A stretch of DNA of 51,169 nucleotides, from positions 1-51,169 of the forward strand of contig JBEPYD010000003.1 in NCBI GenBank assembly GCA_041641575.1. The letters run 5' to 3'. The position numbers were made by a program, and so were the translations under genes. Numbering within the stretch: the first letter of the stretch is position 1; the number at the start of each line of letters is the position of its first letter. This document shows positions 1 through 51,169 of this stretch, piece by piece. Source of the stretch: Bacteroidales bacterium (GTDB lineage Bacteria; Bacteroidota; Bacteroidia; Bacteroidales; JBEPYD01). Below the pieces are notes generated by a model that did not search any database, had not been told where the DNA came from, and was given only the letters and a program-made list of their open reading frames with translations.

Positions 1-1
1 G

Positions 2-961
2 TTGCTTCAGGCGCCCAGTTACCTGGCCAATTTGCATGCACAGTTACCTGATTCTGCTTTCGTACTAAAAGGATCCTTCTTTACCATATCTTCTGTAATA
101 ATTTTAACCTCGGGTACCATGTTTGTAATGTGGCTGGGTGAGAAGATTACCGATAAAGGGATTGGAAATGGTATATCGTTAATCATTATGATTGGTATCA
201 TTGCAAATCTACCTTTCGCTCTGTTTGCAGAATTCATTGCCCGTTTGGAAGAAGGAGGCGGACTTGTAGCTTTCCTTATTGAACTTGTCATTCTCTTTGT
301 TGTATTTATGGCTACTATATTATTGGTACAGGGAACACGCCGTATTCCGGTGCAGTATGCAAAACGTATTGTTGGAAACAAACAATATGGCGGAGTACGT
401 CAGTTTATCCCTTTAAAGGTAAATGCAGCAGGCGTAATGCCAATCATTTTTGCACAGGCACTTATGTTTGTACCGCTAACCCTTGCCGGGTTTGCAGAAT
501 CTGAATCACTTACAGGATTTGCCGCCGCATTTTCTGATTTCACAGGTTTCTGGTACAACCTTACTTTTGCCATACTTATTATTTTATTTACATATTTCTA
601 CACTGCCATTACAATTAATCCAACGCAGATGGCAGAGGATATGAAGAAAAACGGTGGTTTCATACCTGGTGTAAAACCAGGCAGAAGAACCGTTGAGTTT
701 TTAGATACCATTATGTCCAGAATAACCCTGCCTGGTTCTATCTTTTTGGCTATTGTTGCAATTTTGCCAGCATTTGCCATGATTGCAGGTGTTAACAACC
801 AGTTTGCACAGTTCTACGGCGGTACATCGCTGCTGATTTTGGTTGGTGTTGTGTTGGATACATTACAACAAATTGAAAGTCATTTGTTGATGCGTCATTA
901 TGATGGTCTGATGAAATCCGGAAGGATTAAAGGCCGTGCGGGTGGTGCTGCAGCAATATAA
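2..961 (+). CDS. secY: Preprotein translocase subunit SecY (C-terminal ~319 aa; N-terminus lies outside the window)
   Basis: The ORF runs from the window edge. It is a multi-TM protein with SecY-like segments (GNGISLIIMIGI, IPVQYAKR, GGFIPGVKPG). It sits directly upstream of map-infA-rpmJ-rpsM, as in conserved ribosomal clusters. Confidence 0.95.
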   Translation: MLQAPSYLANLHAQLPDSAFVLKGSFFTISSVIILTSGTMFVMWLGEKITDKGIGNGISLIIMIGIIANLPFALFAEFIARLEEGGGLVAFLIELVILFVVFMATILLVQGTRRIPVQYAKRIVGNKQYGGVRQFIPLKVNAAGVMPIIFAQALMFVPLTLAGFAESESLTGFAAAFSDFTGFWYNLTFAILIILFTYFYTAITINPTQMAEDMKKNGGFIPGVKPGRRTVEFLDTIMSRITLPGSIFLAIVAILPAFAMIAGVNNQFAQFYGGTSLLILVGVVLDTLQQIESHLLMRHYDGLMKSGRIKGRAGGAAAI

Positions 962-983
962 GATATAAAAAATACGTTCTTTG

Positions 984-1790
984 ATGATATTAAAGACTGA
1001 AGAAGAGATAAAATTACTACGAAAAAGCAACCTGCTGGTTTCTAGAACTCTTGCTGAAGTCGCCAAAACCATTAAACCCGGAATAACTACCCTGGAACTT
1101 GACAGGGTTGCAGAAACATTCATCAGGGATAATGGTGCCATTCCAGGTTTTTTAGGATACCATGGTTTCCCAAAAACCTTATGTACTTCGGTTAACAGCC
1201 AGGTAGTGCACGGAATACCTTCTGATTATGTATTAAAAGAAGGCGATATTGTTTCTGTGGATTGCGGCGTTATTATGAATGGATTTTATGGCGACACAGC
1301 ATACACATTTCCTGTTGGAAACATCAGTGAAGAAACCATGGCTTTGTTAATAAATACCAAAGAATCACTATTCAAAGGTATTTCGCAGGCAATTGCAGGC
1401 AACAGGCTGGGAGATATCAGCAATGCCATACAAAAGCATGCTGAACAAGGCGGATATTCAGTAGTAAGAGAGATGGTAGGGCATGGATTAGGTAAGAAAA
1501 TGCATGAACCGCCGGAGGTGCCAAATTATGGCAGACCGGGTTCAGGTGTTAAACTTAAAAAAGGATTGGTCATCTGTATTGAACCAATGATCAATATGGG
1601 CGTTAAAAATATAGTACAAAAATCAGATGGCTGGACTGTACAAACAAAAGATAACAAACCTTCCGGCCATTACGAACTTGCAATAGCCATTGACAATGGC
1701 AAAGCAGACATTCTTTCTTCATTTGAATTTATCGAAGAAGAACTAAGAAAATATACAGAGTACGAATCATTATTAAATGTAAAATTATAG
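984..1790 (+). CDS. map: Type I methionine aminopeptidase
   Basis: The N-terminus MILKTEEEIKLLRKS is typical of this family. Metal-ligand context is present (VDCGV..GFYGD, HGLG, ICIEP). The ORF track starts at TTG 981; the ATG at 984 is the more likely start. Confidence 0.93.
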   Translation: MILKTEEEIKLLRKSNLLVSRTLAEVAKTIKPGITTLELDRVAETFIRDNGAIPGFLGYHGFPKTLCTSVNSQVVHGIPSDYVLKEGDIVSVDCGVIMNGFYGDTAYTFPVGNISEETMALLINTKESLFKGISQAIAGNRLGDISNAIQKHAEQGGYSVVREMVGHGLGKKMHEPPEVPNYGRPGSGVKLKKGLVICIEPMINMGVKNIVQKSDGWTVQTKDNKPSGHYELAIAIDNGKADILSSFEFIEEELRKYTEYESLLNVKL

Positions 1791-1799
1791 GAGTTATTT

Positions 1800-2018
1800 A
1801 TGGCAAAACAAGCTTCAATCGAACAAGACGGAACCATTACCGAGGCACTATCAAATGCTATGTTCAGGGTTGAACTGGAAAACGGGCATATTATAACTGC
1901 TCATATATCGGGTAAGATGCGTATGCATTACATTAAACTCTTGCCCGGCGATAAGGTTAAGGTTGAAATGTCTCCGTACGACCTTACAAAAGGAAGAATA
2001 ACATTTAGATACAAATAA
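1800..2018 (+). CDS. infA: Translation initiation factor IF-1
   Basis: 72-aa S1-like protein ([46 protein letters not shown]). AGGAG lies about 9 nt upstream. Confidence 0.97.
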
Positions 2019-2032
2019 AAAATTGTGAAAAA

Positions 2033-2149
2033 ATGAAGGTAAGAGCATCAGTAAAGAAAAGGAGCTCCGAATGCAAAATAGTACGCAGAAAAGGACGCTT
2101 GTATGTAATTAACAAAAAGAACCCCAAGTTTAAACAACGCCAGGGATAA
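2033..2149 (+). CDS. rpmJ: 50S ribosomal protein L36 (38 aa; too short for the supplied ORF track)
   Basis: I translated it manually: [38 protein letters not shown], stop TAA at 2147-2149. It occupies the canonical position between infA and rpsM. Confidence 0.93.
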
Positions 2150-2189
2150 TTAAGAACTAACCAGAAATAATTAAATATAGCTTAAATAT

Positions 2190-2567
2190 ATGGCACGTAT
2201 AGCAGGTGTAGACCTTCCAAAAAATAAACGAGGCGTTATCGGGCTTACCTATATCTATGGTATTGGTAAAAGCCTTGCCGAAAAAATTCTTGACGAGGCT
2301 GGTATTGACCATAGCGTTAAGGTAAGTGAGTGGACAGATGATCAACTCACGAAAATAAGAACCGTACTGGGTGATAACTATAAGGTTGAAGGTGAACTCC
2401 GTTCTTCCGTTCAGTTAAATATCAAACGCCTGATGGACATCGGTTCATACCGTGGCATTCGTCATCGTATCGGCATGCCAGTACGCGGACAAAGCACCAA
2501 GAACAATGCACGTACCAGAAAAGGACGTAAGAAAACCGTTGCAAACAAAAAGAAAGCTGTTAAATAA
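2190..2567 (+). CDS. rpsM: 30S ribosomal protein S13
   Basis: N-terminus [21 protein letters not shown] motif and a basic C-terminal tail. Conserved operon position. Confidence 0.97.
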
Positions 2568-2580
2568 GTACTAAATAATT

Positions 2581-2970
2581 ATGGCAAAGAAAACCGGATC
2601 ATCTAAAAAAAGAGTAGTAAAAGTAGAGGCAGTTGGCCAGGCCCACATTCATGCTTCATTTAATAATATAATTATTTCCCTGACCAATAGTTCAGGACAG
2701 GTAATTTCATGGGCTTCGTCTGGTAAAATGGGTTTCAGAGGATCAAAGAAAAACACCCCTTATGCCGCCCAAATGGCAGCCGAGCAATGCTCAAAAACTG
2801 CTTATGACCTGGGTTTAAGAAAAGTGAAAGTGTTTGTGAAAGGTCCGGGATCAGGTCGTGAATCAGCCATCCGTACCATTCATACCGCCGGCATTGAAGT
2901 TACTGAAATTGTTGATGTTACACCATTGCCACACAATGGCTGCAGACCCCCTGCACGCAGGAGAGTATAA
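2581..2970 (+). CDS. rpsK: 30S ribosomal protein S11
   Basis: [32 protein letters not shown] and C-terminal [13 protein letters not shown]. Confidence 0.97.
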
Positions 2971-3021
2971 CATTGAACAGCGAACAAACATTCATAATTG
3001 AAAATAATTCTTTAATATAAA

Positions 3022-3630
3022 ATGGCAAGATATACCGGACCAAAAACAAAAATTGCAAGAAAATTCGGGGATCCAATTTTCGGCCCCGACCGTGCATTTG
3101 AAAAGAAAAACTACCCTCCGGGGCAGCATGGTATCAATAAAAAAAGAAAAAAACAGTCTGAATATGGTACTCAGCTGAAAGAAAAACAGAAAGCAAAATA
3201 TACATATGGTGTGTTGGAACGCCAGTTTTTGAATCTTTTCAAAAAAGCATCCAGCAGTAAAGGTGTTACCGGAGAGGTTTTACTTCAATTGCTCGAGTCC
3301 AGACTGGATAATGTTGTTTTCCGCCTGGGAATTGCTCCCAGCCGTTCAGCAGCCAGACAATTGGTATCGCACAGACATATCACCATTAATGGTCATGTTG
3401 TAAATATTGCTTCGTACCAGCTTCGGCCCGGTGAAATTGTGGGTGTACGCGATAAATCTAAATCCTTGATTGCTATTTCAGAATCACTGGCATCTCAAAA
3501 CCATGCTAAATTTCCATGGCTGGAATGGGATCAGGATAAACTGGCCGGAAAATTTTTGAATGCACCGCAACGAGATGAAATTCCTGAAAACATTAAAGAG
3601 CAACTCATTGTTGAACTTTATTCTAAGTAA
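3022..3630 (+). CDS. rpsD: 30S ribosomal protein S4
   Basis: N-terminus [29 protein letters not shown], and an S4 RNA-binding domain ([28 protein letters not shown]). Confidence 0.97.
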
Positions 3631-3647
3631 AAAATTAACTAACAGAT

Positions 3648-4640
3648 ATGGCAATATTAGCTTTTCAAAAGCCTGACAAAGTGATAATGTTAGATTCAGA
3701 TGAGAATCTGGGTCGCTTTGAATTCAGACCACTAGAACCTGGATACGGTATTACTGTAGGTAATGCCCTCAGAAGAATTCTATTATCATCATTGGAAGGA
3801 TATGCAATAACTACCGTAAAAATTGAAGGTGTTGAACATGAATTCTCTACCATAACAGGCGTTATTGAGGATGTACCGGAGGTAGTACTAAATTTAAAGC
3901 AGGTTCGCTTCAAAAAACTGATCGATGATGTAGAAGATGAAAAAATAAATCTCTCTATTACCGGACAGGATCAACTTAAAGCCGGAGATCTTAACAAATT
4001 TCTAACCGGTTTTCAGGTGTTAAATCCGGAACTGGTAATATGCAACCTCGAATCAGATGTGAAGCTGCAAATGGAGGTAAACATAAACAAAGGTCGTGGA
4101 TTTGTTCCCAGCGAAGAAAATAAGCCCCTGGATGCAGAATTTGGCCTTATTCCTTTGGACGCAACCTTTACGCCGGTAAAAAATGTGAAATTTACGGTAG
4201 AAAATTATCGTGTGGAGCAGAAAACCGACTACGAGAAGCTTATTTTTGAAATCAAAACCGATGGTTCCATCCACCCCAAGGATGCCTTAAAAGAAGCTGC
4301 AAAAATACTTATCTATCACTTCATGTTGTTTTCAGATGAAAAGATTACCCTTGATTCTGACGAGAAATTTTCAAATGAAGAGTTTGATGAAGAAGTATTG
4401 CACATGCGCCAGCTCTTAAAAACCAAACTGGTAGATATGGATTTATCCGTTCGTGCACTAAATTGTTTGAAAGCTGCTGAGGTTGAAACATTGGGCGATT
4501 TGGTTAAATTTAATAAAAACGACCTTCTTAAGTTTAGAAATTTCGGAAAAAAGTCTCTCACGGAGTTGGATGAGCTTTTGGAAAATCTAAACCTGAATTT
4601 TGGAATGGATATCACAAAATATAAATTAGACAAGGAATAA
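3648..4640 (+). CDS. rpoA: DNA-directed RNA polymerase subunit alpha
   Basis: 330 aa. N-terminal domain motif [18 protein letters not shown]-terminal domain with [20 protein letters not shown]. Sits between rpsD and rplQ. Confidence 0.97.
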
Positions 4641-4645
4641 CCGCG

Positions 4646-5332
4646 ATGAGACATAGGAAGAAATTAAATCACTTAAGCAGAAAAACCGGGCATCGCAGAG
4701 CTATGCTCGCAAATATGGCATCCTCCTTAATTTTGCATAAAAGAATTCGTACAACTACAGCAAAAGCCAAGGCATTGCGTGTTTACGTAGAACCATTGAT
4801 TACAAAATCAAAAGAGGATTCCACGCATTCAAGAAGAACAGTTTTCTCTTATCTTCAAAGCAAGGATGCTGTTACGGAACTATTCAGAGAAGTTGCCCCT
4901 AAAATTGTTGACCGTCCCGGAGGATATACACGTATCTTAAAAACAGGAATTCGCTTAGGCGATGCCGCTGATATGTGCTTTATAGAACTCGTGGATTACA
5001 ACGAAAGCCTGCTGGCTGCAAAAGAAGATTCTCAAAAGAAAACAACACGCAGAAGCCGTCGTGGTGGTAAGAAAAAATCTACCGGAGCTGAAGCATCAGC
5101 AGCCACTGATACAAAAACAGCGGAAAAACCAGAAGAAAAAAACACTTCTTCGGAGGAAATGACCGGTGAAACCATTGCGGCTGAAGCTAATGAAGCTCCT
5201 GCAACCGAAGATAAAAAATCAGAGGAAACTCCGGCAGAACCAAAAGAGGAAGCTAAACAAGAAGAAAATAAAGCCGAAGGCGAAAATAAGCAAGAGGACG
5301 AAAAGAAAGAAGACGATAACAAAAAAGAATAA
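4646..5332 (+). CDS. rplQ: 50S ribosomal protein L17 with a ~110-aa E/K/A/T-rich low-complexity C-terminal extension
   Basis: L17 core [24 protein letters not shown]...[26 protein letters not shown], followed by a long acidic/lysine-rich tail ending ...[14 protein letters not shown]. Confidence 0.93.
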
Positions 5333-5357
5333 TTTTCTTGTTTGTGATAATACATGC

Positions 5358-5401
5358 AAAAGGGATAAGGAATGTTTTTGGTTTTCCATATCCCTTTTTT
5401 T
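5358..5401 (+). terminator. Candidate rho-independent terminator after rplQ
   Basis: Arm aaagggata (about 5359-5367) pairs with tatcccttt (5389-5397). The 3' arm runs straight into a T-run, about 25 nt after the rplQ stop. Confidence 0.6.
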
Positions 5402-5436
5402 ATAGTTAAAAAACCGAACAATTATATAAACCTTAA

Positions 5437-6735
<1,299 letters not shown>

Positions 6736-6762
6736 CAGTAAATGATTATTTTCTTGTTCAGT

Positions 6763-6794
6763 AAAGGGTGCGTCAAAATCGCACCCTTTTTTAT
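6763..6794 (+). terminator. Rho-independent terminator after eno
   Basis: gggtgcg (6766-6772), 7-nt loop, cgcaccc (6780-6786), then TTTTTT. Flanked upstream by AAA. Confidence 0.75.
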
Positions 6795-7006
6795 TTGCTT
6801 AATGCTGGCAATTATTTTTGTATTACTTCAGCTTATACATAACCCGGATGTAAAAAACTCAAATTTAAGATTCCGGTTTAGGGATTAAGCTTTTGAAAGA
6901 AGATATCATAGAAAAATGCATAAATTTTAGTATATTTATGAACCTGTTCTTTAAATCAATTGTTAGCTTGCTGGACAATTCTGAAAACTATAAAACCTGA
7001 TTAAAT

Positions 7007-8320
7007 ATGTCGACTTTAAAAGAAAAGCTGAGAGAAAAGATTGAACTATGGCGTCCACGTACCAGTAGACTAATCGAAGAATATTCTGATGTTGTTGTGG
7101 ACCAAGTTACCATAGGGCAGATTATCGGCGGAATGCGTGGGTTAAAATCGCTTGTTACTGATATTTCATACCTTGATCCTAACGAGGGAATTCGTTACAG
7201 GGGCTATACGCTTCCTGAAGTATTTAAAAAGTTACCCAAACCACCTGGCGCTGAAATGCCCTATGTAGAAGGTCTCGTTTATCTTCTGATAACAGGTGAT
7301 ATACCATCAGAAAGTGAAGTGGCTGAGGTAATTGATGAATTCTCAAAGCGCAGAATTTTACCCAGATATGTTTACGAGGTAATAGATGCATTTCCTTCAG
7401 CAAGTCACCCAATGGCTATTTTCTCTACTGCTATTCTTACCATGCATCGTGAATCCTTTTTCTCTAAAAAGTACGATGCCGGCATGAACAAGCTGGATTA
7501 CTGGGATCCTATGTATGAAGATTCCTTAAACCTTCTGGCAAAACTTCCGGAAATTGCCACCTACATTTATTCCAAACTTTACAAAGGCGGAAAAAGAATC
7601 CAGTCGAACCCAAACCTTGATTTTGGTGCCAATTTTGCCCATATGATGGGAATTGAAAAGCCTTATGACGATGTTTCCCGGTTGCATTTTATGATACATA
7701 GCGACCATGAAAGCGGAAATGTGAGCGCGCATACAGGCCACCTGGTAGCCAGTTCTTTAAGTGATGTCTATCTTTCCATTTCTGCCATGATCAATGGGCT
7801 TGCAGGCCCCTTGCATGGTTTGGCCAACCAGGAAGTTTTACGCTGGCTGCAGGATTTAAAAAATAAAATGGGTAATAATCTGCCCAACGAGGACGAAATG
7901 AAGCAGTTTGTTTGGGATACGCTGAACTCAGGCCAGGTAATTCCGGGTTTTGGTCATGCCGTTTTGCGGTTAACAGATCCGCGATACACCATTCAGCGTG
8001 AATTTAGCCTTAGGCATTTACCTGAAGATGAGCTTTTCAAATATGTTGACATGCTTTATAAAGTAGTGCCTCCAATTCTAAAAGAGCAGGGTAAGGCCAA
8101 AAACCCCTGGCCAAATGTTGATGCACAATCTGGTGTTATCCAATGGCATTATGGGGTTACAGAATATGATTTTTACACTGTACTTTTTGGTATTGGACGT
8201 GCGATTGGTATTACGGCCAACATCATTTGGGACCGGGCGCTGGGATATCCTCTCGAACGACCAAAATCCCTGACTACAGATATGTTAGAAAAGATTGCCA
8301 TGAAGAGCCATAAAAAATAA
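7007..8320 (+). CDS. gltA: Citrate synthase
   Basis: 437 aa. GGMRG..SYLDPNEGIRYRG, HSDHESGNVSAHT, and catalytic-region motif GFGHAVLRLTDPR. Confidence 0.93.
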   Translation: MSTLKEKLREKIELWRPRTSRLIEEYSDVVVDQVTIGQIIGGMRGLKSLVTDISYLDPNEGIRYRGYTLPEVFKKLPKPPGAEMPYVEGLVYLLITGDIPSESEVAEVIDEFSKRRILPRYVYEVIDAFPSASHPMAIFSTAILTMHRESFFSKKYDAGMNKLDYWDPMYEDSLNLLAKLPEIATYIYSKLYKGGKRIQSNPNLDFGANFAHMMGIEKPYDDVSRLHFMIHSDHESGNVSAHTGHLVASSLSDVYLSISAMINGLAGPLHGLANQEVLRWLQDLKNKMGNNLPNEDEMKQFVWDTLNSGQVIPGFGHAVLRLTDPRYTIQREFSLRHLPEDELFKYVDMLYKVVPPILKEQGKAKNPWPNVDAQSGVIQWHYGVTEYDFYTVLFGIGRAIGITANIIWDRALGYPLERPKSLTTDMLEKIAMKSHKK

Positions 8321-8489
8321 TTCATCATACTAAGTGTAAATTATCTGTACAGGTTATCCCTTTATCCTCCTACCCTGACTGACCCGTAAGAGAGAACCAT
8401 CAATAACCTGGATAGACTTCCACAGTGTGTAAAGCAAAAGGAATTGCTGTATCTTTACTTTTTATACACGCTCTTTAGTAAATCAGAAT

Positions 8490-10400
8490 ATGGCATTTAA
8501 CGGTATTAATGAATTCATTTCAGCCCTTGAAAACGAGGGAGAGCTCGTCCGCATCAAAACGTTTGTTGATCCTGTTTTGGAAATAACAGAAGTTGTAGAC
8601 CGCGAATCAAAAAAACCCGGAGGAGGCAAAGCACTGCTGTTTGAAAATACCGGCACCAATTTTCCACTTCTCATCAATGCCTTTGGTTCTGATAAGCGCA
8701 TTGCCATGGCCCTGGGTGTTGCTGATATTGATGAAATAAGCGCTGAAATTGAAAATCTGTTCCGGGAAATTTCCACACCAAGGGTATCGCTAATTGATAA
8801 ATTGCGGTTTTTACCTGAACTGAAAAGGTTTTCGTCATGGATGCCTTCAAACAGCAATCGCAAAGGTGCCTGCCAGCAAAATATCATCCATGCACCAGAT
8901 TTATCCAAATTACCGGTTATGCAATGCTGGCCGCATGATGGCGGGCCATTCATTACGCTCCCGATGGTAATTACAAAACATCCGGAAACCAATATGCGTA
9001 ATATTGGCATGTATCGCATGCAGGTTTTTAACAACAATACAACCGGTATGCACTGGCACAGACACAAAACAGGCGCAAATCATTACCAGGCGTGGAAAGA
9101 AACAGGAAAAAATATGCCGATAGCAGTGGCCCTTGGTGGTGATCCGGCTCATATTTATGCAGCTACCGCTCCACTGCCCGAAAACATTGATGAATTTATT
9201 CTTGCCGGATTTTTACGGAAAAAGAAAGTAGCACTGGTACCGGCAATTACCCAGGATTTGATGGTGCCTGCTGATGCCGATTTCATCATAGAAGGATATG
9301 TAGATCCTGAAGAAGAAATGGTTACAGAAGGCCCCTTTGGCGATCATACAGGTTTTTACAGCCTTCCCGACCTTTATCCAAACTTCCATGTTACCTGTAT
9401 AACACATCGCGATAATGCAGTTTACCCTGCTACTATTGTAGGTATCCCACCACAGGAGGATGCTTATATAGGAAAAGCTACGGAAAAGATATTTTTAAAT
9501 CCGATAAAATTTTCCATGGCTCCTGAAATACTGGATATGCACCTGCCCTTTGAAGGCGTGGCACATAATCTGACGCTTATAAGACTCAAAAAATCTTATC
9601 CAGGCCAGGCGGAAAAAATAATGAATACATTGTGGGGAGCAGGACAAATGATGTTTAACAAAATCATGGTTGTCGTTGATGAAGATCATGATGTAAAAAA
9701 CTATGGTGTACTGGCCCGGGAAATACTGGAATATTTTAATCCGGATACAGATCTCAGCTTTTCGGGTGGTCCTGCCGATGTACTTGACCATGCAACCCCT
9801 GCCACTGGTTATGGCTCAAAAGCAGGGATAAATGCCACACATCCCGCTCCTGAGGAATTTCGAAACAACAATATATTTCCTCTTCGCGAGAAAGAATTAT
9901 TTGCTGCGGTTGAAAAATTCATGGATTCACATAAAGAAGTATCAGCAGTCAACGCAGATCTGATTAAAAATGGGTACAGAATATTACCTTTAGCGATTGA
10001 TAAAGAAAAATTTAAATCCGGGGAATTACGTAACGCACTTTCAGAAAATGAACATTTTTTTGGATTAAAAATCATTATTGCCCTGGATTCGGAAGTTCCC
10101 CTCTCAAATATTTCTACATTAGCATGGCTAACCCTTGCCAACATCGATCCCAAAAGAGATTTTCAAATCTGGAAGAATGATAATTCTGAAGCATCTCTTC
10201 TTTATGTTGATGCTACAAGTAAAGCAAAAGAAATTGAAAAATTCGGACGGTACTGGCCCAATATTTTGCTCTCAAATCCGGAAACCATAAAAGAAATAGA
10301 TGCCAAATGGGAACATTTTAATTTAGGCCCGTTTACCCCCTCTCCTTCTCTAACTTACTTACCTTTAGGTAAAGGCAATTCTGCTTTCCGAAAAGGATGA
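8490..10400 (+). CDS. UbiD-family (prenylated-FMN dependent) decarboxylase, long form; probably the quinone-biosynthesis type
   Basis: 636 aa. UbiD-like N-terminus (FISALENEGELVRIK), GMYRMQV, EGPFGDHTGFYS. A C-terminal extension of more than 100 aa relative to what I recall of E. coli UbiD. Confidence 0.85.
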   Translation: MAFNGINEFISALENEGELVRIKTFVDPVLEITEVVDRESKKPGGGKALLFENTGTNFPLLINAFGSDKRIAMALGVADIDEISAEIENLFREISTPRVSLIDKLRFLPELKRFSSWMPSNSNRKGACQQNIIHAPDLSKLPVMQCWPHDGGPFITLPMVITKHPETNMRNIGMYRMQVFNNNTTGMHWHRHKTGANHYQAWKETGKNMPIAVALGGDPAHIYAATAPLPENIDEFILAGFLRKKKVALVPAITQDLMVPADADFIIEGYVDPEEEMVTEGPFGDHTGFYSLPDLYPNFHVTCITHRDNAVYPATIVGIPPQEDAYIGKATEKIFLNPIKFSMAPEILDMHLPFEGVAHNLTLIRLKKSYPGQAEKIMNTLWGAGQMMFNKIMVVVDEDHDVKNYGVLAREILEYFNPDTDLSFSGGPADVLDHATPATGYGSKAGINATHPAPEEFRNNNIFPLREKELFAAVEKFMDSHKEVSAVNADLIKNGYRILPLAIDKEKFKSGELRNALSENEHFFGLKIIIALDSEVPLSNISTLAWLTLANIDPKRDFQIWKNDNSEASLLYVDATSKAKEIEKFGRYWPNILLSNPETIKEIDAKWEHFNLGPFTPSPSLTYLPLGKGNSAFRKG

Positions 10401-10478
10401 TTTTTATTACCCTTTCCTTTGATTTATGTTTCCCGGAAAATCTTTGTACACTCTTGATTTAATGCTATATTAGCATGC

Positions 10479-13400
10479 GTGCTAAAACGTTGGAAAAATA
10501 TCGTGGTGGTTGCCATTTTGCAACTCACTGGAATTGGTAATCTACTGGTTGCCAATCCCCAATATATCCCTATTGAACGATATGCACTTACCGAAGGCCT
10601 TTCTCAAATACATGTTACTGAAATTTATCTGCACTCCAGTGGATATTTATGGGTTGGAACGCAGGATGGATTAAACAGGTATGACGGCCATACCTTTAAA
10701 ATATATCGCAACCAGCCATTTGACAGCACAAGTCTGATTTCAAATTTTATTCTTGACATTGAAGAAGATTTATTCGGTAATCTATGGATTGCAACAAATC
10801 AGGGGCTGAGCAAGTTCGATCCTGTTTCTGAAACATTTACCAATTTTGAGAATGACCCCGGTGATGAACGTACCATTTCTTCTAATATGGTTTACGATAT
10901 ATTAATTGATGAAGATGGTGTTATTTGGGTTCAAACGCTTAATTCACTTGAAGAATTTGATGCAGCAAACAATACTTTTAAACATCATATTCCACACCAT
11001 AATCCTGAAAACTTTCTGGTAGGTCGTGAATATTTTTTTCAACTTCTCGATAGCAAAGGTCGTCACTGGATCACTACCAGGGATGGATTACAATTGTTTG
11101 ATAAAAAAACCGGATTGTTTTCAAGTATTATAAACTACGAAAAAGAGAACCAAAATAAATTTATGATTAAAGCCCTTCATGAAGATTCGGCAGGCATAAT
11201 CTGGTTTGGAACAACGGATGGACTTTATAAATTTAATGAAAATGATGGCTCTTTAAAAAAACATGACAGATCAGAAGAAAAAACCAGTCCGTCAGTGAAT
11301 ACAATCTTTCAGGTGAATGAAAATACCTTGTGGCTGGGTACTGATAAAGGCATGATCAGGTATGATATTAAAAATAAAACCACTTCAGAGTTGACAGGTG
11401 TAATCGATAATGCTGCCTATTTTAAACCTGAAATAGTATCATCACTACTCCTTGACTCATCTCGTGTTTTATGGTTTGGAGGCATTGATGGCCTTATGAA
11501 GCACGACATGAAAGGCCCTTCCTTTGAGCTGTTTCAAAAATCGCCAGTTTCGAAATACCAATTAAGCAGCAATTTAATTGCCTCTATTTATGAGGATAAG
11601 TATGGTTTATTATGGGTGGGAACCTGGGGGTTTGGATTGAATATTCTGAACCGTAACACCGGTAAATCTATCCTTTATTCATCAGATGCTGAAGATCCGG
11701 AGCTGAGAATTTCACAGAATAATATACACGTAATTAAAGAAGATAAAGATGGAAACATTTGGATAGGCACAAATAATGGCTTAAATATCAAATACAAAAA
11801 TTCAACAGGTTTTACGCGTCTGTGCGAAAGATATCCCGGAATCCCCTGCCATATTTTTGCTAACAACCGAATATACAGTATTATAGAAAGTTTTTCAGAC
11901 AAACATCTGATAGGTTCAAAAAATGGGCTTCATATATTCAATCCTGGTACAGAGCGTATTCAATCAATTTATTCAGTAGATTATAACGGGCATTCCGTTG
12001 ATTTAAACACTGTACATTCAATTTTTCAACTTAAGGATAGCACCATTTGGCTGGGATCAGAAAACGGTATATTTATTTTAGATGAAGAATCGTTTAACTG
12101 TATTGCACATTATTACAATTCAAACGCTGCTGACGGACAAATAAGCAACAATTCAGTGTATACCATTTTTCAGGATTCGCGCGAAATGATTTGGGCAGGA
12201 ACAGCTTCGGGCCTGAATAAATACAATCCTGATACTGGCACTTTCACCGTATTCTCAGAAAAAGACGGGCTTCCGAATAATCTCATTTACAATATAATTG
12301 AAGATGACCAGGGCTTTTTATGGATAAGCACAAATATGGGGCTTTCACGCTTTGATCCTGTAGCTGAAAAATTCCGCAATTATGAAATAACAGATGGACT
12401 GCAAAACCAGGAATTTAATCTGGGTGCTGCCTACAAAAGTCCCTCAGGCGAGCTGTTTTTTGGAGGCATATCTGGCTTTAACAGTTTCTCCCCTTCATCT
12501 ATTCATAAAAATACTTTTATTCCACCCGTGGTTATTTCATCAGTTAAAGTAATTAATGGTAAAGGTGCTTATGAGATAAAATTGCACCAACAACAACTGG
12601 TGATACCACCAGACGTTTCGCTTTTCATTATTGATTTTGCTGCGCTTGATTTTACCAATCCAAAGAAAAACCGTTTTGAATATAGCCTGACAAGACCCGG
12701 AGAGAACCCGAAATGGATAAATATAGAAACTAAAAATTCTGCGACTTTTTCAAGCCTTCCCCCAGGCGATTATATTTTCACTGTGCGTGGTTCCAATAAC
12801 GACAGGGTATGGAATAAAACAGGTACTACCCTGCACATAACTGTTCAGGCGCCATACTGGAAAACCAACCTGGCGTATGCCATTTATTTCATTACCGGGT
12901 TAATTCTGCTTTTGCTTATCATTTACTTCAGAACGCGAACAATGAGCAGAATGAAACGGCTACTGAGAATTCAGGAGAAAACATCACATCTTCTTGCTGA
13001 ACAGAAAGAATTGCTCACAAGAAAAAATAAAAATATTACCGACAGCATCAATTATGCAAAAAGGATTCAGGAGGCGATGATGCCGAATGAAAACTTGTTT
13101 GATAAATACCTGCCAAAATCTTTTATTCTCCATCAGCCAAAAGATATTGTAAGTGGTGATTTTTTCTGGATTTATAAATCCGGCCATAAAGTATTTGTGG
13201 CAGCTGTTGATTGCACCGGACATGGAGTGCCTGGTGCATTTATGTCAATTATCGGCTTTGAACTTTTCAGAAAGATAACCCATACCGAGGGTATTCAGGA
13301 ACCCGCAAATATATTGCAGGAACTAAATTCTGATTTTGCCGAAATTTTTGGCGATGTTGAAAACGTAACCCTGCGCGATGGAATGGACATTGCCCTGTGT

Positions 13401-13802
13401 GTTATTGACAGGCAAAAAAGTGTTGTGGAGTTTGCAGGGGCTTTTAATCCAATGTATTTGGTGCGCGACGATCGTATTATTGAAATAAAAGGCGACCGCT
13501 ACTCCATTGGACTTGATGAACATGAAGAGGGAGAAGAGCAGATTTTCCATACACACAGGTACGAGTTAACCCCACAGGATATGATCTATATCTTTACCGA
13601 TGGGTATGCTGACCAGTTTGGCGGTCCTGAAGGTAAAAAGTTTAAATACCGCCGTTTCAGACACCTGCTGTTGGCCATCCATAAAATGGAGATGAGCCAG
13701 CAAAAAAATATTCTTATCGATACCTTTAACAATTGGAGCAAAGGCTTTGAGCAGGTAGATGATATTATGGTGATCGGAATTAAACCTGATTTTTCCGAAT
13801 AA
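10479..13802 (+). CDS. Periplasmic beta-propeller sensor (two-component-regulator propeller repeats plus Y_Y_Y-like domain), one TM, cytoplasmic PP2C/SpoIIE phosphatase
   Basis: 1107 aa with a GTG start. N-terminal signal peptide. Many repeats of the type D..G.lWiGT..GL..fd. TM segment AYAIYFITGLILLLLIIYF. C-terminal SpoIIE motifs SGDFFW, DCTGHGVPGAF, FTDGYADQFGG. Confidence 0.85.
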   Translation: MLKRWKNIVVVAILQLTGIGNLLVANPQYIPIERYALTEGLSQIHVTEIYLHSSGYLWVGTQDGLNRYDGHTFKIYRNQPFDSTSLISNFILDIEEDLFGNLWIATNQGLSKFDPVSETFTNFENDPGDERTISSNMVYDILIDEDGVIWVQTLNSLEEFDAANNTFKHHIPHHNPENFLVGREYFFQLLDSKGRHWITTRDGLQLFDKKTGLFSSIINYEKENQNKFMIKALHEDSAGIIWFGTTDGLYKFNENDGSLKKHDRSEEKTSPSVNTIFQVNENTLWLGTDKGMIRYDIKNKTTSELTGVIDNAAYFKPEIVSSLLLDSSRVLWFGGIDGLMKHDMKGPSFELFQKSPVSKYQLSSNLIASIYEDKYGLLWVGTWGFGLNILNRNTGKSILYSSDAEDPELRISQNNIHVIKEDKDGNIWIGTNNGLNIKYKNSTGFTRLCERYPGIPCHIFANNRIYSIIESFSDKHLIGSKNGLHIFNPGTERIQSIYSVDYNGHSVDLNTVHSIFQLKDSTIWLGSENGIFILDEESFNCIAHYYNSNAADGQISNNSVYTIFQDSREMIWAGTASGLNKYNPDTGTFTVFSEKDGLPNNLIYNIIEDDQGFLWISTNMGLSRFDPVAEKFRNYEITDGLQNQEFNLGAAYKSPSGELFFGGISGFNSFSPSSIHKNTFIPPVVISSVKVINGKGAYEIKLHQQQLVIPPDVSLFIIDFAALDFTNPKKNRFEYSLTRPGENPKWINIETKNSATFSSLPPGDYIFTVRGSNNDRVWNKTGTTLHITVQAPYWKTNLAYAIYFITGLILLLLIIYFRTRTMSRMKRLLRIQEKTSHLLAEQKELLTRKNKNITDSINYAKRIQEAMMPNENLFDKYLPKSFILHQPKDIVSGDFFWIYKSGHKVFVAAVDCTGHGVPGAFMSIIGFELFRKITHTEGIQEPANILQELNSDFAEIFGDVENVTLRDGMDIALCVIDRQKSVVEFAGAFNPMYLVRDDRIIEIKGDRYSIGLDEHEEGEEQIFHTHRYELTPQDMIYIFTDGYADQFGGPEGKKFKYRRFRHLLLAIHKMEMSQQKNILIDTFNNWSKGFEQVDDIMVIGIKPDFSE

Positions 13803-13948
13803 TTCCCCTGTTTTAATTAATGTTTTATCTTTGTGTTTATTTTTACTTATTGTTCAAAATACAAAAAGTAAGAACAGTAATAATTATACATTTTTTTTAA
13901 GTCTACACATTGATTATATATTTTATTAATTACTAATTTTTTTGATTC

Positions 13949-15988
13949 ATGGAGGACAAAGTAATACATAAAGCGTCGGACAATATCCGAATTTTATCAG
14001 CAGCAATGGTTGAAAAAGCCAAATCCGGACATCCTGGAGGTGCCATGGGTGGGGCTGATTTTGTGAATATCTTATATTCTGAATTTCTGCAATTCAATCC
14101 GGATGATATGTCATGGTTCCTCCGCGATCGATTTTTCCTTGATCCTGGACACATGTCGCCCATGCTCTATTCAATCCTAAGCCTGATAGGCAAATTCAGC
14201 ATGGATGATATCAGGAACTTCCGCCAGTGGGGAAGCGTTACCCCCGGCCATCCTGAACTGGATACAGAAAGAGGCGTGGAAAACACTTCAGGCCCTCTTG
14301 GGCAGGGACACACCATGGCTGTTGGAGCTGCAATTGCAGAAAGATTTCTTACAGAAAGATTTGGCTCATGGATGGAACATAAAACCTATACCTTTATTTC
14401 TGATGGTGGGGTTCAGGAAGAGATTTCACAGGGTGCTGGTCGTATTGCCGGGTTTCTTGGCCTGAGCAACCTTATCATGTTTTATGATTCAAATGATATT
14501 CAGCTATCCAGCCGTGTAAATGTTGTTTCATTTGAAGATACTGCAAAAAAATACGAGGCATGGGGCTGGCAGGTAATAACCATAGACGGAAATGATACTT
14601 CACAGATCAGAAAAGCCTTAAAACAAGCCCATGCGGAAAAAGACAAACCTACACTCATAATTGGCAAAACTGTAATGGGTAAGGGTGCTGTAACAGAAGA
14701 AGGGGAAAGCTTTGAAAGCCAAACATCTACCCATGGCATGCCTTTAAGCGCCGCCGGCGCATCATTTGATAAAACCATCCGGAATCTGGGTGGCGATCCT
14801 GAAAATCCGTTCGTAATTTTTGACGAAGTAATGCAGTATTATGCCAAGGTTTTAGAAGAAAAGAAAAAACAGGCACAGGAAAAGCAAAATGAATACGAAC
14901 AATGGGCGGGTGAAAACCCTGAGCTAAATAAAAAACTGCAGCAATTCCTGAACCTGGAAACACCTGAGATTGATTTTGAAGCCATCATTCAAAAAGAAAA
15001 TGTAGCCACGCGCGCAGCGTCTGGAGTAGCACTGGGCCATTTTGCCAAATCTGTTGAGAATATGGTAGTAGCCTCAGCTGACCTCTCAAACAGCGATAAA
15101 ACAGATGGCTTTCTGAAAAATACAAAAGCCTTTGTAAAAGGTGATTTTAGTGGTGCATTTTTACAGGCAGGTGTAAGCGAGCTCACAATGGCAGCCATAG
15201 CCAATGGTATGGCGCTCCATGGCGGAATTATTCCGGCGGTTGGAACCTTCTTCGTTTTCTCCGATTACATGAAGCCTGCCGTTCGTCTTTCAGCACTTAT
15301 GCAACTGCCGGTAAAATATATCTGGACACATGATGCCTTCCGTGTTGGGGAAGACGGCCCTACGCATCAGCCTGTAGAACAGGAAGCACAAATAAGATTA
15401 CTGGAGCATTTAAAAAACCATGCAGGAGACAGCAGCATGCTGGTATTAAGGCCTGCCGATGCACTTGAAACTACCGTTGCCTGGAAAATGGCACTGGAAA
15501 ACAAGAAAACACCTACGGGATTACTTCTTTCCCGCCAGGGCATAAAAGATGTCCCTGCCATGCCCGGTTCAACAAGGTTTAAAGATGCCCTGAAAGCTTC
15601 AAAGGGTGCCTACGTTGTAAAAGATTGTGAAGGAACTCCAGATGTAATTCTTGTAGCCAGTGGTTCTGAAGTCTCTACTTTATTAGACGGGGCTCAAAAA
15701 TTAGAGTCAGAGAAAAATTTAAAAATTCGTATTGTAAGTGCTATCTCTGAAGGCTTGTTTAGAAATCAATCCCCGGAATACCAGCAGGAGGTAATTCCTG
15801 GTGGAGTTCCGGTATTCGGTCTTACTGCAGGTCTTCCTGTAACTCTTGCCGGGCTTGTAGGCCCATCCGGAAAAGTAGTTGGTCTGGATCATTTTGGTTA
15901 TTCTGCACCGGCCAAAGTGCTTGATGAAAAATTAGGCTATACGGGTGAAAATGTTTACAACAAAGTGCTTGAATATCTCGGAAAATAG
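13949..15988 (+). CDS. tkt: Transketolase
   Basis: 679 aa. Thiamine-diphosphate motifs SGHPGGAMGGADF, GPLGQGH, GEDGPTHQPVEQ. Confidence 0.95.
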   Translation: MEDKVIHKASDNIRILSAAMVEKAKSGHPGGAMGGADFVNILYSEFLQFNPDDMSWFLRDRFFLDPGHMSPMLYSILSLIGKFSMDDIRNFRQWGSVTPGHPELDTERGVENTSGPLGQGHTMAVGAAIAERFLTERFGSWMEHKTYTFISDGGVQEEISQGAGRIAGFLGLSNLIMFYDSNDIQLSSRVNVVSFEDTAKKYEAWGWQVITIDGNDTSQIRKALKQAHAEKDKPTLIIGKTVMGKGAVTEEGESFESQTSTHGMPLSAAGASFDKTIRNLGGDPENPFVIFDEVMQYYAKVLEEKKKQAQEKQNEYEQWAGENPELNKKLQQFLNLETPEIDFEAIIQKENVATRAASGVALGHFAKSVENMVVASADLSNSDKTDGFLKNTKAFVKGDFSGAFLQAGVSELTMAAIANGMALHGGIIPAVGTFFVFSDYMKPAVRLSALMQLPVKYIWTHDAFRVGEDGPTHQPVEQEAQIRLLEHLKNHAGDSSMLVLRPADALETTVAWKMALENKKTPTGLLLSRQGIKDVPAMPGSTRFKDALKASKGAYVVKDCEGTPDVILVASGSEVSTLLDGAQKLESEKNLKIRIVSAISEGLFRNQSPEYQQEVIPGGVPVFGLTAGLPVTLAGLVGPSGKVVGLDHFGYSAPAKVLDEKLGYTGENVYNKVLEYLGK

Positions 15989-16010
15989 CATTTAAGCTTA
16001 AATAAAATAA

Positions 16011-16058
16011 AGAAGCAGCAGGTGAGAATATTTAAATTCAGCCACTGCTTCTTTTTTA
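16011..16058 (+). terminator. Rho-independent terminator after tkt
   Basis: agaagcag (16011-16018) pairs with ctgcttct (16045-16052), followed by a T-run. Confidence 0.7.
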
Positions 16059-16147
16059 TTTACCCCCTGCCCTGTAACACTGCTTAAAGGCTTGCGTAGA
16101 AATAGTGCAGAAAAAGTTATTATTATTCATGAAATTCAAATTGGTAT

Positions 16148-16555
16148 ATGGAAATTATTCGATGGATTGATAATTATTCTATTAATATTCCGGAAATTGA
16201 CAACCAGCACAAACGCCTTGTGGCCCTTTTGAACAGTTTATATTCTGCCATGAGTGTGGGAAAGGGAAAAAATATTATGTCCGAAATTATTGATGAACTC
16301 TCTGATTATACCAGCACGCACTTTCGCACAGAAGAAGTTAAAATGCGCATGCTCGATTATCCTGAATTTGTCCAGCATAAAAAAGAGCATGAATTGTTTA
16401 TAGAAAAAGTAAGTGCATTTCGGGCAGATTTTAACAAAGGGAATGCAAAAGTTACCATAGAAGTGGTAAATTTTCTGCGCGATTGGCTACTAAATCATAT
16501 TCAGGAGGTAGATGCCAGACTGGGAAGATATCTTGTAAAAAAAGGTGTAAAATAA
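16148..16555 (+). CDS. Bacteriohemerythrin / hemerythrin-like metal-binding protein
   Basis: 135 aa. W.D.YS..I.EIDNQHKRL, HF..EE, H..EH, WL.NHI..VD. This is the classic His/Glu/Asp di-iron ligand spacing. Confidence 0.88.
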   Translation: MEIIRWIDNYSINIPEIDNQHKRLVALLNSLYSAMSVGKGKNIMSEIIDELSDYTSTHFRTEEVKMRMLDYPEFVQHKKEHELFIEKVSAFRADFNKGNAKVTIEVVNFLRDWLLNHIQEVDARLGRYLVKKGVK

Positions 16556-16558
16556 TGT

Positions 16559-17035
16559 ATGGTAAATGTTGCTAAAATTATTGAGGAACTTGATCTAAAG
16601 CCTCATCCCGAAGGGGGATATTACAGGGAAAATTACAGACATCCTCTTCGCCTGGATTCTGTGAATGGAAACCGTAATCTTGCCACCAGTATTTATTATC
16701 TGCTGCATGATTCTCAGCTATCAAAATTTCACAGGCTTACTTCTGATGAAATCTGGTACCATCATTCAGGGGATTCAGCAATAATTCATTGTTTTTTTCA
16801 GGATTCTGGATACCGAAAAATACGATTGGGAGCGGTGGAAAATAGTGGCTCTTATCAGGTTGTTTTACCTGCAGGAACTATTTTTGGAGCAGAAGTGGAA
16901 AATAACCATGGATATTTCCTTGCCGGATGCATGGTTTCTCCCGGGTTTGATTTTAATGATTTTGAATTCGTAACCCGCGAAGAACTATTAGCTGTTTATC
17001 CTGAAAATAGAAATTTAATTCATAAATTTACCTGA
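16559..17035 (+). CDS. Cupin-fold protein, DUF985 family
   Basis: 158 aa. L.PHPEGGYYRE motif near the N-terminus and SIYYLL..S.FHRL, both typical of DUF985 cupins. Starts 3 nt after the hemerythrin stop. Confidence 0.8.
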   Translation: MVNVAKIIEELDLKPHPEGGYYRENYRHPLRLDSVNGNRNLATSIYYLLHDSQLSKFHRLTSDEIWYHHSGDSAIIHCFFQDSGYRKIRLGAVENSGSYQVVLPAGTIFGAEVENNHGYFLAGCMVSPGFDFNDFEFVTREELLAVYPENRNLIHKFT

Positions 17036-17099
17036 AATACTTAATTCGTTCAGCGTACGTTTTAAGCATGTGTTCACCATTCCTTTTTTACCGAGAACT

Positions 17100-18500
17100 A
17101 TGCAAATGAGAAAAGCTTTACCATACATCAGGCACCTGCTAACTATTTTTACATTTTCCATCCTTCTTTGCCTGCCCCTGTATTCACAAGTCAGCCTTAC
17201 CTCCCCCGACCATACCACGCGTATCCTTTTTGTCTTTGATGCTTCCCAAAGCATGGCCGGCCAATGGGAGAAAGACAGCAAGATAAAGATTGCCCGTGAA
17301 ATTCTTATTCGAATGGTAGACAGTCTTGAGCAGCTCGATGGTATTGAACTTGCTTTGCGCGTGTACGGTCATCAAAGTCCGGTTCCCCCGCAGGATTGCT
17401 CTGATACACGTCTGGAAGTCCCTTTCAGCAAAAGCGCCCCAAGCCAGATCAGGCAAAAACTACACTTCCTCAAACCGCGCGGCACCACACCTATTGCAAA
17501 TTCACTTACGCTATCTGCAAATGATTTCGGACCCTGCGAAAACTGCCGGAATATCATCATCCTTATTACAGATGGAATAGAAGCATGCGATGGTGACCCC
17601 TGTGAGGTTTCTTATGCCCTGCAGAAAAAAGGTATTGTACTGAAGCCTTTTGTTATTGGCATTGGCATGGACGAAGATTTCCGTGATGCCTTTGACTGCA
17701 TAGGAAATTACTACAATGCTGAAAGGGAAGAGAAATTCGAGGAAATTCTAAATGTGGTGATTTCCCAGGCACTCAACTCCACAACCGCCCAGGTAAACCT
17801 TCTGGACGATAACGGATTACCCACAGAAACTAACGTGAACATGATTTTTTATGATCAGTTTTCTGATAAAATAAAGCATAACTTCTACCATACCATAAAT
17901 CACAGGGGAAAGCCTGATACCCTTGTTCTTGATCCATTGGTTACCTACCGTATTGAAGTTCAAACCATACCTAAGGTGACAATTGAAAATGCCAAAGTAG
18001 TACCGGGCAAGCACACCATTTTTGCTGCCGATGTACCACAGGGTACCCTGGTGGTAAAAGTTGGCGATAACCAGTACCGGGGCATGCAGTACATCGTGCG
18101 TAAAGCAGGGGAGATGGAAACCCTGAATATGCAATCAATCAGCCAGTCAGAGAGGTATATTACCGGTAAATACGACCTTGAAATACCCACTATTCCCCGC
18201 TTAAACATCAATGGAATAAACATAAACCAAAGCGAGACAACAACAGTTGAAATTCCCCGTCCAGGACTGGTTACTTTTATCAAGGCCGCAACCGGATTTG
18301 GCAGCCTCTACGTAATGCGGGGCGGAAAAATGGAATGGGTATATAATTTAGATGTAAATTCCCGCACAGAAGCCCTTGTACTTCAACCTGGCAGTTATAA
18401 AGCCGTATTCCGATCCCTTAATGCCCGACAATCTATTTATACCATTACCCGTTCCTTTAAAGTATTACCCGGTGGTGCTATTTCTGTGGAATTTTATTAA
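17100..18500 (+). CDS. Secreted von Willebrand factor A (vWA) domain protein with a ~250-aa beta-rich C-terminal region
   Basis: Signal peptide MQMRKALPYIRHLLTIFTFSILLCLPLYSQ. MIDAS motif ILFVFDASQSMAG, downstream TP and ILITDGIE elements. The ORF track begins at GTG 17070; an ATG at 17100 or 17106 fits the signal peptide better. Confidence 0.8.
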   Translation: MQMRKALPYIRHLLTIFTFSILLCLPLYSQVSLTSPDHTTRILFVFDASQSMAGQWEKDSKIKIAREILIRMVDSLEQLDGIELALRVYGHQSPVPPQDCSDTRLEVPFSKSAPSQIRQKLHFLKPRGTTPIANSLTLSANDFGPCENCRNIIILITDGIEACDGDPCEVSYALQKKGIVLKPFVIGIGMDEDFRDAFDCIGNYYNAEREEKFEEILNVVISQALNSTTAQVNLLDDNGLPTETNVNMIFYDQFSDKIKHNFYHTINHRGKPDTLVLDPLVTYRIEVQTIPKVTIENAKVVPGKHTIFAADVPQGTLVVKVGDNQYRGMQYIVRKAGEMETLNMQSISQSERYITGKYDLEIPTIPRLNINGININQSETTTVEIPRPGLVTFIKAATGFGSLYVMRGGKMEWVYNLDVNSRTEALVLQPGSYKAVFRSLNARQSIYTITRSFKVLPGGAISVEFY

Positions 18501-18623
18501 TCCATTAAACCATTGTTAACTTTTTTCATCTAATCAGATACAGGTAATCTTTCAGGTAACTTATTATAAGAAAAAGCAGTTACCTTTGAAATGGGTTGAA
18601 TAAAATGTAAAGACACAGCTTTT

Positions 18624-19172
18624 ATGCCATCATATACTGATAAAGAGCTCCTGCAATTTATCAAGGACAAAGAAAACAGGAATTTTGGTTTTGACTTGCT
18701 GATAAAGACATACCAGGAAAAACTTTACTGGCATATCCGGCGCATTGTTATAAACCATGCCGATGCAGATGATGTATTACAAAATACTTTATTAAAAGTG
18801 TGGGAGAAGATTGATACATTTCGCGGCGAAAGTGGTCTTTTTACTTGGTTGTACCGCATTGCCACAAATGAAGCCCTCGGATTTTTAAGAAAGAAAAAGA
18901 ACAAATTTCTCTTACCTTTGGTTGACATGGAAGAAAAACTCGGCAAGGAGCTGGAAACAGATCCATGGTTCGACGGTAACGAAATACAGAAAAAATTTCA
19001 AAAAGCATTGCTTTCTTTGCCAGAAAAACAAAGAATAGTGTTTAACATGAAATATTTTGATGAAATGAAGTATGAAGAAATTTCACAGGTTCTTGACACC
19101 TCCGTAGGTGCTTTAAAAGCTTCCTACCATCATGCACAAAAGAAAATAGAAAAATATTTTGATGTGGATTAA
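18624..19172 (+). CDS. ECF-type RNA polymerase sigma-70 family factor
   Basis: 182 aa. Region 2 (DADDVLQNTLLKVWEKIDTFRGES.LFTWLYRIATNEAL) and region 4 HTH (MKYEEISQVLDTSVGALKASYHHAQKKI). Confidence 0.9.
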   Translation: MPSYTDKELLQFIKDKENRNFGFDLLIKTYQEKLYWHIRRIVINHADADDVLQNTLLKVWEKIDTFRGESGLFTWLYRIATNEALGFLRKKKNKFLLPLVDMEEKLGKELETDPWFDGNEIQKKFQKALLSLPEKQRIVFNMKYFDEMKYEEISQVLDTSVGALKASYHHAQKKIEKYFDVD

Positions 19173-19210
19173 ACCTTTCTTGATAATCAGAGTCAAAGTT
19201 TTAGATAAAG

Positions 19211-19669
19211 ATGATTATGGAAAAAAATGAACATGATATATGGAAAAATGAGGGGGAAAATTCACCCTTTAAAGTGCCCGAAAACTACTTTGAGGAACTT
19301 CCATTAAAAATTCGTGAGCAGATAGAAAATAAAAAGAAAATTGCAGAAAATCCTTCTGTATGGAAAGTATTTAAACCACAGCTGAGCCTTGCTGCTTCCT
19401 TCTTATTTTTGGTGCTTTTGGGCTATTTTTCTATTAAGTTAATCACTGATAGCAATGCGCCCACAGGAATAAATCAATCTACTGTTGCCGAAGTACTGGA
19501 AGAACAGCCGGATATGATTGACAATTATGCATTGCTTGAAGCCATGGATGAAGAAGTATTAGAGGCCTTTGATGAAACGGAAGAAATTAACTCTGCATAT
19601 TCCGAAGAAATAATCGACTACCTCATAGATGCAGATATAGATATTACAAGTATTGCGGATGAATTCTAA
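19211..19669 (+). CDS. Single-pass membrane protein, putative anti-sigma factor for the adjacent ECF sigma
   Basis: 152 aa. One TM (LSLAASFLFLVLLGYFSIKLI) and a highly acidic C-terminal region. Lies 38 nt downstream of the ECF sigma. No zinc-binding anti-sigma motif is seen. The function is inferred from position only. Confidence 0.5.
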   Translation: MIMEKNEHDIWKNEGENSPFKVPENYFEELPLKIREQIENKKKIAENPSVWKVFKPQLSLAASFLFLVLLGYFSIKLITDSNAPTGINQSTVAEVLEEQPDMIDNYALLEAMDEEVLEAFDETEEINSAYSEEIIDYLIDADIDITSIADEF

Positions 19670-19732
19670 ATATTTTTAAAACCTGAAAATGCATCTTACT
19701 GAAAAACAAATGTTTAACGAAATCTCAATCTA

Positions 19733-20209
19733 ATGAAAAATTTATATAAAAATATAATATTAATCTCCGGACTGGTCTTTTTTAATACCATTGTATATGG
19801 TCAGGGAAGGGGTTTCGAAGATAAAAGAGAGCTAATAAAAAGTGAAAAAATCGCATTTCTAACGAGAGAAATGGAATTATTGCCTGAAGAAGCACAGGTT
19901 TTCTGGCCTGTGTATAACGATTTTCAAAACCGGGTAGATCGGTTGAACGATGAAAAACGAACACAAAACAGGTATTACATGCAAAATCAGGCAAATTTGT
20001 CATCCAAAGAGGCAGAGGAACTGGGTGACAGATTGATTGTTTTAGAATTGGAAGAAGCTCAATTAAAGGCAGATTTTCATGAAAAGTTAAAAGATATTCT
20101 TCCCCCAGCCAAAATTATAAAGCTCTACCATGCAGAGATGAAATTTAAAAACTACCTGCTCAGGCAATTACGGGGTGGGCGTGGAAAAGGTAATCCACAA
20201 CGAAACTAA
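19733..20209 (+). CDS. Periplasmic alpha-helical protein, Spy/CpxP-like (third gene of the ECF module)
   Basis: 158 aa. Signal peptide, helical E/K/Q-rich body with an LTxxQ-like element (FLTREMELLPEEAQ), and a basic tail. The family call is tentative. Confidence 0.5.
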   Translation: MKNLYKNIILISGLVFFNTIVYGQGRGFEDKRELIKSEKIAFLTREMELLPEEAQVFWPVYNDFQNRVDRLNDEKRTQNRYYMQNQANLSSKEAEELGDRLIVLELEEAQLKADFHEKLKDILPPAKIIKLYHAEMKFKNYLLRQLRGGRGKGNPQRN

Positions 20210-20255
20210 ATTACTTTGCGTACCGCACCATAAAAAGGATATGATTATTTATCGG

Positions 20256-20292
20256 AATGCCGGAAATGTTAACATTTTCGGCATTTTATTTG
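20256..20292 (+). terminator. Rho-independent terminator after the ECF sigma module
   Basis: 30-nt palindrome aatgccggaaatgtt/aacattttcggcatt (20256-20285; one G-U pair), followed by TTATTTG. Confidence 0.75.
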
Positions 20293-20344
20293 CTTATAAG
20301 AATTCACTACTTATTACACAAAAAATTGTGTAGAAAATAATCAT

Positions 20345-22864
20345 ATGTTGAATCCGAAAAAGTTAATTCAGAAAATAGGAAGGAAAGTTGTTTTAGGATT
20401 CGGAGTTTCGTTTATCGTACTGATTTTTATTGGCATTTACTCCTTTCAAAATCTTACCCGCCTAAAAACCAACACCCATGAGCTTGCAAATCCTAATGAG
20501 CTTGTGGTAACCTTGCAGCAGGTTATCTCCGATATTTCACATATTGAACGGGGTGTACTTTTGTATCTAAATACAGATGACCCTGATTATCTTTTTCCAT
20601 ATTATACTTATCCTGATTCGGTTGAACCAAAATTACGGAAGATAGATTCACTCACAGCTTCACTGGATGAGTATGAAACAAGAACTGATTCAATATTATA
20701 CCTGTACAGCCTGAAGAAAGATATTATGACCCTGCTTGTAGAGGTCGATAATAAAAAATTGAACAAGCTTTTTTACGATACCATAAAAAAAGAATTCCGG
20801 AAGCGAAAGAAAAAAAGGATAGCAAATCAAAATGAAAAAATTAACGAGCAGGAAAATTTATATAACAGAATTATAAAGCTTTTTAGTGAGAAAAAGAGCA
20901 GTTTTGAAGAGTTTACAGAATTAAATGTAACAGAAGAAACGGAACTCACACTGGACGATGTTATTGACATGATCGTAGGGTTCCCGGATTCCATGGCACA
21001 AGATGATCTGCGTTCTGTGGATTTTGTTTCCCGCCTTTTTGAAAAAGATAATGCCATTTCGCATGAAATAAGGACAATTGCCAACACTTTGCTTTTCGAG
21101 GAAATTATTAACCGTGAAAAACATAAAGAAAGAGCAGGCAGCATAGCACGCAAGTCGATCACAACCCTCAGCATTATAATTGGGTTAAATCTAATTCTTA
21201 TCTCCGTATTGTTGTGGCTGATTTTTAAAGATATATTTAAAAGCAGAAATTATCAGACAGAGCTTATAAAGGCACGGCAGGAAGCTGAACAGGCATCAGT
21301 ATTGAAAAGCAATTTTCTGGCAACCATGAGCCATGAAATCCGTACACCTTTAACCACCATTATAGGCTTTAATGATTTGCTGGCAAAATCTGATTTAAAC
21401 CCGGAGCAGAGAAATCATATAGCAGTGGTAGAATCGGCTTCAAACCATTTGTTAAAAGTAATAGATAAAATCCTTACCCTTTCCAAAATACAGGCAGGGC
21501 AGATTAACATAGAGAATAAGGCATTTAACCTGTCTGAATTGATGCATACCATTCATCATTCACTGAAATTTAATGCACAAGCAAAAGGTATTAACTTTTT
21601 TATTCATTGTCCGGACGTGAGAGAATTGTGGGTTTCAGGTGATTATATTCACGCCAGGCAAATACTTACAAATGTTATCAGCAATGCCATAAAATTTACT
21701 TCAAAAGGCTCTGTGGGTGTATTTTGTAGATTTAAAGAACCCGTACCTGGTAAAGTGTTAATGGAATTTCTCATTCGCGATAGTGGCATGGGAATTCCTG
21801 ATGAGAAAATTAACCAGATTTTTGCAGAATTTAATCAGATTGACATTACTGCCACACGCAAATACGGAGGTACAGGCCTGGGACTTACCATCAGCCAAAA
21901 GCTGGCAGAACTGATGGGAGGCAGCATTAAAGTAAAAAGTATCCCTGAAAAAGGCTCTACATTTATCATTACCCTTCCGTTTGAGAAAATTTCTGAAGAG
22001 GAATATCTTAAAGAAAAGAAACCTAAAGCCCCGGGTAATATGCAAATGCTAAAGCATATTACCGCCCTGGTTGTGGATGATGATGAAATAAATGCTACTT
22101 TAAGCCAGAAGGTTTTGCAAAATTTTGATATTGAAACGGATATGGTGCTCTTGCCCTTAGCTGCAATGGAGAAATTTAAGCAAAAGCATTTTGATGTGGT
22201 ACTGCTGGACATTCACATGCCTGAAATGAGTGGTTATGATGTTGCCAGTGCCATGCGGCAATGGGAAATAGATAATAACCTGGAGCCAGCAGTAATAATT
22301 GCCTTTACTGCAGATGTAATGCAAGATGACGTAAACAAATTTACCCGTTTTGGTATTTCCGGGTATATTGAGAAGCCCTTCAAAGAAAAAGATATTTACA
22401 ACATGCTATGTTATCATTTGGGGATTGACAACGAAATTCAGGATACTGCATGGGCACCGATAGGCATTGACCCTTCTAATGTTGAAGAAGAGGAAGGGGA
22501 GAAACTTGATGAAACGTATGACCTTGAGGAACTTAAACACGCCACCGGCGGAGACCAGGGTTTCTACTTAAAAATGCTGGGAACATTTATCGAAAATGCC
22601 GAAACCGGGAACAAAGAACTGCAGCATGCCATTGAAAATAAAGAATGGAATATGGCAGGAGAACAGGCACATAAATTAAAAACCATGCACCGGCACTTGC
22701 ACATGCATAATCTGGCCCGCTTTTATTTTCAGATTGAAACGCTTGCGCTCAAGGATAAGGAATACACAGAAATTAAAAACATCTTAGAAAAGATAGAACC
22801 TGTATCAAAGAAAATACTGGCCAGCCTAAAAGAAGAATTAGACAAAGCCAGTATAAAAGATTAA
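20345..22864 (+). CDS. Hybrid sensor histidine kinase / response regulator with C-terminal HPt domain
   Basis: 839 aa. Two TM segments flank an extracytoplasmic sensor region. H-box MSHEIRTPL. ATPase motifs DSGMGIP and GGTGLGL. Receiver domain (VVDDDEIN...LLDIHMPEMSGY). HPt-like AHKLKTMHRH. Confidence 0.9.
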   Translation: MLNPKKLIQKIGRKVVLGFGVSFIVLIFIGIYSFQNLTRLKTNTHELANPNELVVTLQQVISDISHIERGVLLYLNTDDPDYLFPYYTYPDSVEPKLRKIDSLTASLDEYETRTDSILYLYSLKKDIMTLLVEVDNKKLNKLFYDTIKKEFRKRKKKRIANQNEKINEQENLYNRIIKLFSEKKSSFEEFTELNVTEETELTLDDVIDMIVGFPDSMAQDDLRSVDFVSRLFEKDNAISHEIRTIANTLLFEEIINREKHKERAGSIARKSITTLSIIIGLNLILISVLLWLIFKDIFKSRNYQTELIKARQEAEQASVLKSNFLATMSHEIRTPLTTIIGFNDLLAKSDLNPEQRNHIAVVESASNHLLKVIDKILTLSKIQAGQINIENKAFNLSELMHTIHHSLKFNAQAKGINFFIHCPDVRELWVSGDYIHARQILTNVISNAIKFTSKGSVGVFCRFKEPVPGKVLMEFLIRDSGMGIPDEKINQIFAEFNQIDITATRKYGGTGLGLTISQKLAELMGGSIKVKSIPEKGSTFIITLPFEKISEEEYLKEKKPKAPGNMQMLKHITALVVDDDEINATLSQKVLQNFDIETDMVLLPLAAMEKFKQKHFDVVLLDIHMPEMSGYDVASAMRQWEIDNNLEPAVIIAFTADVMQDDVNKFTRFGISGYIEKPFKEKDIYNMLCYHLGIDNEIQDTAWAPIGIDPSNVEEEEGEKLDETYDLEELKHATGGDQGFYLKMLGTFIENAETGNKELQHAIENKEWNMAGEQAHKLKTMHRHLHMHNLARFYFQIETLALKDKEYTEIKNILEKIEPVSKKILASLKEELDKASIKD

Positions 22865-22875
22865 GTAAACCAGAC

Positions 22876-23661
22876 TTATTTTATTACAATTACCGCATTC
22901 GGGTCAATTACCCTAAAGGTGAATGATTCCGTAATAAATAATACAATTTCATTTATATTATGGGCCTCATAACCAATGGAGAAATCCTGCCCCAGCGTTA
23001 ATTCAAAATCTCCTCCCCTTTCACTGATAAGGAAGTTCTCCTGAATGTTTGTATTTAGAATAACCTTCCCGGATAATAAATTTTCCAATTGTTTCAAAAT
23101 CGGATATCCACGCATATTTCCTGAAATTCTTTTATAGGTTTCGCTGTTTACCACAAGCGTGTAAGGACCTTCTACACCGGCATTTTTAAAGTTTATAATA
23201 CCTTCGCTAACAGTAGCAGCAAATTCTTCTGCTACATCAGTAAATGCAAGTTCAGGATGCTCTGTTGCTTTCTTTAAACCATTGATATGGGCTATACCAT
23301 AATAGATGGCATTCTCCTCAAATTTCGCAATTTTGCGGGCAGCTTCTTCAAGTGGTTCAAGTTCAGGGTCCTTGCTGCCGCGTTCAATATTGTCTAATTC
23401 CCATGTATTGAGTTTAAACTGTATTCTGGGTTCAACTAATGGGGAAACCTGGTGTATTCCATATTTTACGTCACCTTGCTGTTTATCAGGTAAACTTAAT
23501 TTGCCCATAGGTACAGAGGCAAAACTCAATCCATGAGGGCCTTTAACATCTACAAACTGGCGTCCTGTAAGTGTGGGTTTAATAATATCTATTGCAGTGT
23601 CGTTTATTTCTTCCCAGGCTTTTGCCGTTATGGGAGCTAAACTTCTTTTGAAAATATCCAT
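22876..23661 (-). CDS. Family 1 encapsulin nanocompartment shell protein (HK97 fold; linocin M18-like)
   Basis: 261 aa. Alignable by eye along its length to the Thermotoga maritima encapsulin as I recall it: F(L/K)RS(F/L)AP(L/I)T.K.W.EI, FVDV.GP.G, WELDN(L/I)ERG, GPYTLV(I/V)N, SERGGDF(K/E)L.LGQD(L/F)SIGYE, LFITE(T/S)FTF.V. Confidence 0.93.
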   Translation of the reverse strand: MDIFKRSLAPITAKAWEEINDTAIDIIKPTLTGRQFVDVKGPHGLSFASVPMGKLSLPDKQQGDVKYGIHQVSPLVEPRIQFKLNTWELDNIERGSKDPELEPLEEAARKIAKFEENAIYYGIAHINGLKKATEHPELAFTDVAEEFAATVSEGIINFKNAGVEGPYTLVVNSETYKRISGNMRGYPILKQLENLLSGKVILNTNIQENFLISERGGDFELTLGQDFSIGYEAHNINEIVLFITESFTFRVIDPNAVIVIK

Positions 23662-23697
23662 ATTGTACTAATCTTTTTTATGATTTAAAAAATGTAT

Positions 23698-24045
23698 TTA
23701 CTTGCCAATGCCAAGGCTACCATTATCTTTGGATGCATCGTCATCATCCTCTTCATGTTCCTCTTCGGCATGAGCAATATCGCCTTCAGTAAACAAATAA
23801 TTCCGTAACTCTTCATCCCAACCTGGCATATTACGTCGTAACCATTCAAGAGTCATGCAGGCATGCTCTATTTCCTCATCGCGGTTATGCGCCAGGATAG
23901 ATTTTAATGCTTCATCACTTGAAGCATCTACACGTTGCTGGTACCAGTCAACAGCTTCAATCTCTTCTTTGAGACTGTTTAAAGCCCTTACATAGTTACG
24001 TGTCTCAGCACTGAGTTCATTAATTGGTTCATGATAATCTGACAT
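23698..24045 (-). CDS. Encapsulated ferritin (EncFtn) cargo protein with C-terminal encapsulin targeting peptide
   Basis: 115 aa. EEIEAVDWYQQRVDAS...ILAHNRDEEIEHACMTLEWLRR closely matches the Rhodospirillum rubrum EncFtn core, including the E..EExxH ferroxidase ligands. An acidic linker (EEEHEEDDDD) precedes the terminal GSLGIGK targeting motif. Lies 36 nt upstream of the shell gene. Confidence 0.92.
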   Translation of the reverse strand: MSDYHEPINELSAETRNYVRALNSLKEEIEAVDWYQQRVDASSDEALKSILAHNRDEEIEHACMTLEWLRRNMPGWDEELRNYLFTEGDIAHAEEEHEEDDDDASKDNGSLGIGK

Positions 24046-24072
24046 AGAAATAAATTTTTGTTTTGAATTATG

Positions 24073-24993
24073 TTATTTAAATAGGTTGATTAACCAACTT
24101 TTTTTAATCTCTTCAGACGTTTCTGTTATTTCAACAATCCCTTTATTTAAATTGTTTAATGTAACGCTGATGCTGTCAGCGAAGGTGCTATCTGCTAACA
24201 ATTTGTGAACCGTTCCATCACCACTGGCAGCCATTTCTGCTATGGTATTAAGTTTTGCAGATACCGATTCAAGCTTAACAGTTATATCATTGATGTTATC
24301 TGTGGTTTTTACGATTTCTGCCGTTATGGTAGTGTCATTTACGAGCCGCCCCAGATCACCTTCACCCGTATTTATTTTTTCTGTAATCCGGTTAAAATCA
24401 TTCATGGCAACATTGGCATCGCGTATTACACTTCGCAACTCTTCTGCAATAATGGTATCGTTAAATAATGTGCCAAACATTCCGTCGCCCCTGTTTATCT
24501 TTTTAGTAATCTGGTATAATCCTTCAGACAAATCAGAGATATTTTTGGCTGCATTTTCCACCTCATTAAATATATCATTTAACTCAACCGATTGTGTGGT
24601 GGGGAGCACCTCCCCGGGCTTTATAGCTTCGGAAATGTTCTTCCCCGGCGAAATCAGTACCAGCTTATTACCCATTAATCCTTCGGTTCCAATGCTTGCC
24701 TGGGAGGTTTCTTTGATAAACTGTTGCAGATCGCTGTCAATGGAAAGCTCTACTTTTACCGTGGTATCTGTAAGGATTTCAATATCGGATATAGTTCCAA
24801 TGTTTATGCCTGAAAACCGGACATTATTCCCAACCTGCAAACCTTTTACATCAGAAAAAACAGCATAAACCTTCATGGTACTGCCAAAAAGGTTACGTTC
24901 CTTGCCCAGGAAATATACTACAAAGGCAAAAAACACGATGCCAAGTGTGATAAAAAGGCCAAGTTTAATATTGTGTACTTTTCTTTGTTTCAT
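24073..24993 (-). CDS. MlaD/MCE-family substrate-binding protein of an Mla-like ABC transporter
   Basis: 306 aa. N-terminal TM anchor and MCE domain (V.GLQVGN.VRFSGI.IG.I). The helical C-terminus carries three G.G.(F/L)G.L.ND-type repeats. Confidence 0.85.
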   Translation of the reverse strand: MKQRKVHNIKLGLFITLGIVFFAFVVYFLGKERNLFGSTMKVYAVFSDVKGLQVGNNVRFSGINIGTISDIEILTDTTVKVELSIDSDLQQFIKETSQASIGTEGLMGNKLVLISPGKNISEAIKPGEVLPTTQSVELNDIFNEVENAAKNISDLSEGLYQITKKINRGDGMFGTLFNDTIIAEELRSVIRDANVAMNDFNRITEKINTGEGDLGRLVNDTTITAEIVKTTDNINDITVKLESVSAKLNTIAEMAASGDGTVHKLLADSTFADSISVTLNNLNKGIVEITETSEEIKKSWLINLFK

Positions 24994-25164
24994 ATGGTTA
25001 AATTCTTTAAGATATATTTATGAGTTCTTGTATTCATACTATCGCCTAAATCGACTGCAGAAATACAAAGCAAACTCTTCTTCATTATAAATGTTCTTTT
25101 TCGGTTATTATCTTCATGAGTATAAGGTTTTATATATTTTATTTTATGATGTTCTGATAGTATT

Positions 25165-25932
25165 CTATGTAAAGTAAGCCCTTATTTCTGCATCATCTGA
25201 ATTACTTAGTTCGTCGTATGAGCCTTGTGCCGAAATAACACCATCACGGATAATCATGATATGGTTTGCCGTCATTCTTGCACACTTCATGTCATGTGTA
25301 ATGGTGATGGAAGTTGTATCATACTTCTCTTTAATGTCCAGCATCAGCTCACTGATCTCCTGGCCGGTTACAGGATCAAGTCCGGTAGTAGGTTCATCAT
25401 ACAATATAATGTCAGGTTTCAAAATAAGTGTTCGTGCCAGCCCCACCCGTTTCTTCATCCCACCCGATAATTCCGAGGGTACTTTATCAATCGACTTTTC
25501 AAGGCCAACACTTTTGAGTACATCCACTACCATTGCCTCCACTTCATCAGAATTTTTTGAAAAAAGGGTTCGCCTTACCGGGAAGGCCAGGTTTTCACGC
25601 ACCGTCATCGAATCGTAAAGTGCACCACCCTGAAACAGGTAACCGATGCGCTTGCGCAAAGTATTAATTTCATCTTCTTCAAGTGTTGAGACCTCTTCAC
25701 CCAGTACAAACGCTCTGCCCGATGTTATGGAATACAGGCCAACAATGCACTTTATCAACACAGATTTACCAATACCTGATTTTCCAAGCACCACAAGATT
25801 CTGGCTCTTTTTAACTTTTAAATTGATGTCTTTAAGCACGACATTTGATCCAAAAGCCTTTTTAAGGTGATCTACTACAATAAGATCATCACCATCTTCA
25901 AATTCCTTATTTAAAAACTGATCTATATCCAC
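25165..25932 (-). CDS. ABC transporter ATP-binding protein (MlaF-like)
   Basis: 255 aa. Walker A GKSGIGKS, signature LSGGMKKR, Walker B ILYDEPTTGLD, H-loop ITHD. Confidence 0.93.
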   Translation of the reverse strand: MDIDQFLNKEFEDGDDLIVVDHLKKAFGSNVVLKDINLKVKKSQNLVVLGKSGIGKSVLIKCIVGLYSITSGRAFVLGEEVSTLEEDEINTLRKRIGYLFQGGALYDSMTVRENLAFPVRRTLFSKNSDEVEAMVVDVLKSVGLEKSIDKVPSELSGGMKKRVGLARTLILKPDIILYDEPTTGLDPVTGQEISELMLDIKEKYDTTSITITHDMKCARMTANHIMIIRDGVISAQGSYDELSNSDDAEIRAYFT

Positions 25933-25936
25933 TATT

Positions 25937-26767
25937 TTAAAATATTACACCAATTAAACTGGTTATTTGCACAGCAAGTAAATCTATAATAAAAATTGCC
26001 AGAGATGAGGCAACTACTGCAGAGTTTGCAGACATTCCCACCCCTTCTGTTCCTGAATTTGAATAATAGCCTTTAAAACACCCGATAATACCCACGGCAA
26101 AGCCAAAGAAGAACGTTTTAATGGTTGCAGGTATAATATCCCTGAAGGATAAGGCATCAAATGCCTGATAAAAAAACAGCTTCAGCGAAACATCATCATT
26201 AATGTTAACTGCCAGATAAGATCCATAAAGGGCCAGTGCATCAGCAAAAAACACCAGTATTGGAAGCATCAGAGTGGTGGAAATAACGCGTGTAACCACA
26301 ATAAACTTCATTGGGTTAGTGCCTGAAACCTCCATGGCATCAATCTGCTCAGTTACCCGCATGGATCCTAATTCTGCACCTATGCTGCTACCAACCTTGC
26401 CTGCAAATATTAAAGCGGTTATCACAGGCCCTATTTCCATTATAATGGAAACAGCCACCATACCAGGCAACCACGATTCCGCACCAAATTCTGCAAGTAC
26501 CGGCCTGGACTGCAGGGTCAAAACCATACCCATGATGAACCCTGTAATGGCCACCAGCCCCAGCGAACGGAAACCCACAATGTAGGCCTGGCGCAAAAGC
26601 TCTTTGTTCTCGAAAGGCATACGTCCAAAATTCCGAAAAAAGGATCCTGTAAAACGCGTAATTTCGGCAACCTCAATCAGAAATTCCGTAACCCAATCGG
26701 GTATGGAAAGCATGGTTCTGTCGAACCAGCCAAATTCTTTATTATTATTTTCTTTTTCTTTGCTCAT
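25937..26767 (-). CDS. MlaE-family ABC transporter permease
   Basis: Multi-TM protein with MlaE-like segments (GAE.GSMRVTEQIDA(M/L)E..G). I chose the ATG at 26767; an in-frame GTG at 26794 is the ORF-track start. Its stop is 4 nt from the ATPase start. Confidence 0.88.
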   Translation of the reverse strand: MSKEKENNNKEFGWFDRTMLSIPDWVTEFLIEVAEITRFTGSFFRNFGRMPFENKELLRQAYIVGFRSLGLVAITGFIMGMVLTLQSRPVLAEFGAESWLPGMVAVSIIMEIGPVITALIFAGKVGSSIGAELGSMRVTEQIDAMEVSGTNPMKFIVVTRVISTTLMLPILVFFADALALYGSYLAVNINDDVSLKLFFYQAFDALSFRDIIPATIKTFFFGFAVGIIGCFKGYYSNSGTEGVGMSANSAVVASSLAIFIIDLLAVQITSLIGVIF

Positions 26768-26802
26768 GTTAAATGTGGGGAAATTAATTCCCACTTTGTG
26801 TA

Positions 26803-27882
26803 TTATGTTGCTTCTATACCTGTTTTATTTTCCATTTCCACTCTGGTTCTGGGCAATGCATCCTGGTGATTCTTCTGTAAATAATCAATAAGCTTTTCAC
26901 GCACATGAACCCTCAGATCCCATGCTGTAGGACTGTCGGGAGCACTCATGAGCGCACGCAATTCCATTGATTTTTCAGTTGCATTGGTTACCTGCAGTAC
27001 ATTCACTTTTTTATCCCATAAGGGAGTGGCATTTAATATTTTAGTAAGTTCATTTCTAATTGCGTCAACCTTTGTTGTATAGTCTGTATATATATAAACT
27101 GTGCCAAGAATATCTGCCGACACACGGGTCCAGTTTTCAAATGGTTTTTCTATAAAATATGTAATGGGTACAATTAACCTTCTTTTGTCCCATATTCTTA
27201 TCACTACATAAGTAAGTGCAATTTCTTCTATCCATCCCCACTCATCTTCTACAATTACAACATCATCGAGCCGGATGGGTTGGGTTATGGCAATCTGGAA
27301 ACCGGCAAGTATGGTGGCCAGGCTTTTTTGTGCAGCAAAACCAATGATGATGCCCGCTATGCCCGCAGAAGCAAGTAAATTCACACCTACCTGACGTATT
27401 TTTTCAAATGTCATCAATGCACTGGAAAGCGCGATTACAATGATTACAAAAATTAAGATTCGCCTGAATACCCTCAACTGCGTAGTTACCTTTCTGGCGC
27501 GTAAGTTGTCTTTTGCTTCAATGTCATAATTGCTGATAAGCATTCCCTGAATTACCCCGAGCAAATTTATCATCACCCAGGCAAGGCTAAAAATGAAGAA
27601 AAGAATAATGGCCTGATTAATGTGACCTAACACAGGTTCTTTAAATTCTGTGGCCGGTAGCAGGAAACCAAGTGCTATGGAGATAAACAGGAACAGCGTA
27701 GGCTTCTTTTCCTTCCGAATCAGATGCGCATTTGTGCCATCATCATGCCTTAGAAATATCCTCCGCATAAGAAAAACCAGAATGGTGTGGATAAGCACAG
27801 CAATTATAACCCCTGCACCTAAAATTGCAAGAGAAGACCAGGGATGATCAAAATCAAAATTCTCATTTATAAGCTCTGCCAT
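26803..27882 (-). CDS. Mechanosensitive ion channel protein, MscS family
   Basis: 359 aa. N-terminal TM helices and a pore-lining helix (AGIAGIIIGFAAQ..L....GFQI), followed by the beta domain (I.L.D.V...)..G.IEEI.L. Confidence 0.88.
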   Translation of the reverse strand: MAELINENFDFDHPWSSLAILGAGVIIAVLIHTILVFLMRRIFLRHDDGTNAHLIRKEKKPTLFLFISIALGFLLPATEFKEPVLGHINQAIILFFIFSLAWVMINLLGVIQGMLISNYDIEAKDNLRARKVTTQLRVFRRILIFVIIVIALSSALMTFEKIRQVGVNLLASAGIAGIIIGFAAQKSLATILAGFQIAITQPIRLDDVVIVEDEWGWIEEIALTYVVIRIWDKRRLIVPITYFIEKPFENWTRVSADILGTVYIYTDYTTKVDAIRNELTKILNATPLWDKKVNVLQVTNATEKSMELRALMSAPDSPTAWDLRVHVREKLIDYLQKNHQDALPRTRVEMENKTGIEAT

Positions 27883-27898
27883 GCATTGAATCTTTAAA

Positions 27899-28771
27899 TC
27901 AGGTTGATGATTTTTTCTTTAAAAAAGATTTTTCATGAAAAACAAGCACGGGTAATTTTGTGTTCAACACCAACTCTTTAGTAGAACTGCTTGAAAATAG
28001 CTCCTTCCAGAATCCATGATTCTCTTTCAGGATACCAATTAGATCGGCCTTAAGCTCTGTAGCCACTTGTTCAATTGTATCTACAATATCATCTCCTTTT
28101 CGCATTTGCAGATTAATGTTCGTGTAATTGCATTTTTCCTGTACCATTTCTTCAAAACCCTTCTCACTTAATTTGTTCTTGAAACTTTTATCATTGCTGA
28201 TGTGCAGGGCAGTAATCTTAGAATTAAAAATTCTTGCCAAATCAGAAAGTCTTTGCAAGGATCCGATATCAGCTTCATTATAATTTGTTGCGTAAACGAT
28301 TCTTTGCAGTTCAGAATAAGCTGAAGAAGGAGGAACTATAAATACGGGACATCGTGCATCCTCTATAATGGTTTCGTTTCGGTCGCTGATGAGCCGGTCG
28401 AGAAAACTTTTCTCTGTTCTGCCGGTAAGTAAAATCAGATCATATTCATCACCATTTGAGAGTTCTATTATTCTATCGGCAAAAATTCCTGTTTCCAACC
28501 GGGTATCCAGTGCCACATCTTCCCCAAATTCTTTTTTTATTTTTGGTACAAATTCTTTAAACTGTGTTTCAGCCACTTCCTTAAGCTGCAAAAGATCGGG
28601 CACATACGGGGCTACACCAGTGGTTTCATGGTAATCAGTTGTGTACCTGCTCAAATCAACAACATACACCAGTGTAACAGCCTTATTCATAGACTGGCCA
28701 AGATGAATACCATACTTTACCGTATTCACGCTCTTTTCACTAAAGTCGGTTGGAATAAGTATTTTTTTCAT
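27899..28771 (-). CDS. Tandem-domain universal stress protein (UspA family)
   Basis: 290 aa. Two Usp-like halves, each starting (K)ILIPTDFS / IVYATNY and ending with a ...PV(F/L)(I/V).. strand plus a DLI..G region. Confidence 0.85.
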   Translation of the reverse strand: MKKILIPTDFSEKSVNTVKYGIHLGQSMNKAVTLVYVVDLSRYTTDYHETTGVAPYVPDLLQLKEVAETQFKEFVPKIKKEFGEDVALDTRLETGIFADRIIELSNGDEYDLILLTGRTEKSFLDRLISDRNETIIEDARCPVFIVPPSSAYSELQRIVYATNYNEADIGSLQRLSDLARIFNSKITALHISNDKSFKNKLSEKGFEEMVQEKCNYTNINLQMRKGDDIVDTIEQVATELKADLIGILKENHGFWKELFSSSSTKELVLNTKLPVLVFHEKSFLKKKSST

Positions 28772-28805
28772 TTTCGTGCTGGTTTATGTTGACTGTAAAA
28801 TTCTT

Positions 28806-28846
28806 ATAAAAAAACAAAACCGGCCATAAAAGCCGGCATGTTTTTC
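28806..28846 (-). terminator. Bidirectional-looking rho-independent terminator downstream of the YtxH trio
   Basis: ccggc (28820-28824), loop cataaaa, gccgg (28832-28836). An A-run on the low-coordinate side gives a U-run for minus-strand transcripts. A T-run lies on the other side. Confidence 0.6.
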
Positions 28847-29004
28847 TTTCAATTATCTTTTTAACTATATTTGTTTGCTAACCCAGCATAACAAATACTG
28901 TAAATTCTTAAAACAAACAGCTTAAAAAATATTACACTCCGGCTTTGGAATATTTTATCTCTTTTTGCTGTTTCGATGTTATAAGGACTAAACCCTGATA
29001 TTCA

Positions 29005-29256
29005 TTACAGGTTCGGTAGCAATCGCAAAACCATTCTCGGAAACCACCGGCTTTTTGTAAGAACTCTTAAAAGGGAAAAAACAAAAAATCGATTTCGTAA
29101 AGCAAGCATAATATCGCCACTAGTTGACCGGAATTCTCCCGGAAATACTTTGGTCTCATTTTTAAGCTTCTCATGGTATATTGTTGCTTCATACCGGAGT
29201 TTTTGCTTCTCAAGATGAATATCTTTAAACGTTCTTATTTTTGATGCTTTACTCAT
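29005..29256 (-). CDS. Small hypothetical protein (83 aa), translationally coupled to the upstream gene
   Basis: Its ATG overlaps the upstream stop (TAATG at 29254-29258, minus strand). N-terminal coiled segment and a basic hydrophobic C-terminus. I recognise no family. Confidence 0.45.
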   Translation of the reverse strand: MSKASKIRTFKDIHLEKQKLRYEATIYHEKLKNETKVFPGEFRSTSGDIMLALRNRFFVFSLLRVLTKSRWFPRMVLRLLPNL

Positions 29257-29633
29257 TATAATTTCTTCTCGATGGGTTTTTCATCTTCCTCAAAAATTAT
29301 TTGAGACAGGTTTTTTATTATGGGGCGTGCGATCACAGTTTTTCGAAATATAAAAATCACAATGCCTAATAACAAATAAAAGCCTGCTACAATTATAAAA
29401 CTAGTGGCCAAGCTCCCGTATTTATCAGCATACCAGAATGCAAATCCAAATGATAGAAACATCAGGCAGAAAGCAAATACCGTAATTAAAATCAGAGACC
29501 CGAGAAAATAAGATCCAGCTTTTGAAAGCTTTTCAAGAAGAAGTAAACGCCAAAGATCTACTTTGGCTAAAAGAAAAGACTGGGCCAGATCAAAGATTTC
29601 TGCAACGTTTTTGGTTAGTCCTCTTTTTGTCAT
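29256..29633 (-). CDS. DUF1469 / holin-X (Phage_holin_3_6)-family two-TM membrane protein (YqjE-like)
   Basis: 125 aa. N-terminal amphipathic helix (LAKVDLWRLLLLEKLSKAG) followed by two long TM helices. This architecture is typical of the family usually annotated as phage holin family protein. Confidence 0.6.
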   Translation of the reverse strand: MTKRGLTKNVAEIFDLAQSFLLAKVDLWRLLLLEKLSKAGSYFLGSLILITVFAFCLMFLSFGFAFWYADKYGSLATSFIIVAGFYLLLGIVIFIFRKTVIARPIIKNLSQIIFEEDEKPIEKKL

Positions 29634-29641
29634 TAATTGTA

Positions 29642-29953
29642 TTATTTAGTTGCTTTTTCTTTAACGTTTTTTGCTTCTTGTTTTACTTGTTCTTCAAGCT
29701 TTGTAAATCTATCTTTAGCTTCATTTACAAAAGATGCCATAAAATCGCTTAAATTATCAACTTTGCTGGAAACGGTATCTTTAAAATCTTCTCCAAAGGC
29801 AGAAGAAGTATCTGCGATTTTTTTACGGGTAGTTGTGCCCTTTTCAGGTGCAAATAATATTCCCAGTGCAGCACCCGCGGCAGCTCCTGCGAAAAATCCG
29901 GCTAAAACATTTGAACTTTTACTCATTTCAATTTGGTTTTTAAGGTTTAACAT
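29642..29953 (-). CDS. YtxH domain-containing protein
   Basis: 103 aa. Signature G(F)FAGAAAGAALGILFAPEKGTTTRKKI, then a helical K/E-rich region. Confidence 0.8.
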   Translation of the reverse strand: MLNLKNQIEMSKSSNVLAGFFAGAAAGAALGILFAPEKGTTTRKKIADTSSAFGEDFKDTVSSKVDNLSDFMASFVNEAKDRFTKLEEQVKQEAKNVKEKATK

Positions 29954-30290
29954 TCAATAATCATCACCACTGTTGCAAGTTTCTTTTACTTACAATGCCT
30001 TTTTAGGCGCAAATGGTGTAGAAATTTAACATATCTCCATGCAGATTGTTCAACTTCAAACAGATTTAGCTGCCAAATTTCTTTATATAATTACTTTTTT
30101 AAAGAATGAGCTATATTTCACTAAACTGAAATTCTTTTAATATATTCGTTTTAAATAATTATTCACGGTTCATCAGTGTGAAACATTTAAATAACTTTTT
30201 ATAAGCACTATGCATTGTATTCCAAATAATCATCCGGGAATAGAAGTATACGGATGTTTTTATCATGATAGATATTAATTAAAATAAAAA

Positions 30291-31403
30291 ATGCACCTAA
30301 ACATAAGCCTCTCGAAAACAGTAAATATCCTACTGATAATTACCTTTATTTTTGCCTTGTTATATTTTGGCCGGCCGATCCTTATTCCCCTTACATTTAG
30401 TCTTATTATTTCAATGCTGCTGTATCCGGTATGTAACTTCCTTGAGAAATATAATATCCCGCGCATACCAGCCATTTTGTTTACATTCTTCCTGGTGGGG
30501 CTTGTTATATCCGGTTTATTTTACCTGTTAAGCAGTCAGGTTATTACCATGTTTAGCGAAATAAAAGATTTTTCGCAGGTGATGAATGACCTGCTAAATA
30601 AAATTTTGCTTTTTATTAATTCAAGAATATTACCCGGCGACCTCCGAATACAGGAAATCTACCAGCAGGAAAGAGAAAATTTATTACAATCATCATCCAA
30701 TATTATTAGCAAAACTATTTCCTCATCCACATCTTTCCTGGCAATTATTGTTTTTATAATTGTGTATACTTTTCTATTTCTGCTTTACCGCACTGCTTTT
30801 AAAGAATTTATTCTCACCAATATAATTAAAAAGAACAGCGCTTATGGAAAAGAGCTGGTATTTAGCATTCAAAAAGTAGCACAGAATTATTTTTATGGAT
30901 TGTTTATGGTCATTATTTTGATTGGCACCTTAAATGGACTTGGACTCTGGATTATAGGCATAGATTACCCTTTCCTTTTTGGATATCTTGCAGCCATTCT
31001 TACCGTTATTCCGTATATCGGAACCACGCTGGGCGGATTAATTCCAACCTTTTACGCCCTTATAAATTATGATAGCCTCTGGATCCCCATAGCCGTGCTG
31101 GCAGTGTTTTTTACCATCCAAACCATAGAAGGAAATATCCTGACACCGAAAATAGTAGGAGAACGGGTCAGTTTAAACCCGCTGTTTGCACTTATTGCTT
31201 TGCTCCTGGGAGGCATCCTGTGGGGTGTTGCCGGATTGATTCTATTTATTCCCTTAATGGCGATAATTAAAGTGGTATTTGACCATATTGATTCTTTAAA
31301 ACCTTATGGTTTATTGCTAAGTAGTGAGTTTGCCAATAACAAGGAAAGCATCTTCTCTCAACTGGTCCGCCGGCTGAAAGAAAAACGCAAAAAGAAAAAT
31401 TAA
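30291..31403 (+). CDS. AI-2E family transporter (PerM/YhhT-like permease)
   Basis: 370 aa multi-TM protein. Conserved C-terminal block IPYIG...G..P......Q.IEGNILTPKIVG..(V/L).LNP. Confidence 0.88.
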   Translation: MHLNISLSKTVNILLIITFIFALLYFGRPILIPLTFSLIISMLLYPVCNFLEKYNIPRIPAILFTFFLVGLVISGLFYLLSSQVITMFSEIKDFSQVMNDLLNKILLFINSRILPGDLRIQEIYQQERENLLQSSSNIISKTISSSTSFLAIIVFIIVYTFLFLLYRTAFKEFILTNIIKKNSAYGKELVFSIQKVAQNYFYGLFMVIILIGTLNGLGLWIIGIDYPFLFGYLAAILTVIPYIGTTLGGLIPTFYALINYDSLWIPIAVLAVFFTIQTIEGNILTPKIVGERVSLNPLFALIALLLGGILWGVAGLILFIPLMAIIKVVFDHIDSLKPYGLLLSSEFANNKESIFSQLVRRLKEKRKKKN

Positions 31404-32518
31404 TTTCTCAGTTTATTTTTCATTCTGTTAAAATAGGATTTTAAATTTCGGCCGCTGATACTGTGCTTTTGCGTTCCGCGTGTCCCCAGCAAAAAAGCAT
31501 AAGGCTGTAGGCTGTCGAAATTCTTGAAAATCCGCTTGAGCATGGCAAGAAAGGGCACAACTACAAGCATACCCGGAATTCCCCAAATCATGGCGCCTAC
31601 AATAAGGCTGAAAATAATGAAAAAGGGGTTTATTTTTAAACTGCTCCCTACAATGTTCGGTGTAAGTATGTTGTTTTCAATAAACTGAATAATGATAAAC
31701 AATATAAGTACACGCACAGCAAGCAAAGGTGTTTCGCCTATAAGAATAGCAAATAATAATGGAATTGCGCCTCCCATCAGTGTACCGAAATAAGGAATAA
31801 AATTAATCAGCGCACTAATTACCCCAAAAATTATGGGGTATTTCATTCCCACCAGGTAAAGCCCGAAAGAATTCAGCAGGCAAAGTATTGAAACCACAAT
31901 AACAACACCACCCATATAACGGGTAACTACCGTAGAGATATCACGAAGGATTTTAATGGTTACACGTTCCTTGTCGTCGGGAACAACTTTTAATATAAAG
32001 TATGCAAATTTTGTACGGTAGTATAAAAACAGAAAAATATATACCGGCATTAGAAAAATGCGTAACAACGTACCGGTTGTAGCAGAGAAAATGGCATTAA
32101 AATTCTGAGGGATATTTTCAAAAAAACCTGTCACCCACTGCTTTACATACTGGTCAAGAAAATCGTCCTGGAACCCAAAAACATTCTCAAGACTGTGTTG
32201 GTAGGTATCGATGTTTGATATGGCCTGCCGCTTCAGTTCAGGAAAATCAGAAAATAATGTGGTAAACTGGTCGTAGATAAACAATCCCCCGCCTGCAATT
32301 ACAATAAGCGCAAAGAGAATGCTTATAATAATTGAGAGGATACGTGGAAGCCCTTTCATCTCAAGGAAATTGGCAACCGGAAACAACAGGTATGCCAGCA
32401 ACACCCCAAAGGCTATAGGATAAAGAAATTCCCGTGCTGCTATTATGCCATAAATAAACAGAATAATTGCCAGAAGGAAGTAGGTGAAGCGCATCCCAAT
32501 GGGATATTTTTTTTGCAT
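31400..32518 (-). CDS. AI-2E family transporter (second, divergent paralog)
   Basis: 372 aa. Same architecture and motif block (IPYFG..MGGAIP...QFIENNILTPNIVGSSLKINP). Confidence 0.88.
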   Translation of the reverse strand: MQKKYPIGMRFTYFLLAIILFIYGIIAAREFLYPIAFGVLLAYLLFPVANFLEMKGLPRILSIIISILFALIVIAGGGLFIYDQFTTLFSDFPELKRQAISNIDTYQHSLENVFGFQDDFLDQYVKQWVTGFFENIPQNFNAIFSATTGTLLRIFLMPVYIFLFLYYRTKFAYFILKVVPDDKERVTIKILRDISTVVTRYMGGVVIVVSILCLLNSFGLYLVGMKYPIIFGVISALINFIPYFGTLMGGAIPLLFAILIGETPLLAVRVLILFIIIQFIENNILTPNIVGSSLKINPFFIIFSLIVGAMIWGIPGMLVVVPFLAMLKRIFKNFDSLQPYAFLLGTRGTQKHSISGRNLKSYFNRMKNKLRN

Positions 32519-32612
32519 ACTTTTAATTTTTACTTGTCTGTGCCATCTGGTAGCAAATTATCTGCCACAATATCTTTATATTTGGGCAACCAAAAATAAC
32601 CAAAATAGATTA

Positions 32613-33146
32613 ATGAATATCAAAAAAAATTTTCGCACCCTTATTTTAGTTCTGTTCCTCATTAGTGCTCCGGGTTTTCTGATGTATGCTTTCCTGCCCG
32701 CAGAAACCTCAGAAGCAAAAAACACCGATAATTCCAATGAATTATTTTTTGAAAATCCTTTCGGATACCCAATATCCCTTAAAAACTTCCGGCAGAACAT
32801 TTCACGCCTGAAAATTAATTCCCAGGCAGTATCCAACCACTATAATGAAAAGCAAGTTGATACTATTTATGCACTTTCCTTCCGCCAGTCAGAAATTAAA
32901 TTATATAAAGCAAAAGAAAAATCACTACTTATAAATGCGGATATTCAAAACAGGCGCATTAAACTTTATCAGAATATTCATGTTGGTATGAAGAAGGAAG
33001 AGCTTGAACAAAAGCTGGGCAGTATTCCTCAGATAAAAAATAACTCTATTACTTTGGAAGATAATGAAGGCCGAACCACATATTTGTTCTACTTTAACAG
33101 AAGAAAAAGACTGAGTCAGATTAAAATTCTAACAGATATAGAATAA
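32613..33146 (+). CDS. Hypothetical membrane-anchored/exported protein
   Basis: The ATG at 32613 gives MNIKKNFRTLILVLFLISAPGFLMYAF, a signal/anchor sequence. The longer track ORF (32484) would overlap the opposing permease gene, so I disfavour it. No family recognised. Confidence 0.5.
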   Translation: MNIKKNFRTLILVLFLISAPGFLMYAFLPAETSEAKNTDNSNELFFENPFGYPISLKNFRQNISRLKINSQAVSNHYNEKQVDTIYALSFRQSEIKLYKAKEKSLLINADIQNRRIKLYQNIHVGMKKEELEQKLGSIPQIKNNSITLEDNEGRTTYLFYFNRRKRLSQIKILTDIE

Positions 33147-33255
33147 ATATATTATTTGTTGGTTATACATACTTTATGTGCCATTTTTTCTATAATTTTA
33201 TAATTAGCAATTTTCACAATTGCTTAACGTTTGGTTTTAAAGACCAAAAAAGCCA

Positions 33256-33729
33256 ATGATAAAGAGATTACAATTTTATTTACTTACTATTTTTTTTGTA
33301 ACTGCATGCAATACAGGTGGCGACAGGAGCGCGCCAAATGGTAATACAGGAGAAAAGCGCGAAATTGAAAATACCCGCTTCAATTATTCATTTACTGTTC
33401 CCTCACAATGGAATGTGATAGATTCTAGTGATAATGGAGACGGATATTTTATTAATACCGGAAATGCATCCGCGGATGTACGTATTTATGCAATAATGGC
33501 AGATGTAAATGAAATGGACAGGTTTGAAGGCTTTGAATGTGATAAAAAAGCTGATTTCCGAATGGGTGAACACATGGGTTCAAAATGCATGAATAAGAAC
33601 GAAAGGGTTTATACTGTTGATTATAACGATAAAAGAGTTTATGTTTATGCCCATGCAGATGAATCATGGATTACGCATAATGAGCAGGTTCTGGAAGCCC
33701 TGGCAAGATCTGTTAGGGTAACAGAATAA
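33256..33729 (+). CDS. Hypothetical lipoprotein
   Basis: 157 aa. Signal peptide with lipobox-like FFVTAC. No family recognised. Confidence 0.55.
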   Translation: MIKRLQFYLLTIFFVTACNTGGDRSAPNGNTGEKREIENTRFNYSFTVPSQWNVIDSSDNGDGYFINTGNASADVRIYAIMADVNEMDRFEGFECDKKADFRMGEHMGSKCMNKNERVYTVDYNDKRVYVYAHADESWITHNEQVLEALARSVRVTE

Positions 33730-33783
33730 ATTATCTAATAGCTTCTGGTCAATTATAAAATGATTTTTTTAAAAGAAATTATA

Positions 33784-33791
33784 TATTTTTG
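33784..33791 (+). promoter_or_regulatory. Candidate Bacteroidota -7 promoter element (TAnnTTTG)
   Basis: TATTTTTG lies 27 nt upstream of the response-regulator ATG in an AT-rich leader. This is a motif match only. Confidence 0.3.
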
Positions 33792-33817
33792 CACTTAATA
33801 AAAAAATGTAGCCTTAC

Positions 33818-35158
33818 ATGAGAAAGATACTGGTAATCGATGATGATACCTACATTTGTAACCTTCTGGAAAACCTCCTGAACAACCACGGATACAAAGC
33901 AACCATTGCATATAAAGGGAGCTCCGGCTTAGACCTTTTCAAAAAAGAAGAGTTTGACCTGGTGCTTTTAGATTTTCGCCTGCCTGATACGGATGGGCTT
34001 AAAATGCTAAGTGAAATAAAAAAGATTAACGTTAAAATTCCTGTTATTATCATTACCGGATACAGTGATGTTCGTATTGCAGTGAAATTAATGAAAGCAG
34101 GAGCTTCTGATTATATCACTAAGCCCATTTATCACGAAGAAATACTGCAGTTAATTGAAAAAATACTCAACCAAAAAGCAGAACCCGTAAAGAAAAGTGA
34201 ATCTAAAGAACAATTCATTACCGGCGACAGCCGCAAGATGCGTGAGATAATGAAAATGACGGAGCTTGTAGCCCCCACAAAAATGACCGTGTTAATAGAA
34301 GGAGAAACCGGAAGTGGAAAAGAATATATCGCACGCGCCATTCACAGAAAAAGTCCACGCAGCAATAAAGCATTTATCGCTGTTGATTGTGGTGCAATTC
34401 CGAAAGACCTTGCCAACAGCGAGCTTTTTGGCCACGTAAAAGGTTCATTTACCGGTGCCATTAATGATAAAGCAGGCGTTTTTGAACAAGCCAATGGCGG
34501 TACTTTATTTATGGATGAAATAGGTAATCTTACCCTTGATATTCAGACAAAATTACTTCGTGCCCTCCAGGAGAGGGTTATCTCCCGCGTAGGCGATGAC
34601 CGCAATATTCCTGTTGATGTGCGTATAATTGTTGCCACCAACGAAGATCTGAAAGATTCTGTTAAAGAGAATGATTTCCGTGAAGACCTTTATCATCGGG
34701 TGAACGAGTTTAAAATAAACCTGCCGCCACTCAGAGAAAGGAGAGAGGATATACTCATATTTGCTAACTTTTTTATGAACCAGGCCAATGAGGATCTGGA
34801 CAAAAATGTACAGACTTTTAATGAAGAAGTAACGGAAATGCTGCAGGATTATCCATGGTATGGAAACCTGAGGGAGTTAAAAAACCTGATAAAAAGAAGT
34901 GTTTTGTTAGCCAAGGGATCTGAAATTACTACCCGTTGTTTCCCTGAAGAATTCCATCAGGAAGTTGCCAATGCAAAACCACTTAAAAAACAGGACAAAT
35001 CTGGTCTCAAATCTGCATCTATTGAAGCAGAAAAAGATATCATTCTAAAAGCCCTTGAAGAAGCCAATTACAATAAGTCTAAAGCAGCAAAACTGTTGAA
35101 TATCGATCGCAAAACGTTGTATAACAAAATCAATCAGTTTAAAATAAATCTGAACTAG
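33818..35158 (+). CDS. Sigma-54-dependent response regulator (NtrC family: REC, AAA+, HTH)
   Basis: 446 aa. REC domain (ILVIDDD...LLDFRLPDTDG). Walker A GETGSGKE. GAFTGA-type loop (GSFTGA). ELFGH, Walker B LFMDEIG. C-terminal Fis-type HTH (KSKAAKLLNIDRKTLYNKI). Confidence 0.93.
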   Translation: MRKILVIDDDTYICNLLENLLNNHGYKATIAYKGSSGLDLFKKEEFDLVLLDFRLPDTDGLKMLSEIKKINVKIPVIIITGYSDVRIAVKLMKAGASDYITKPIYHEEILQLIEKILNQKAEPVKKSESKEQFITGDSRKMREIMKMTELVAPTKMTVLIEGETGSGKEYIARAIHRKSPRSNKAFIAVDCGAIPKDLANSELFGHVKGSFTGAINDKAGVFEQANGGTLFMDEIGNLTLDIQTKLLRALQERVISRVGDDRNIPVDVRIIVATNEDLKDSVKENDFREDLYHRVNEFKINLPPLRERREDILIFANFFMNQANEDLDKNVQTFNEEVTEMLQDYPWYGNLRELKNLIKRSVLLAKGSEITTRCFPEEFHQEVANAKPLKKQDKSGLKSASIEAEKDIILKALEEANYNKSKAAKLLNIDRKTLYNKINQFKINLN

Positions 35159-35928
35159 TTTTTCACTATTCTGATCTCTGCAATTTCAATAATGCGGAGG
35201 GCAGAAGTTAGGGTAGACAAATCACTGAACAACTGTCCATTCTCGCCCGCAGGATGGCTATGGCCAACAGGGCTTAATTTATACACTTCTTTCAAATCGT
35301 TCATGTCTACCTGTGCTGCATAAACAATGGCCGGCTGGCTGGAAGATTTATAAGCATCATTATCAGGATACTTATTATTGGTCCAGTATTCATTCCAGTC
35401 CCAGCTCTGATTAATTTCAAAATAAACGGTAAATACCGCTGTGTTATCAAGGTCTAAGTTGGTTTTGAGCACAAAATCAGTAGTAGGCGTAGCGCCTGTA
35501 ACCGCATCGGGCATGGGTTTATCCGCTGATGGGATATAAAAACCATCTGCAGCCTTAATCCCCCTGCTGTGTCCCCAGTAAGGCAGAGCTGCCGGCCTGC
35601 GGATTTCTCCGGGCATCCACTTTCCTTTGTCTGCCTGCCCATGCCTGAAAATGCTGGTTGCAATAGATTCCGGTACATACAGGGTTTGTAAATACACAGA
35701 ATCTTTGCCTTCTGTCCATGCAGCCATCAGGGGGTAATTAAATGCCTCTCCCTTTTTTACGGTAAGTACTAACAAAGGGCCGGATATTGATTGATTGGTA
35801 ATCAGGGTATCAAAATCAGCATTAGCTGCAGTGGTAGGCGCTGTCGACTTACATCCTTTTGTCAGCAAAACAGCTGCTATAAGAAGGACAGATATAAATG
35901 CTGAAGTTATGGTTAGTCTGGAAATCAT
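35155..35928 (-). CDS. Hypothetical lipoprotein, possibly DUF2271-like, downstream of the TonB-dependent receptor
   Basis: The start at 35928 gives MISRLTITSAFISVLLIAAVLLTKGC, a signal peptide with lipobox. An upstream ATG at 35976 is also in frame. The DAVTGATP motif and LMAAWTEG...YLQTL segment resemble DUF2271 periplasmic proteins. The family call is tentative. Confidence 0.55.
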   Translation of the reverse strand: MISRLTITSAFISVLLIAAVLLTKGCKSTAPTTAANADFDTLITNQSISGPLLVLTVKKGEAFNYPLMAAWTEGKDSVYLQTLYVPESIATSIFRHGQADKGKWMPGEIRRPAALPYWGHSRGIKAADGFYIPSADKPMPDAVTGATPTTDFVLKTNLDLDNTAVFTVYFEINQSWDWNEYWTNNKYPDNDAYKSSSQPAIVYAAQVDMNDLKEVYKLSPVGHSHPAGENGQLFSDLSTLTSALRIIEIAEIRIVKN

Positions 35929-35984
35929 GGTTTTAGGTTTATATAAAGTTACTTTAATTTCTGGACTTAAATACATCCACCTTT

Positions 35985-38420
35985 TTAAAACTCCACTATA
36001 ATGCCGATAGTTGGTAGCACTGTTCCCTGGCCATCGCTTTCGATGGTGCGCAACTGATATCGCTGCTCAGTATAAGGAGCCGTTGGATTTAAAATTACAA
36101 CATTTCCCTCTTCATTTTCAATGGAAACCCTCGCGGGCTCTTCAGATTTATAGTTATAGACATTTTGTACATCAACATAAAACAAAAGAGACCATTTATC
36201 ATAAAAGAATTGTTTATCTACACGTATATCAAGCTGCTGAAATGAGCCCAGCCTCAGCGAGTTAAAACGACTGAAATCAAGATATTCCCTGCCACGTGTA
36301 TCCCAGGCTGCGCGCAGTGATGAAGTCTCAAAATCAACGGGCGTATAAGGGGCCCCTCCAACAAACCGCCATTTAAAACCTACATCCCAGTTTTTCTTAA
36401 AACTACGGGTAGCCGTCAGGGTTAGAATATGACGGTTGTCCCATGCGGTAGGGATATATTCATCCAGCACCTCCAGGTTTGGCCCGTGATCTTTAAACTC
36501 ACTCCGTACCCAGGTGTAGGCCAAAATAAGGTTAAACCCGAATAAATCCCGGCTTCGGGCCAGGAATTCTGCCCCATAAGCCCGGCCTTCAGAAATGCTC
36601 AATACTTCTTCATCACCGTAAATACCAAAATCACCTCCTTTGCTGGCAATAGAAATAGAATCCCTTAATGAAAACGGATATTTGGAGTATAATTTATAAA
36701 ATCCTTCCAAAGAAAGCTTTGTTTTATCGTCCGGATTAAAATCAAACCCGGCAACCAGATGATCAGCCTGAATATATTTTAAATTGTTGTCCCTGTTCAC
36801 CAGCTCTCCTTCTGAATTTCTGTATCCCATTGCAGTGTATGGTGGCCGTTGAAAATATCTTCCGGTATTAAAGTTTACAAACAACTGTGAAGTCAGTGCA
36901 TAAGAGGCGCTGAACCGGGGTGAAAACTGCTCAAGAGGGTTAGACATGCTCTCGGAATAAGTGTTTCCATCAGTTCGTAAACCCAGACTAAGCGTTAATT
37001 TATCATTAAAAAAATCGTTGCTTATCTGGCCAAAAAAACTGTAAGTATAGAGGTCGAGATAACTTTCATAATCAAGTACCGACAGCTCATTAGCTACAAA
37101 AACACGATTGAATGTTTCATTTGTATATTTTGCAAATGATGCGCCTGCACCATAATTAATCTTATATCCCCCGTTAAGCTGTGTGTTATATTCGTAGCGG
37201 AACTTATTCTCTATTTCGGCAGAAGTATAATCATAAATCTGAAGGGAATCTACCTCAATGTTGTCCTGGTATTTATATGCGCTGTTGTTTAAATAATTAC
37301 GACTCAATACCCATGTATCAAAGCCATTGTCTCTGAAATGCTTATACACAGCGCCTATGGAATAATTCCACTGCTCATTAACGGGCAGGTAATTCAGTAC
37401 ATATCGTTGAAACTCGGTTTCATTGGCATCCAGGTTCAGTGCAAATTCATCAATTGCACCCAGACCAACAATAATTAATTCATTTTTTTGGTTAAACCGG
37501 GTGCGGGTTTTAAACTGAAAATCGTTGTAAGTGGGTAAAAACGGAAGTTCCAGAACGGAGAATAAGAATTGCAGATATGAGCGCCGGGCAGAGGCTATAA
37601 AAGTAGTATTATCACCCAGCGGACCATCAAGGGTCAGTGCCAGATCAGATGCGCCTACGGAGGCCCGTACTTTAAGTTTCTCAGGGTTGCCATCTATCTG
37701 TCTGAATTCCAAAACAGAACTAAGTGCATTCCCCCTGTTTGCAGGAAAAGCGCCCGAGTAAAAATTTACTTCCCTGATAAAATCAACATTGATAATACCT
37801 ACAGGTCCGCCGGAGGCTCCCTGCGTGGCAAAATGATTAATGTTGGGTATTTCAATACCATCCAGGTAAAACCTGTTTTCACTGGCCCCACCACCCCTTA
37901 CAATAACATCATTACGAAAAGCAGGCGTGGATGCTACGCCAGGCAAAGATTGAATAACACGTGAAATATCTCTGTTTCCACCGGGGTTCTTCTCAATTTC
38001 TTTGATGCCTATTCTCCGGAGAGACACCGGACTGTCATCATTTCTCCTGAATGGCGAGGCTGCCACCGTAATCTCATTCAATTCCACTGTACTGGTATTT
38101 AAAGGTATTTCTACAAAAACCTTTTTTGCGTTGGTAACCAGGATTTGCTCCGAAATATAGGGTTCAAAACCCACGGAGGAGACGCGCAGCTCCACGAAAC
38201 CCGGCGTTACACCAGTAAAAAGGAAATTCCCATCCATATCGCTTACAGCACCTACATTGGTGCCCCATATTACAATGTTGGCAAATGGAACCGGTTCATT
38301 GTTCTGTGCATTATAAATGCGGCCTTCAATAATTCCTTTCCCTTCGTCCTGCGCAAGGAGCAATAGAGGAGTGAGAAACAAGCTGAAAAGGAGATATAAA
38401 AAAACTGTTCTATTTTTCAC
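35985..38420 (-). CDS. TonB-dependent receptor with N-terminal carboxypeptidase-regulatory-like domain
   Basis: 811 aa with a GTG start. Signal peptide. CarboxypepD_reg-like segment (G.I.GRIYNA.NNEP(V)PFANI....T..G..SD.DG.F). Plug domain (RGGG..ENR..LDGI). Barrel ends in a terminal aromatic residue (..IGIIVEF). Confidence 0.9.
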   Translation of the reverse strand: MKNRTVFLYLLFSLFLTPLLLLAQDEGKGIIEGRIYNAQNNEPVPFANIVIWGTNVGAVSDMDGNFLFTGVTPGFVELRVSSVGFEPYISEQILVTNAKKVFVEIPLNTSTVELNEITVAASPFRRNDDSPVSLRRIGIKEIEKNPGGNRDISRVIQSLPGVASTPAFRNDVIVRGGGASENRFYLDGIEIPNINHFATQGASGGPVGIINVDFIREVNFYSGAFPANRGNALSSVLEFRQIDGNPEKLKVRASVGASDLALTLDGPLGDNTTFIASARRSYLQFLFSVLELPFLPTYNDFQFKTRTRFNQKNELIIVGLGAIDEFALNLDANETEFQRYVLNYLPVNEQWNYSIGAVYKHFRDNGFDTWVLSRNYLNNSAYKYQDNIEVDSLQIYDYTSAEIENKFRYEYNTQLNGGYKINYGAGASFAKYTNETFNRVFVANELSVLDYESYLDLYTYSFFGQISNDFFNDKLTLSLGLRTDGNTYSESMSNPLEQFSPRFSASYALTSQLFVNFNTGRYFQRPPYTAMGYRNSEGELVNRDNNLKYIQADHLVAGFDFNPDDKTKLSLEGFYKLYSKYPFSLRDSISIASKGGDFGIYGDEEVLSISEGRAYGAEFLARSRDLFGFNLILAYTWVRSEFKDHGPNLEVLDEYIPTAWDNRHILTLTATRSFKKNWDVGFKWRFVGGAPYTPVDFETSSLRAAWDTRGREYLDFSRFNSLRLGSFQQLDIRVDKQFFYDKWSLLFYVDVQNVYNYKSEEPARVSIENEEGNVVILNPTAPYTEQRYQLRTIESDGQGTVLPTIGIIVEF

Positions 38421-38668
38421 GTTCAGATTAAGATAATGTGATTACGTTGTTGCTGAGGAAAAAACGTTGGGAGTAGTTTTTTGTTCAACAATTCTGAATA
38501 ATCACTAAACAACAAGAGTTAAAAAACTGATTATCTGTATCTTTAAATATTAAATATTATAATTTGCCTCCCTGCAAAGTAATTCGAGCTATAAATGCAT
38601 TCAGATTCCAAAAGCTCTGGTATTGAACAGAAATGCTTATGATATATGCATAATGCTATTGAAATTAC

Positions 38669-38676
38669 TAACTTTG
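38669..38676 (+). promoter_or_regulatory. Candidate Bacteroidota -7 promoter element (TAnnTTTG) upstream of pepA
   Basis: TAACTTTG lies 52 nt upstream of the pepA ATG. This is a motif match only, and I found no clear -33 element. Confidence 0.25.
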
Positions 38677-38728
38677 GGTTTTTAAAAGAAATTATAGCCT
38701 AATTATAACTTACTGATATTGATCATAT

Positions 38729-40180
38729 ATGATAAAAATTGCCAAAACCACCCAAATTCCGGAACCGGGGAATTTAATTTATATTACGACAAAGGATCAA
38801 AAGCTGGACGATACCTACTTTTCGGAGCAGGAAAAAGATTATATCCAAAATCAGTTTAACAACAAAATGGACATTGTTCCGGTAAACCAATTTAACCGGA
38901 TGATTTTTGTATGCCTTCAAGATTCAAAACCAGACCCTGAAAAAACATGGGAAGAAGCCCGCCTGAAAGGTTTTGAATTATGTAAGCGCCTCAACAAACA
39001 TAAATTAAACTCTATAACACTGGTTGACAGCCAACAAGATGCTAAACTGGTTTATGCCCTTGCAGAAGGTATCGCGCTCTCAAACTATCAGTTCCTTTAT
39101 CATCTTTCTAAAAAAGAAGAAAAAAAGAACAGCCTCCAAAGTATTTTTCTCTTCTCTGATGCCATTTCTGATCATGATATTAAACTGATGGAAGCCTCTG
39201 TGGGTGGTGTTTATTATACCCGCGACCTTGTAAATCAACCCCTGAATTATATGGGAGCTACAGAGCTTGCCGAAGAAATAAAGAAGATGGGGAAAGAAGC
39301 CGGGTTTTCCGTGGAAGTATTTAACAAGAAAAAAATTGAATCACTAAAAATGGGTGGCCTGTTGGCTGTAAATAAGGGAAGTATTGACCCGCCAACCTTC
39401 TCCATTCTTGAATACAAGCCCAAAAAAGCCATTAATTCCAAACCCATTGTGCTGGTGGGCAAAGGTGTGGTATACGATACCGGCGGTTTAAGTTTAAAGC
39501 CCACGGCTGACAGTATGGATTATATGAAGTGCGATATGGCAGGAGGAGCCACAGTTGCCGGAGTATTGTATGCCATTGCGCGTGCAGGATTAAATGTGCA
39601 TGTAATTGGCCTTGTGCCTGCCACCGATAATCGCCCCGATGGGAATGCCTATGTGCCTGGCGATATTATTACCATGCACAGTGGTACTACCGTGGAAGTG
39701 CTGAACACAGATGCAGAGGGCAGAATGATACTCGCGGATGCCCTCAGTTACGCCAAAGAATACAAACCGAAGCTGACCATAAATATAGCCACACTTACCG
39801 GATCAGCGGCCGTGGCCATCGGCAACCAGGGTCTGGTAGGAATGGGCAATGCAGACGAACAAACCTTTAACAACCTCAAAAAGAGCGGCCATCAGGTTCA
39901 TGAGCGCGTGGCCGAATTCCCTTTCTGGGATGAATATGCCGAAATGTTAAAATCTGACGTGGCAGACATGAAAAATATCGGGGGAAAAACTGCCGGCGCA
40001 ATTACGGCAGGGAAATTTCTGGAACATTTTACGGATTATCCTTTCATTCACCTGGACATTGCAGGGCCCGCCTTTACAAAGACTCCTGACAAATATCGCG
40101 GCACCGGGGCAACAGGAATTGGCGTGCGGTTGCTCTTTAATTATTTAGCAAGTATCACAGAAGACAAACAGATATCGTAA
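38729..40180 (+). CDS. pepA: Leucyl aminopeptidase (peptidase M17)
   Basis: 483 aa. VGKGV.YDTGGLSLKP, CDMAGGA, and M17 signature NTDAEGRMILADAL. Confidence 0.93.
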   Translation: MIKIAKTTQIPEPGNLIYITTKDQKLDDTYFSEQEKDYIQNQFNNKMDIVPVNQFNRMIFVCLQDSKPDPEKTWEEARLKGFELCKRLNKHKLNSITLVDSQQDAKLVYALAEGIALSNYQFLYHLSKKEEKKNSLQSIFLFSDAISDHDIKLMEASVGGVYYTRDLVNQPLNYMGATELAEEIKKMGKEAGFSVEVFNKKKIESLKMGGLLAVNKGSIDPPTFSILEYKPKKAINSKPIVLVGKGVVYDTGGLSLKPTADSMDYMKCDMAGGATVAGVLYAIARAGLNVHVIGLVPATDNRPDGNAYVPGDIITMHSGTTVEVLNTDAEGRMILADALSYAKEYKPKLTINIATLTGSAAVAIGNQGLVGMGNADEQTFNNLKKSGHQVHERVAEFPFWDEYAEMLKSDVADMKNIGGKTAGAITAGKFLEHFTDYPFIHLDIAGPAFTKTPDKYRGTGATGIGVRLLFNYLASITEDKQIS

Positions 40181-41229
40181 TGACTGATAAAATTAAGATA
40201 GGAATTACCCATGGCGACATCAATGGAATAAGCTATGAGGTAATACTTAAAACATTTCTCGACAACCAAACATACAGTAATTATACGCCGGTTATCTACG
40301 GCTCACCAAAAGTTGCTGCATATCACCGAAAAGCTTTAGACATTGAAAATTTAACACTGAACAACATCAAGCATGCCCATGAGGCCATGGATGGCAGGGT
40401 GAATATTTTACACTGCATTGATGATGAAATTCGAGTGGAACTTGGAAAATCGACCGAGGCAGCAGGCAAATCTTCAGTAGATGCCCTGGAAAAAGCAGTG
40501 GAAGACCTGAAAAATAAAACTATTGATGTCCTGGTTACAGCTCCTATCGATAAACAAAACATTCAGTCAGAAAATTTCTCCTTCCCCGGCCATACCGAAT
40601 TTCTTAAAACCCGCTTTGAATCAGACGATGTGGTAATGCTTATGATAAGTGAACTGATGAAGGTAGGCGTGGTAACAGGTCATGTGCCGGTTGCAGGCAT
40701 TTCCAATGCCTTGACCAGGGAAAAAATAGTGTCCAAGTTAAAAGTGATGCATCACTCTCTGCTCCAGGATTTCACCATTCGTAAACCCAAAATTGCAGTG
40801 CTTGGATTAAACCCACATGCGGGAGACAATGGTGTAATTGGCAATGAGGAAAAAGACATCATCACTCCGGCAATAGAAGAAGCACGCGAACAGGGAATTA
40901 TGGCGCTGGGCCCCTACCCTGCCGATGGTTTTTTTGGCGCTGGCAGCTTCGCGCAGTTCGATGCCATTCTGGCCATGTATCATGACCAGGGACTTGCACC
41001 CTTTAAAGCACTTTCCATTGACGGTGGCGTGAATTTCACCGCTGGTCTTCCCATTGTACGCACATCACCTGCCCATGGCACTGCTTATGAACTTGCCGGA
41101 AAGGGAGAAGCCTCAATTGATTCTTTCAGAAGGGCATTTTACCTTGCCGGTGATATCTATACAAATCGCCAGAAATATAACGAACTGACCAAAAACCCTC
41201 TAAATCCCTCCAAACAGGAATATGAGTAA
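40180..41229 (+). CDS. pdxA: 4-hydroxythreonine-4-phosphate dehydrogenase
   Basis: 349 aa. GDINGISYEV, GHTEFL, LNPHAGDNG, YHDQGL, TSP.HGTA. Its start overlaps the pepA stop (TAATG). Confidence 0.93.
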   Translation: MTDKIKIGITHGDINGISYEVILKTFLDNQTYSNYTPVIYGSPKVAAYHRKALDIENLTLNNIKHAHEAMDGRVNILHCIDDEIRVELGKSTEAAGKSSVDALEKAVEDLKNKTIDVLVTAPIDKQNIQSENFSFPGHTEFLKTRFESDDVVMLMISELMKVGVVTGHVPVAGISNALTREKIVSKLKVMHHSLLQDFTIRKPKIAVLGLNPHAGDNGVIGNEEKDIITPAIEEAREQGIMALGPYPADGFFGAGSFAQFDAILAMYHDQGLAPFKALSIDGGVNFTAGLPIVRTSPAHGTAYELAGKGEASIDSFRRAFYLAGDIYTNRQKYNELTKNPLNPSKQEYE

Positions 41230-41276
41230 GAATTGTTTTACTGACGCGATAAAGGGACAGAATTAAATTTATTTAC

Positions 41277-42911
41277 ATGCAGAAAAGACGCTTCCTGTTA
41301 CTTTCGGTATTAACAGGTATACTGCTCAGTGCAGGATGGTATTCCGGATTTACGGGCCTGGTGCTATTGATAGCATTTATCCCCCTGCTTTATGTTGAAG
41401 AATACTTCCTGGAAAACAAGGAAAAATATACTTCCTTTCAGGCTGTAAAATATGCCTTTCTCTCATTCATTATATGGAATCTTCTTACCTCATGGTGGAT
41501 CAAGAATGCATCGGTATTTGGTGTAGTAGCAGCTGTTTTGATAAATACCACGCTAATGTCGCTGGTTTTTTGGTTGTTTCATATAACCGGACGAAAACTG
41601 GGCCGCGGCTTTGGCTATTTTGCTCTGCTGGTGTTCTGGATTAGCTTTGAACATTTTTACATTAATGGCGAAATTTCATGGCCCTGGCTTACATTGGGTT
41701 ACGGTTTTGCCTACGACATTATTTTTGTGCAATGGTATGAATACACAGGCTCGCTTGGAGGAAGTTTATGGGTGTTACTGGCCAATGTGGTATTATTCAG
41801 GGCTGTTAAGGCAAGTATTTCTCCCTTGCAATCCTATACCAAAGGCACCATGGTGGCTGCCCTTGTGGTTATTTTTGTGCCCATGATAATTTCAGTTCTC
41901 CGTTTTTATACCTATGAAAATAAAGGAACCCCGCATGAAATTGTGGTCGTACAGCCCAACATAGATCCATATAAAAAGTTTGTCGCACTGTCGAGTGAAG
42001 AACAAACACAAATTATGATCCGCCTGGCCGATTCTTTGGCCACCGAAAATACGAGCTACATTGTAGCACCCGAAACAGCCATCAACAATAATATATGGCT
42101 GGAGAATATGATGGATAACCCGGACATTCAGATGATCAAAAACTTCATCGAAACAGAATATCCTGCAGCAAAATTTATTGTTGGAATCACTTCTTACCTT
42201 GCCTACCCTGATGAAAGCTCGGCGTCTCATACTGCCCGCCCTTTGGGTAGTTCCGGCCAGTTTTATGACAGTTTTAATACTTCCATACAGATTGACACCA
42301 CAGAAGTAGTACAATATTACCATAAAAGTAAGCTGGTGGTAGGTGTTGAAAAAATGCCCTATCCGCAATACCTGAAATTCCTGCGAAAACTTACCCTGCA
42401 ACTTGGCGGAGCATTCCGCAGCCATGGAACACAGGAAAACCGTATCTCATTTATTTCGCCCCAGGACAGCACAGGCATTGGTACAGCCATCTGCTATGAA
42501 TCAATTTTTGGAGAATTTGTTACAGAATACATTAAAAGCGGCACCAATTTGCTGTTTATTATCACAAATGATGGCTGGTGGGGCGATACACCGGGCTACA
42601 GGCAGCACAATGCTTTTGGAGCCTTACGCGCCATTGAAACCAGGAAAAGCATTGCCCGCAGTGCCAATACAGGTATTTCTTCATTTTTTAATCAGCGGGG
42701 CGAAATGCTTCAAAAACTAGGCTGGTGGCAAAGAGGTGCAATCAAAGAAACATTGTACGCAAATGATATGATCACTTTTTACACGCGCCATGGTGATTAT
42801 ATTGCCAGGGTAAGCTACTTTTTTGCACTGATTGTGCTTGTTTATCTTCTGGTACGCTTCCTTATGGAAAAGAATCCGCGTACCGGAAAAAGCGGGCAGG
42901 CAGAGAATTAA
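41277..42911 (+). CDS. lnt: Apolipoprotein N-acyltransferase
   Basis: 544 aa. N-terminal multi-TM domain plus a C-terminal nitrilase-like domain with the catalytic context ICYESIFGEF. Confidence 0.9.
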   Translation: MQKRRFLLLSVLTGILLSAGWYSGFTGLVLLIAFIPLLYVEEYFLENKEKYTSFQAVKYAFLSFIIWNLLTSWWIKNASVFGVVAAVLINTTLMSLVFWLFHITGRKLGRGFGYFALLVFWISFEHFYINGEISWPWLTLGYGFAYDIIFVQWYEYTGSLGGSLWVLLANVVLFRAVKASISPLQSYTKGTMVAALVVIFVPMIISVLRFYTYENKGTPHEIVVVQPNIDPYKKFVALSSEEQTQIMIRLADSLATENTSYIVAPETAINNNIWLENMMDNPDIQMIKNFIETEYPAAKFIVGITSYLAYPDESSASHTARPLGSSGQFYDSFNTSIQIDTTEVVQYYHKSKLVVGVEKMPYPQYLKFLRKLTLQLGGAFRSHGTQENRISFISPQDSTGIGTAICYESIFGEFVTEYIKSGTNLLFIITNDGWWGDTPGYRQHNAFGALRAIETRKSIARSANTGISSFFNQRGEMLQKLGWWQRGAIKETLYANDMITFYTRHGDYIARVSYFFALIVLVYLLVRFLMEKNPRTGKSGQAEN

Positions 42912-43017
42912 CTATTTCTGCTGATTTACCCAAAGTTAACCCCAAATGTAACGCTGTAAATCATGGTTGTTTTGCCATTTTTATTTTACTTTTGCCCTCA
43001 TTCAAAAAATCTGTAAA

Positions 43018-43605
43018 ATGTTAGAATATCTTCGGGGAACCATTGTTGAAACGTCACCCGCCCATGCGGTTATTGAAAATAATAATATAGGATATTTTTT
43101 AAATATTTCACTGGCAACATATTCAGCCTTATCGAAATTACATAAAGAGGATGTGAAACTGTTTGTCCAAGAAATTATAAGGGAAGATTTGCGGGCTCTT
43201 TACGGTTTTCTGGATGCAGGCGAAAGAGAAATGTTTCGTTCGCTCATTTCTGTTTCAGGAGTAGGCGCAAATACAGCCAGAATGATTCTCTCCTCCTACT
43301 CCGCCGCAGAAATAAAAACGGCCATTTTAAATAGCGACGTGAACCTGCTTAAAAGTATTAAAGGCATTGGATTAAAATCCGCCCAGCGACTGATTGTTGA
43401 GCTGAAAGATAAAATTGGAAAAGTTAAAAGTGGTGCAGAAATATTTAATGATACAAACAATACAATAAAAGATGAAGCGTTATCTGCTTTAGTAATGTTA
43501 GGATTTTCAAAATCTATGGTGGACAAAGTACTAACAAAAATACTTTCAGAAAATTCGGATATTTCAGTTGAAGAACTGGTAAAATTATCCTTAAAGCGAT
43601 TGTAA
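43018..43605 (+). CDS. ruvA: Holliday junction branch migration complex subunit RuvA
   Basis: MLEYLRGTI...G.GY......T........L(F)V..I.RED...LYGF, then a helix-hairpin-helix region (ISVSGVGANTARMILS; IKGIGLKSAQRLIVELKDK). The track ORF start at 42967 adds a non-homologous 17 aa, so I prefer the ATG at 43018. Confidence 0.93.
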   Translation: MLEYLRGTIVETSPAHAVIENNNIGYFLNISLATYSALSKLHKEDVKLFVQEIIREDLRALYGFLDAGEREMFRSLISVSGVGANTARMILSSYSAAEIKTAILNSDVNLLKSIKGIGLKSAQRLIVELKDKIGKVKSGAEIFNDTNNTIKDEALSALVMLGFSKSMVDKVLTKILSENSDISVEELVKLSLKRL

Positions 43606-43627
43606 AATACACTAGCAGGTAAACCTT

Positions 43628-46600
43628 TTGAAGAGAAGCGCAAAATACCCGAAGTCTGGAATAGCTTTTTTAAGTTTTCTCACCACAATTGTTCTCTCCC
43701 TTGGGAATAGTTTTTTTATCCCTGTACTTGCTTTTACGGTAGCTGCACCACAACTCCCTCCCGACACCAGCGATCTGAGATACCCATTTGAAGATACGGA
43801 AGCTTTTCCATACGGCGAAACAGAAAGCACTTCACCCCTGATGCTGGACGATCCATCCAACATTGAATCTTCGGTTGAATACAATCCTGAAACCGGAGAG
43901 TATGAGTTTCGCAGACGCATTGGCGCCTTTGATTACCGGCCTCCGGTAACCATGTCGCTTGAAGAATACCGGGAATACCAAATGAACAAAGCCATACGGG
44001 AATACTGGCGTCAGCAGGCGCAAACACGCGGCCAGATAGAAGGTGATGAGGGCCTTATTCCTTCCATCAACTTTGGTGGCGAAGCATTTGATAAAATATT
44101 TGGCAGCAACACTATTGACATTACACCACAAGGTTCTGCAGAACTGGTTTTCGGGTACAACATGTCGCGCATTGATAATCCCAATATCAGTGAACGATTA
44201 CGAAAAACCCCCTCGTTTACATTTGAAGAAAAAATTCAGATGAATCTTACCGGCTCCATCGGAGATAAAATGAACCTGGGAATTAATTACAATACCGAAG
44301 CAACCTTCGATTTTGAAAACCGCACAAAACTGGAATACGAGGGTGACGAGGATGAAATTATTAAAAAAATTGAAGCGGGTAATGTGAATCTTCCCCTTAC
44401 AGGTTCGCTTATCACAGGAAGCCAAAGCCTGTTTGGTCTTAAAACCGAACTTCAGTTCGGAAAACTTACCATGACAAGTGTGTTTAGCCAGCAAAAAGGC
44501 GAAACAAGCGTAATAGAGGTTGCTGGCGGCGCTCAGGTAAACGAATACGAGGTGCGTGCCGATGAATATGATGCCAACAAGCATTTCTTCCTCTCGCACT
44601 ATTTTAAAGATACCTATAACCGGGCAACAAGTAACCTTCCGGTGATTAATTCCGGCATAAATATTACACGCATCGAAGTATGGATTACCAACCGTTCCAG
44701 TAACTTTGATGATGCCCGTAACATCGTCGCACTTACAGACCTTGGTGAAGCCGGTGACAATGTTTACAACGATAATATTCCTGCCAGCGGTGGCGCTCCC
44801 TACCCAAGGAATGTGGCAAATGAACTCTACTCCACGGTAACCGGCAATGCAGGTATAAGAAATGTAAATGAAGCTTCAAATATTCTGAATGGCCTGTATG
44901 GAGGAATGCGCATTGGTTATGAGTTTGAAAAAATAGAAAATGCACAGCAACTTAACCCCAGGGAATATGAGCTGAATGAACGGCTGGGTTATATTTCTCT
45001 TAACCGTGCATTGAATGCAGATGAAGTACTTGCCGTTGCCTACCAATACACACTAAATGGGAGAACATACCAGGTGGGTGAATTTTCTACTGATGGTGTT
45101 AGTGCTCCTGATGCCCTTTTGGTAAAACTGCTCAAAGGCACCAATCTTTCTCCCCGCGTTCCTACATGGGAACTTATGATGAAGAATATTTATGCCATCG
45201 GAGCCTACCAGATTGATCAGACTGAATTTGTGCTGGATGTACTTTATGAAAATGATGAAACGGGAACGGCCATTAACTATATTCCGGAAGAACAGGTAAG
45301 CAAGGACCTTCTGCTAACCATCATGAACCTGGATAATGTTAACAGCCAGCTCGACCCCTATCCTGACGGGGTGTTTGATTATATTCAGGGTATTACCGTA
45401 TACCCCTCGAACGGAAGAATTATATTCCCCGTGCTGGAACCTTTTGGTGAGGGGTTGAAGGACTACTTTGAAAGTAAAAATGTGCCGCAGGAAATTCAGG
45501 AAAAATACCTCTTTATGGAATTGTATGATTCCACCCAAACACAGGCGGAGCAAATTGCCGATAAAAACAAATTCCTGATCGCGGGTACATACCGTTCTTC
45601 TGTTAGCAGTGAAATTCCGCTGAACGCCATGAACGTTCCCCAGGGTTCTGTAGTAGTTAGCGCCGGAGGGGTAACCCTGCAGGAAAATATCGACTACACG
45701 GTTGATTATACACTGGGCAGGGTAAAAATTATAAACCAGGGATTACTGGAATCCGGTACGCCTATCCGCATATCGCTTGAAAGCAACTCGTTGTTTGCCA
45801 TCCAAACCAAAACCCTGGTGGGAACACATTTAAACTATCAGTTCTCTGATAAATTCAATGTGGGCGCCACCGTGTTGAACCTGACAGAACGCCCGCTCAC
45901 ACAGAAAGTGAACATTGGTGATGAGCCCATTTCAAATACCATTTGGGGCCTCAACTCATCTTACGAAACAGAATCGCAATTTCTAACCACCCTTATTGAT
46001 AAAATACCACTAATTGAAACCAAAGAAACTTCTCTCCTTACTTTCGACGGGGAATTTGCCCAGCTGATACCTGGTTCTTCAAAAGCAATAGGCAAGGATG
46101 GCGTTTCTTATATTGATGATTTTGAAGGCAGCGAAACCTCCATTGAGCTTAAATCATTCCCTGCATGGAACCTGGCAAGTGCTCCCCGTGGCGAAAATCA
46201 GAATCTTTTTCCCGAAGCTGAAATAAGCAACAGCCATGTATATGGTTTGAACCGTGCCAAACTCGCCTGGTATGTGATTGACCCTCTGTTCCTGAGGAAC
46301 AACTCGCTTACACCCGGTCACATAAAAAGCAATGCAGATGCACAATCCTCGCATTTTGTAAGGGAAATACTGGAGCGCGAGCTGTTCCCCAACAGGGAAA
46401 GCCCCAATAACATCCCTACCAACCTGGCAGTACTAAATGTTGCCTACTATCCTACGGAAAAAGGCCCCTATAATTATGATGTAACAGGTGGTCCTTATTC
46501 TGCCGGTATTAATGAGGAGGGTTTACTAAGGGAACCGGAAGAACGATGGGGAGGTATGATGCGCGAGATTCAAACCAACGACTTTGAAGCAGCCAACGTG

Positions 46601-49600
46601 GAATATATTGAATTCTGGCTGATGAACCCGTTCGTGGAGGATTCTTCCCACAGCGGCGGTGACCTCTATTTTAACCTGGGGGATGTTTCCGAAGATATCT
46701 TACGTGACGGACGCAAAGCTTTTGAAAACGGCTTACCCGTACCTGGTGAACCAGACCTGGTTGACACAACTGCGTGGGGCCGTGTACCCATCAAGCAATC
46801 TTTGGTAAATGCTTTTGATACAGATCCCCAGTCGCGTGAATTTCAGGATGTAGGTTACGATGGGCTTTCCGATAACCAGGAGCTTGATTTCTTTAACTGG
46901 TATCTTGATTCCATTGCTGCGCTTTATGGCACAAGTTCTGACGCTTACCAAAAAGCACTTGAAGATCCTTCAAATGACAACTTCAATTATTTCCGCGATT
47001 CTGATTATGACCGGCAGGGCCTGAGCATACTGGAGCGTTACAAAAATTTTAATGATCCGGATGGTAACTCACCCACTGATCAGCAATCGGATGAATCGTA
47101 TCCCACATCAGGAACTACCCTGCCTGACCTGGAAGATATTAACCTCGACAACACCCTGAGCGAAGGTGAAAACTATTTTCAGTACCGGGTAAGCCTTAGG
47201 CCGGAAGACCTTGAGGTAGGGCAGAATTTTATTGTGGATAAGGTGACACCCTCTGTAGAATTTGAAAATGGTGAAAAGTCAAGCGTGGAATGGTTTCAGT
47301 TCCGCATTCCCATTTCTGAATACGAAAAAACAGTGGGCTCCATACAGGATTTTCAATCCATACGGTTTATGCGTATGTTTTTAACCGAATTCAGCGATAG
47401 CGTAATCCTGCGTTTTGCCACCCTGGAGCTGGTACGTGGCGAATGGCGTAAGTATAACCTGCCCTTGCAAACTGTGAATGAAGGCCCGGCAAACCCCCAG
47501 CCATCAGAAGGAAATTTTGAAGTATCTGCCGTAAATATTGAAGAAAACAGTGACAAAGACCCTGTAAACTATGTGCTTCCTCCGGGTATCGACAGGGTGA
47601 TTGACCCAACAAACCCCCAGTTGCGCCAGTTGAATGAACAAGCCATGGTTTTGCGCGTGCAGGATCTTCCGGACAATGATGCCCGGGCAGTGTTCAAAAA
47701 TGTAGGTCTGGATATGCGGCAGTATCAAAAACTGCAGATGGAAATACATGGCGAGGAAATTCCAGGCACCAACCTGCAGGATGGAGACCTTTCTGTATTC
47801 ATCAGGCTGGGAACAGATTACAAGGACAATTACTACGAGTATGAAATACCACTTGTTGTTACACCACCCGGGGATTACAATAATGATAACGGTGCTGACC
47901 GGCGTGCGGTATGGCCGGAGGAAAACCGCATGGATATTGCCTTATCACTTTTCCAACAGGTAAAACAGGCAAGAAACGATGCCATGCGTCGTGAAGGTTC
48001 TACGGTGAATTTTAATACCGTATACCAAATGCAGATAGACATAGGGGAAGTGCTGGCAAGTGTGAGGATTAGTGGTAATCCGAACCTGAGCAACGTGCGT
48101 ACCATTATGCTGGGGGTACGCAACCCGGGTGACCGCCGTAATCCTTACCCAAATGATAATATGCCCAAATCCGGTGAAATTTGGTTCAATGAATTACGGT
48201 TAACCGATTTTAATGATAATGGCGGATGGGCAGCAAATGCGCGTGCCACTGCCAGACTAGCAGATTTTGGGTCATTAACCATGGCTGGAAGCATAAGTAC
48301 GCCGGGATTTGGTAGCATAGAGAAAAAAGTAAATGAACGCTCTGTGGAAGAGATGATTTCTTACGACATAACCACCAATCTGGAGCTTGGAAAATTCTTT
48401 CCTGAAGAGTCCGGAGTTTCAATTCCTACATATATTGGCTATTCAGAAACATTTATCAATCCACAATATAATCCATTGGATCCGGATATTCCACTAAAAG
48501 CAGCCCTGGAAAATCTCGATACAGAGGCTGAGCGCGATTCGCTGCGCAACATTGCACAGGATTATACACGCCGTAAAAGCCTCAACTTTACCAATGTTAA
48601 AATTAACAAGCAGGGGAATGAGAAAGCACAGATTTATGATATTTCCAACTGGGCGGCAACCTATTCCTACAATGAAACTTTTATGCGCAACATAAAAACC
48701 GAATACAACACCTTAAGGAAATATCGCGGAGCACTCTCGTATAACTTTAGCACCAGACCCAAAAATATTGCACCCTTAAACAAAGTTGGCTTCCTGAATA
48801 AACCTGTATTCAGTCTTATTAGGGATTTTAACTTTTATTATTATCCTTCTAACATTTCATTCCGCACCGACCTCAACCGCCAATACAACGAAATTAAATT
48901 AAGGAACCTCAACAATCCGGATATTAGAATAGAACCTACCGTGAGGAAAGATTTCACCTGGAACAGGTATTACGACCTTAAATTTGACCTTACCAAATCC
49001 CTCAAGTTTGATTTTTCTGCTACCAACATTGCCCGTATAGACGAACCTCTTGGCCCAATGGATAAACGGCGCGACGATTACGAAGCCAAGCGGGATTCAA
49101 TTATAGATGAACTTATGGGATTTGGGCGTACCATCAATTATCAGCATTCTTTTAATGTTTCGTATAACGTGCCCATAAACAAAATTCCCGGGCTTAAGTG
49201 GACATCGTTAAATACCCGCTACAATGGAACGTATGCCTGGGATGCCGGCCCGATAACTGCCGATACCATTCAACTGGGAAATGCCATTAAAAATTCAAAT
49301 TCACTGCAGCTAAACGGCCAGCTAAATTTCCAGACCCTTTACGGGAAAGTAGGCTTTCTTAAAAAAATAGAACAGGAAACAAGTGGACGCCAACAAAATC
49401 AGGAACAACCGAAAAAAACTGTTACCTATGAGCGCAGACTCTTCAACCTGGAACCCGGAGACACCAAATCCATTTCTCACCGGTTAGGCACAGAAGATAT
49501 AGAGGTAATTGTAACTACCGAGGATGGCAGGGAGATAGAAGGAGACATAGAAATTCGCAGCGAGAACCGGGTGTATTTTACTGCAGCCGATTCGGCAGAA

Positions 49601-51103
49601 CGGGTACTGGTAACCGTGAACGGACAGGTAGATGCCATGCGAAATCCCCTGGTAGTAATTGGCAAATACCTGGTACGTGCAGCCATGGGGGTTCGCAGTA
49701 TTTCTATTTCCTATTCTGAAACAGAAGGTACCATGTTACCGGGTTACCTGCCCAAAACCACTGTTTTTGGTATGCAAAATTACCAGAATAACTGGGCTCC
49801 GGGTATACCATTTATCATGGGATGGCAGGATGAAGACTTTCCATACCGTGCGGCCAATGAAAATAACTGGCTGACCACGGATTCCCTGCTCACCTCGCCC
49901 GTGCTGATGACACATAATGAAAATTTCAATCTGCGGGCCAACATAGAACCGCTGCCCGACCTGCGTATTGACCTGAACGCAAGCCGTACTTTTTCAAGAA
50001 ATGTGAGTGAATATTTCGGATATAATACAGGCACAGGAGAAACAGAATTTGACAGCCGTATCATCAACGGAAATTTCAGCATGTCAACCATAACCGTACG
50101 CACGGCATTCGAGAACAGCAATGCAGAAAACAACTACTCTTCAGAAGCTTTTAACAACTTTAAGGAGTACCGAAAAATAATTTCCGACAGGCTGGCGCGT
50201 GAACGTGTGGAAGTGGATCCCACTTATAATCCAAATGCCTTTTTTGATCCGGAATTAGGAGAATTTGTACCTGCTGAGGCAGGATATAACGATGGCTACG
50301 GACCTACCTCGTCACAGGTATTGATACCCGCTTTTCTGGCTGCTTATACCGGATTTGATCCTGAAAATATCAGCACCGAAACCTTCCCGGACATTTTATC
50401 CGTTTTGCCTAACTGGCGGGTTTCATACGATGGCTTATCAAAGATACCTTTTGTAAAAAAATACCTGCGCTCCCTAACCATGGGGCATGCATACCGATCC
50501 TCATACAACATAGGCAGCTATACATCCAATCCGAATTTTGATCCGCAAATTGATGATCCGATCAGTTTTATCCGTGATGAATATCAGAATAATTTCCTCA
50601 CCCAGTATCAGATCAATGTGGTTTCGATAACTGAACAATTCAGCCCGCTTATTAATTTTGACATGGCATGGCACAATAGCCTTACCACCAGAATAGAATT
50701 TAAGCAATCGAGAAATTTATCCCTCAGCTTTGCCAATAATCAGTTAACAGAAATTACCAGCAAAGAATATGTGATTAGTGCCGGTTACCGGTTTAACGAG
50801 GTGCCTATCGTTATCAGAACGGGTGGTGGCGAAAGAGCTTTTGAAAGTGATCTGAATATACGCGCTGATTTGTCTATCAGGGACAATAAAACCATTCTGC
50901 GTAAACTGGTAGAGGATTTTGATGATATTACGGCAGGACAAAGGATCGTAACCATTAAATTTACTGCGGATTATATGTTATCCGACAGGTTTAACCTTCG
51001 GTTTTTCTTTGATAGGGTTGTAAATGACCCGTTTGTGCTTCGGTCCTTCCCCACTGCAAACACCAATGTAGGTTTTAGTGTTCGATTTACACTTGCTGAG
51101 TAG
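43628..51103 (+). CDS. sprA: Cell-surface gliding motility protein SprA (type IX secretion system outer-membrane translocon)
   Basis: 2491-aa single ORF with an N-terminal signal peptide. Its size and many conserved blocks are characteristic of Bacteroidota SprA (e.g. GNVNLPLTGSLITGSQSLFGLKTELQFGKLT). Beta-rich C-terminus ends ..VGFSVRFTLAE. TTG is the only canonical start after the upstream in-frame stop at 43613-43615. Confidence 0.93.
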   Translation: MKRSAKYPKSGIAFLSFLTTIVLSLGNSFFIPVLAFTVAAPQLPPDTSDLRYPFEDTEAFPYGETESTSPLMLDDPSNIESSVEYNPETGEYEFRRRIGAFDYRPPVTMSLEEYREYQMNKAIREYWRQQAQTRGQIEGDEGLIPSINFGGEAFDKIFGSNTIDITPQGSAELVFGYNMSRIDNPNISERLRKTPSFTFEEKIQMNLTGSIGDKMNLGINYNTEATFDFENRTKLEYEGDEDEIIKKIEAGNVNLPLTGSLITGSQSLFGLKTELQFGKLTMTSVFSQQKGETSVIEVAGGAQVNEYEVRADEYDANKHFFLSHYFKDTYNRATSNLPVINSGINITRIEVWITNRSSNFDDARNIVALTDLGEAGDNVYNDNIPASGGAPYPRNVANELYSTVTGNAGIRNVNEASNILNGLYGGMRIGYEFEKIENAQQLNPREYELNERLGYISLNRALNADEVLAVAYQYTLNGRTYQVGEFSTDGVSAPDALLVKLLKGTNLSPRVPTWELMMKNIYAIGAYQIDQTEFVLDVLYENDETGTAINYIPEEQVSKDLLLTIMNLDNVNSQLDPYPDGVFDYIQGITVYPSNGRIIFPVLEPFGEGLKDYFESKNVPQEIQEKYLFMELYDSTQTQAEQIADKNKFLIAGTYRSSVSSEIPLNAMNVPQGSVVVSAGGVTLQENIDYTVDYTLGRVKIINQGLLESGTPIRISLESNSLFAIQTKTLVGTHLNYQFSDKFNVGATVLNLTERPLTQKVNIGDEPISNTIWGLNSSYETESQFLTTLIDKIPLIETKETSLLTFDGEFAQLIPGSSKAIGKDGVSYIDDFEGSETSIELKSFPAWNLASAPRGENQNLFPEAEISNSHVYGLNRAKLAWYVIDPLFLRNNSLTPGHIKSNADAQSSHFVREILERELFPNRESPNNIPTNLAVLNVAYYPTEKGPYNYDVTGGPYSAGINEEGLLREPEERWGGMMREIQTNDFEAANVEYIEFWLMNPFVEDSSHSGGDLYFNLGDVSEDILRDGRKAFENGLPVPGEPDLVDTTAWGRVPIKQSLVNAFDTDPQSREFQDVGYDGLSDNQELDFFNWYLDSIAALYGTSSDAYQKALEDPSNDNFNYFRDSDYDRQGLSILERYKNFNDPDGNSPTDQQSDESYPTSGTTLPDLEDINLDNTLSEGENYFQYRVSLRPEDLEVGQNFIVDKVTPSVEFENGEKSSVEWFQFRIPISEYEKTVGSIQDFQSIRFMRMFLTEFSDSVILRFATLELVRGEWRKYNLPLQTVNEGPANPQPSEGNFEVSAVNIEENSDKDPVNYVLPPGIDRVIDPTNPQLRQLNEQAMVLRVQDLPDNDARAVFKNVGLDMRQYQKLQMEIHGEEIPGTNLQDGDLSVFIRLGTDYKDNYYEYEIPLVVTPPGDYNNDNGADRRAVWPEENRMDIALSLFQQVKQARNDAMRREGSTVNFNTVYQMQIDIGEVLASVRISGNPNLSNVRTIMLGVRNPGDRRNPYPNDNMPKSGEIWFNELRLTDFNDNGGWAANARATARLADFGSLTMAGSISTPGFGSIEKKVNERSVEEMISYDITTNLELGKFFPEESGVSIPTYIGYSETFINPQYNPLDPDIPLKAALENLDTEAERDSLRNIAQDYTRRKSLNFTNVKINKQGNEKAQIYDISNWAATYSYNETFMRNIKTEYNTLRKYRGALSYNFSTRPKNIAPLNKVGFLNKPVFSLIRDFNFYYYPSNISFRTDLNRQYNEIKLRNLNNPDIRIEPTVRKDFTWNRYYDLKFDLTKSLKFDFSATNIARIDEPLGPMDKRRDDYEAKRDSIIDELMGFGRTINYQHSFNVSYNVPINKIPGLKWTSLNTRYNGTYAWDAGPITADTIQLGNAIKNSNSLQLNGQLNFQTLYGKVGFLKKIEQETSGRQQNQEQPKKTVTYERRLFNLEPGDTKSISHRLGTEDIEVIVTTEDGREIEGDIEIRSENRVYFTAADSAERVLVTVNGQVDAMRNPLVVIGKYLVRAAMGVRSISISYSETEGTMLPGYLPKTTVFGMQNYQNNWAPGIPFIMGWQDEDFPYRAANENNWLTTDSLLTSPVLMTHNENFNLRANIEPLPDLRIDLNASRTFSRNVSEYFGYNTGTGETEFDSRIINGNFSMSTITVRTAFENSNAENNYSSEAFNNFKEYRKIISDRLARERVEVDPTYNPNAFFDPELGEFVPAEAGYNDGYGPTSSQVLIPAFLAAYTGFDPENISTETFPDILSVLPNWRVSYDGLSKIPFVKKYLRSLTMGHAYRSSYNIGSYTSNPNFDPQIDDPISFIRDEYQNNFLTQYQINVVSITEQFSPLINFDMAWHNSLTTRIEFKQSRNLSLSFANNQLTEITSKEYVISAGYRFNEVPIVIRTGGGERAFESDLNIRADLSIRDNKTILRKLVEDFDDITAGQRIVTIKFTADYMLSDRFNLRFFFDRVVNDPFVLRSFPTANTNVGFSVRFTLAE

Positions 51104-51169
51104 CTTGATTTTTCCAATTTTTGTGTATTTTTGAATTGTTAATCTTACATTCTTTAATTCTTTTATTAT

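Follow-up and report, generated by a model that had tools for sequence, protein, structure and literature searches.

Do two short adjoining genes of a Bacteroidales-like mat bacterium encode a complete encapsulin compartment, that is a protein shell together with its iron-oxidizing cargo? Compartments of the encapsulin:EncFtn type rank among the larger iron stores built from protein, and they make useful scaffolds for engineering. The two genes lie within a stretch of 51,169 nucleotides that was analyzed as a whole (hereafter, the window), and a first-pass annotation made from the letters alone had read them as an EncFtn cargo gene followed by a family-1 shell gene. Both open reading frames, of 115 and 261 aa, were found exactly where they had been placed, and both lie on the minus strand. 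The gene encFtn (positions 23698..24045, stop codon included) codes for a 115-aa encapsulated ferritin-like cargo protein that starts with MSDYHEP. It is separated by a spacer of 36 nt (23662..23697, minus strand) from enc (22876..23661, stop codon included), which codes for a 261-aa family-1 encapsulin shell protein. At its other end, enc converges with a histidine-kinase gene, and positions 22865..22875 lie between the two. We conclude, with a probability of about 0.93, that the locus is a two-gene family-1 encapsulin operon in which the cargo gene comes first and the shell gene second; no observation contradicted this assignment.

Searches with the Linocin_M18 and EncFtn profiles, which had been proposed as a check of this assignment, were both significant and establish the family membership of the two proteins. 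The shell protein matched Linocin_M18 (PF04454) with an E-value of 8.2e-79 (264.8 bits, cutoff 24.3) and the NCBIfam equivalog encap_f1 (NF041155) with 259.1 bits (cutoff 100), over model positions 2-261 of 261. Its likeness to the Thermotoga maritima protein had been recognized from the start, and this protein (3dkt) is indeed the best solved relative (E 2.5e-62, about 41% identity over the full length); the Haliangium ochraceum shell matched with an E-value of 1e-55 and the T=1-type shell of Rhodospirillum rubrum with 2.6e-47. A structure prediction of the protomer, likewise suggested beforehand, yielded an AlphaFold model with a pLDDT of 84.3 and a pTM of 0.80. In Foldseek comparisons the model matched solved T=1 encapsulin shells with TM-scores of 0.88-0.91 (0.91 for H. 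ochraceum) and E-values of about 1e-30. The predicted protomer agrees with the HK97 fold (A-domain, P-domain, E-loop), and at the level of this prediction we regard the fold, and with it the earlier call of an HK97-fold family-1 encapsulin, as established. An N-terminal helix, a family-1 feature, is predicted at residues 13-30. In family 1 this helix replaces the extended N-arm of phage and family-2 proteins and helps to build the pocket for the targeting peptide (PMC8346489). The N-terminal 42 residues align to T. maritima without gaps, as does the whole segment of residues 1-125, where the E-loop is expected to lie. Three residues, W87, Y186 and P187, are invariant across 28 Bacteroidales-type shells, and the latter two belong to the pore loop. 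This loop (RGYPILK) is one residue shorter than that of T. maritima (GHYPLEK), and the pore Tyr of H. ochraceum is kept.

Since the HK97 fold is common to encapsulins and phage capsids, and two homologues carry a precomputed hit against PF05065, a family of phage capsids, the 261-aa protein might be the major capsid protein of a remnant prophage and not a cellular shell. This reading is effectively refuted. Neither the shell protein nor EncFtn matched any PHROG family, and the sole phage-related Pfam match in the window was a sub-threshold hit to Phage_holin_3_6 (25.4 bits against a cutoff of 28.4). No other phage genes were found in the window, where the other neighbors are chromosomal (SecY, enolase, Mla, SprA). 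The predicted family-1-type N-terminal helix, the passed NCBIfam equivalog cutoff, the adjoining gene for a dedicated cargo that carries a targeting peptide, and a GC content of 38% compared to 40% for the whole window all speak against a prophage origin as well. For the cellular shell, comparison with solved relatives makes an assembly of 60 subunits with T=1 and a diameter of about 24 nm most likely. We take the 23 best-matching solved relatives (E 2.5e-62 to 6e-43) to be T=1 shells, a reading that goes beyond their entry titles, while larger shell types matched worse, with E-values of 1e-9 to 1e-3 and, for M. xanthus-type shells, TM-scores of 0.75-0.82. M. xanthus EncA and the P. furiosus particle, presumably both T=3 types, reached only about 1e-6. 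The length of 261 aa and the gap-free alignment with T. maritima point in the same direction. Sequence gives no certain T number, and M. xanthus EncA yields T=1 as well as T=3 particles (PMC11202242), but given these relatives we consider it very unlikely that the window shell assembles at T=3 or T=4.

The invariant W87 aligns to Trp87 of T. maritima and is thus common to both shells. The H. ochraceum shell is not known to have such a flavin Trp. In T. maritima this Trp, numbered W90 in the tagged construct, stacks on FMN, and a Trp at this place is rare, being present in 10% of PF04454 proteins and 35% of FLP shells (PMC8086157, PMC8610991). Because the FMN-stacking Trp is kept, the window shell is probably a flavoprotein like the subclass carrying W87, which is almost confined to anaerobes (PMC8086157). 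The flavin of T. maritima had no measurable effect on iron uptake or release under the conditions tested (PMC8086157). A role of the flavin is not established even there, and the window shell adds a further Trp87 example from a probable anaerobe.

The 115-aa protein matched the Pfam family EncFtn-like (PF22277) with an E-value of 2.6e-43 (146.1 bits, cutoff 27) and TIGR04535 with 162.9 bits (cutoff 125). Against the EncB_fam model it scored 73.8 bits, below the cutoff of 90, hence the cargo is not of the M. xanthus EncB subtype. In the PDB it had a full-length match in R. rubrum EncFtn, with an E-value of 8.5e-34 and 63% identity over the 93 residues of the core, and it matched the H. ochraceum cargo with 1.3e-31. 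The ferroxidase domain (residues 4-87; 23785..24036, minus strand) aligns to 5da5 without gaps, and all seven metal-site residues of R. rubrum are kept: E27, E28, E30, W34, Y35, E58 and H61 of the window protein correspond to E31, E32, E34, W38, Y39, E62 and H65. In R. rubrum numbering, Glu32, Glu62 and His65 together with Tyr39 form the ferroxidase centre, Glu31, Glu34 and Trp38 belong to the entry site, and mutagenesis of E32, E62 and H65 has been summarized (PMC11202242). Ferroxidase-centre and entry-site residues are thus identical in the two proteins, and we consider the catalytic residues of the locus established. They fall within the two motifs that had been quoted for this protein, EEIEAVDWY (residues 27-35) and NRDEEIEHA (residues 54-62). 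The accompanying description of an EncFtn four-helix core was right about the family and has to be amended for the monomer. In a single-sequence model, with pLDDT values above 90 in the core, residues 13-41 and 45-72 are each predicted to form a long helix and residues 79-87 a short one; an EncFtn monomer is a two-helix hairpin, and the four-helix bundle with its di-iron site arises across the dimer (PMC11202242).

The ferroxidase domain is followed by a linker (residues 88-108, GDIAHAEEEHEEDDDDASKDN; 23722..23784, minus strand) that is as acidic as had been reported, with 11 Asp/Glu and two His in its 21 residues. It is predicted to be disordered, with pLDDT values below 50 at residues 87-98 of the model. 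Disordered C-terminal regions of 10-40 aa are known from FLP-TP cargoes (PMC11202242). Compared to the R. rubrum linker that of the window is shorter and more acidic, and linkers in Bacteroidales/Marinilabiliaceae operons are often rich in His and Asp.

EncFtn ends in the targeting peptide GSLGIGK (residues 109-115; 23701..23721, minus strand), which the first-pass annotation had called canonical. The peptide is there, but it is one residue too short for this term. It fills positions one to seven of the published eight-residue core GxLGIxxL, with LxIx present and the eighth position (Leu/Ile), the final hydrophobic anchor, taken by the stop codon. In the T. maritima peptide GGDLGIRKL, the part DLGIRKL aligns with SLGIGK of the window, which lacks the last Leu. 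The H. ochraceum peptide GSLGIGSLR shares GSLGIG and continues with -SLR, while the window tail ends with -K. R. rubrum EncFtn carries further residues after GDGSLGIG, and the typical Bacteroidales/Marinilabiliaceae tail, SLGIGKIKK, includes the third anchor. A tail of the form LxIxx[LIVMF] was found in 61 of 73 relatives. It stops one residue early in the window and in the loci L001 and L086-88, which together constitute the window lineage, all from microbial-mat metagenomes, and whose tail is the shortest of the set. The short tail is fixed in each of this lineage's three distinct sequences, although the linkers have diverged and the stop codons differ (TAA or TAG), and this speaks for an end that works and has been maintained. 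No second targeting-peptide-like tail emerged when all 322 stop-to-stop open reading frames of at least 50 aa in the window were scanned with a regex. A hemerythrin (16148..16555), which belongs to a known cargo class, was considered as a second cargo and rejected for lack of such a tail.

Judged from the sequence of the tail, the missing third anchor could reduce the affinity of each peptide, and consequently cargo occupancy could fall below that of the model systems. In a stricter version of this argument the shortened GSLGIGK would load poorly or not at all, so that EncFtn would stay mostly outside the shell or reach a low occupancy, leaving the shell partly empty or filled with a cargo whose gene lies elsewhere in the genome. 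The conservation of the third anchor in most relatives fits with this, and the last Leu belongs to the family-conserved core and can be seen bound in the shell structures of both H. ochraceum and T. maritima. Furthermore, in some Bacteroidota relatives an EncFtn without any tail adjoins the shell gene, indicating that the tail is evolutionarily labile within the phylum. However, GSLGIG is identical to the H. ochraceum peptide that is bound in its shell, and the fixation of the short end in three distinct sequences and the lack of any other tagged reading frame in the window likewise favor loading of EncFtn. Ten tails per decamer would, in addition, allow avidity to compensate for a weaker peptide. 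We consider poor or failed loading quite unlikely. Another reading takes the tail as an adaptation: the window lineage would have evolved a minimal seven-residue tag with matching changes in the shell at otherwise conserved positions (for example, L4F in its N-terminal segment), and would combine it with read-through from a Usp-MscS-MlaEFD operon for stress and envelope functions, a flavin shell and tunable low-affinity loading for iron detoxification induced by envelope or oxidative stress. This combination appears doubtful to us, and, if true, it would amount to a minor change of loading rule and regulation, not to a new kind of system.

The gene pair itself is shared with well-studied systems. 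T. maritima has the same pair, encapsulin plus Flp/EncFtn (3DKT, 7KQ5, 7MU1), but is a hyperthermophile, whereas the window comes from a mesophilic Bacteroidales-like mat bacterium. Equivalent systems are encapsulin:EncFtn of H. ochraceum (7ODW, 7OE2, 5N5F), whose phylum differs from that of the window host, and EncFtn/encapsulin of R. rubrum (Rru_A0973/A0974; 5DA5, 9RY4). M. xanthus EncA/B/C (T=3) and Firmicute IMEF (T=4) have in common with the window the HK97-fold shell, the ferritin-like cargo and iron mineralization (PMC11202242, PMC8346489). They are only distantly related (shell E about 1e-6, EncC E 1.3e-5) and differ in their larger shells, their targeting motifs (LTVGSLRR) and the four-helix IMEF cargo (PMC11202242). 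Operons of Bacteroidales/Marinilabiliaceae, from genomes and MAGs (Thermophagus xiamenensis, L004), show the same two-gene order at 48-58% shell identity, with neighbor genes unlike those of the window. Gene order and its conservation are well established: in 73 of the 85 related loci EncFtn is encoded directly upstream of the shell gene, mostly at a distance of 4-30 nt. In the closest relatives (at least 91% shell identity) the spacer measures 152-190 nt, compared to 4-30 nt in most others. The longer spacers fold no more stably than shuffled sequences (z = 0.41 and 0.03), and we rejected the idea of a structured RNA element. Sigma-70-like sites are not enriched (27 versus 22 +/- 4.4 in shuffles), upstream of encFtn and enc the strict Bacteroidetes -7 motif (TAnnTTTG) is absent, no convincing terminator was found downstream of the shell gene, and Rfam families and tRNAs were absent across the window.

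By homology with these systems, a working model can be proposed. The 261-aa protein would self-assemble into an icosahedral shell of presumed T=1 geometry, with flavin bound as in T. maritima. As the shell closes, a hydrophobic pocket between N-terminal helix and P-domain would take up the GSLGIGK peptides of EncFtn and thereby load the cargo. The two-helix EncFtn monomers would pair into four-helix-bundle dimers that hold the di-iron ferroxidase centre (E28, E58 and H61 with Y35), and five dimers would form a ring-shaped decamer. Fe2+ would enter through the shell pores, be oxidized at the EncFtn centres and end up in the shell interior as a ferric mineral deposit; iron would be stored and Fe2+ be kept apart from peroxide.

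The same machine might, alternatively, serve chiefly to detoxify Fe2+, O2 and H2O2 under oxidative or envelope stress in a host that is presumably an anaerobic or microaerophilic mat bacterium, and less as a long-term store. Genes for Usp, MscS and MlaEFD precede the locus on the same strand, with 27 nt (24046..24072) between mlaD and encFtn, and this synteny persists at 58% shell identity. Genes for catalase, a peroxiredoxin (AhpC), nitroreductase and a ZIP metal transporter flank the operon of Thermophagus xiamenensis, a setting that fits with a role in iron and oxidative-stress physiology. The near confinement of the W87 subclass to anaerobes (PMC8086157) is in line with such a function, and Flp encapsulins have been proposed to act in iron homeostasis and stress resistance alike (PMC8346489). 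On the other hand, Mla linkage is limited to three lineages within the 85 related loci, the gap to mlaD widens to 172 nt in L002, and the synteny may reflect shared ancestry. We therefore rejected a functional link to MlaEFD and treat the arrangement as synteny. Detoxification and storage are also not mutually exclusive. A predominant role in detoxification is a serious candidate, to which we give somewhat less than even odds.

Members of the encapsulin:EncFtn class from Thermotoga, Rhodospirillum, Haliangium and Myxococcus have been characterized structurally and biochemically, and a catalogue of the class spans 23 bacterial phyla (PMC8346489). That the class was already described had been pointed out from the beginning, and NCBI automatically annotates Bacteroidales homologues under the name "family 1 encapsulin nanocompartment shell protein"; any novelty would consequently lie in lineage and context only. 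A literature search for a characterized family-1 encapsulin from Bacteroidota returned none. The locus neither opens nor settles a long-standing question. It is an uncharacterized addition to a well-known system type from a Bacteroidales-like mat lineage, and its sole deviation is a slightly shortened packaging tag. As a natural minimal tag of seven residues, this peptide bears on how much of the GxLGIxxL core is needed for cargo loading.

An ORF listing over positions 20000..27000 revealed two neighboring minus-strand genes at exactly the bounds assigned to the pair in the first-pass annotation. The cargo gene encFtn (23698..24045, minus strand, ATG start) encodes a 115-aa encapsulated ferritin-like protein, and a 36 nt spacer (23662..23697, minus strand) separates it from the shell gene enc (22876..23661, minus strand, ATG start, 261 aa). 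Two plus-strand ORFs overlapping the pair (76 aa and 54 aa) had no family support and were discarded as antisense artefacts. Profile searches, which that annotation had proposed as a check, assigned both products over essentially full profile length. EncFtn matched the Pfam EncFtn-like family (PF22277; E 2.6e-43, profile positions 2-85 of 85) and NCBIfam TIGR04535, "encapsulin-associated ferritin-like protein" (162.9 bits, cutoff 125). The shell matched Linocin_M18 (PF04454; E 8.2e-79, positions 1-253 of 253) as well as the equivalog NF041155, "family 1 encapsulin nanocompartment shell protein" (259.1 bits, cutoff 100), confirming that it is a family-1 encapsulin. Searches of both proteins against phage protein families returned no match. 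We conclude that the finding is real and that its interpretation as an EncFtn cargo with a family-1 shell is correct.

The proposed ferroxidase motifs, EEIEAVDWY (residues 27-35) and NRDEEIEHA (residues 54-62), are present in EncFtn, as is the acidic linker (residues 88-108, with 11 Asp/Glu and 2 His per 21 residues). EncFtn of R. rubrum aligned without gaps (E 8.5e-34; 59/93 residues, or 63%, identical), and the H. ochraceum protein matched with E 1.3e-31. Residue numbers in the window protein are those of R. rubrum minus 4. The R. rubrum ferroxidase-center ligands Glu32, Glu62 and His65 thus correspond to E28, E58 and H61, the conserved Tyr39 to Y35, and the entry-site residues Glu31, Glu34 and Trp38 to E27, E30 and W34; all of them are conserved. 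Roles and mutagenesis of these R. rubrum metal-site residues have been summarized (PMC11202242). The "four-helix core" ascribed to the protein needs correction, however. In a single-sequence model the monomer is a half-ferritin hairpin of two long helices (13-41 and 45-72), after which come a short helix (79-87) and a tail modeled at low confidence. Pairing of two EncFtn monomers creates the four-helix bundle, along with the di-iron site, at their interface; five dimers make up a D5 decamer (PMC11202242).

Among solved structures, the sequence search returned T. maritima encapsulin as the top relative of the shell (E 2.5e-62, full length), bearing out the likeness noted earlier, followed by the H. 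ochraceum shell (E 1e-55) and by mycobacterial, Klebsiella, R. rubrum and other shells (E 1e-50 to 1e-43). These closer-matching shells are presumably all T=1. Larger shell types, among them M. xanthus EncA and the P. furiosus particle, reached only 1e-9 to 1e-3. Structure prediction of the protomer had also been proposed, and an AlphaFold model built from a 28-sequence alignment (mean pLDDT 84.3, pTM 0.80) superposed on T=1 shells in a Foldseek search of the PDB with TM 0.88-0.91 (E about 1e-30), compared to 0.75-0.82 for M. xanthus-type and related shells. The model contains an N-terminal helix at residues 13-30; family 1 is told from phage capsids and family 2 by such a helix replacing the N-arm (PMC8346489).

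In T. maritima encapsulin, FMN stacks on Trp87 (W90 in the tagged construct), a residue found in only ~10% of Linocin_M18 sequences and 35% of FLP-loaded shells, almost all of them from anaerobes (PMC8086157, PMC8610991). W87 of the window shell aligns to this position and does not vary among the 28 shells of a Bacteroidales-type alignment. We therefore regard the shell, from its sequence, as a putative member of this flavoprotein subclass. Under the conditions tested, the T. maritima flavin did not measurably alter how iron was taken up or released (PMC8086157). Pore-loop residues Y186 and P187 are likewise invariant in the 28 shells. Seven conservative substitutions (L4F, R54K, A96S, W176Y, L188I, V212I, Y242F) are common to the window shell and its 91% identical relative. 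The positions concerned show at least 85% conservation among the 26 remaining Bacteroidales-type shells, and L4F falls within the N-terminal segment.

The H. ochraceum shell-bound peptide is 117-GSLGIGSLR-125, with the conserved core GxLGIxxL (PMC8791618), and the loading peptide of T. maritima is GGSENTGGDLGIRKL. The C-terminus of the window EncFtn, GSLGIGK, had been described as canonical. This holds for the core, which equals the H. ochraceum peptide over its first six residues, but not for the full motif, in which a stop codon takes the place of the last Leu/Ile. We surveyed the tails of EncFtn genes beside related shells (88 loci, 73 distinct proteins). The pattern LxIxx[LIVMF] was found in 61/73, the Bacteroidales tail usually being SLGIGKIKK, while eight carried an LxIx core but lacked the third anchor. 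These eight include three proteins, that of the window and those of the related loci L001 and L086-88, each ending in GSLGIGK. Since this ending is kept although the linkers diverge and the stop codons differ (TAA, TAG), the short tail is a fixed trait of the lineage and not a sequencing artefact. Avidity of the EncFtn decamer may offset any weakening of loading by the shortened peptide.

Other tails and linkers vary further. At three Bacteroidales/Prolixibacteraceae MAG loci (L050:1441-2547, L063:3694-4801, L081:3695-4819) a 96-aa EncFtn without linker or targeting peptide, ending in ...KIEND or ...KIEDE, is encoded only 12-16 nt upstream of a 266-272-aa family-1 shell gene. Short tail-less FLPs were formerly considered not encapsulated (PMC11202242); the adjoining shell gene suggests that an alternative way of loading may exist. 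Many Bacteroidales EncFtn proteins carry a His/Asp-rich linker such as GAHGHDHDHDDDHG between ferroxidase domain and targeting peptide (L007, L008, L009, L012, L013 and L014, just upstream of position 4001 or 1078), which may act as a metal-binding tether. The linker of the window protein is acidic and contains just 2 His. Besides a normal 114-aa EncFtn, L062 has a second, longer EncFtn-like ORF (L062:2990-3577; 195 aa, E 2.6e-27, Lys-rich C-terminus), located ~420 nt upstream of its shell gene.

Upstream of encFtn, also on the minus strand, lie genes for Usp (27899..28771), an MscS-like channel (26803..27882), MlaE (25937..26794), MlaF (25165..25932) and MlaD (24073..24993), with successive gaps of 16, 8, 4, 171 and, to encFtn, 27 nt. 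The same arrangement occurs in L001, L086-88 and L002/L006 (58% shell identity) and was absent from the remaining related loci examined; in L025 (49% identity) the operon likewise follows MlaEFD. In L002, mlaD and encFtn are 172 nt apart. Scans for consensus promoters and terminators around the operon were uninformative and no strict Bacteroidetes -7 motif was found upstream of encFtn or enc, hence co-transcription of encFtn with mlaD in the window is possible. We know of no functional link between the Usp-MscS-MlaEFD run and the encapsulin operon. In the closest relatives (at least 91% shell identity) the encFtn-enc spacer is 152-190 nt (L001:5811-6000; L086:5849-6000) compared to 36 nt in the window, and the extra sequence was predicted to fold no better than shuffled controls.

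Convergent with enc is a gene for an 839-aa hybrid histidine kinase (20345..22864) with CHASE3/4HB sensor, HisKA, HATPase, receiver and Hpt domains. The two stop codons are only 11 nt apart, no terminator-like hairpin was seen between them, and L001, L002 and L086-88 show the same convergent pairing; the transcripts may therefore overlap. A plus-strand cluster (16148-20209) encodes a 135-aa hemerythrin, Cupin_5, a VWA-domain protein, an ECF-type sigma factor and two small proteins without family match. Hemerythrins can serve as encapsulin cargo, and the window hemerythrin has no targeting-peptide-like tail. Synteny with L001 and L086-88 covers the two small ORFs and the genes for Cupin_5, VWA and sigma factor; the sequences of these loci stop within the Cupin_5 gene, short of the hemerythrin. 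Another convergent gene pair, at 30291-32518, encodes AI-2E family transporter paralogues of 370 and 372 aa, and the two genes overlap by 4 nt at their 3' ends (31400-31403).

SecY, enolase, citrate synthase and the type IX secretion protein SprA (2491 aa) mark the window as a Bacteroidota chromosome segment; judging by coordinates alone, we expect a ribosomal protein and RpoA cluster beyond SecY. Exact copies of the window proteins are already among the public protein sequences. Shell homologues numbered 2086 at E <= 1e-20. The nearest (P0001, 91% identical) is on a MAG contig in GCA_963991455.1, the next (58%) in a Bacteroidales MAG, followed by many Bacteroidales, Marinilabiliaceae and Thermophagus shells at 48-56%. 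A sister sequence of the same 90%-identity cluster comes from a JGI sample with contigs named ElkS_mat, which we read as Elkhorn Slough mat. Flp-type cargoes are reported from 23 bacterial phyla (PMC8346489), and our literature search found no experimentally characterized Bacteroidota member. Several Bacteroidales-type homologues already bear the NCBI name "family 1 encapsulin nanocompartment shell protein". Systems of this type are well known and same-order homologues are already auto-annotated, in agreement with the earlier view that novelty lies at most in lineage and context. The only departures are the loading peptide, one residue short, the Trp87 subclass and the lineage-specific Usp-MscS-Mla synteny.

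By analogy with its homologues, sixty shell subunits would form a T=1 icosahedron, Fe2+ would enter via pores and then be oxidized at the di-iron centers of the EncFtn dimer interface, and ferric mineral would build up within the shell, since EncFtn rings have no capacity to store it by themselves (PMC11202242, PMC8346489). In Thermophagus xiamenensis (L004:3814-9641) a catalase flanks one side of the operon and a nitroreductase, an AhpC-type (AhpC/1-Cys) peroxiredoxin and a ZIP metal transporter the other, an oxidative-stress and metal neighborhood that differs from that of the window. As to whether the physiological emphasis is an iron reserve or detoxification of Fe2+ and oxidants, the gene context of the operon loci hints toward stress defence.

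Follow-up and report, generated by a model that had tools for sequence, protein, structure and literature searches.

The seven-gene string and its products

The window analyzed here is a 51,169-nucleotide stretch of a Bacteroidales genome (contig JBEPYD010000003.1). On its minus strand, seven consecutive head-to-tail ORFs encode a tandem universal stress protein (Usp), an MscS-like channel, MlaE, MlaF, MlaD, EncFtn and a family-1 encapsulin shell protein. The first gene, usp (27899..28771), encodes 290 aa that match the Pfam Usp family in two stretches (8.9e-24), and it is followed by a gene for a 359-aa MscS-family mechanosensitive channel (26803..27882; PF00924, MS_channel_2nd, 3e-12). The next three genes encode an MlaE-type permease with a GTG start and an alternative ATG at 26767 (25937..26794; PF02405, 6.3e-71), an MlaF-type ABC ATPase (25165..25932; PF00005, ABC_tran, 2.6e-32) and a 306-aa MlaD/MCE protein with a long helical C-terminus (24073..24993; PF02470, 2.2e-17). 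These consecutive domain matches together identify an MlaE permease, an MlaF ATPase and an MlaD MCE protein. When compared with curated models, MlaE scored slightly under the cut-off of TIGR00056 (209.6 bits; cut-off 212.2) and below that of equivalog NF033619 (177.8; 315), MlaF scored below equivalog NF008809 (157.6; 441), and MlaD below TIGR04430 (82.9; 135). Because these scores fall under the E. coli-type equivalog cut-offs, mlaEFD is classified by sequence as an Mla-like MCE ABC system and not as a proven ortholog of E. coli Mla. The genome contains two Mla-type systems, namely the mlaEFD genes of the string and a second, split one.

The last two genes encode the 115-aa EncFtn cargo (23698..24045; PF22277, 2.6e-43; TIGR04535, 162.9 bits, cut-off 125) and the 261-aa shell (22876..23661; PF04454, Linocin_M18, 8.2e-79), the only shell gene in this genome. 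The NF041155 (encap_f1) match spans shell residues 5-260 and exceeds the curated cut-off (259.1 bits; cut-off 100). Since this homology is full-length, an HK97-type fold and icosahedral assembly are likely for the predicted shell. The EncFtn translation contains EEIEAVDWY and NRDEEIEHACM, with the ferroxidase Glu/His residues, and a C-terminal docking tail, GSLGIGK; we take these to be the published ferroxidase-center and cargo-loading peptide motifs. Clustering of related loci placed encFtn beside the shell gene in all 35 loci in which it is an intact ORF, and tblastn located it next to the shell gene in the remaining three. The encFtn-shell pair of the window is an ordinary iron-storing encapsulin with ferritin-like cargo.

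Gaps, terminators and promoter motifs

The gaps calculated from the ORF coordinates are 16 nt (usp-mscS), 8 or 35 nt depending on the start (mscS-mlaE), 4 nt (mlaE-mlaF), 171 nt (mlaF-mlaD), 27 nt (mlaD-encFtn) and 36 nt (encFtn-shell, with encFtn directly 5' of the shell gene). They agree exactly with the string and all six gaps described in an earlier note on this DNA. No terminator-like hairpin was detected in any of the six. A small hairpin at the mscS-mlaE junction (-7.4 kcal/mol) is kept in the related locus L033, and the alternative mlaE ATG lies behind it. Upstream, the string is bounded by a strong hairpin terminator (28819..28837, minus strand) that ends the neighboring ytxH trio and consists of a 7-bp stem with five G-C pairs and a T-run. 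Its stem is kept in L033 with another loop, and G096, a genome from a different GTDB family, has an unrelated strong terminator at the same place. Thus, the stretch from usp to the shell gene has the features of an operon, with one strand, gaps of 4-36 nt plus one of 171 nt, a boundary terminator and none inside. The small gaps and terminator-free junctions would fit co-transcription of the string.

The 27-nt spacer between mlaD and encFtn (24046..24072, minus strand) is A/T-rich and unstructured (-0.1 kcal/mol). Hairpin and motif scans of it were empty, with no terminator, hairpin, promoter consensus or TAnnTTTG box, which bears out the earlier note on this point. The sole minus-strand TAnnTTTG between 22876 and 28771 is located inside mscS (27562-27569). 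The absence of this motif says little, because it is not enriched across the window (54 found vs 64 expected). Promoters of Bacteroidota are poorly predicted here.

The 171-nt gap between mlaF and mlaD, previously suspected to be a break in the string, is instead explained by a species-level insertion. Comparison with relatives delimited about 124 lineage-specific nucleotides directly 5' of the mlaD start (24987..25110, minus strand). They are present in L039 and missing in L030, L033 and G096, whose mlaF-mlaD gaps are 48, 35 and 12 nt, respectively. The insertion is not a multicopy repeat, is unstructured (z = -0.28) and has no Rfam match.

Conservation and distribution of the arrangement

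Six independent assemblies of a sister species with about 81% DNA identity contain the whole string, with gaps from usp to shell of 16/35/3/35/28/152 nt, and relatives at 91-96% identity contain it too. It is also present in G096, whose MlaD and flanking kinase are 46% and 35% identical to those of the window. The Mla-encapsulin adjacency therefore extends beyond one genome; adjacency in this genome only, which the earlier note named as evidence against its reading, is not what was found. Usp orthologs occupy the same position in L033 (93% identical) and G096 (57%). In G096, the string is flanked by terminators with none within, and gaps of 171 nt (before encFtn) and 202 nt are retained; judging from this layout, separate transcription units are quite possible there. 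The spacer upstream of encFtn measures 28 nt in the sister species and 171 nt in G096, and the corresponding upstream region is 100-500 nt long in other families.

Outside the genus of the window, only one of 34 informative encFtn-shell loci of other Bacteroidales, that of G096, has mlaD directly 5' of encFtn; the gene order is missing in the other 33. Elsewhere the modules occur alone: mlaEFD in six genomes of other families, usp-mscS in G057 (mscS 46-58% identical) and usp-mlaEFD in G010, and the other encFtn-shell pairs have an upstream region of their own. Clustering of the neighbors of 38 non-redundant loci yielded the kinase in eight, Usp in seven, the sigma-54 activator in six and MlaD in four. 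What recurs beside the pair is more often a hybrid histidine kinase, an NtrC-type sigma-54 activator or Usp than Mla. A tree of the shell proteins groups the window with L033 and G096 in a single clade (97/91), and by each protein compared G096 is the closest relative. It is evident that the adjacency is inherited and not a one-off, and that it is specific to one small Bacteroidales branch. The conserved order in two sister families may in part reflect inheritance rather than selection.

A stress-gene block around the string, with sigma-54-type sites

Synteny with G096 is limited to positions 20345-35158 of the window, and for the other 36 kb, 56 kb of G096 sequence offered no counterpart. This conserved 15-kb block is bracketed by two regulatory genes. 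At one end, a plus-strand gene for a hybrid histidine kinase (20345..22864; CHASE3-HisKA-HATPase-REC-Hpt) is convergent with the shell gene, from which 11 nt separate it, and a canonical -24/-12 sigma-54-type site, CGGCATTTTATTTGC (20279..20293, plus strand), lies 52 nt before its ATG; an identical site was found in L033. At the far end is a gene for an NtrC-type sigma-54 activator response regulator (33818..35158, plus strand; REC, Sigma54_activat PF00158 at 2.2e-69, and HTH_8), which is syntenic and 71% identical in G096. Orthologs of this activator (57-62%) lie between the kinase and encFtn genes in six other families. The block also includes a trio of ytxH, holin-X-like (PF07332) and 83-aa protein genes (29005..29953, minus strand) and two convergent genes for AI-2E-family permeases (30291..32518; PF01594), syntenic and 63-68% identical in G096. 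Another canonical site, TGGCAGATAATTTGC (32553..32567, minus strand), is found upstream of an AI-2E gene, 35 nt from its ATG at 32518. The ytxH trio is kept in L033 and G096 and divergently adjoins encFtn in Perlabentimonas (L014); both L014 and G096 have a sigma-54-type site at ytxH.

Scanning for TGGCA-N6-TT[TG]N placed a site 25-80 nt 5' of encFtn in at least seven lineages (L014, L020, L022, L076, L077, L079 and L083), against a background density of 0.12 per kb on each strand (binomial P ~9e-8). The loci with such sites are dispersed over the shell tree, the deepest branch included. Across relatives, sites also precede usp, ytxH, Hsp20, AI-2E and kinase genes. Moreover, the genome encodes RpoN (TIGR02395, 431 bits, contig C253). 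In the window itself, sites were found for the kinase and one AI-2E gene and not for the string: here, as in L033 and G096, no intergenic match precedes any string gene, and the matches there lie within coding sequences. These putative sites mostly have a T-rich TTTC as their -12 box, compared with the TTGC of textbook sigma-54 promoters. The genes around the string resemble a set of stress genes under common regulation, and a shared regulon is pointed to because block genes carry such sites in various families.

Origin and expression of the arrangement

We consider it probable that usp-mscS, mlaEFD and encFtn-shell are once-separate modules and that the encFtn-shell pair, captured downstream of mlaD, is now expressed by read-through from the genes before it. 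The three modules, separate in ancestry, would sit in an approximately 15-kb stress-gene block with the hybrid kinase at one end and the sigma-54-type response regulator at the other. Among encapsulin-bearing Bacteroidales, the pair mostly appears to be an independent two-gene unit whose upstream region of 100-500 nt often contains a -24/-12 site and often lies beside the kinase and activator genes and a gene for Usp. The move of the pair to a place directly 3' of mlaD, with loss of its -24/-12 site, would date to the ancestor shared by the families of the window and G096, and in the genus of the window the spacers would later have contracted to 16-36 nt. With the pair behind mlaD, the site lost and the spacers short, it would most likely be transcribed by read-through, at the 3' end of a usp/mscS/mlaEFD message; in this species only, transcription might alternatively begin in the insertion before mlaD. 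Cells would then produce a ferroxidase-loaded, iron-sequestering nanocompartment alongside proteins for osmotic and envelope stress, presumably under regulation by the kinase and activator.

A promoter in the last mlaD codons or the 27-nt spacer could count against read-through, leaving encFtn-shell as its own transcription unit and the Mla adjacency without regulatory meaning. The autonomy of the pair in nearly all other lineages and the 171-nt gap kept before encFtn in G096 speak for this. So does an A-rich TT(T/A)AACAAAA-like element found 19-27 nt 5' of encFtn in many loci (TTTAACA in 20% of loci vs 2% of control genes), a degenerate version of which spans the mlaD stop codon in the window. 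However, this element could be either a promoter element or merely a translation-initiation region; no TAnnTTTG, sigma-70-like or -24/-12 site occurs in the last mlaD codons or the spacer, and the spacer stays at 27-28 nt in two species. With no terminator after mlaD, transcripts would run on into encFtn even in the presence of an internal promoter, and we regard a separate unit as rather unlikely. A neutral rearrangement accident, persisting through close kinship without consequential co-transcription or co-regulation, seems very improbable to us. That the arrangement arose once according to the shell tree, that G096 is the nearest relative and that approximately 15 kb of flanking synteny remain, implying that the region as a whole was not reshuffled, would all accord with it; on the other hand, synteny ends at the kinase and activator, spacers in the genus of the window contracted rather than drifted, and the sigma-54-type sites on block genes in various families suggest a shared regulon.

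The earlier note had proposed a stress coupling between Mla and the encapsulin. Its stress side gains from the neighboring genes, but the Mla link belongs to one small clade with modules that are separate elsewhere. The stronger form, a functionally coupled and selected single operon that, for example, shields envelope lipids from iron-catalyzed peroxidation in osmotic or oxidative stress, appears quite improbable. On that reading, more broadly, a hybrid-kinase/sigma-54-activator pair would be the first dedicated signaling pathway known to control an encapsulin. The adjacency does persist over family-level divergence, mlaEFD lies less than 3 kb from the pair in G098, the mlaEFD genes of the string could be a specialized paralog, and a shell is present in 9 of 16 genomes with a strong ortholog of the string's MlaD vs 22 of 384 others (odds ratio 21). 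Phylogeny and habitat confound this association, however, because both genes are held by the same few families. Among 14 sampled genomes with both genes, they are adjacent only in G096 and nearby in G098, with an otsBA gene on the opposite strand in between. A literature search returned no paper joining encapsulins with Mla, and we know of no mechanism for such coupling. Functional coupling is thus unsupported; nothing indicates that cage and transporter work jointly, and a direct mechanism between them probably does not exist.

Comparison with known systems

Two-gene encFtn-shell operons with EncFtn cargo are known among family-1 encapsulins, such as that of Rhodospirillum rubrum. Like those operons, the pair in the window has its cargo gene directly 5' of the shell gene, and its EncFtn carries ferroxidase Glu/His motifs together with a GSLGIGK-type docking peptide. 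Unlike them, it lacks a separate upstream region: 27 nt divide it from an MCE/Mla gene, and it closes a string of seven genes on one strand, a context for which our literature search found no report. The EncA-D iron-storage encapsulin of Myxococcus xanthus is induced by starvation and oxidative stress; to our knowledge, no report ties it to a kinase/sigma-54 pathway or to Mla. A stress-response role of an iron-mineralizing encapsulin would be common to both; the type of cargo, the size of the shell and the gene context set them apart.

In E. coli, Mla (mlaFEDCB) is an outer-membrane lipid-asymmetry system. As in E. coli Mla and other MCE ABC transporters, an MlaE-type permease, an ABC ATPase and an MlaD-type protein with a single MCE domain are encoded together here. 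The differences are the order E-F-D, the lack of mlaB, mlaC and mlaA among the seven listed ORFs, the scores under the equivalog cut-offs, the long helical C-terminal extension of the string's MlaD and the second, split Mla-like system in the genome.

The E. coli PspF/psp envelope-stress system provides an analogy for control by a sigma-54 activator. Our literature search found no paper combining 'encapsulin' with 'sigma-54'. Sigma-54-dependent stress and chaperone regulons have been described in Bacteroidota (PMC12316311), in a paper in which the word 'ferritin' is absent, and an EncFtn/encapsulin pair is not among the targets described. The locus studied here departs from these regulons in its TTTC-type -12 box and in the lack of a site on the window's string; it resembles them in having RpoN and an NtrC-type activator and sensor kinase beside Usp, Hsp20 and YtxH genes with -24/-12-type sites.

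Gene content of the string

All seven consecutive minus-strand ORFs described in the earlier note are present at exactly the coordinates that it gave, encoding a tandem Usp (27899-28771), an MscS-like channel (26803-27882), MlaE (25937-26794 from a GTG start, with an alternative ATG at 26767), MlaF (25165-25932), MlaD (24073-24993), EncFtn (23698-24045), and a family-1 encapsulin shell (22876-23661). The claimed gaps also matched (16, 8 or 35, 4, 171, 27, and 36 nt in the usp-to-shell order). Each assignment is backed by Pfam and NCBIfam. The shell scored 259 bits against NF041155 and EncFtn 163 bits against TIGR04535, above the curated cut-offs of 100 and 125, respectively; MlaE, MlaF, and MlaD matched their Pfam domains, yet their scores were under the cut-offs of the E. 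coli-type equivalogs. The EncFtn translation contains ferroxidase-type motifs and a GSLGIGK docking peptide at its terminus, which we take to be like the published ones. A hybrid histidine kinase gene (20345-22864) is convergent to the shell gene, with an 11-nt spacer between them. The genome also has a second, split Mla-like system, with an mlaE-mlaF pair lacking an MCE gene (contig C86, 5722-7262), and an orphan gene for a 309-aa MCE protein (contig C54, 690-1619); the mlaEFD genes of the string are therefore one of two paralogous systems.

Between the string and the ytxH / holin-X-like / 83-aa trio upstream of it lies a strong hairpin terminator (28837..28819), and no terminator-like sites were found in the six gaps of the string. 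No structure is evident at the mlaD-encFtn junction (-0.1 kcal/mol), and that of the encFtn-shell gap is limited to a weak A/U hairpin. A hairpin inside the kinase gene (22705-22684) was considered as the terminator of the string and rejected, as it is weak, has three G-C pairs, and was not found in the sister species. A small GUGGG/CCCAC hairpin (26775-26794, minus-strand RNA) lies precisely at the mscS-mlaE junction and is kept in the sister species with a different loop. Because it contains the GTG start candidate, the mlaE start at ATG 26767 is favoured. A search of window 22500-30200 against Rfam matched no family.

Conservation of the string in relatives

The genome analyzed here is the sole member of its GTDB family in the genome collection. 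The order mlaD-encFtn-shell-kinase was observed on contigs with identical EncFtn and 91-96% DNA identity. Nearly identical contigs were obtained from runs SRR32393860, SRR32393847, and SRR27869039. Six independent assemblies (ENA ERZ27249345, three Elkhorn Slough mat metagenomes, SRR4030105, and JGI 3300025717) yielded a sister species (~81% DNA identity), and those of its contigs that extend far enough upstream show the full order, i.e., ytxH trio / usp-mscS-mlaE-mlaF-mlaD-encFtn-shell / convergent kinase. Its proteins are 89-95% identical to those of the window (75% for the kinase), and its gaps, from usp to shell, are 16, 35, 3, 35, 28, and 152 nt. Thus, the mlaD-encFtn spacer is conserved (27 and 28 nt in the window and the sister species, respectively), and two other spacers differ by insertions. 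One of these is the encFtn-shell spacer, which measures 152 nt in the sister species (locus L033, 9849-10000) versus 36 nt in the window, with an insertion of ~116 nt.

The other is the 171-nt mlaF-mlaD gap, in which alignment revealed an insertion of ~124 nt (24987-25110, minus) directly upstream of the mlaD start. It is absent from a 93% relative (gap of 48 nt), the sister species (35 nt), and G096, a genome of a different GTDB family (12 nt), and is also present in L039, another contig of the window's own lineage. The ancestral string had tight spacing at this junction. An upstream ATGAAG opens a short reading frame that the insertion leaves as a dead end. The fold of the insertion is not significant, and Rfam gave no match to it. 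A MITE-like repeat was considered and rejected, since the insertion is not multicopy and has a single partial match (46 nt, 82%) on contig C300. This match aligns its last 46 nt with the sequence that immediately precedes a 622-aa gene, presumably encoding a methylmalonyl-CoA mutase. Given that the 3' part of the insertion resembles the leader of this gene, one may speculate that it brought a promoter or leader with it. In the 93% relative (Logan contig L030), the end of mlaF (1-341) is 80% identical to the window, and the segment from mlaD through the kinase gene (371-5333) is 93% identical; this step could stem from recombination, with a breakpoint at the mlaF/mlaD junction, or from chimeric assembly of the contig.

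In G096, the complete order was found again (ytxH trio, usp, mscS, mlaE, mlaF, mlaD, encFtn, shell, and convergent kinase), with proteins 35-78% identical to those of the window (MlaD 46%, shell 58%, and kinase 35%). The gaps from usp to shell are 202, 63, -1, 12, 171, and 34 nt, and strong terminators flank the string on both sides, with none inside. Synteny with the window covers a 15-kb block (20345-35158) comprising the kinase gene, the string, the ytxH trio, two AI-2E permease genes, a 157-aa ORF, and a gene for an NtrC-type sigma-54 activator (33818-35158); none was observed beyond this block within the 56 kb of G096 examined. The shells of the window, the sister species, and G096 group together in the tree as a single clade with support (97/91), which is consistent with a single origin of the mlaD-encFtn adjacency. 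In a third family (G098), mlaE-mlaF-mlaD lies 2.8 kb upstream of encFtn-shell, with an opposite-strand trehalose synthase/phosphatase gene between them. The string is real, and its gene order has been inherited across at least two families.

Encapsulin loci across Bacteroidales

The shell gene was detected in 32 of 401 sampled Bacteroidales genomes. A total of 38 non-redundant encFtn-shell loci, from these genomes and from genome and metagenome collections, were compared, and the pairing of the two genes is universal among them. The Mla-encapsulin adjacency, whose conservation in related Bacteroidota the earlier note had proposed to check, holds in close relatives, the sister species, and G096, but outside the window's genus 33 of the 34 loci with enough upstream sequence have a gene other than mlaD before encFtn. 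The encFtn gene of those 33 loci is preceded by ~100-500 nt of upstream sequence of its own, often with a divergent gene opposite. The remaining parts of the string also occur as separate modules, namely mlaE-mlaF-mlaD alone (six genomes), usp-mscS (G057), and usp-mlaEFD (G010), and the string is hence built from modules that are independent elsewhere.

Neighbouring ORFs were called by the longest-ATG rule, and a few starts are approximate, such as those at locus L079 of genome G347. The encFtn of this locus (5828-6170) is split over two frames (two tblastn segments), indicating a frameshift or sequencing error in G347. On a contig binned as 'uncultured Hyphomicrobiales' (L016, CAYQTZ010000306.1), encFtn and shell genes of Bacteroidales type (52% and 67% identical to those of the window) were also found as a pair; this mismatch is probably a binning error and not gene transfer.

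Usual partners and putative sigma-54-type sites

Clustering of the neighbours within 8 kb of encFtn-shell in the 38 loci revealed the window-type hybrid kinase in 8 loci, a tandem Usp in 7, a 447-458-aa NtrC-type sigma-54 activator (57-62% identical to that of the window) in 6, and MlaD in 4. Six activator-bearing families have the layout usp (divergent) / kinase - activator - (small genes) - encFtn - shell. A fused trehalose-6-phosphate synthase/phosphatase gene (735 aa) adjoins encFtn-shell in L074 (6608-8815, G098) and L022 (2126-4333, G057), and Hsp20 genes with sigma-54-type sites lie near the pair in L022 and L076, suggesting a theme of osmotic or desiccation stress. In L014 (5297-6973, a Perlabentimonas MAG), the ytxH / holin-X-like trio adjoins encFtn divergently, and identical TGGCAAGGTTTTTTC sites are present in both orientations in the intergenic region common to them.

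A strict sigma-54 pattern (TGGCAC-N5-TTGC, with GC required at -12) retrieved nothing useful upstream of encFtn. Reading of the upstream sequences revealed a recurrent TGGCAnGrTTTTTTC, a putative promoter motif with -24/-12 geometry in which TTTC replaces TTGC, and this T-rich -12 form was therefore defined post hoc. Such a site occurs ~25-80 nt before encFtn in L014, L020, L022, L076, L077, L079, and L083, and weaker CGGCA variants are found in L085 and L086. Against a background of 0.12 per kb per strand in these loci, the pattern lies within 100 nt of encFtn in 7 of 37 (binomial P ~9e-8). It was also found before 13 of 323 control genes, nearly all of which are Usp, YtxH, Hsp20, AI-2E, or kinase genes. 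In the window itself, the kinase gene has a canonical site 52 nt ahead of it (CGGCATTTTATTTGC, 20279-20293, +) that the sister species shares unchanged, and another (TGGCAGATAATTTGC, 32553-32567, -) lies 35 nt before an AI-2E permease gene; the genome contains rpoN. No intergenic site of this type precedes usp, mscS, mlaE, mlaD, or encFtn in the window, the sister species, or G096. Since the site-bearing loci are scattered across the shell tree, its deepest branch included, encFtn probably had a sigma-54-type promoter of its own in the older state, the lack of one in the Mla-linked clade being derived. Elsewhere, then, the pair has its own upstream region, a sigma-54-type motif, and kinase-activator neighbours; in the window, that kinase and activator flank the block.

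Transcription of encFtn-shell and its relation to the Mla genes

We propose that the common ancestor of both families captured encFtn-shell behind mlaD and that the pair's own promoter would have been lost in it as well. With spacers cut to 16-36 nt in the window's genus, the pair is most likely transcribed as the last part of a message from the upstream genes, or else from the insertion newly acquired ahead of mlaD. Judged from gene spacing and from motifs, the latter being the basis of promoter inference throughout, its co-transcription with the upstream genes is probable. A hidden internal promoter at the end of mlaD might instead drive encFtn-shell, and we regard this as unlikely. The earlier note had reported that the 27-nt mlaD-encFtn gap lacks TAnnTTTG, and this is borne out, the sole minus-strand match in the string being inside mscS. 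Because this element is not enriched in the window (54 found versus 64 expected) and sigma-70-type matches are no more frequent than by chance, the absence of a promoter cannot be argued from consensus scans. An A-rich TT(T/A)AACAAAA-like element lies 19-27 nt before encFtn in many loci (e.g., L017, L025, L071, L074, and L088) and at 24050-24075 in the window, and TTTAACA precedes encFtn in 20% of loci versus 2% of control genes. Since a role as a promoter box cannot be told here from one in translation initiation, the element was left out of the evidence.

That Mla and the encapsulin are direct functional partners is unsupported and appears improbable. Across 400 genomes, the shell is present in 9 of 16 with a strong ortholog of the string's MlaD versus 22 of 384 others (odds ratio 21, P = 2e-7). 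This co-occurrence was rejected as a sign of function, as the same handful of families holds both genes and the comparison is confounded by phylogeny and habitat. Among the genomes with both (n = 14), the genes are adjacent in G096 only and nearby in G098, and our literature search found no paper joining encapsulin with MlaD or with sigma-54. Capture as a transcriptional tail is the preferred reading, and the Mla adjacency mainly illustrates how an autonomous module can be captured by a neighbouring operon. As for the co-regulated stress set suggested in the earlier note, the idea is reasonable for the whole 15-kb block, but the link to Mla is a local peculiarity. The kinase and sigma-54 activator are likely regulators of this stress block, as far as gene neighbourhood and motifs can tell.

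Discussion

To our knowledge, very little is known about the regulation and cellular programmes of encapsulin systems. The present analysis places an EncFtn encapsulin in a defined stress set (Usp, MscS, the YtxH trio, Hsp20, trehalose synthase, AI-2E permeases, and a Mla-type transporter). A sensor kinase and a sigma-54 activator adjoin this set, and in several families a -24/-12-type site lies directly before encFtn. An iron-sequestering nanocompartment under sigma-54 and two-component control, perhaps in the osmotic or general stress response of environmental Bacteroidales, is thus a hypothesis open to genetics.

A survey of Bacteroidota described sigma-54 control of chaperone and stress genes, with no mention of ferritins or encapsulins (PMC12316311). 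We found no report in the literature of a Mla-appended pair, nor of an association of EncFtn with the kinase and sigma-54 activator. As an encapsulin system, the pair is of the ordinary family-1 EncFtn kind, and the Mla-like genes of the string encode a Bacteroidota-type MCE ABC transporter that is likewise ordinary. What is new is the context variant, in which encFtn-shell is appended to a Mla operon inside a stress island, together with the finding that EncFtn encapsulins recurrently occur alongside a hybrid kinase, a sigma-54 activator, and putative -24/-12-type sites.
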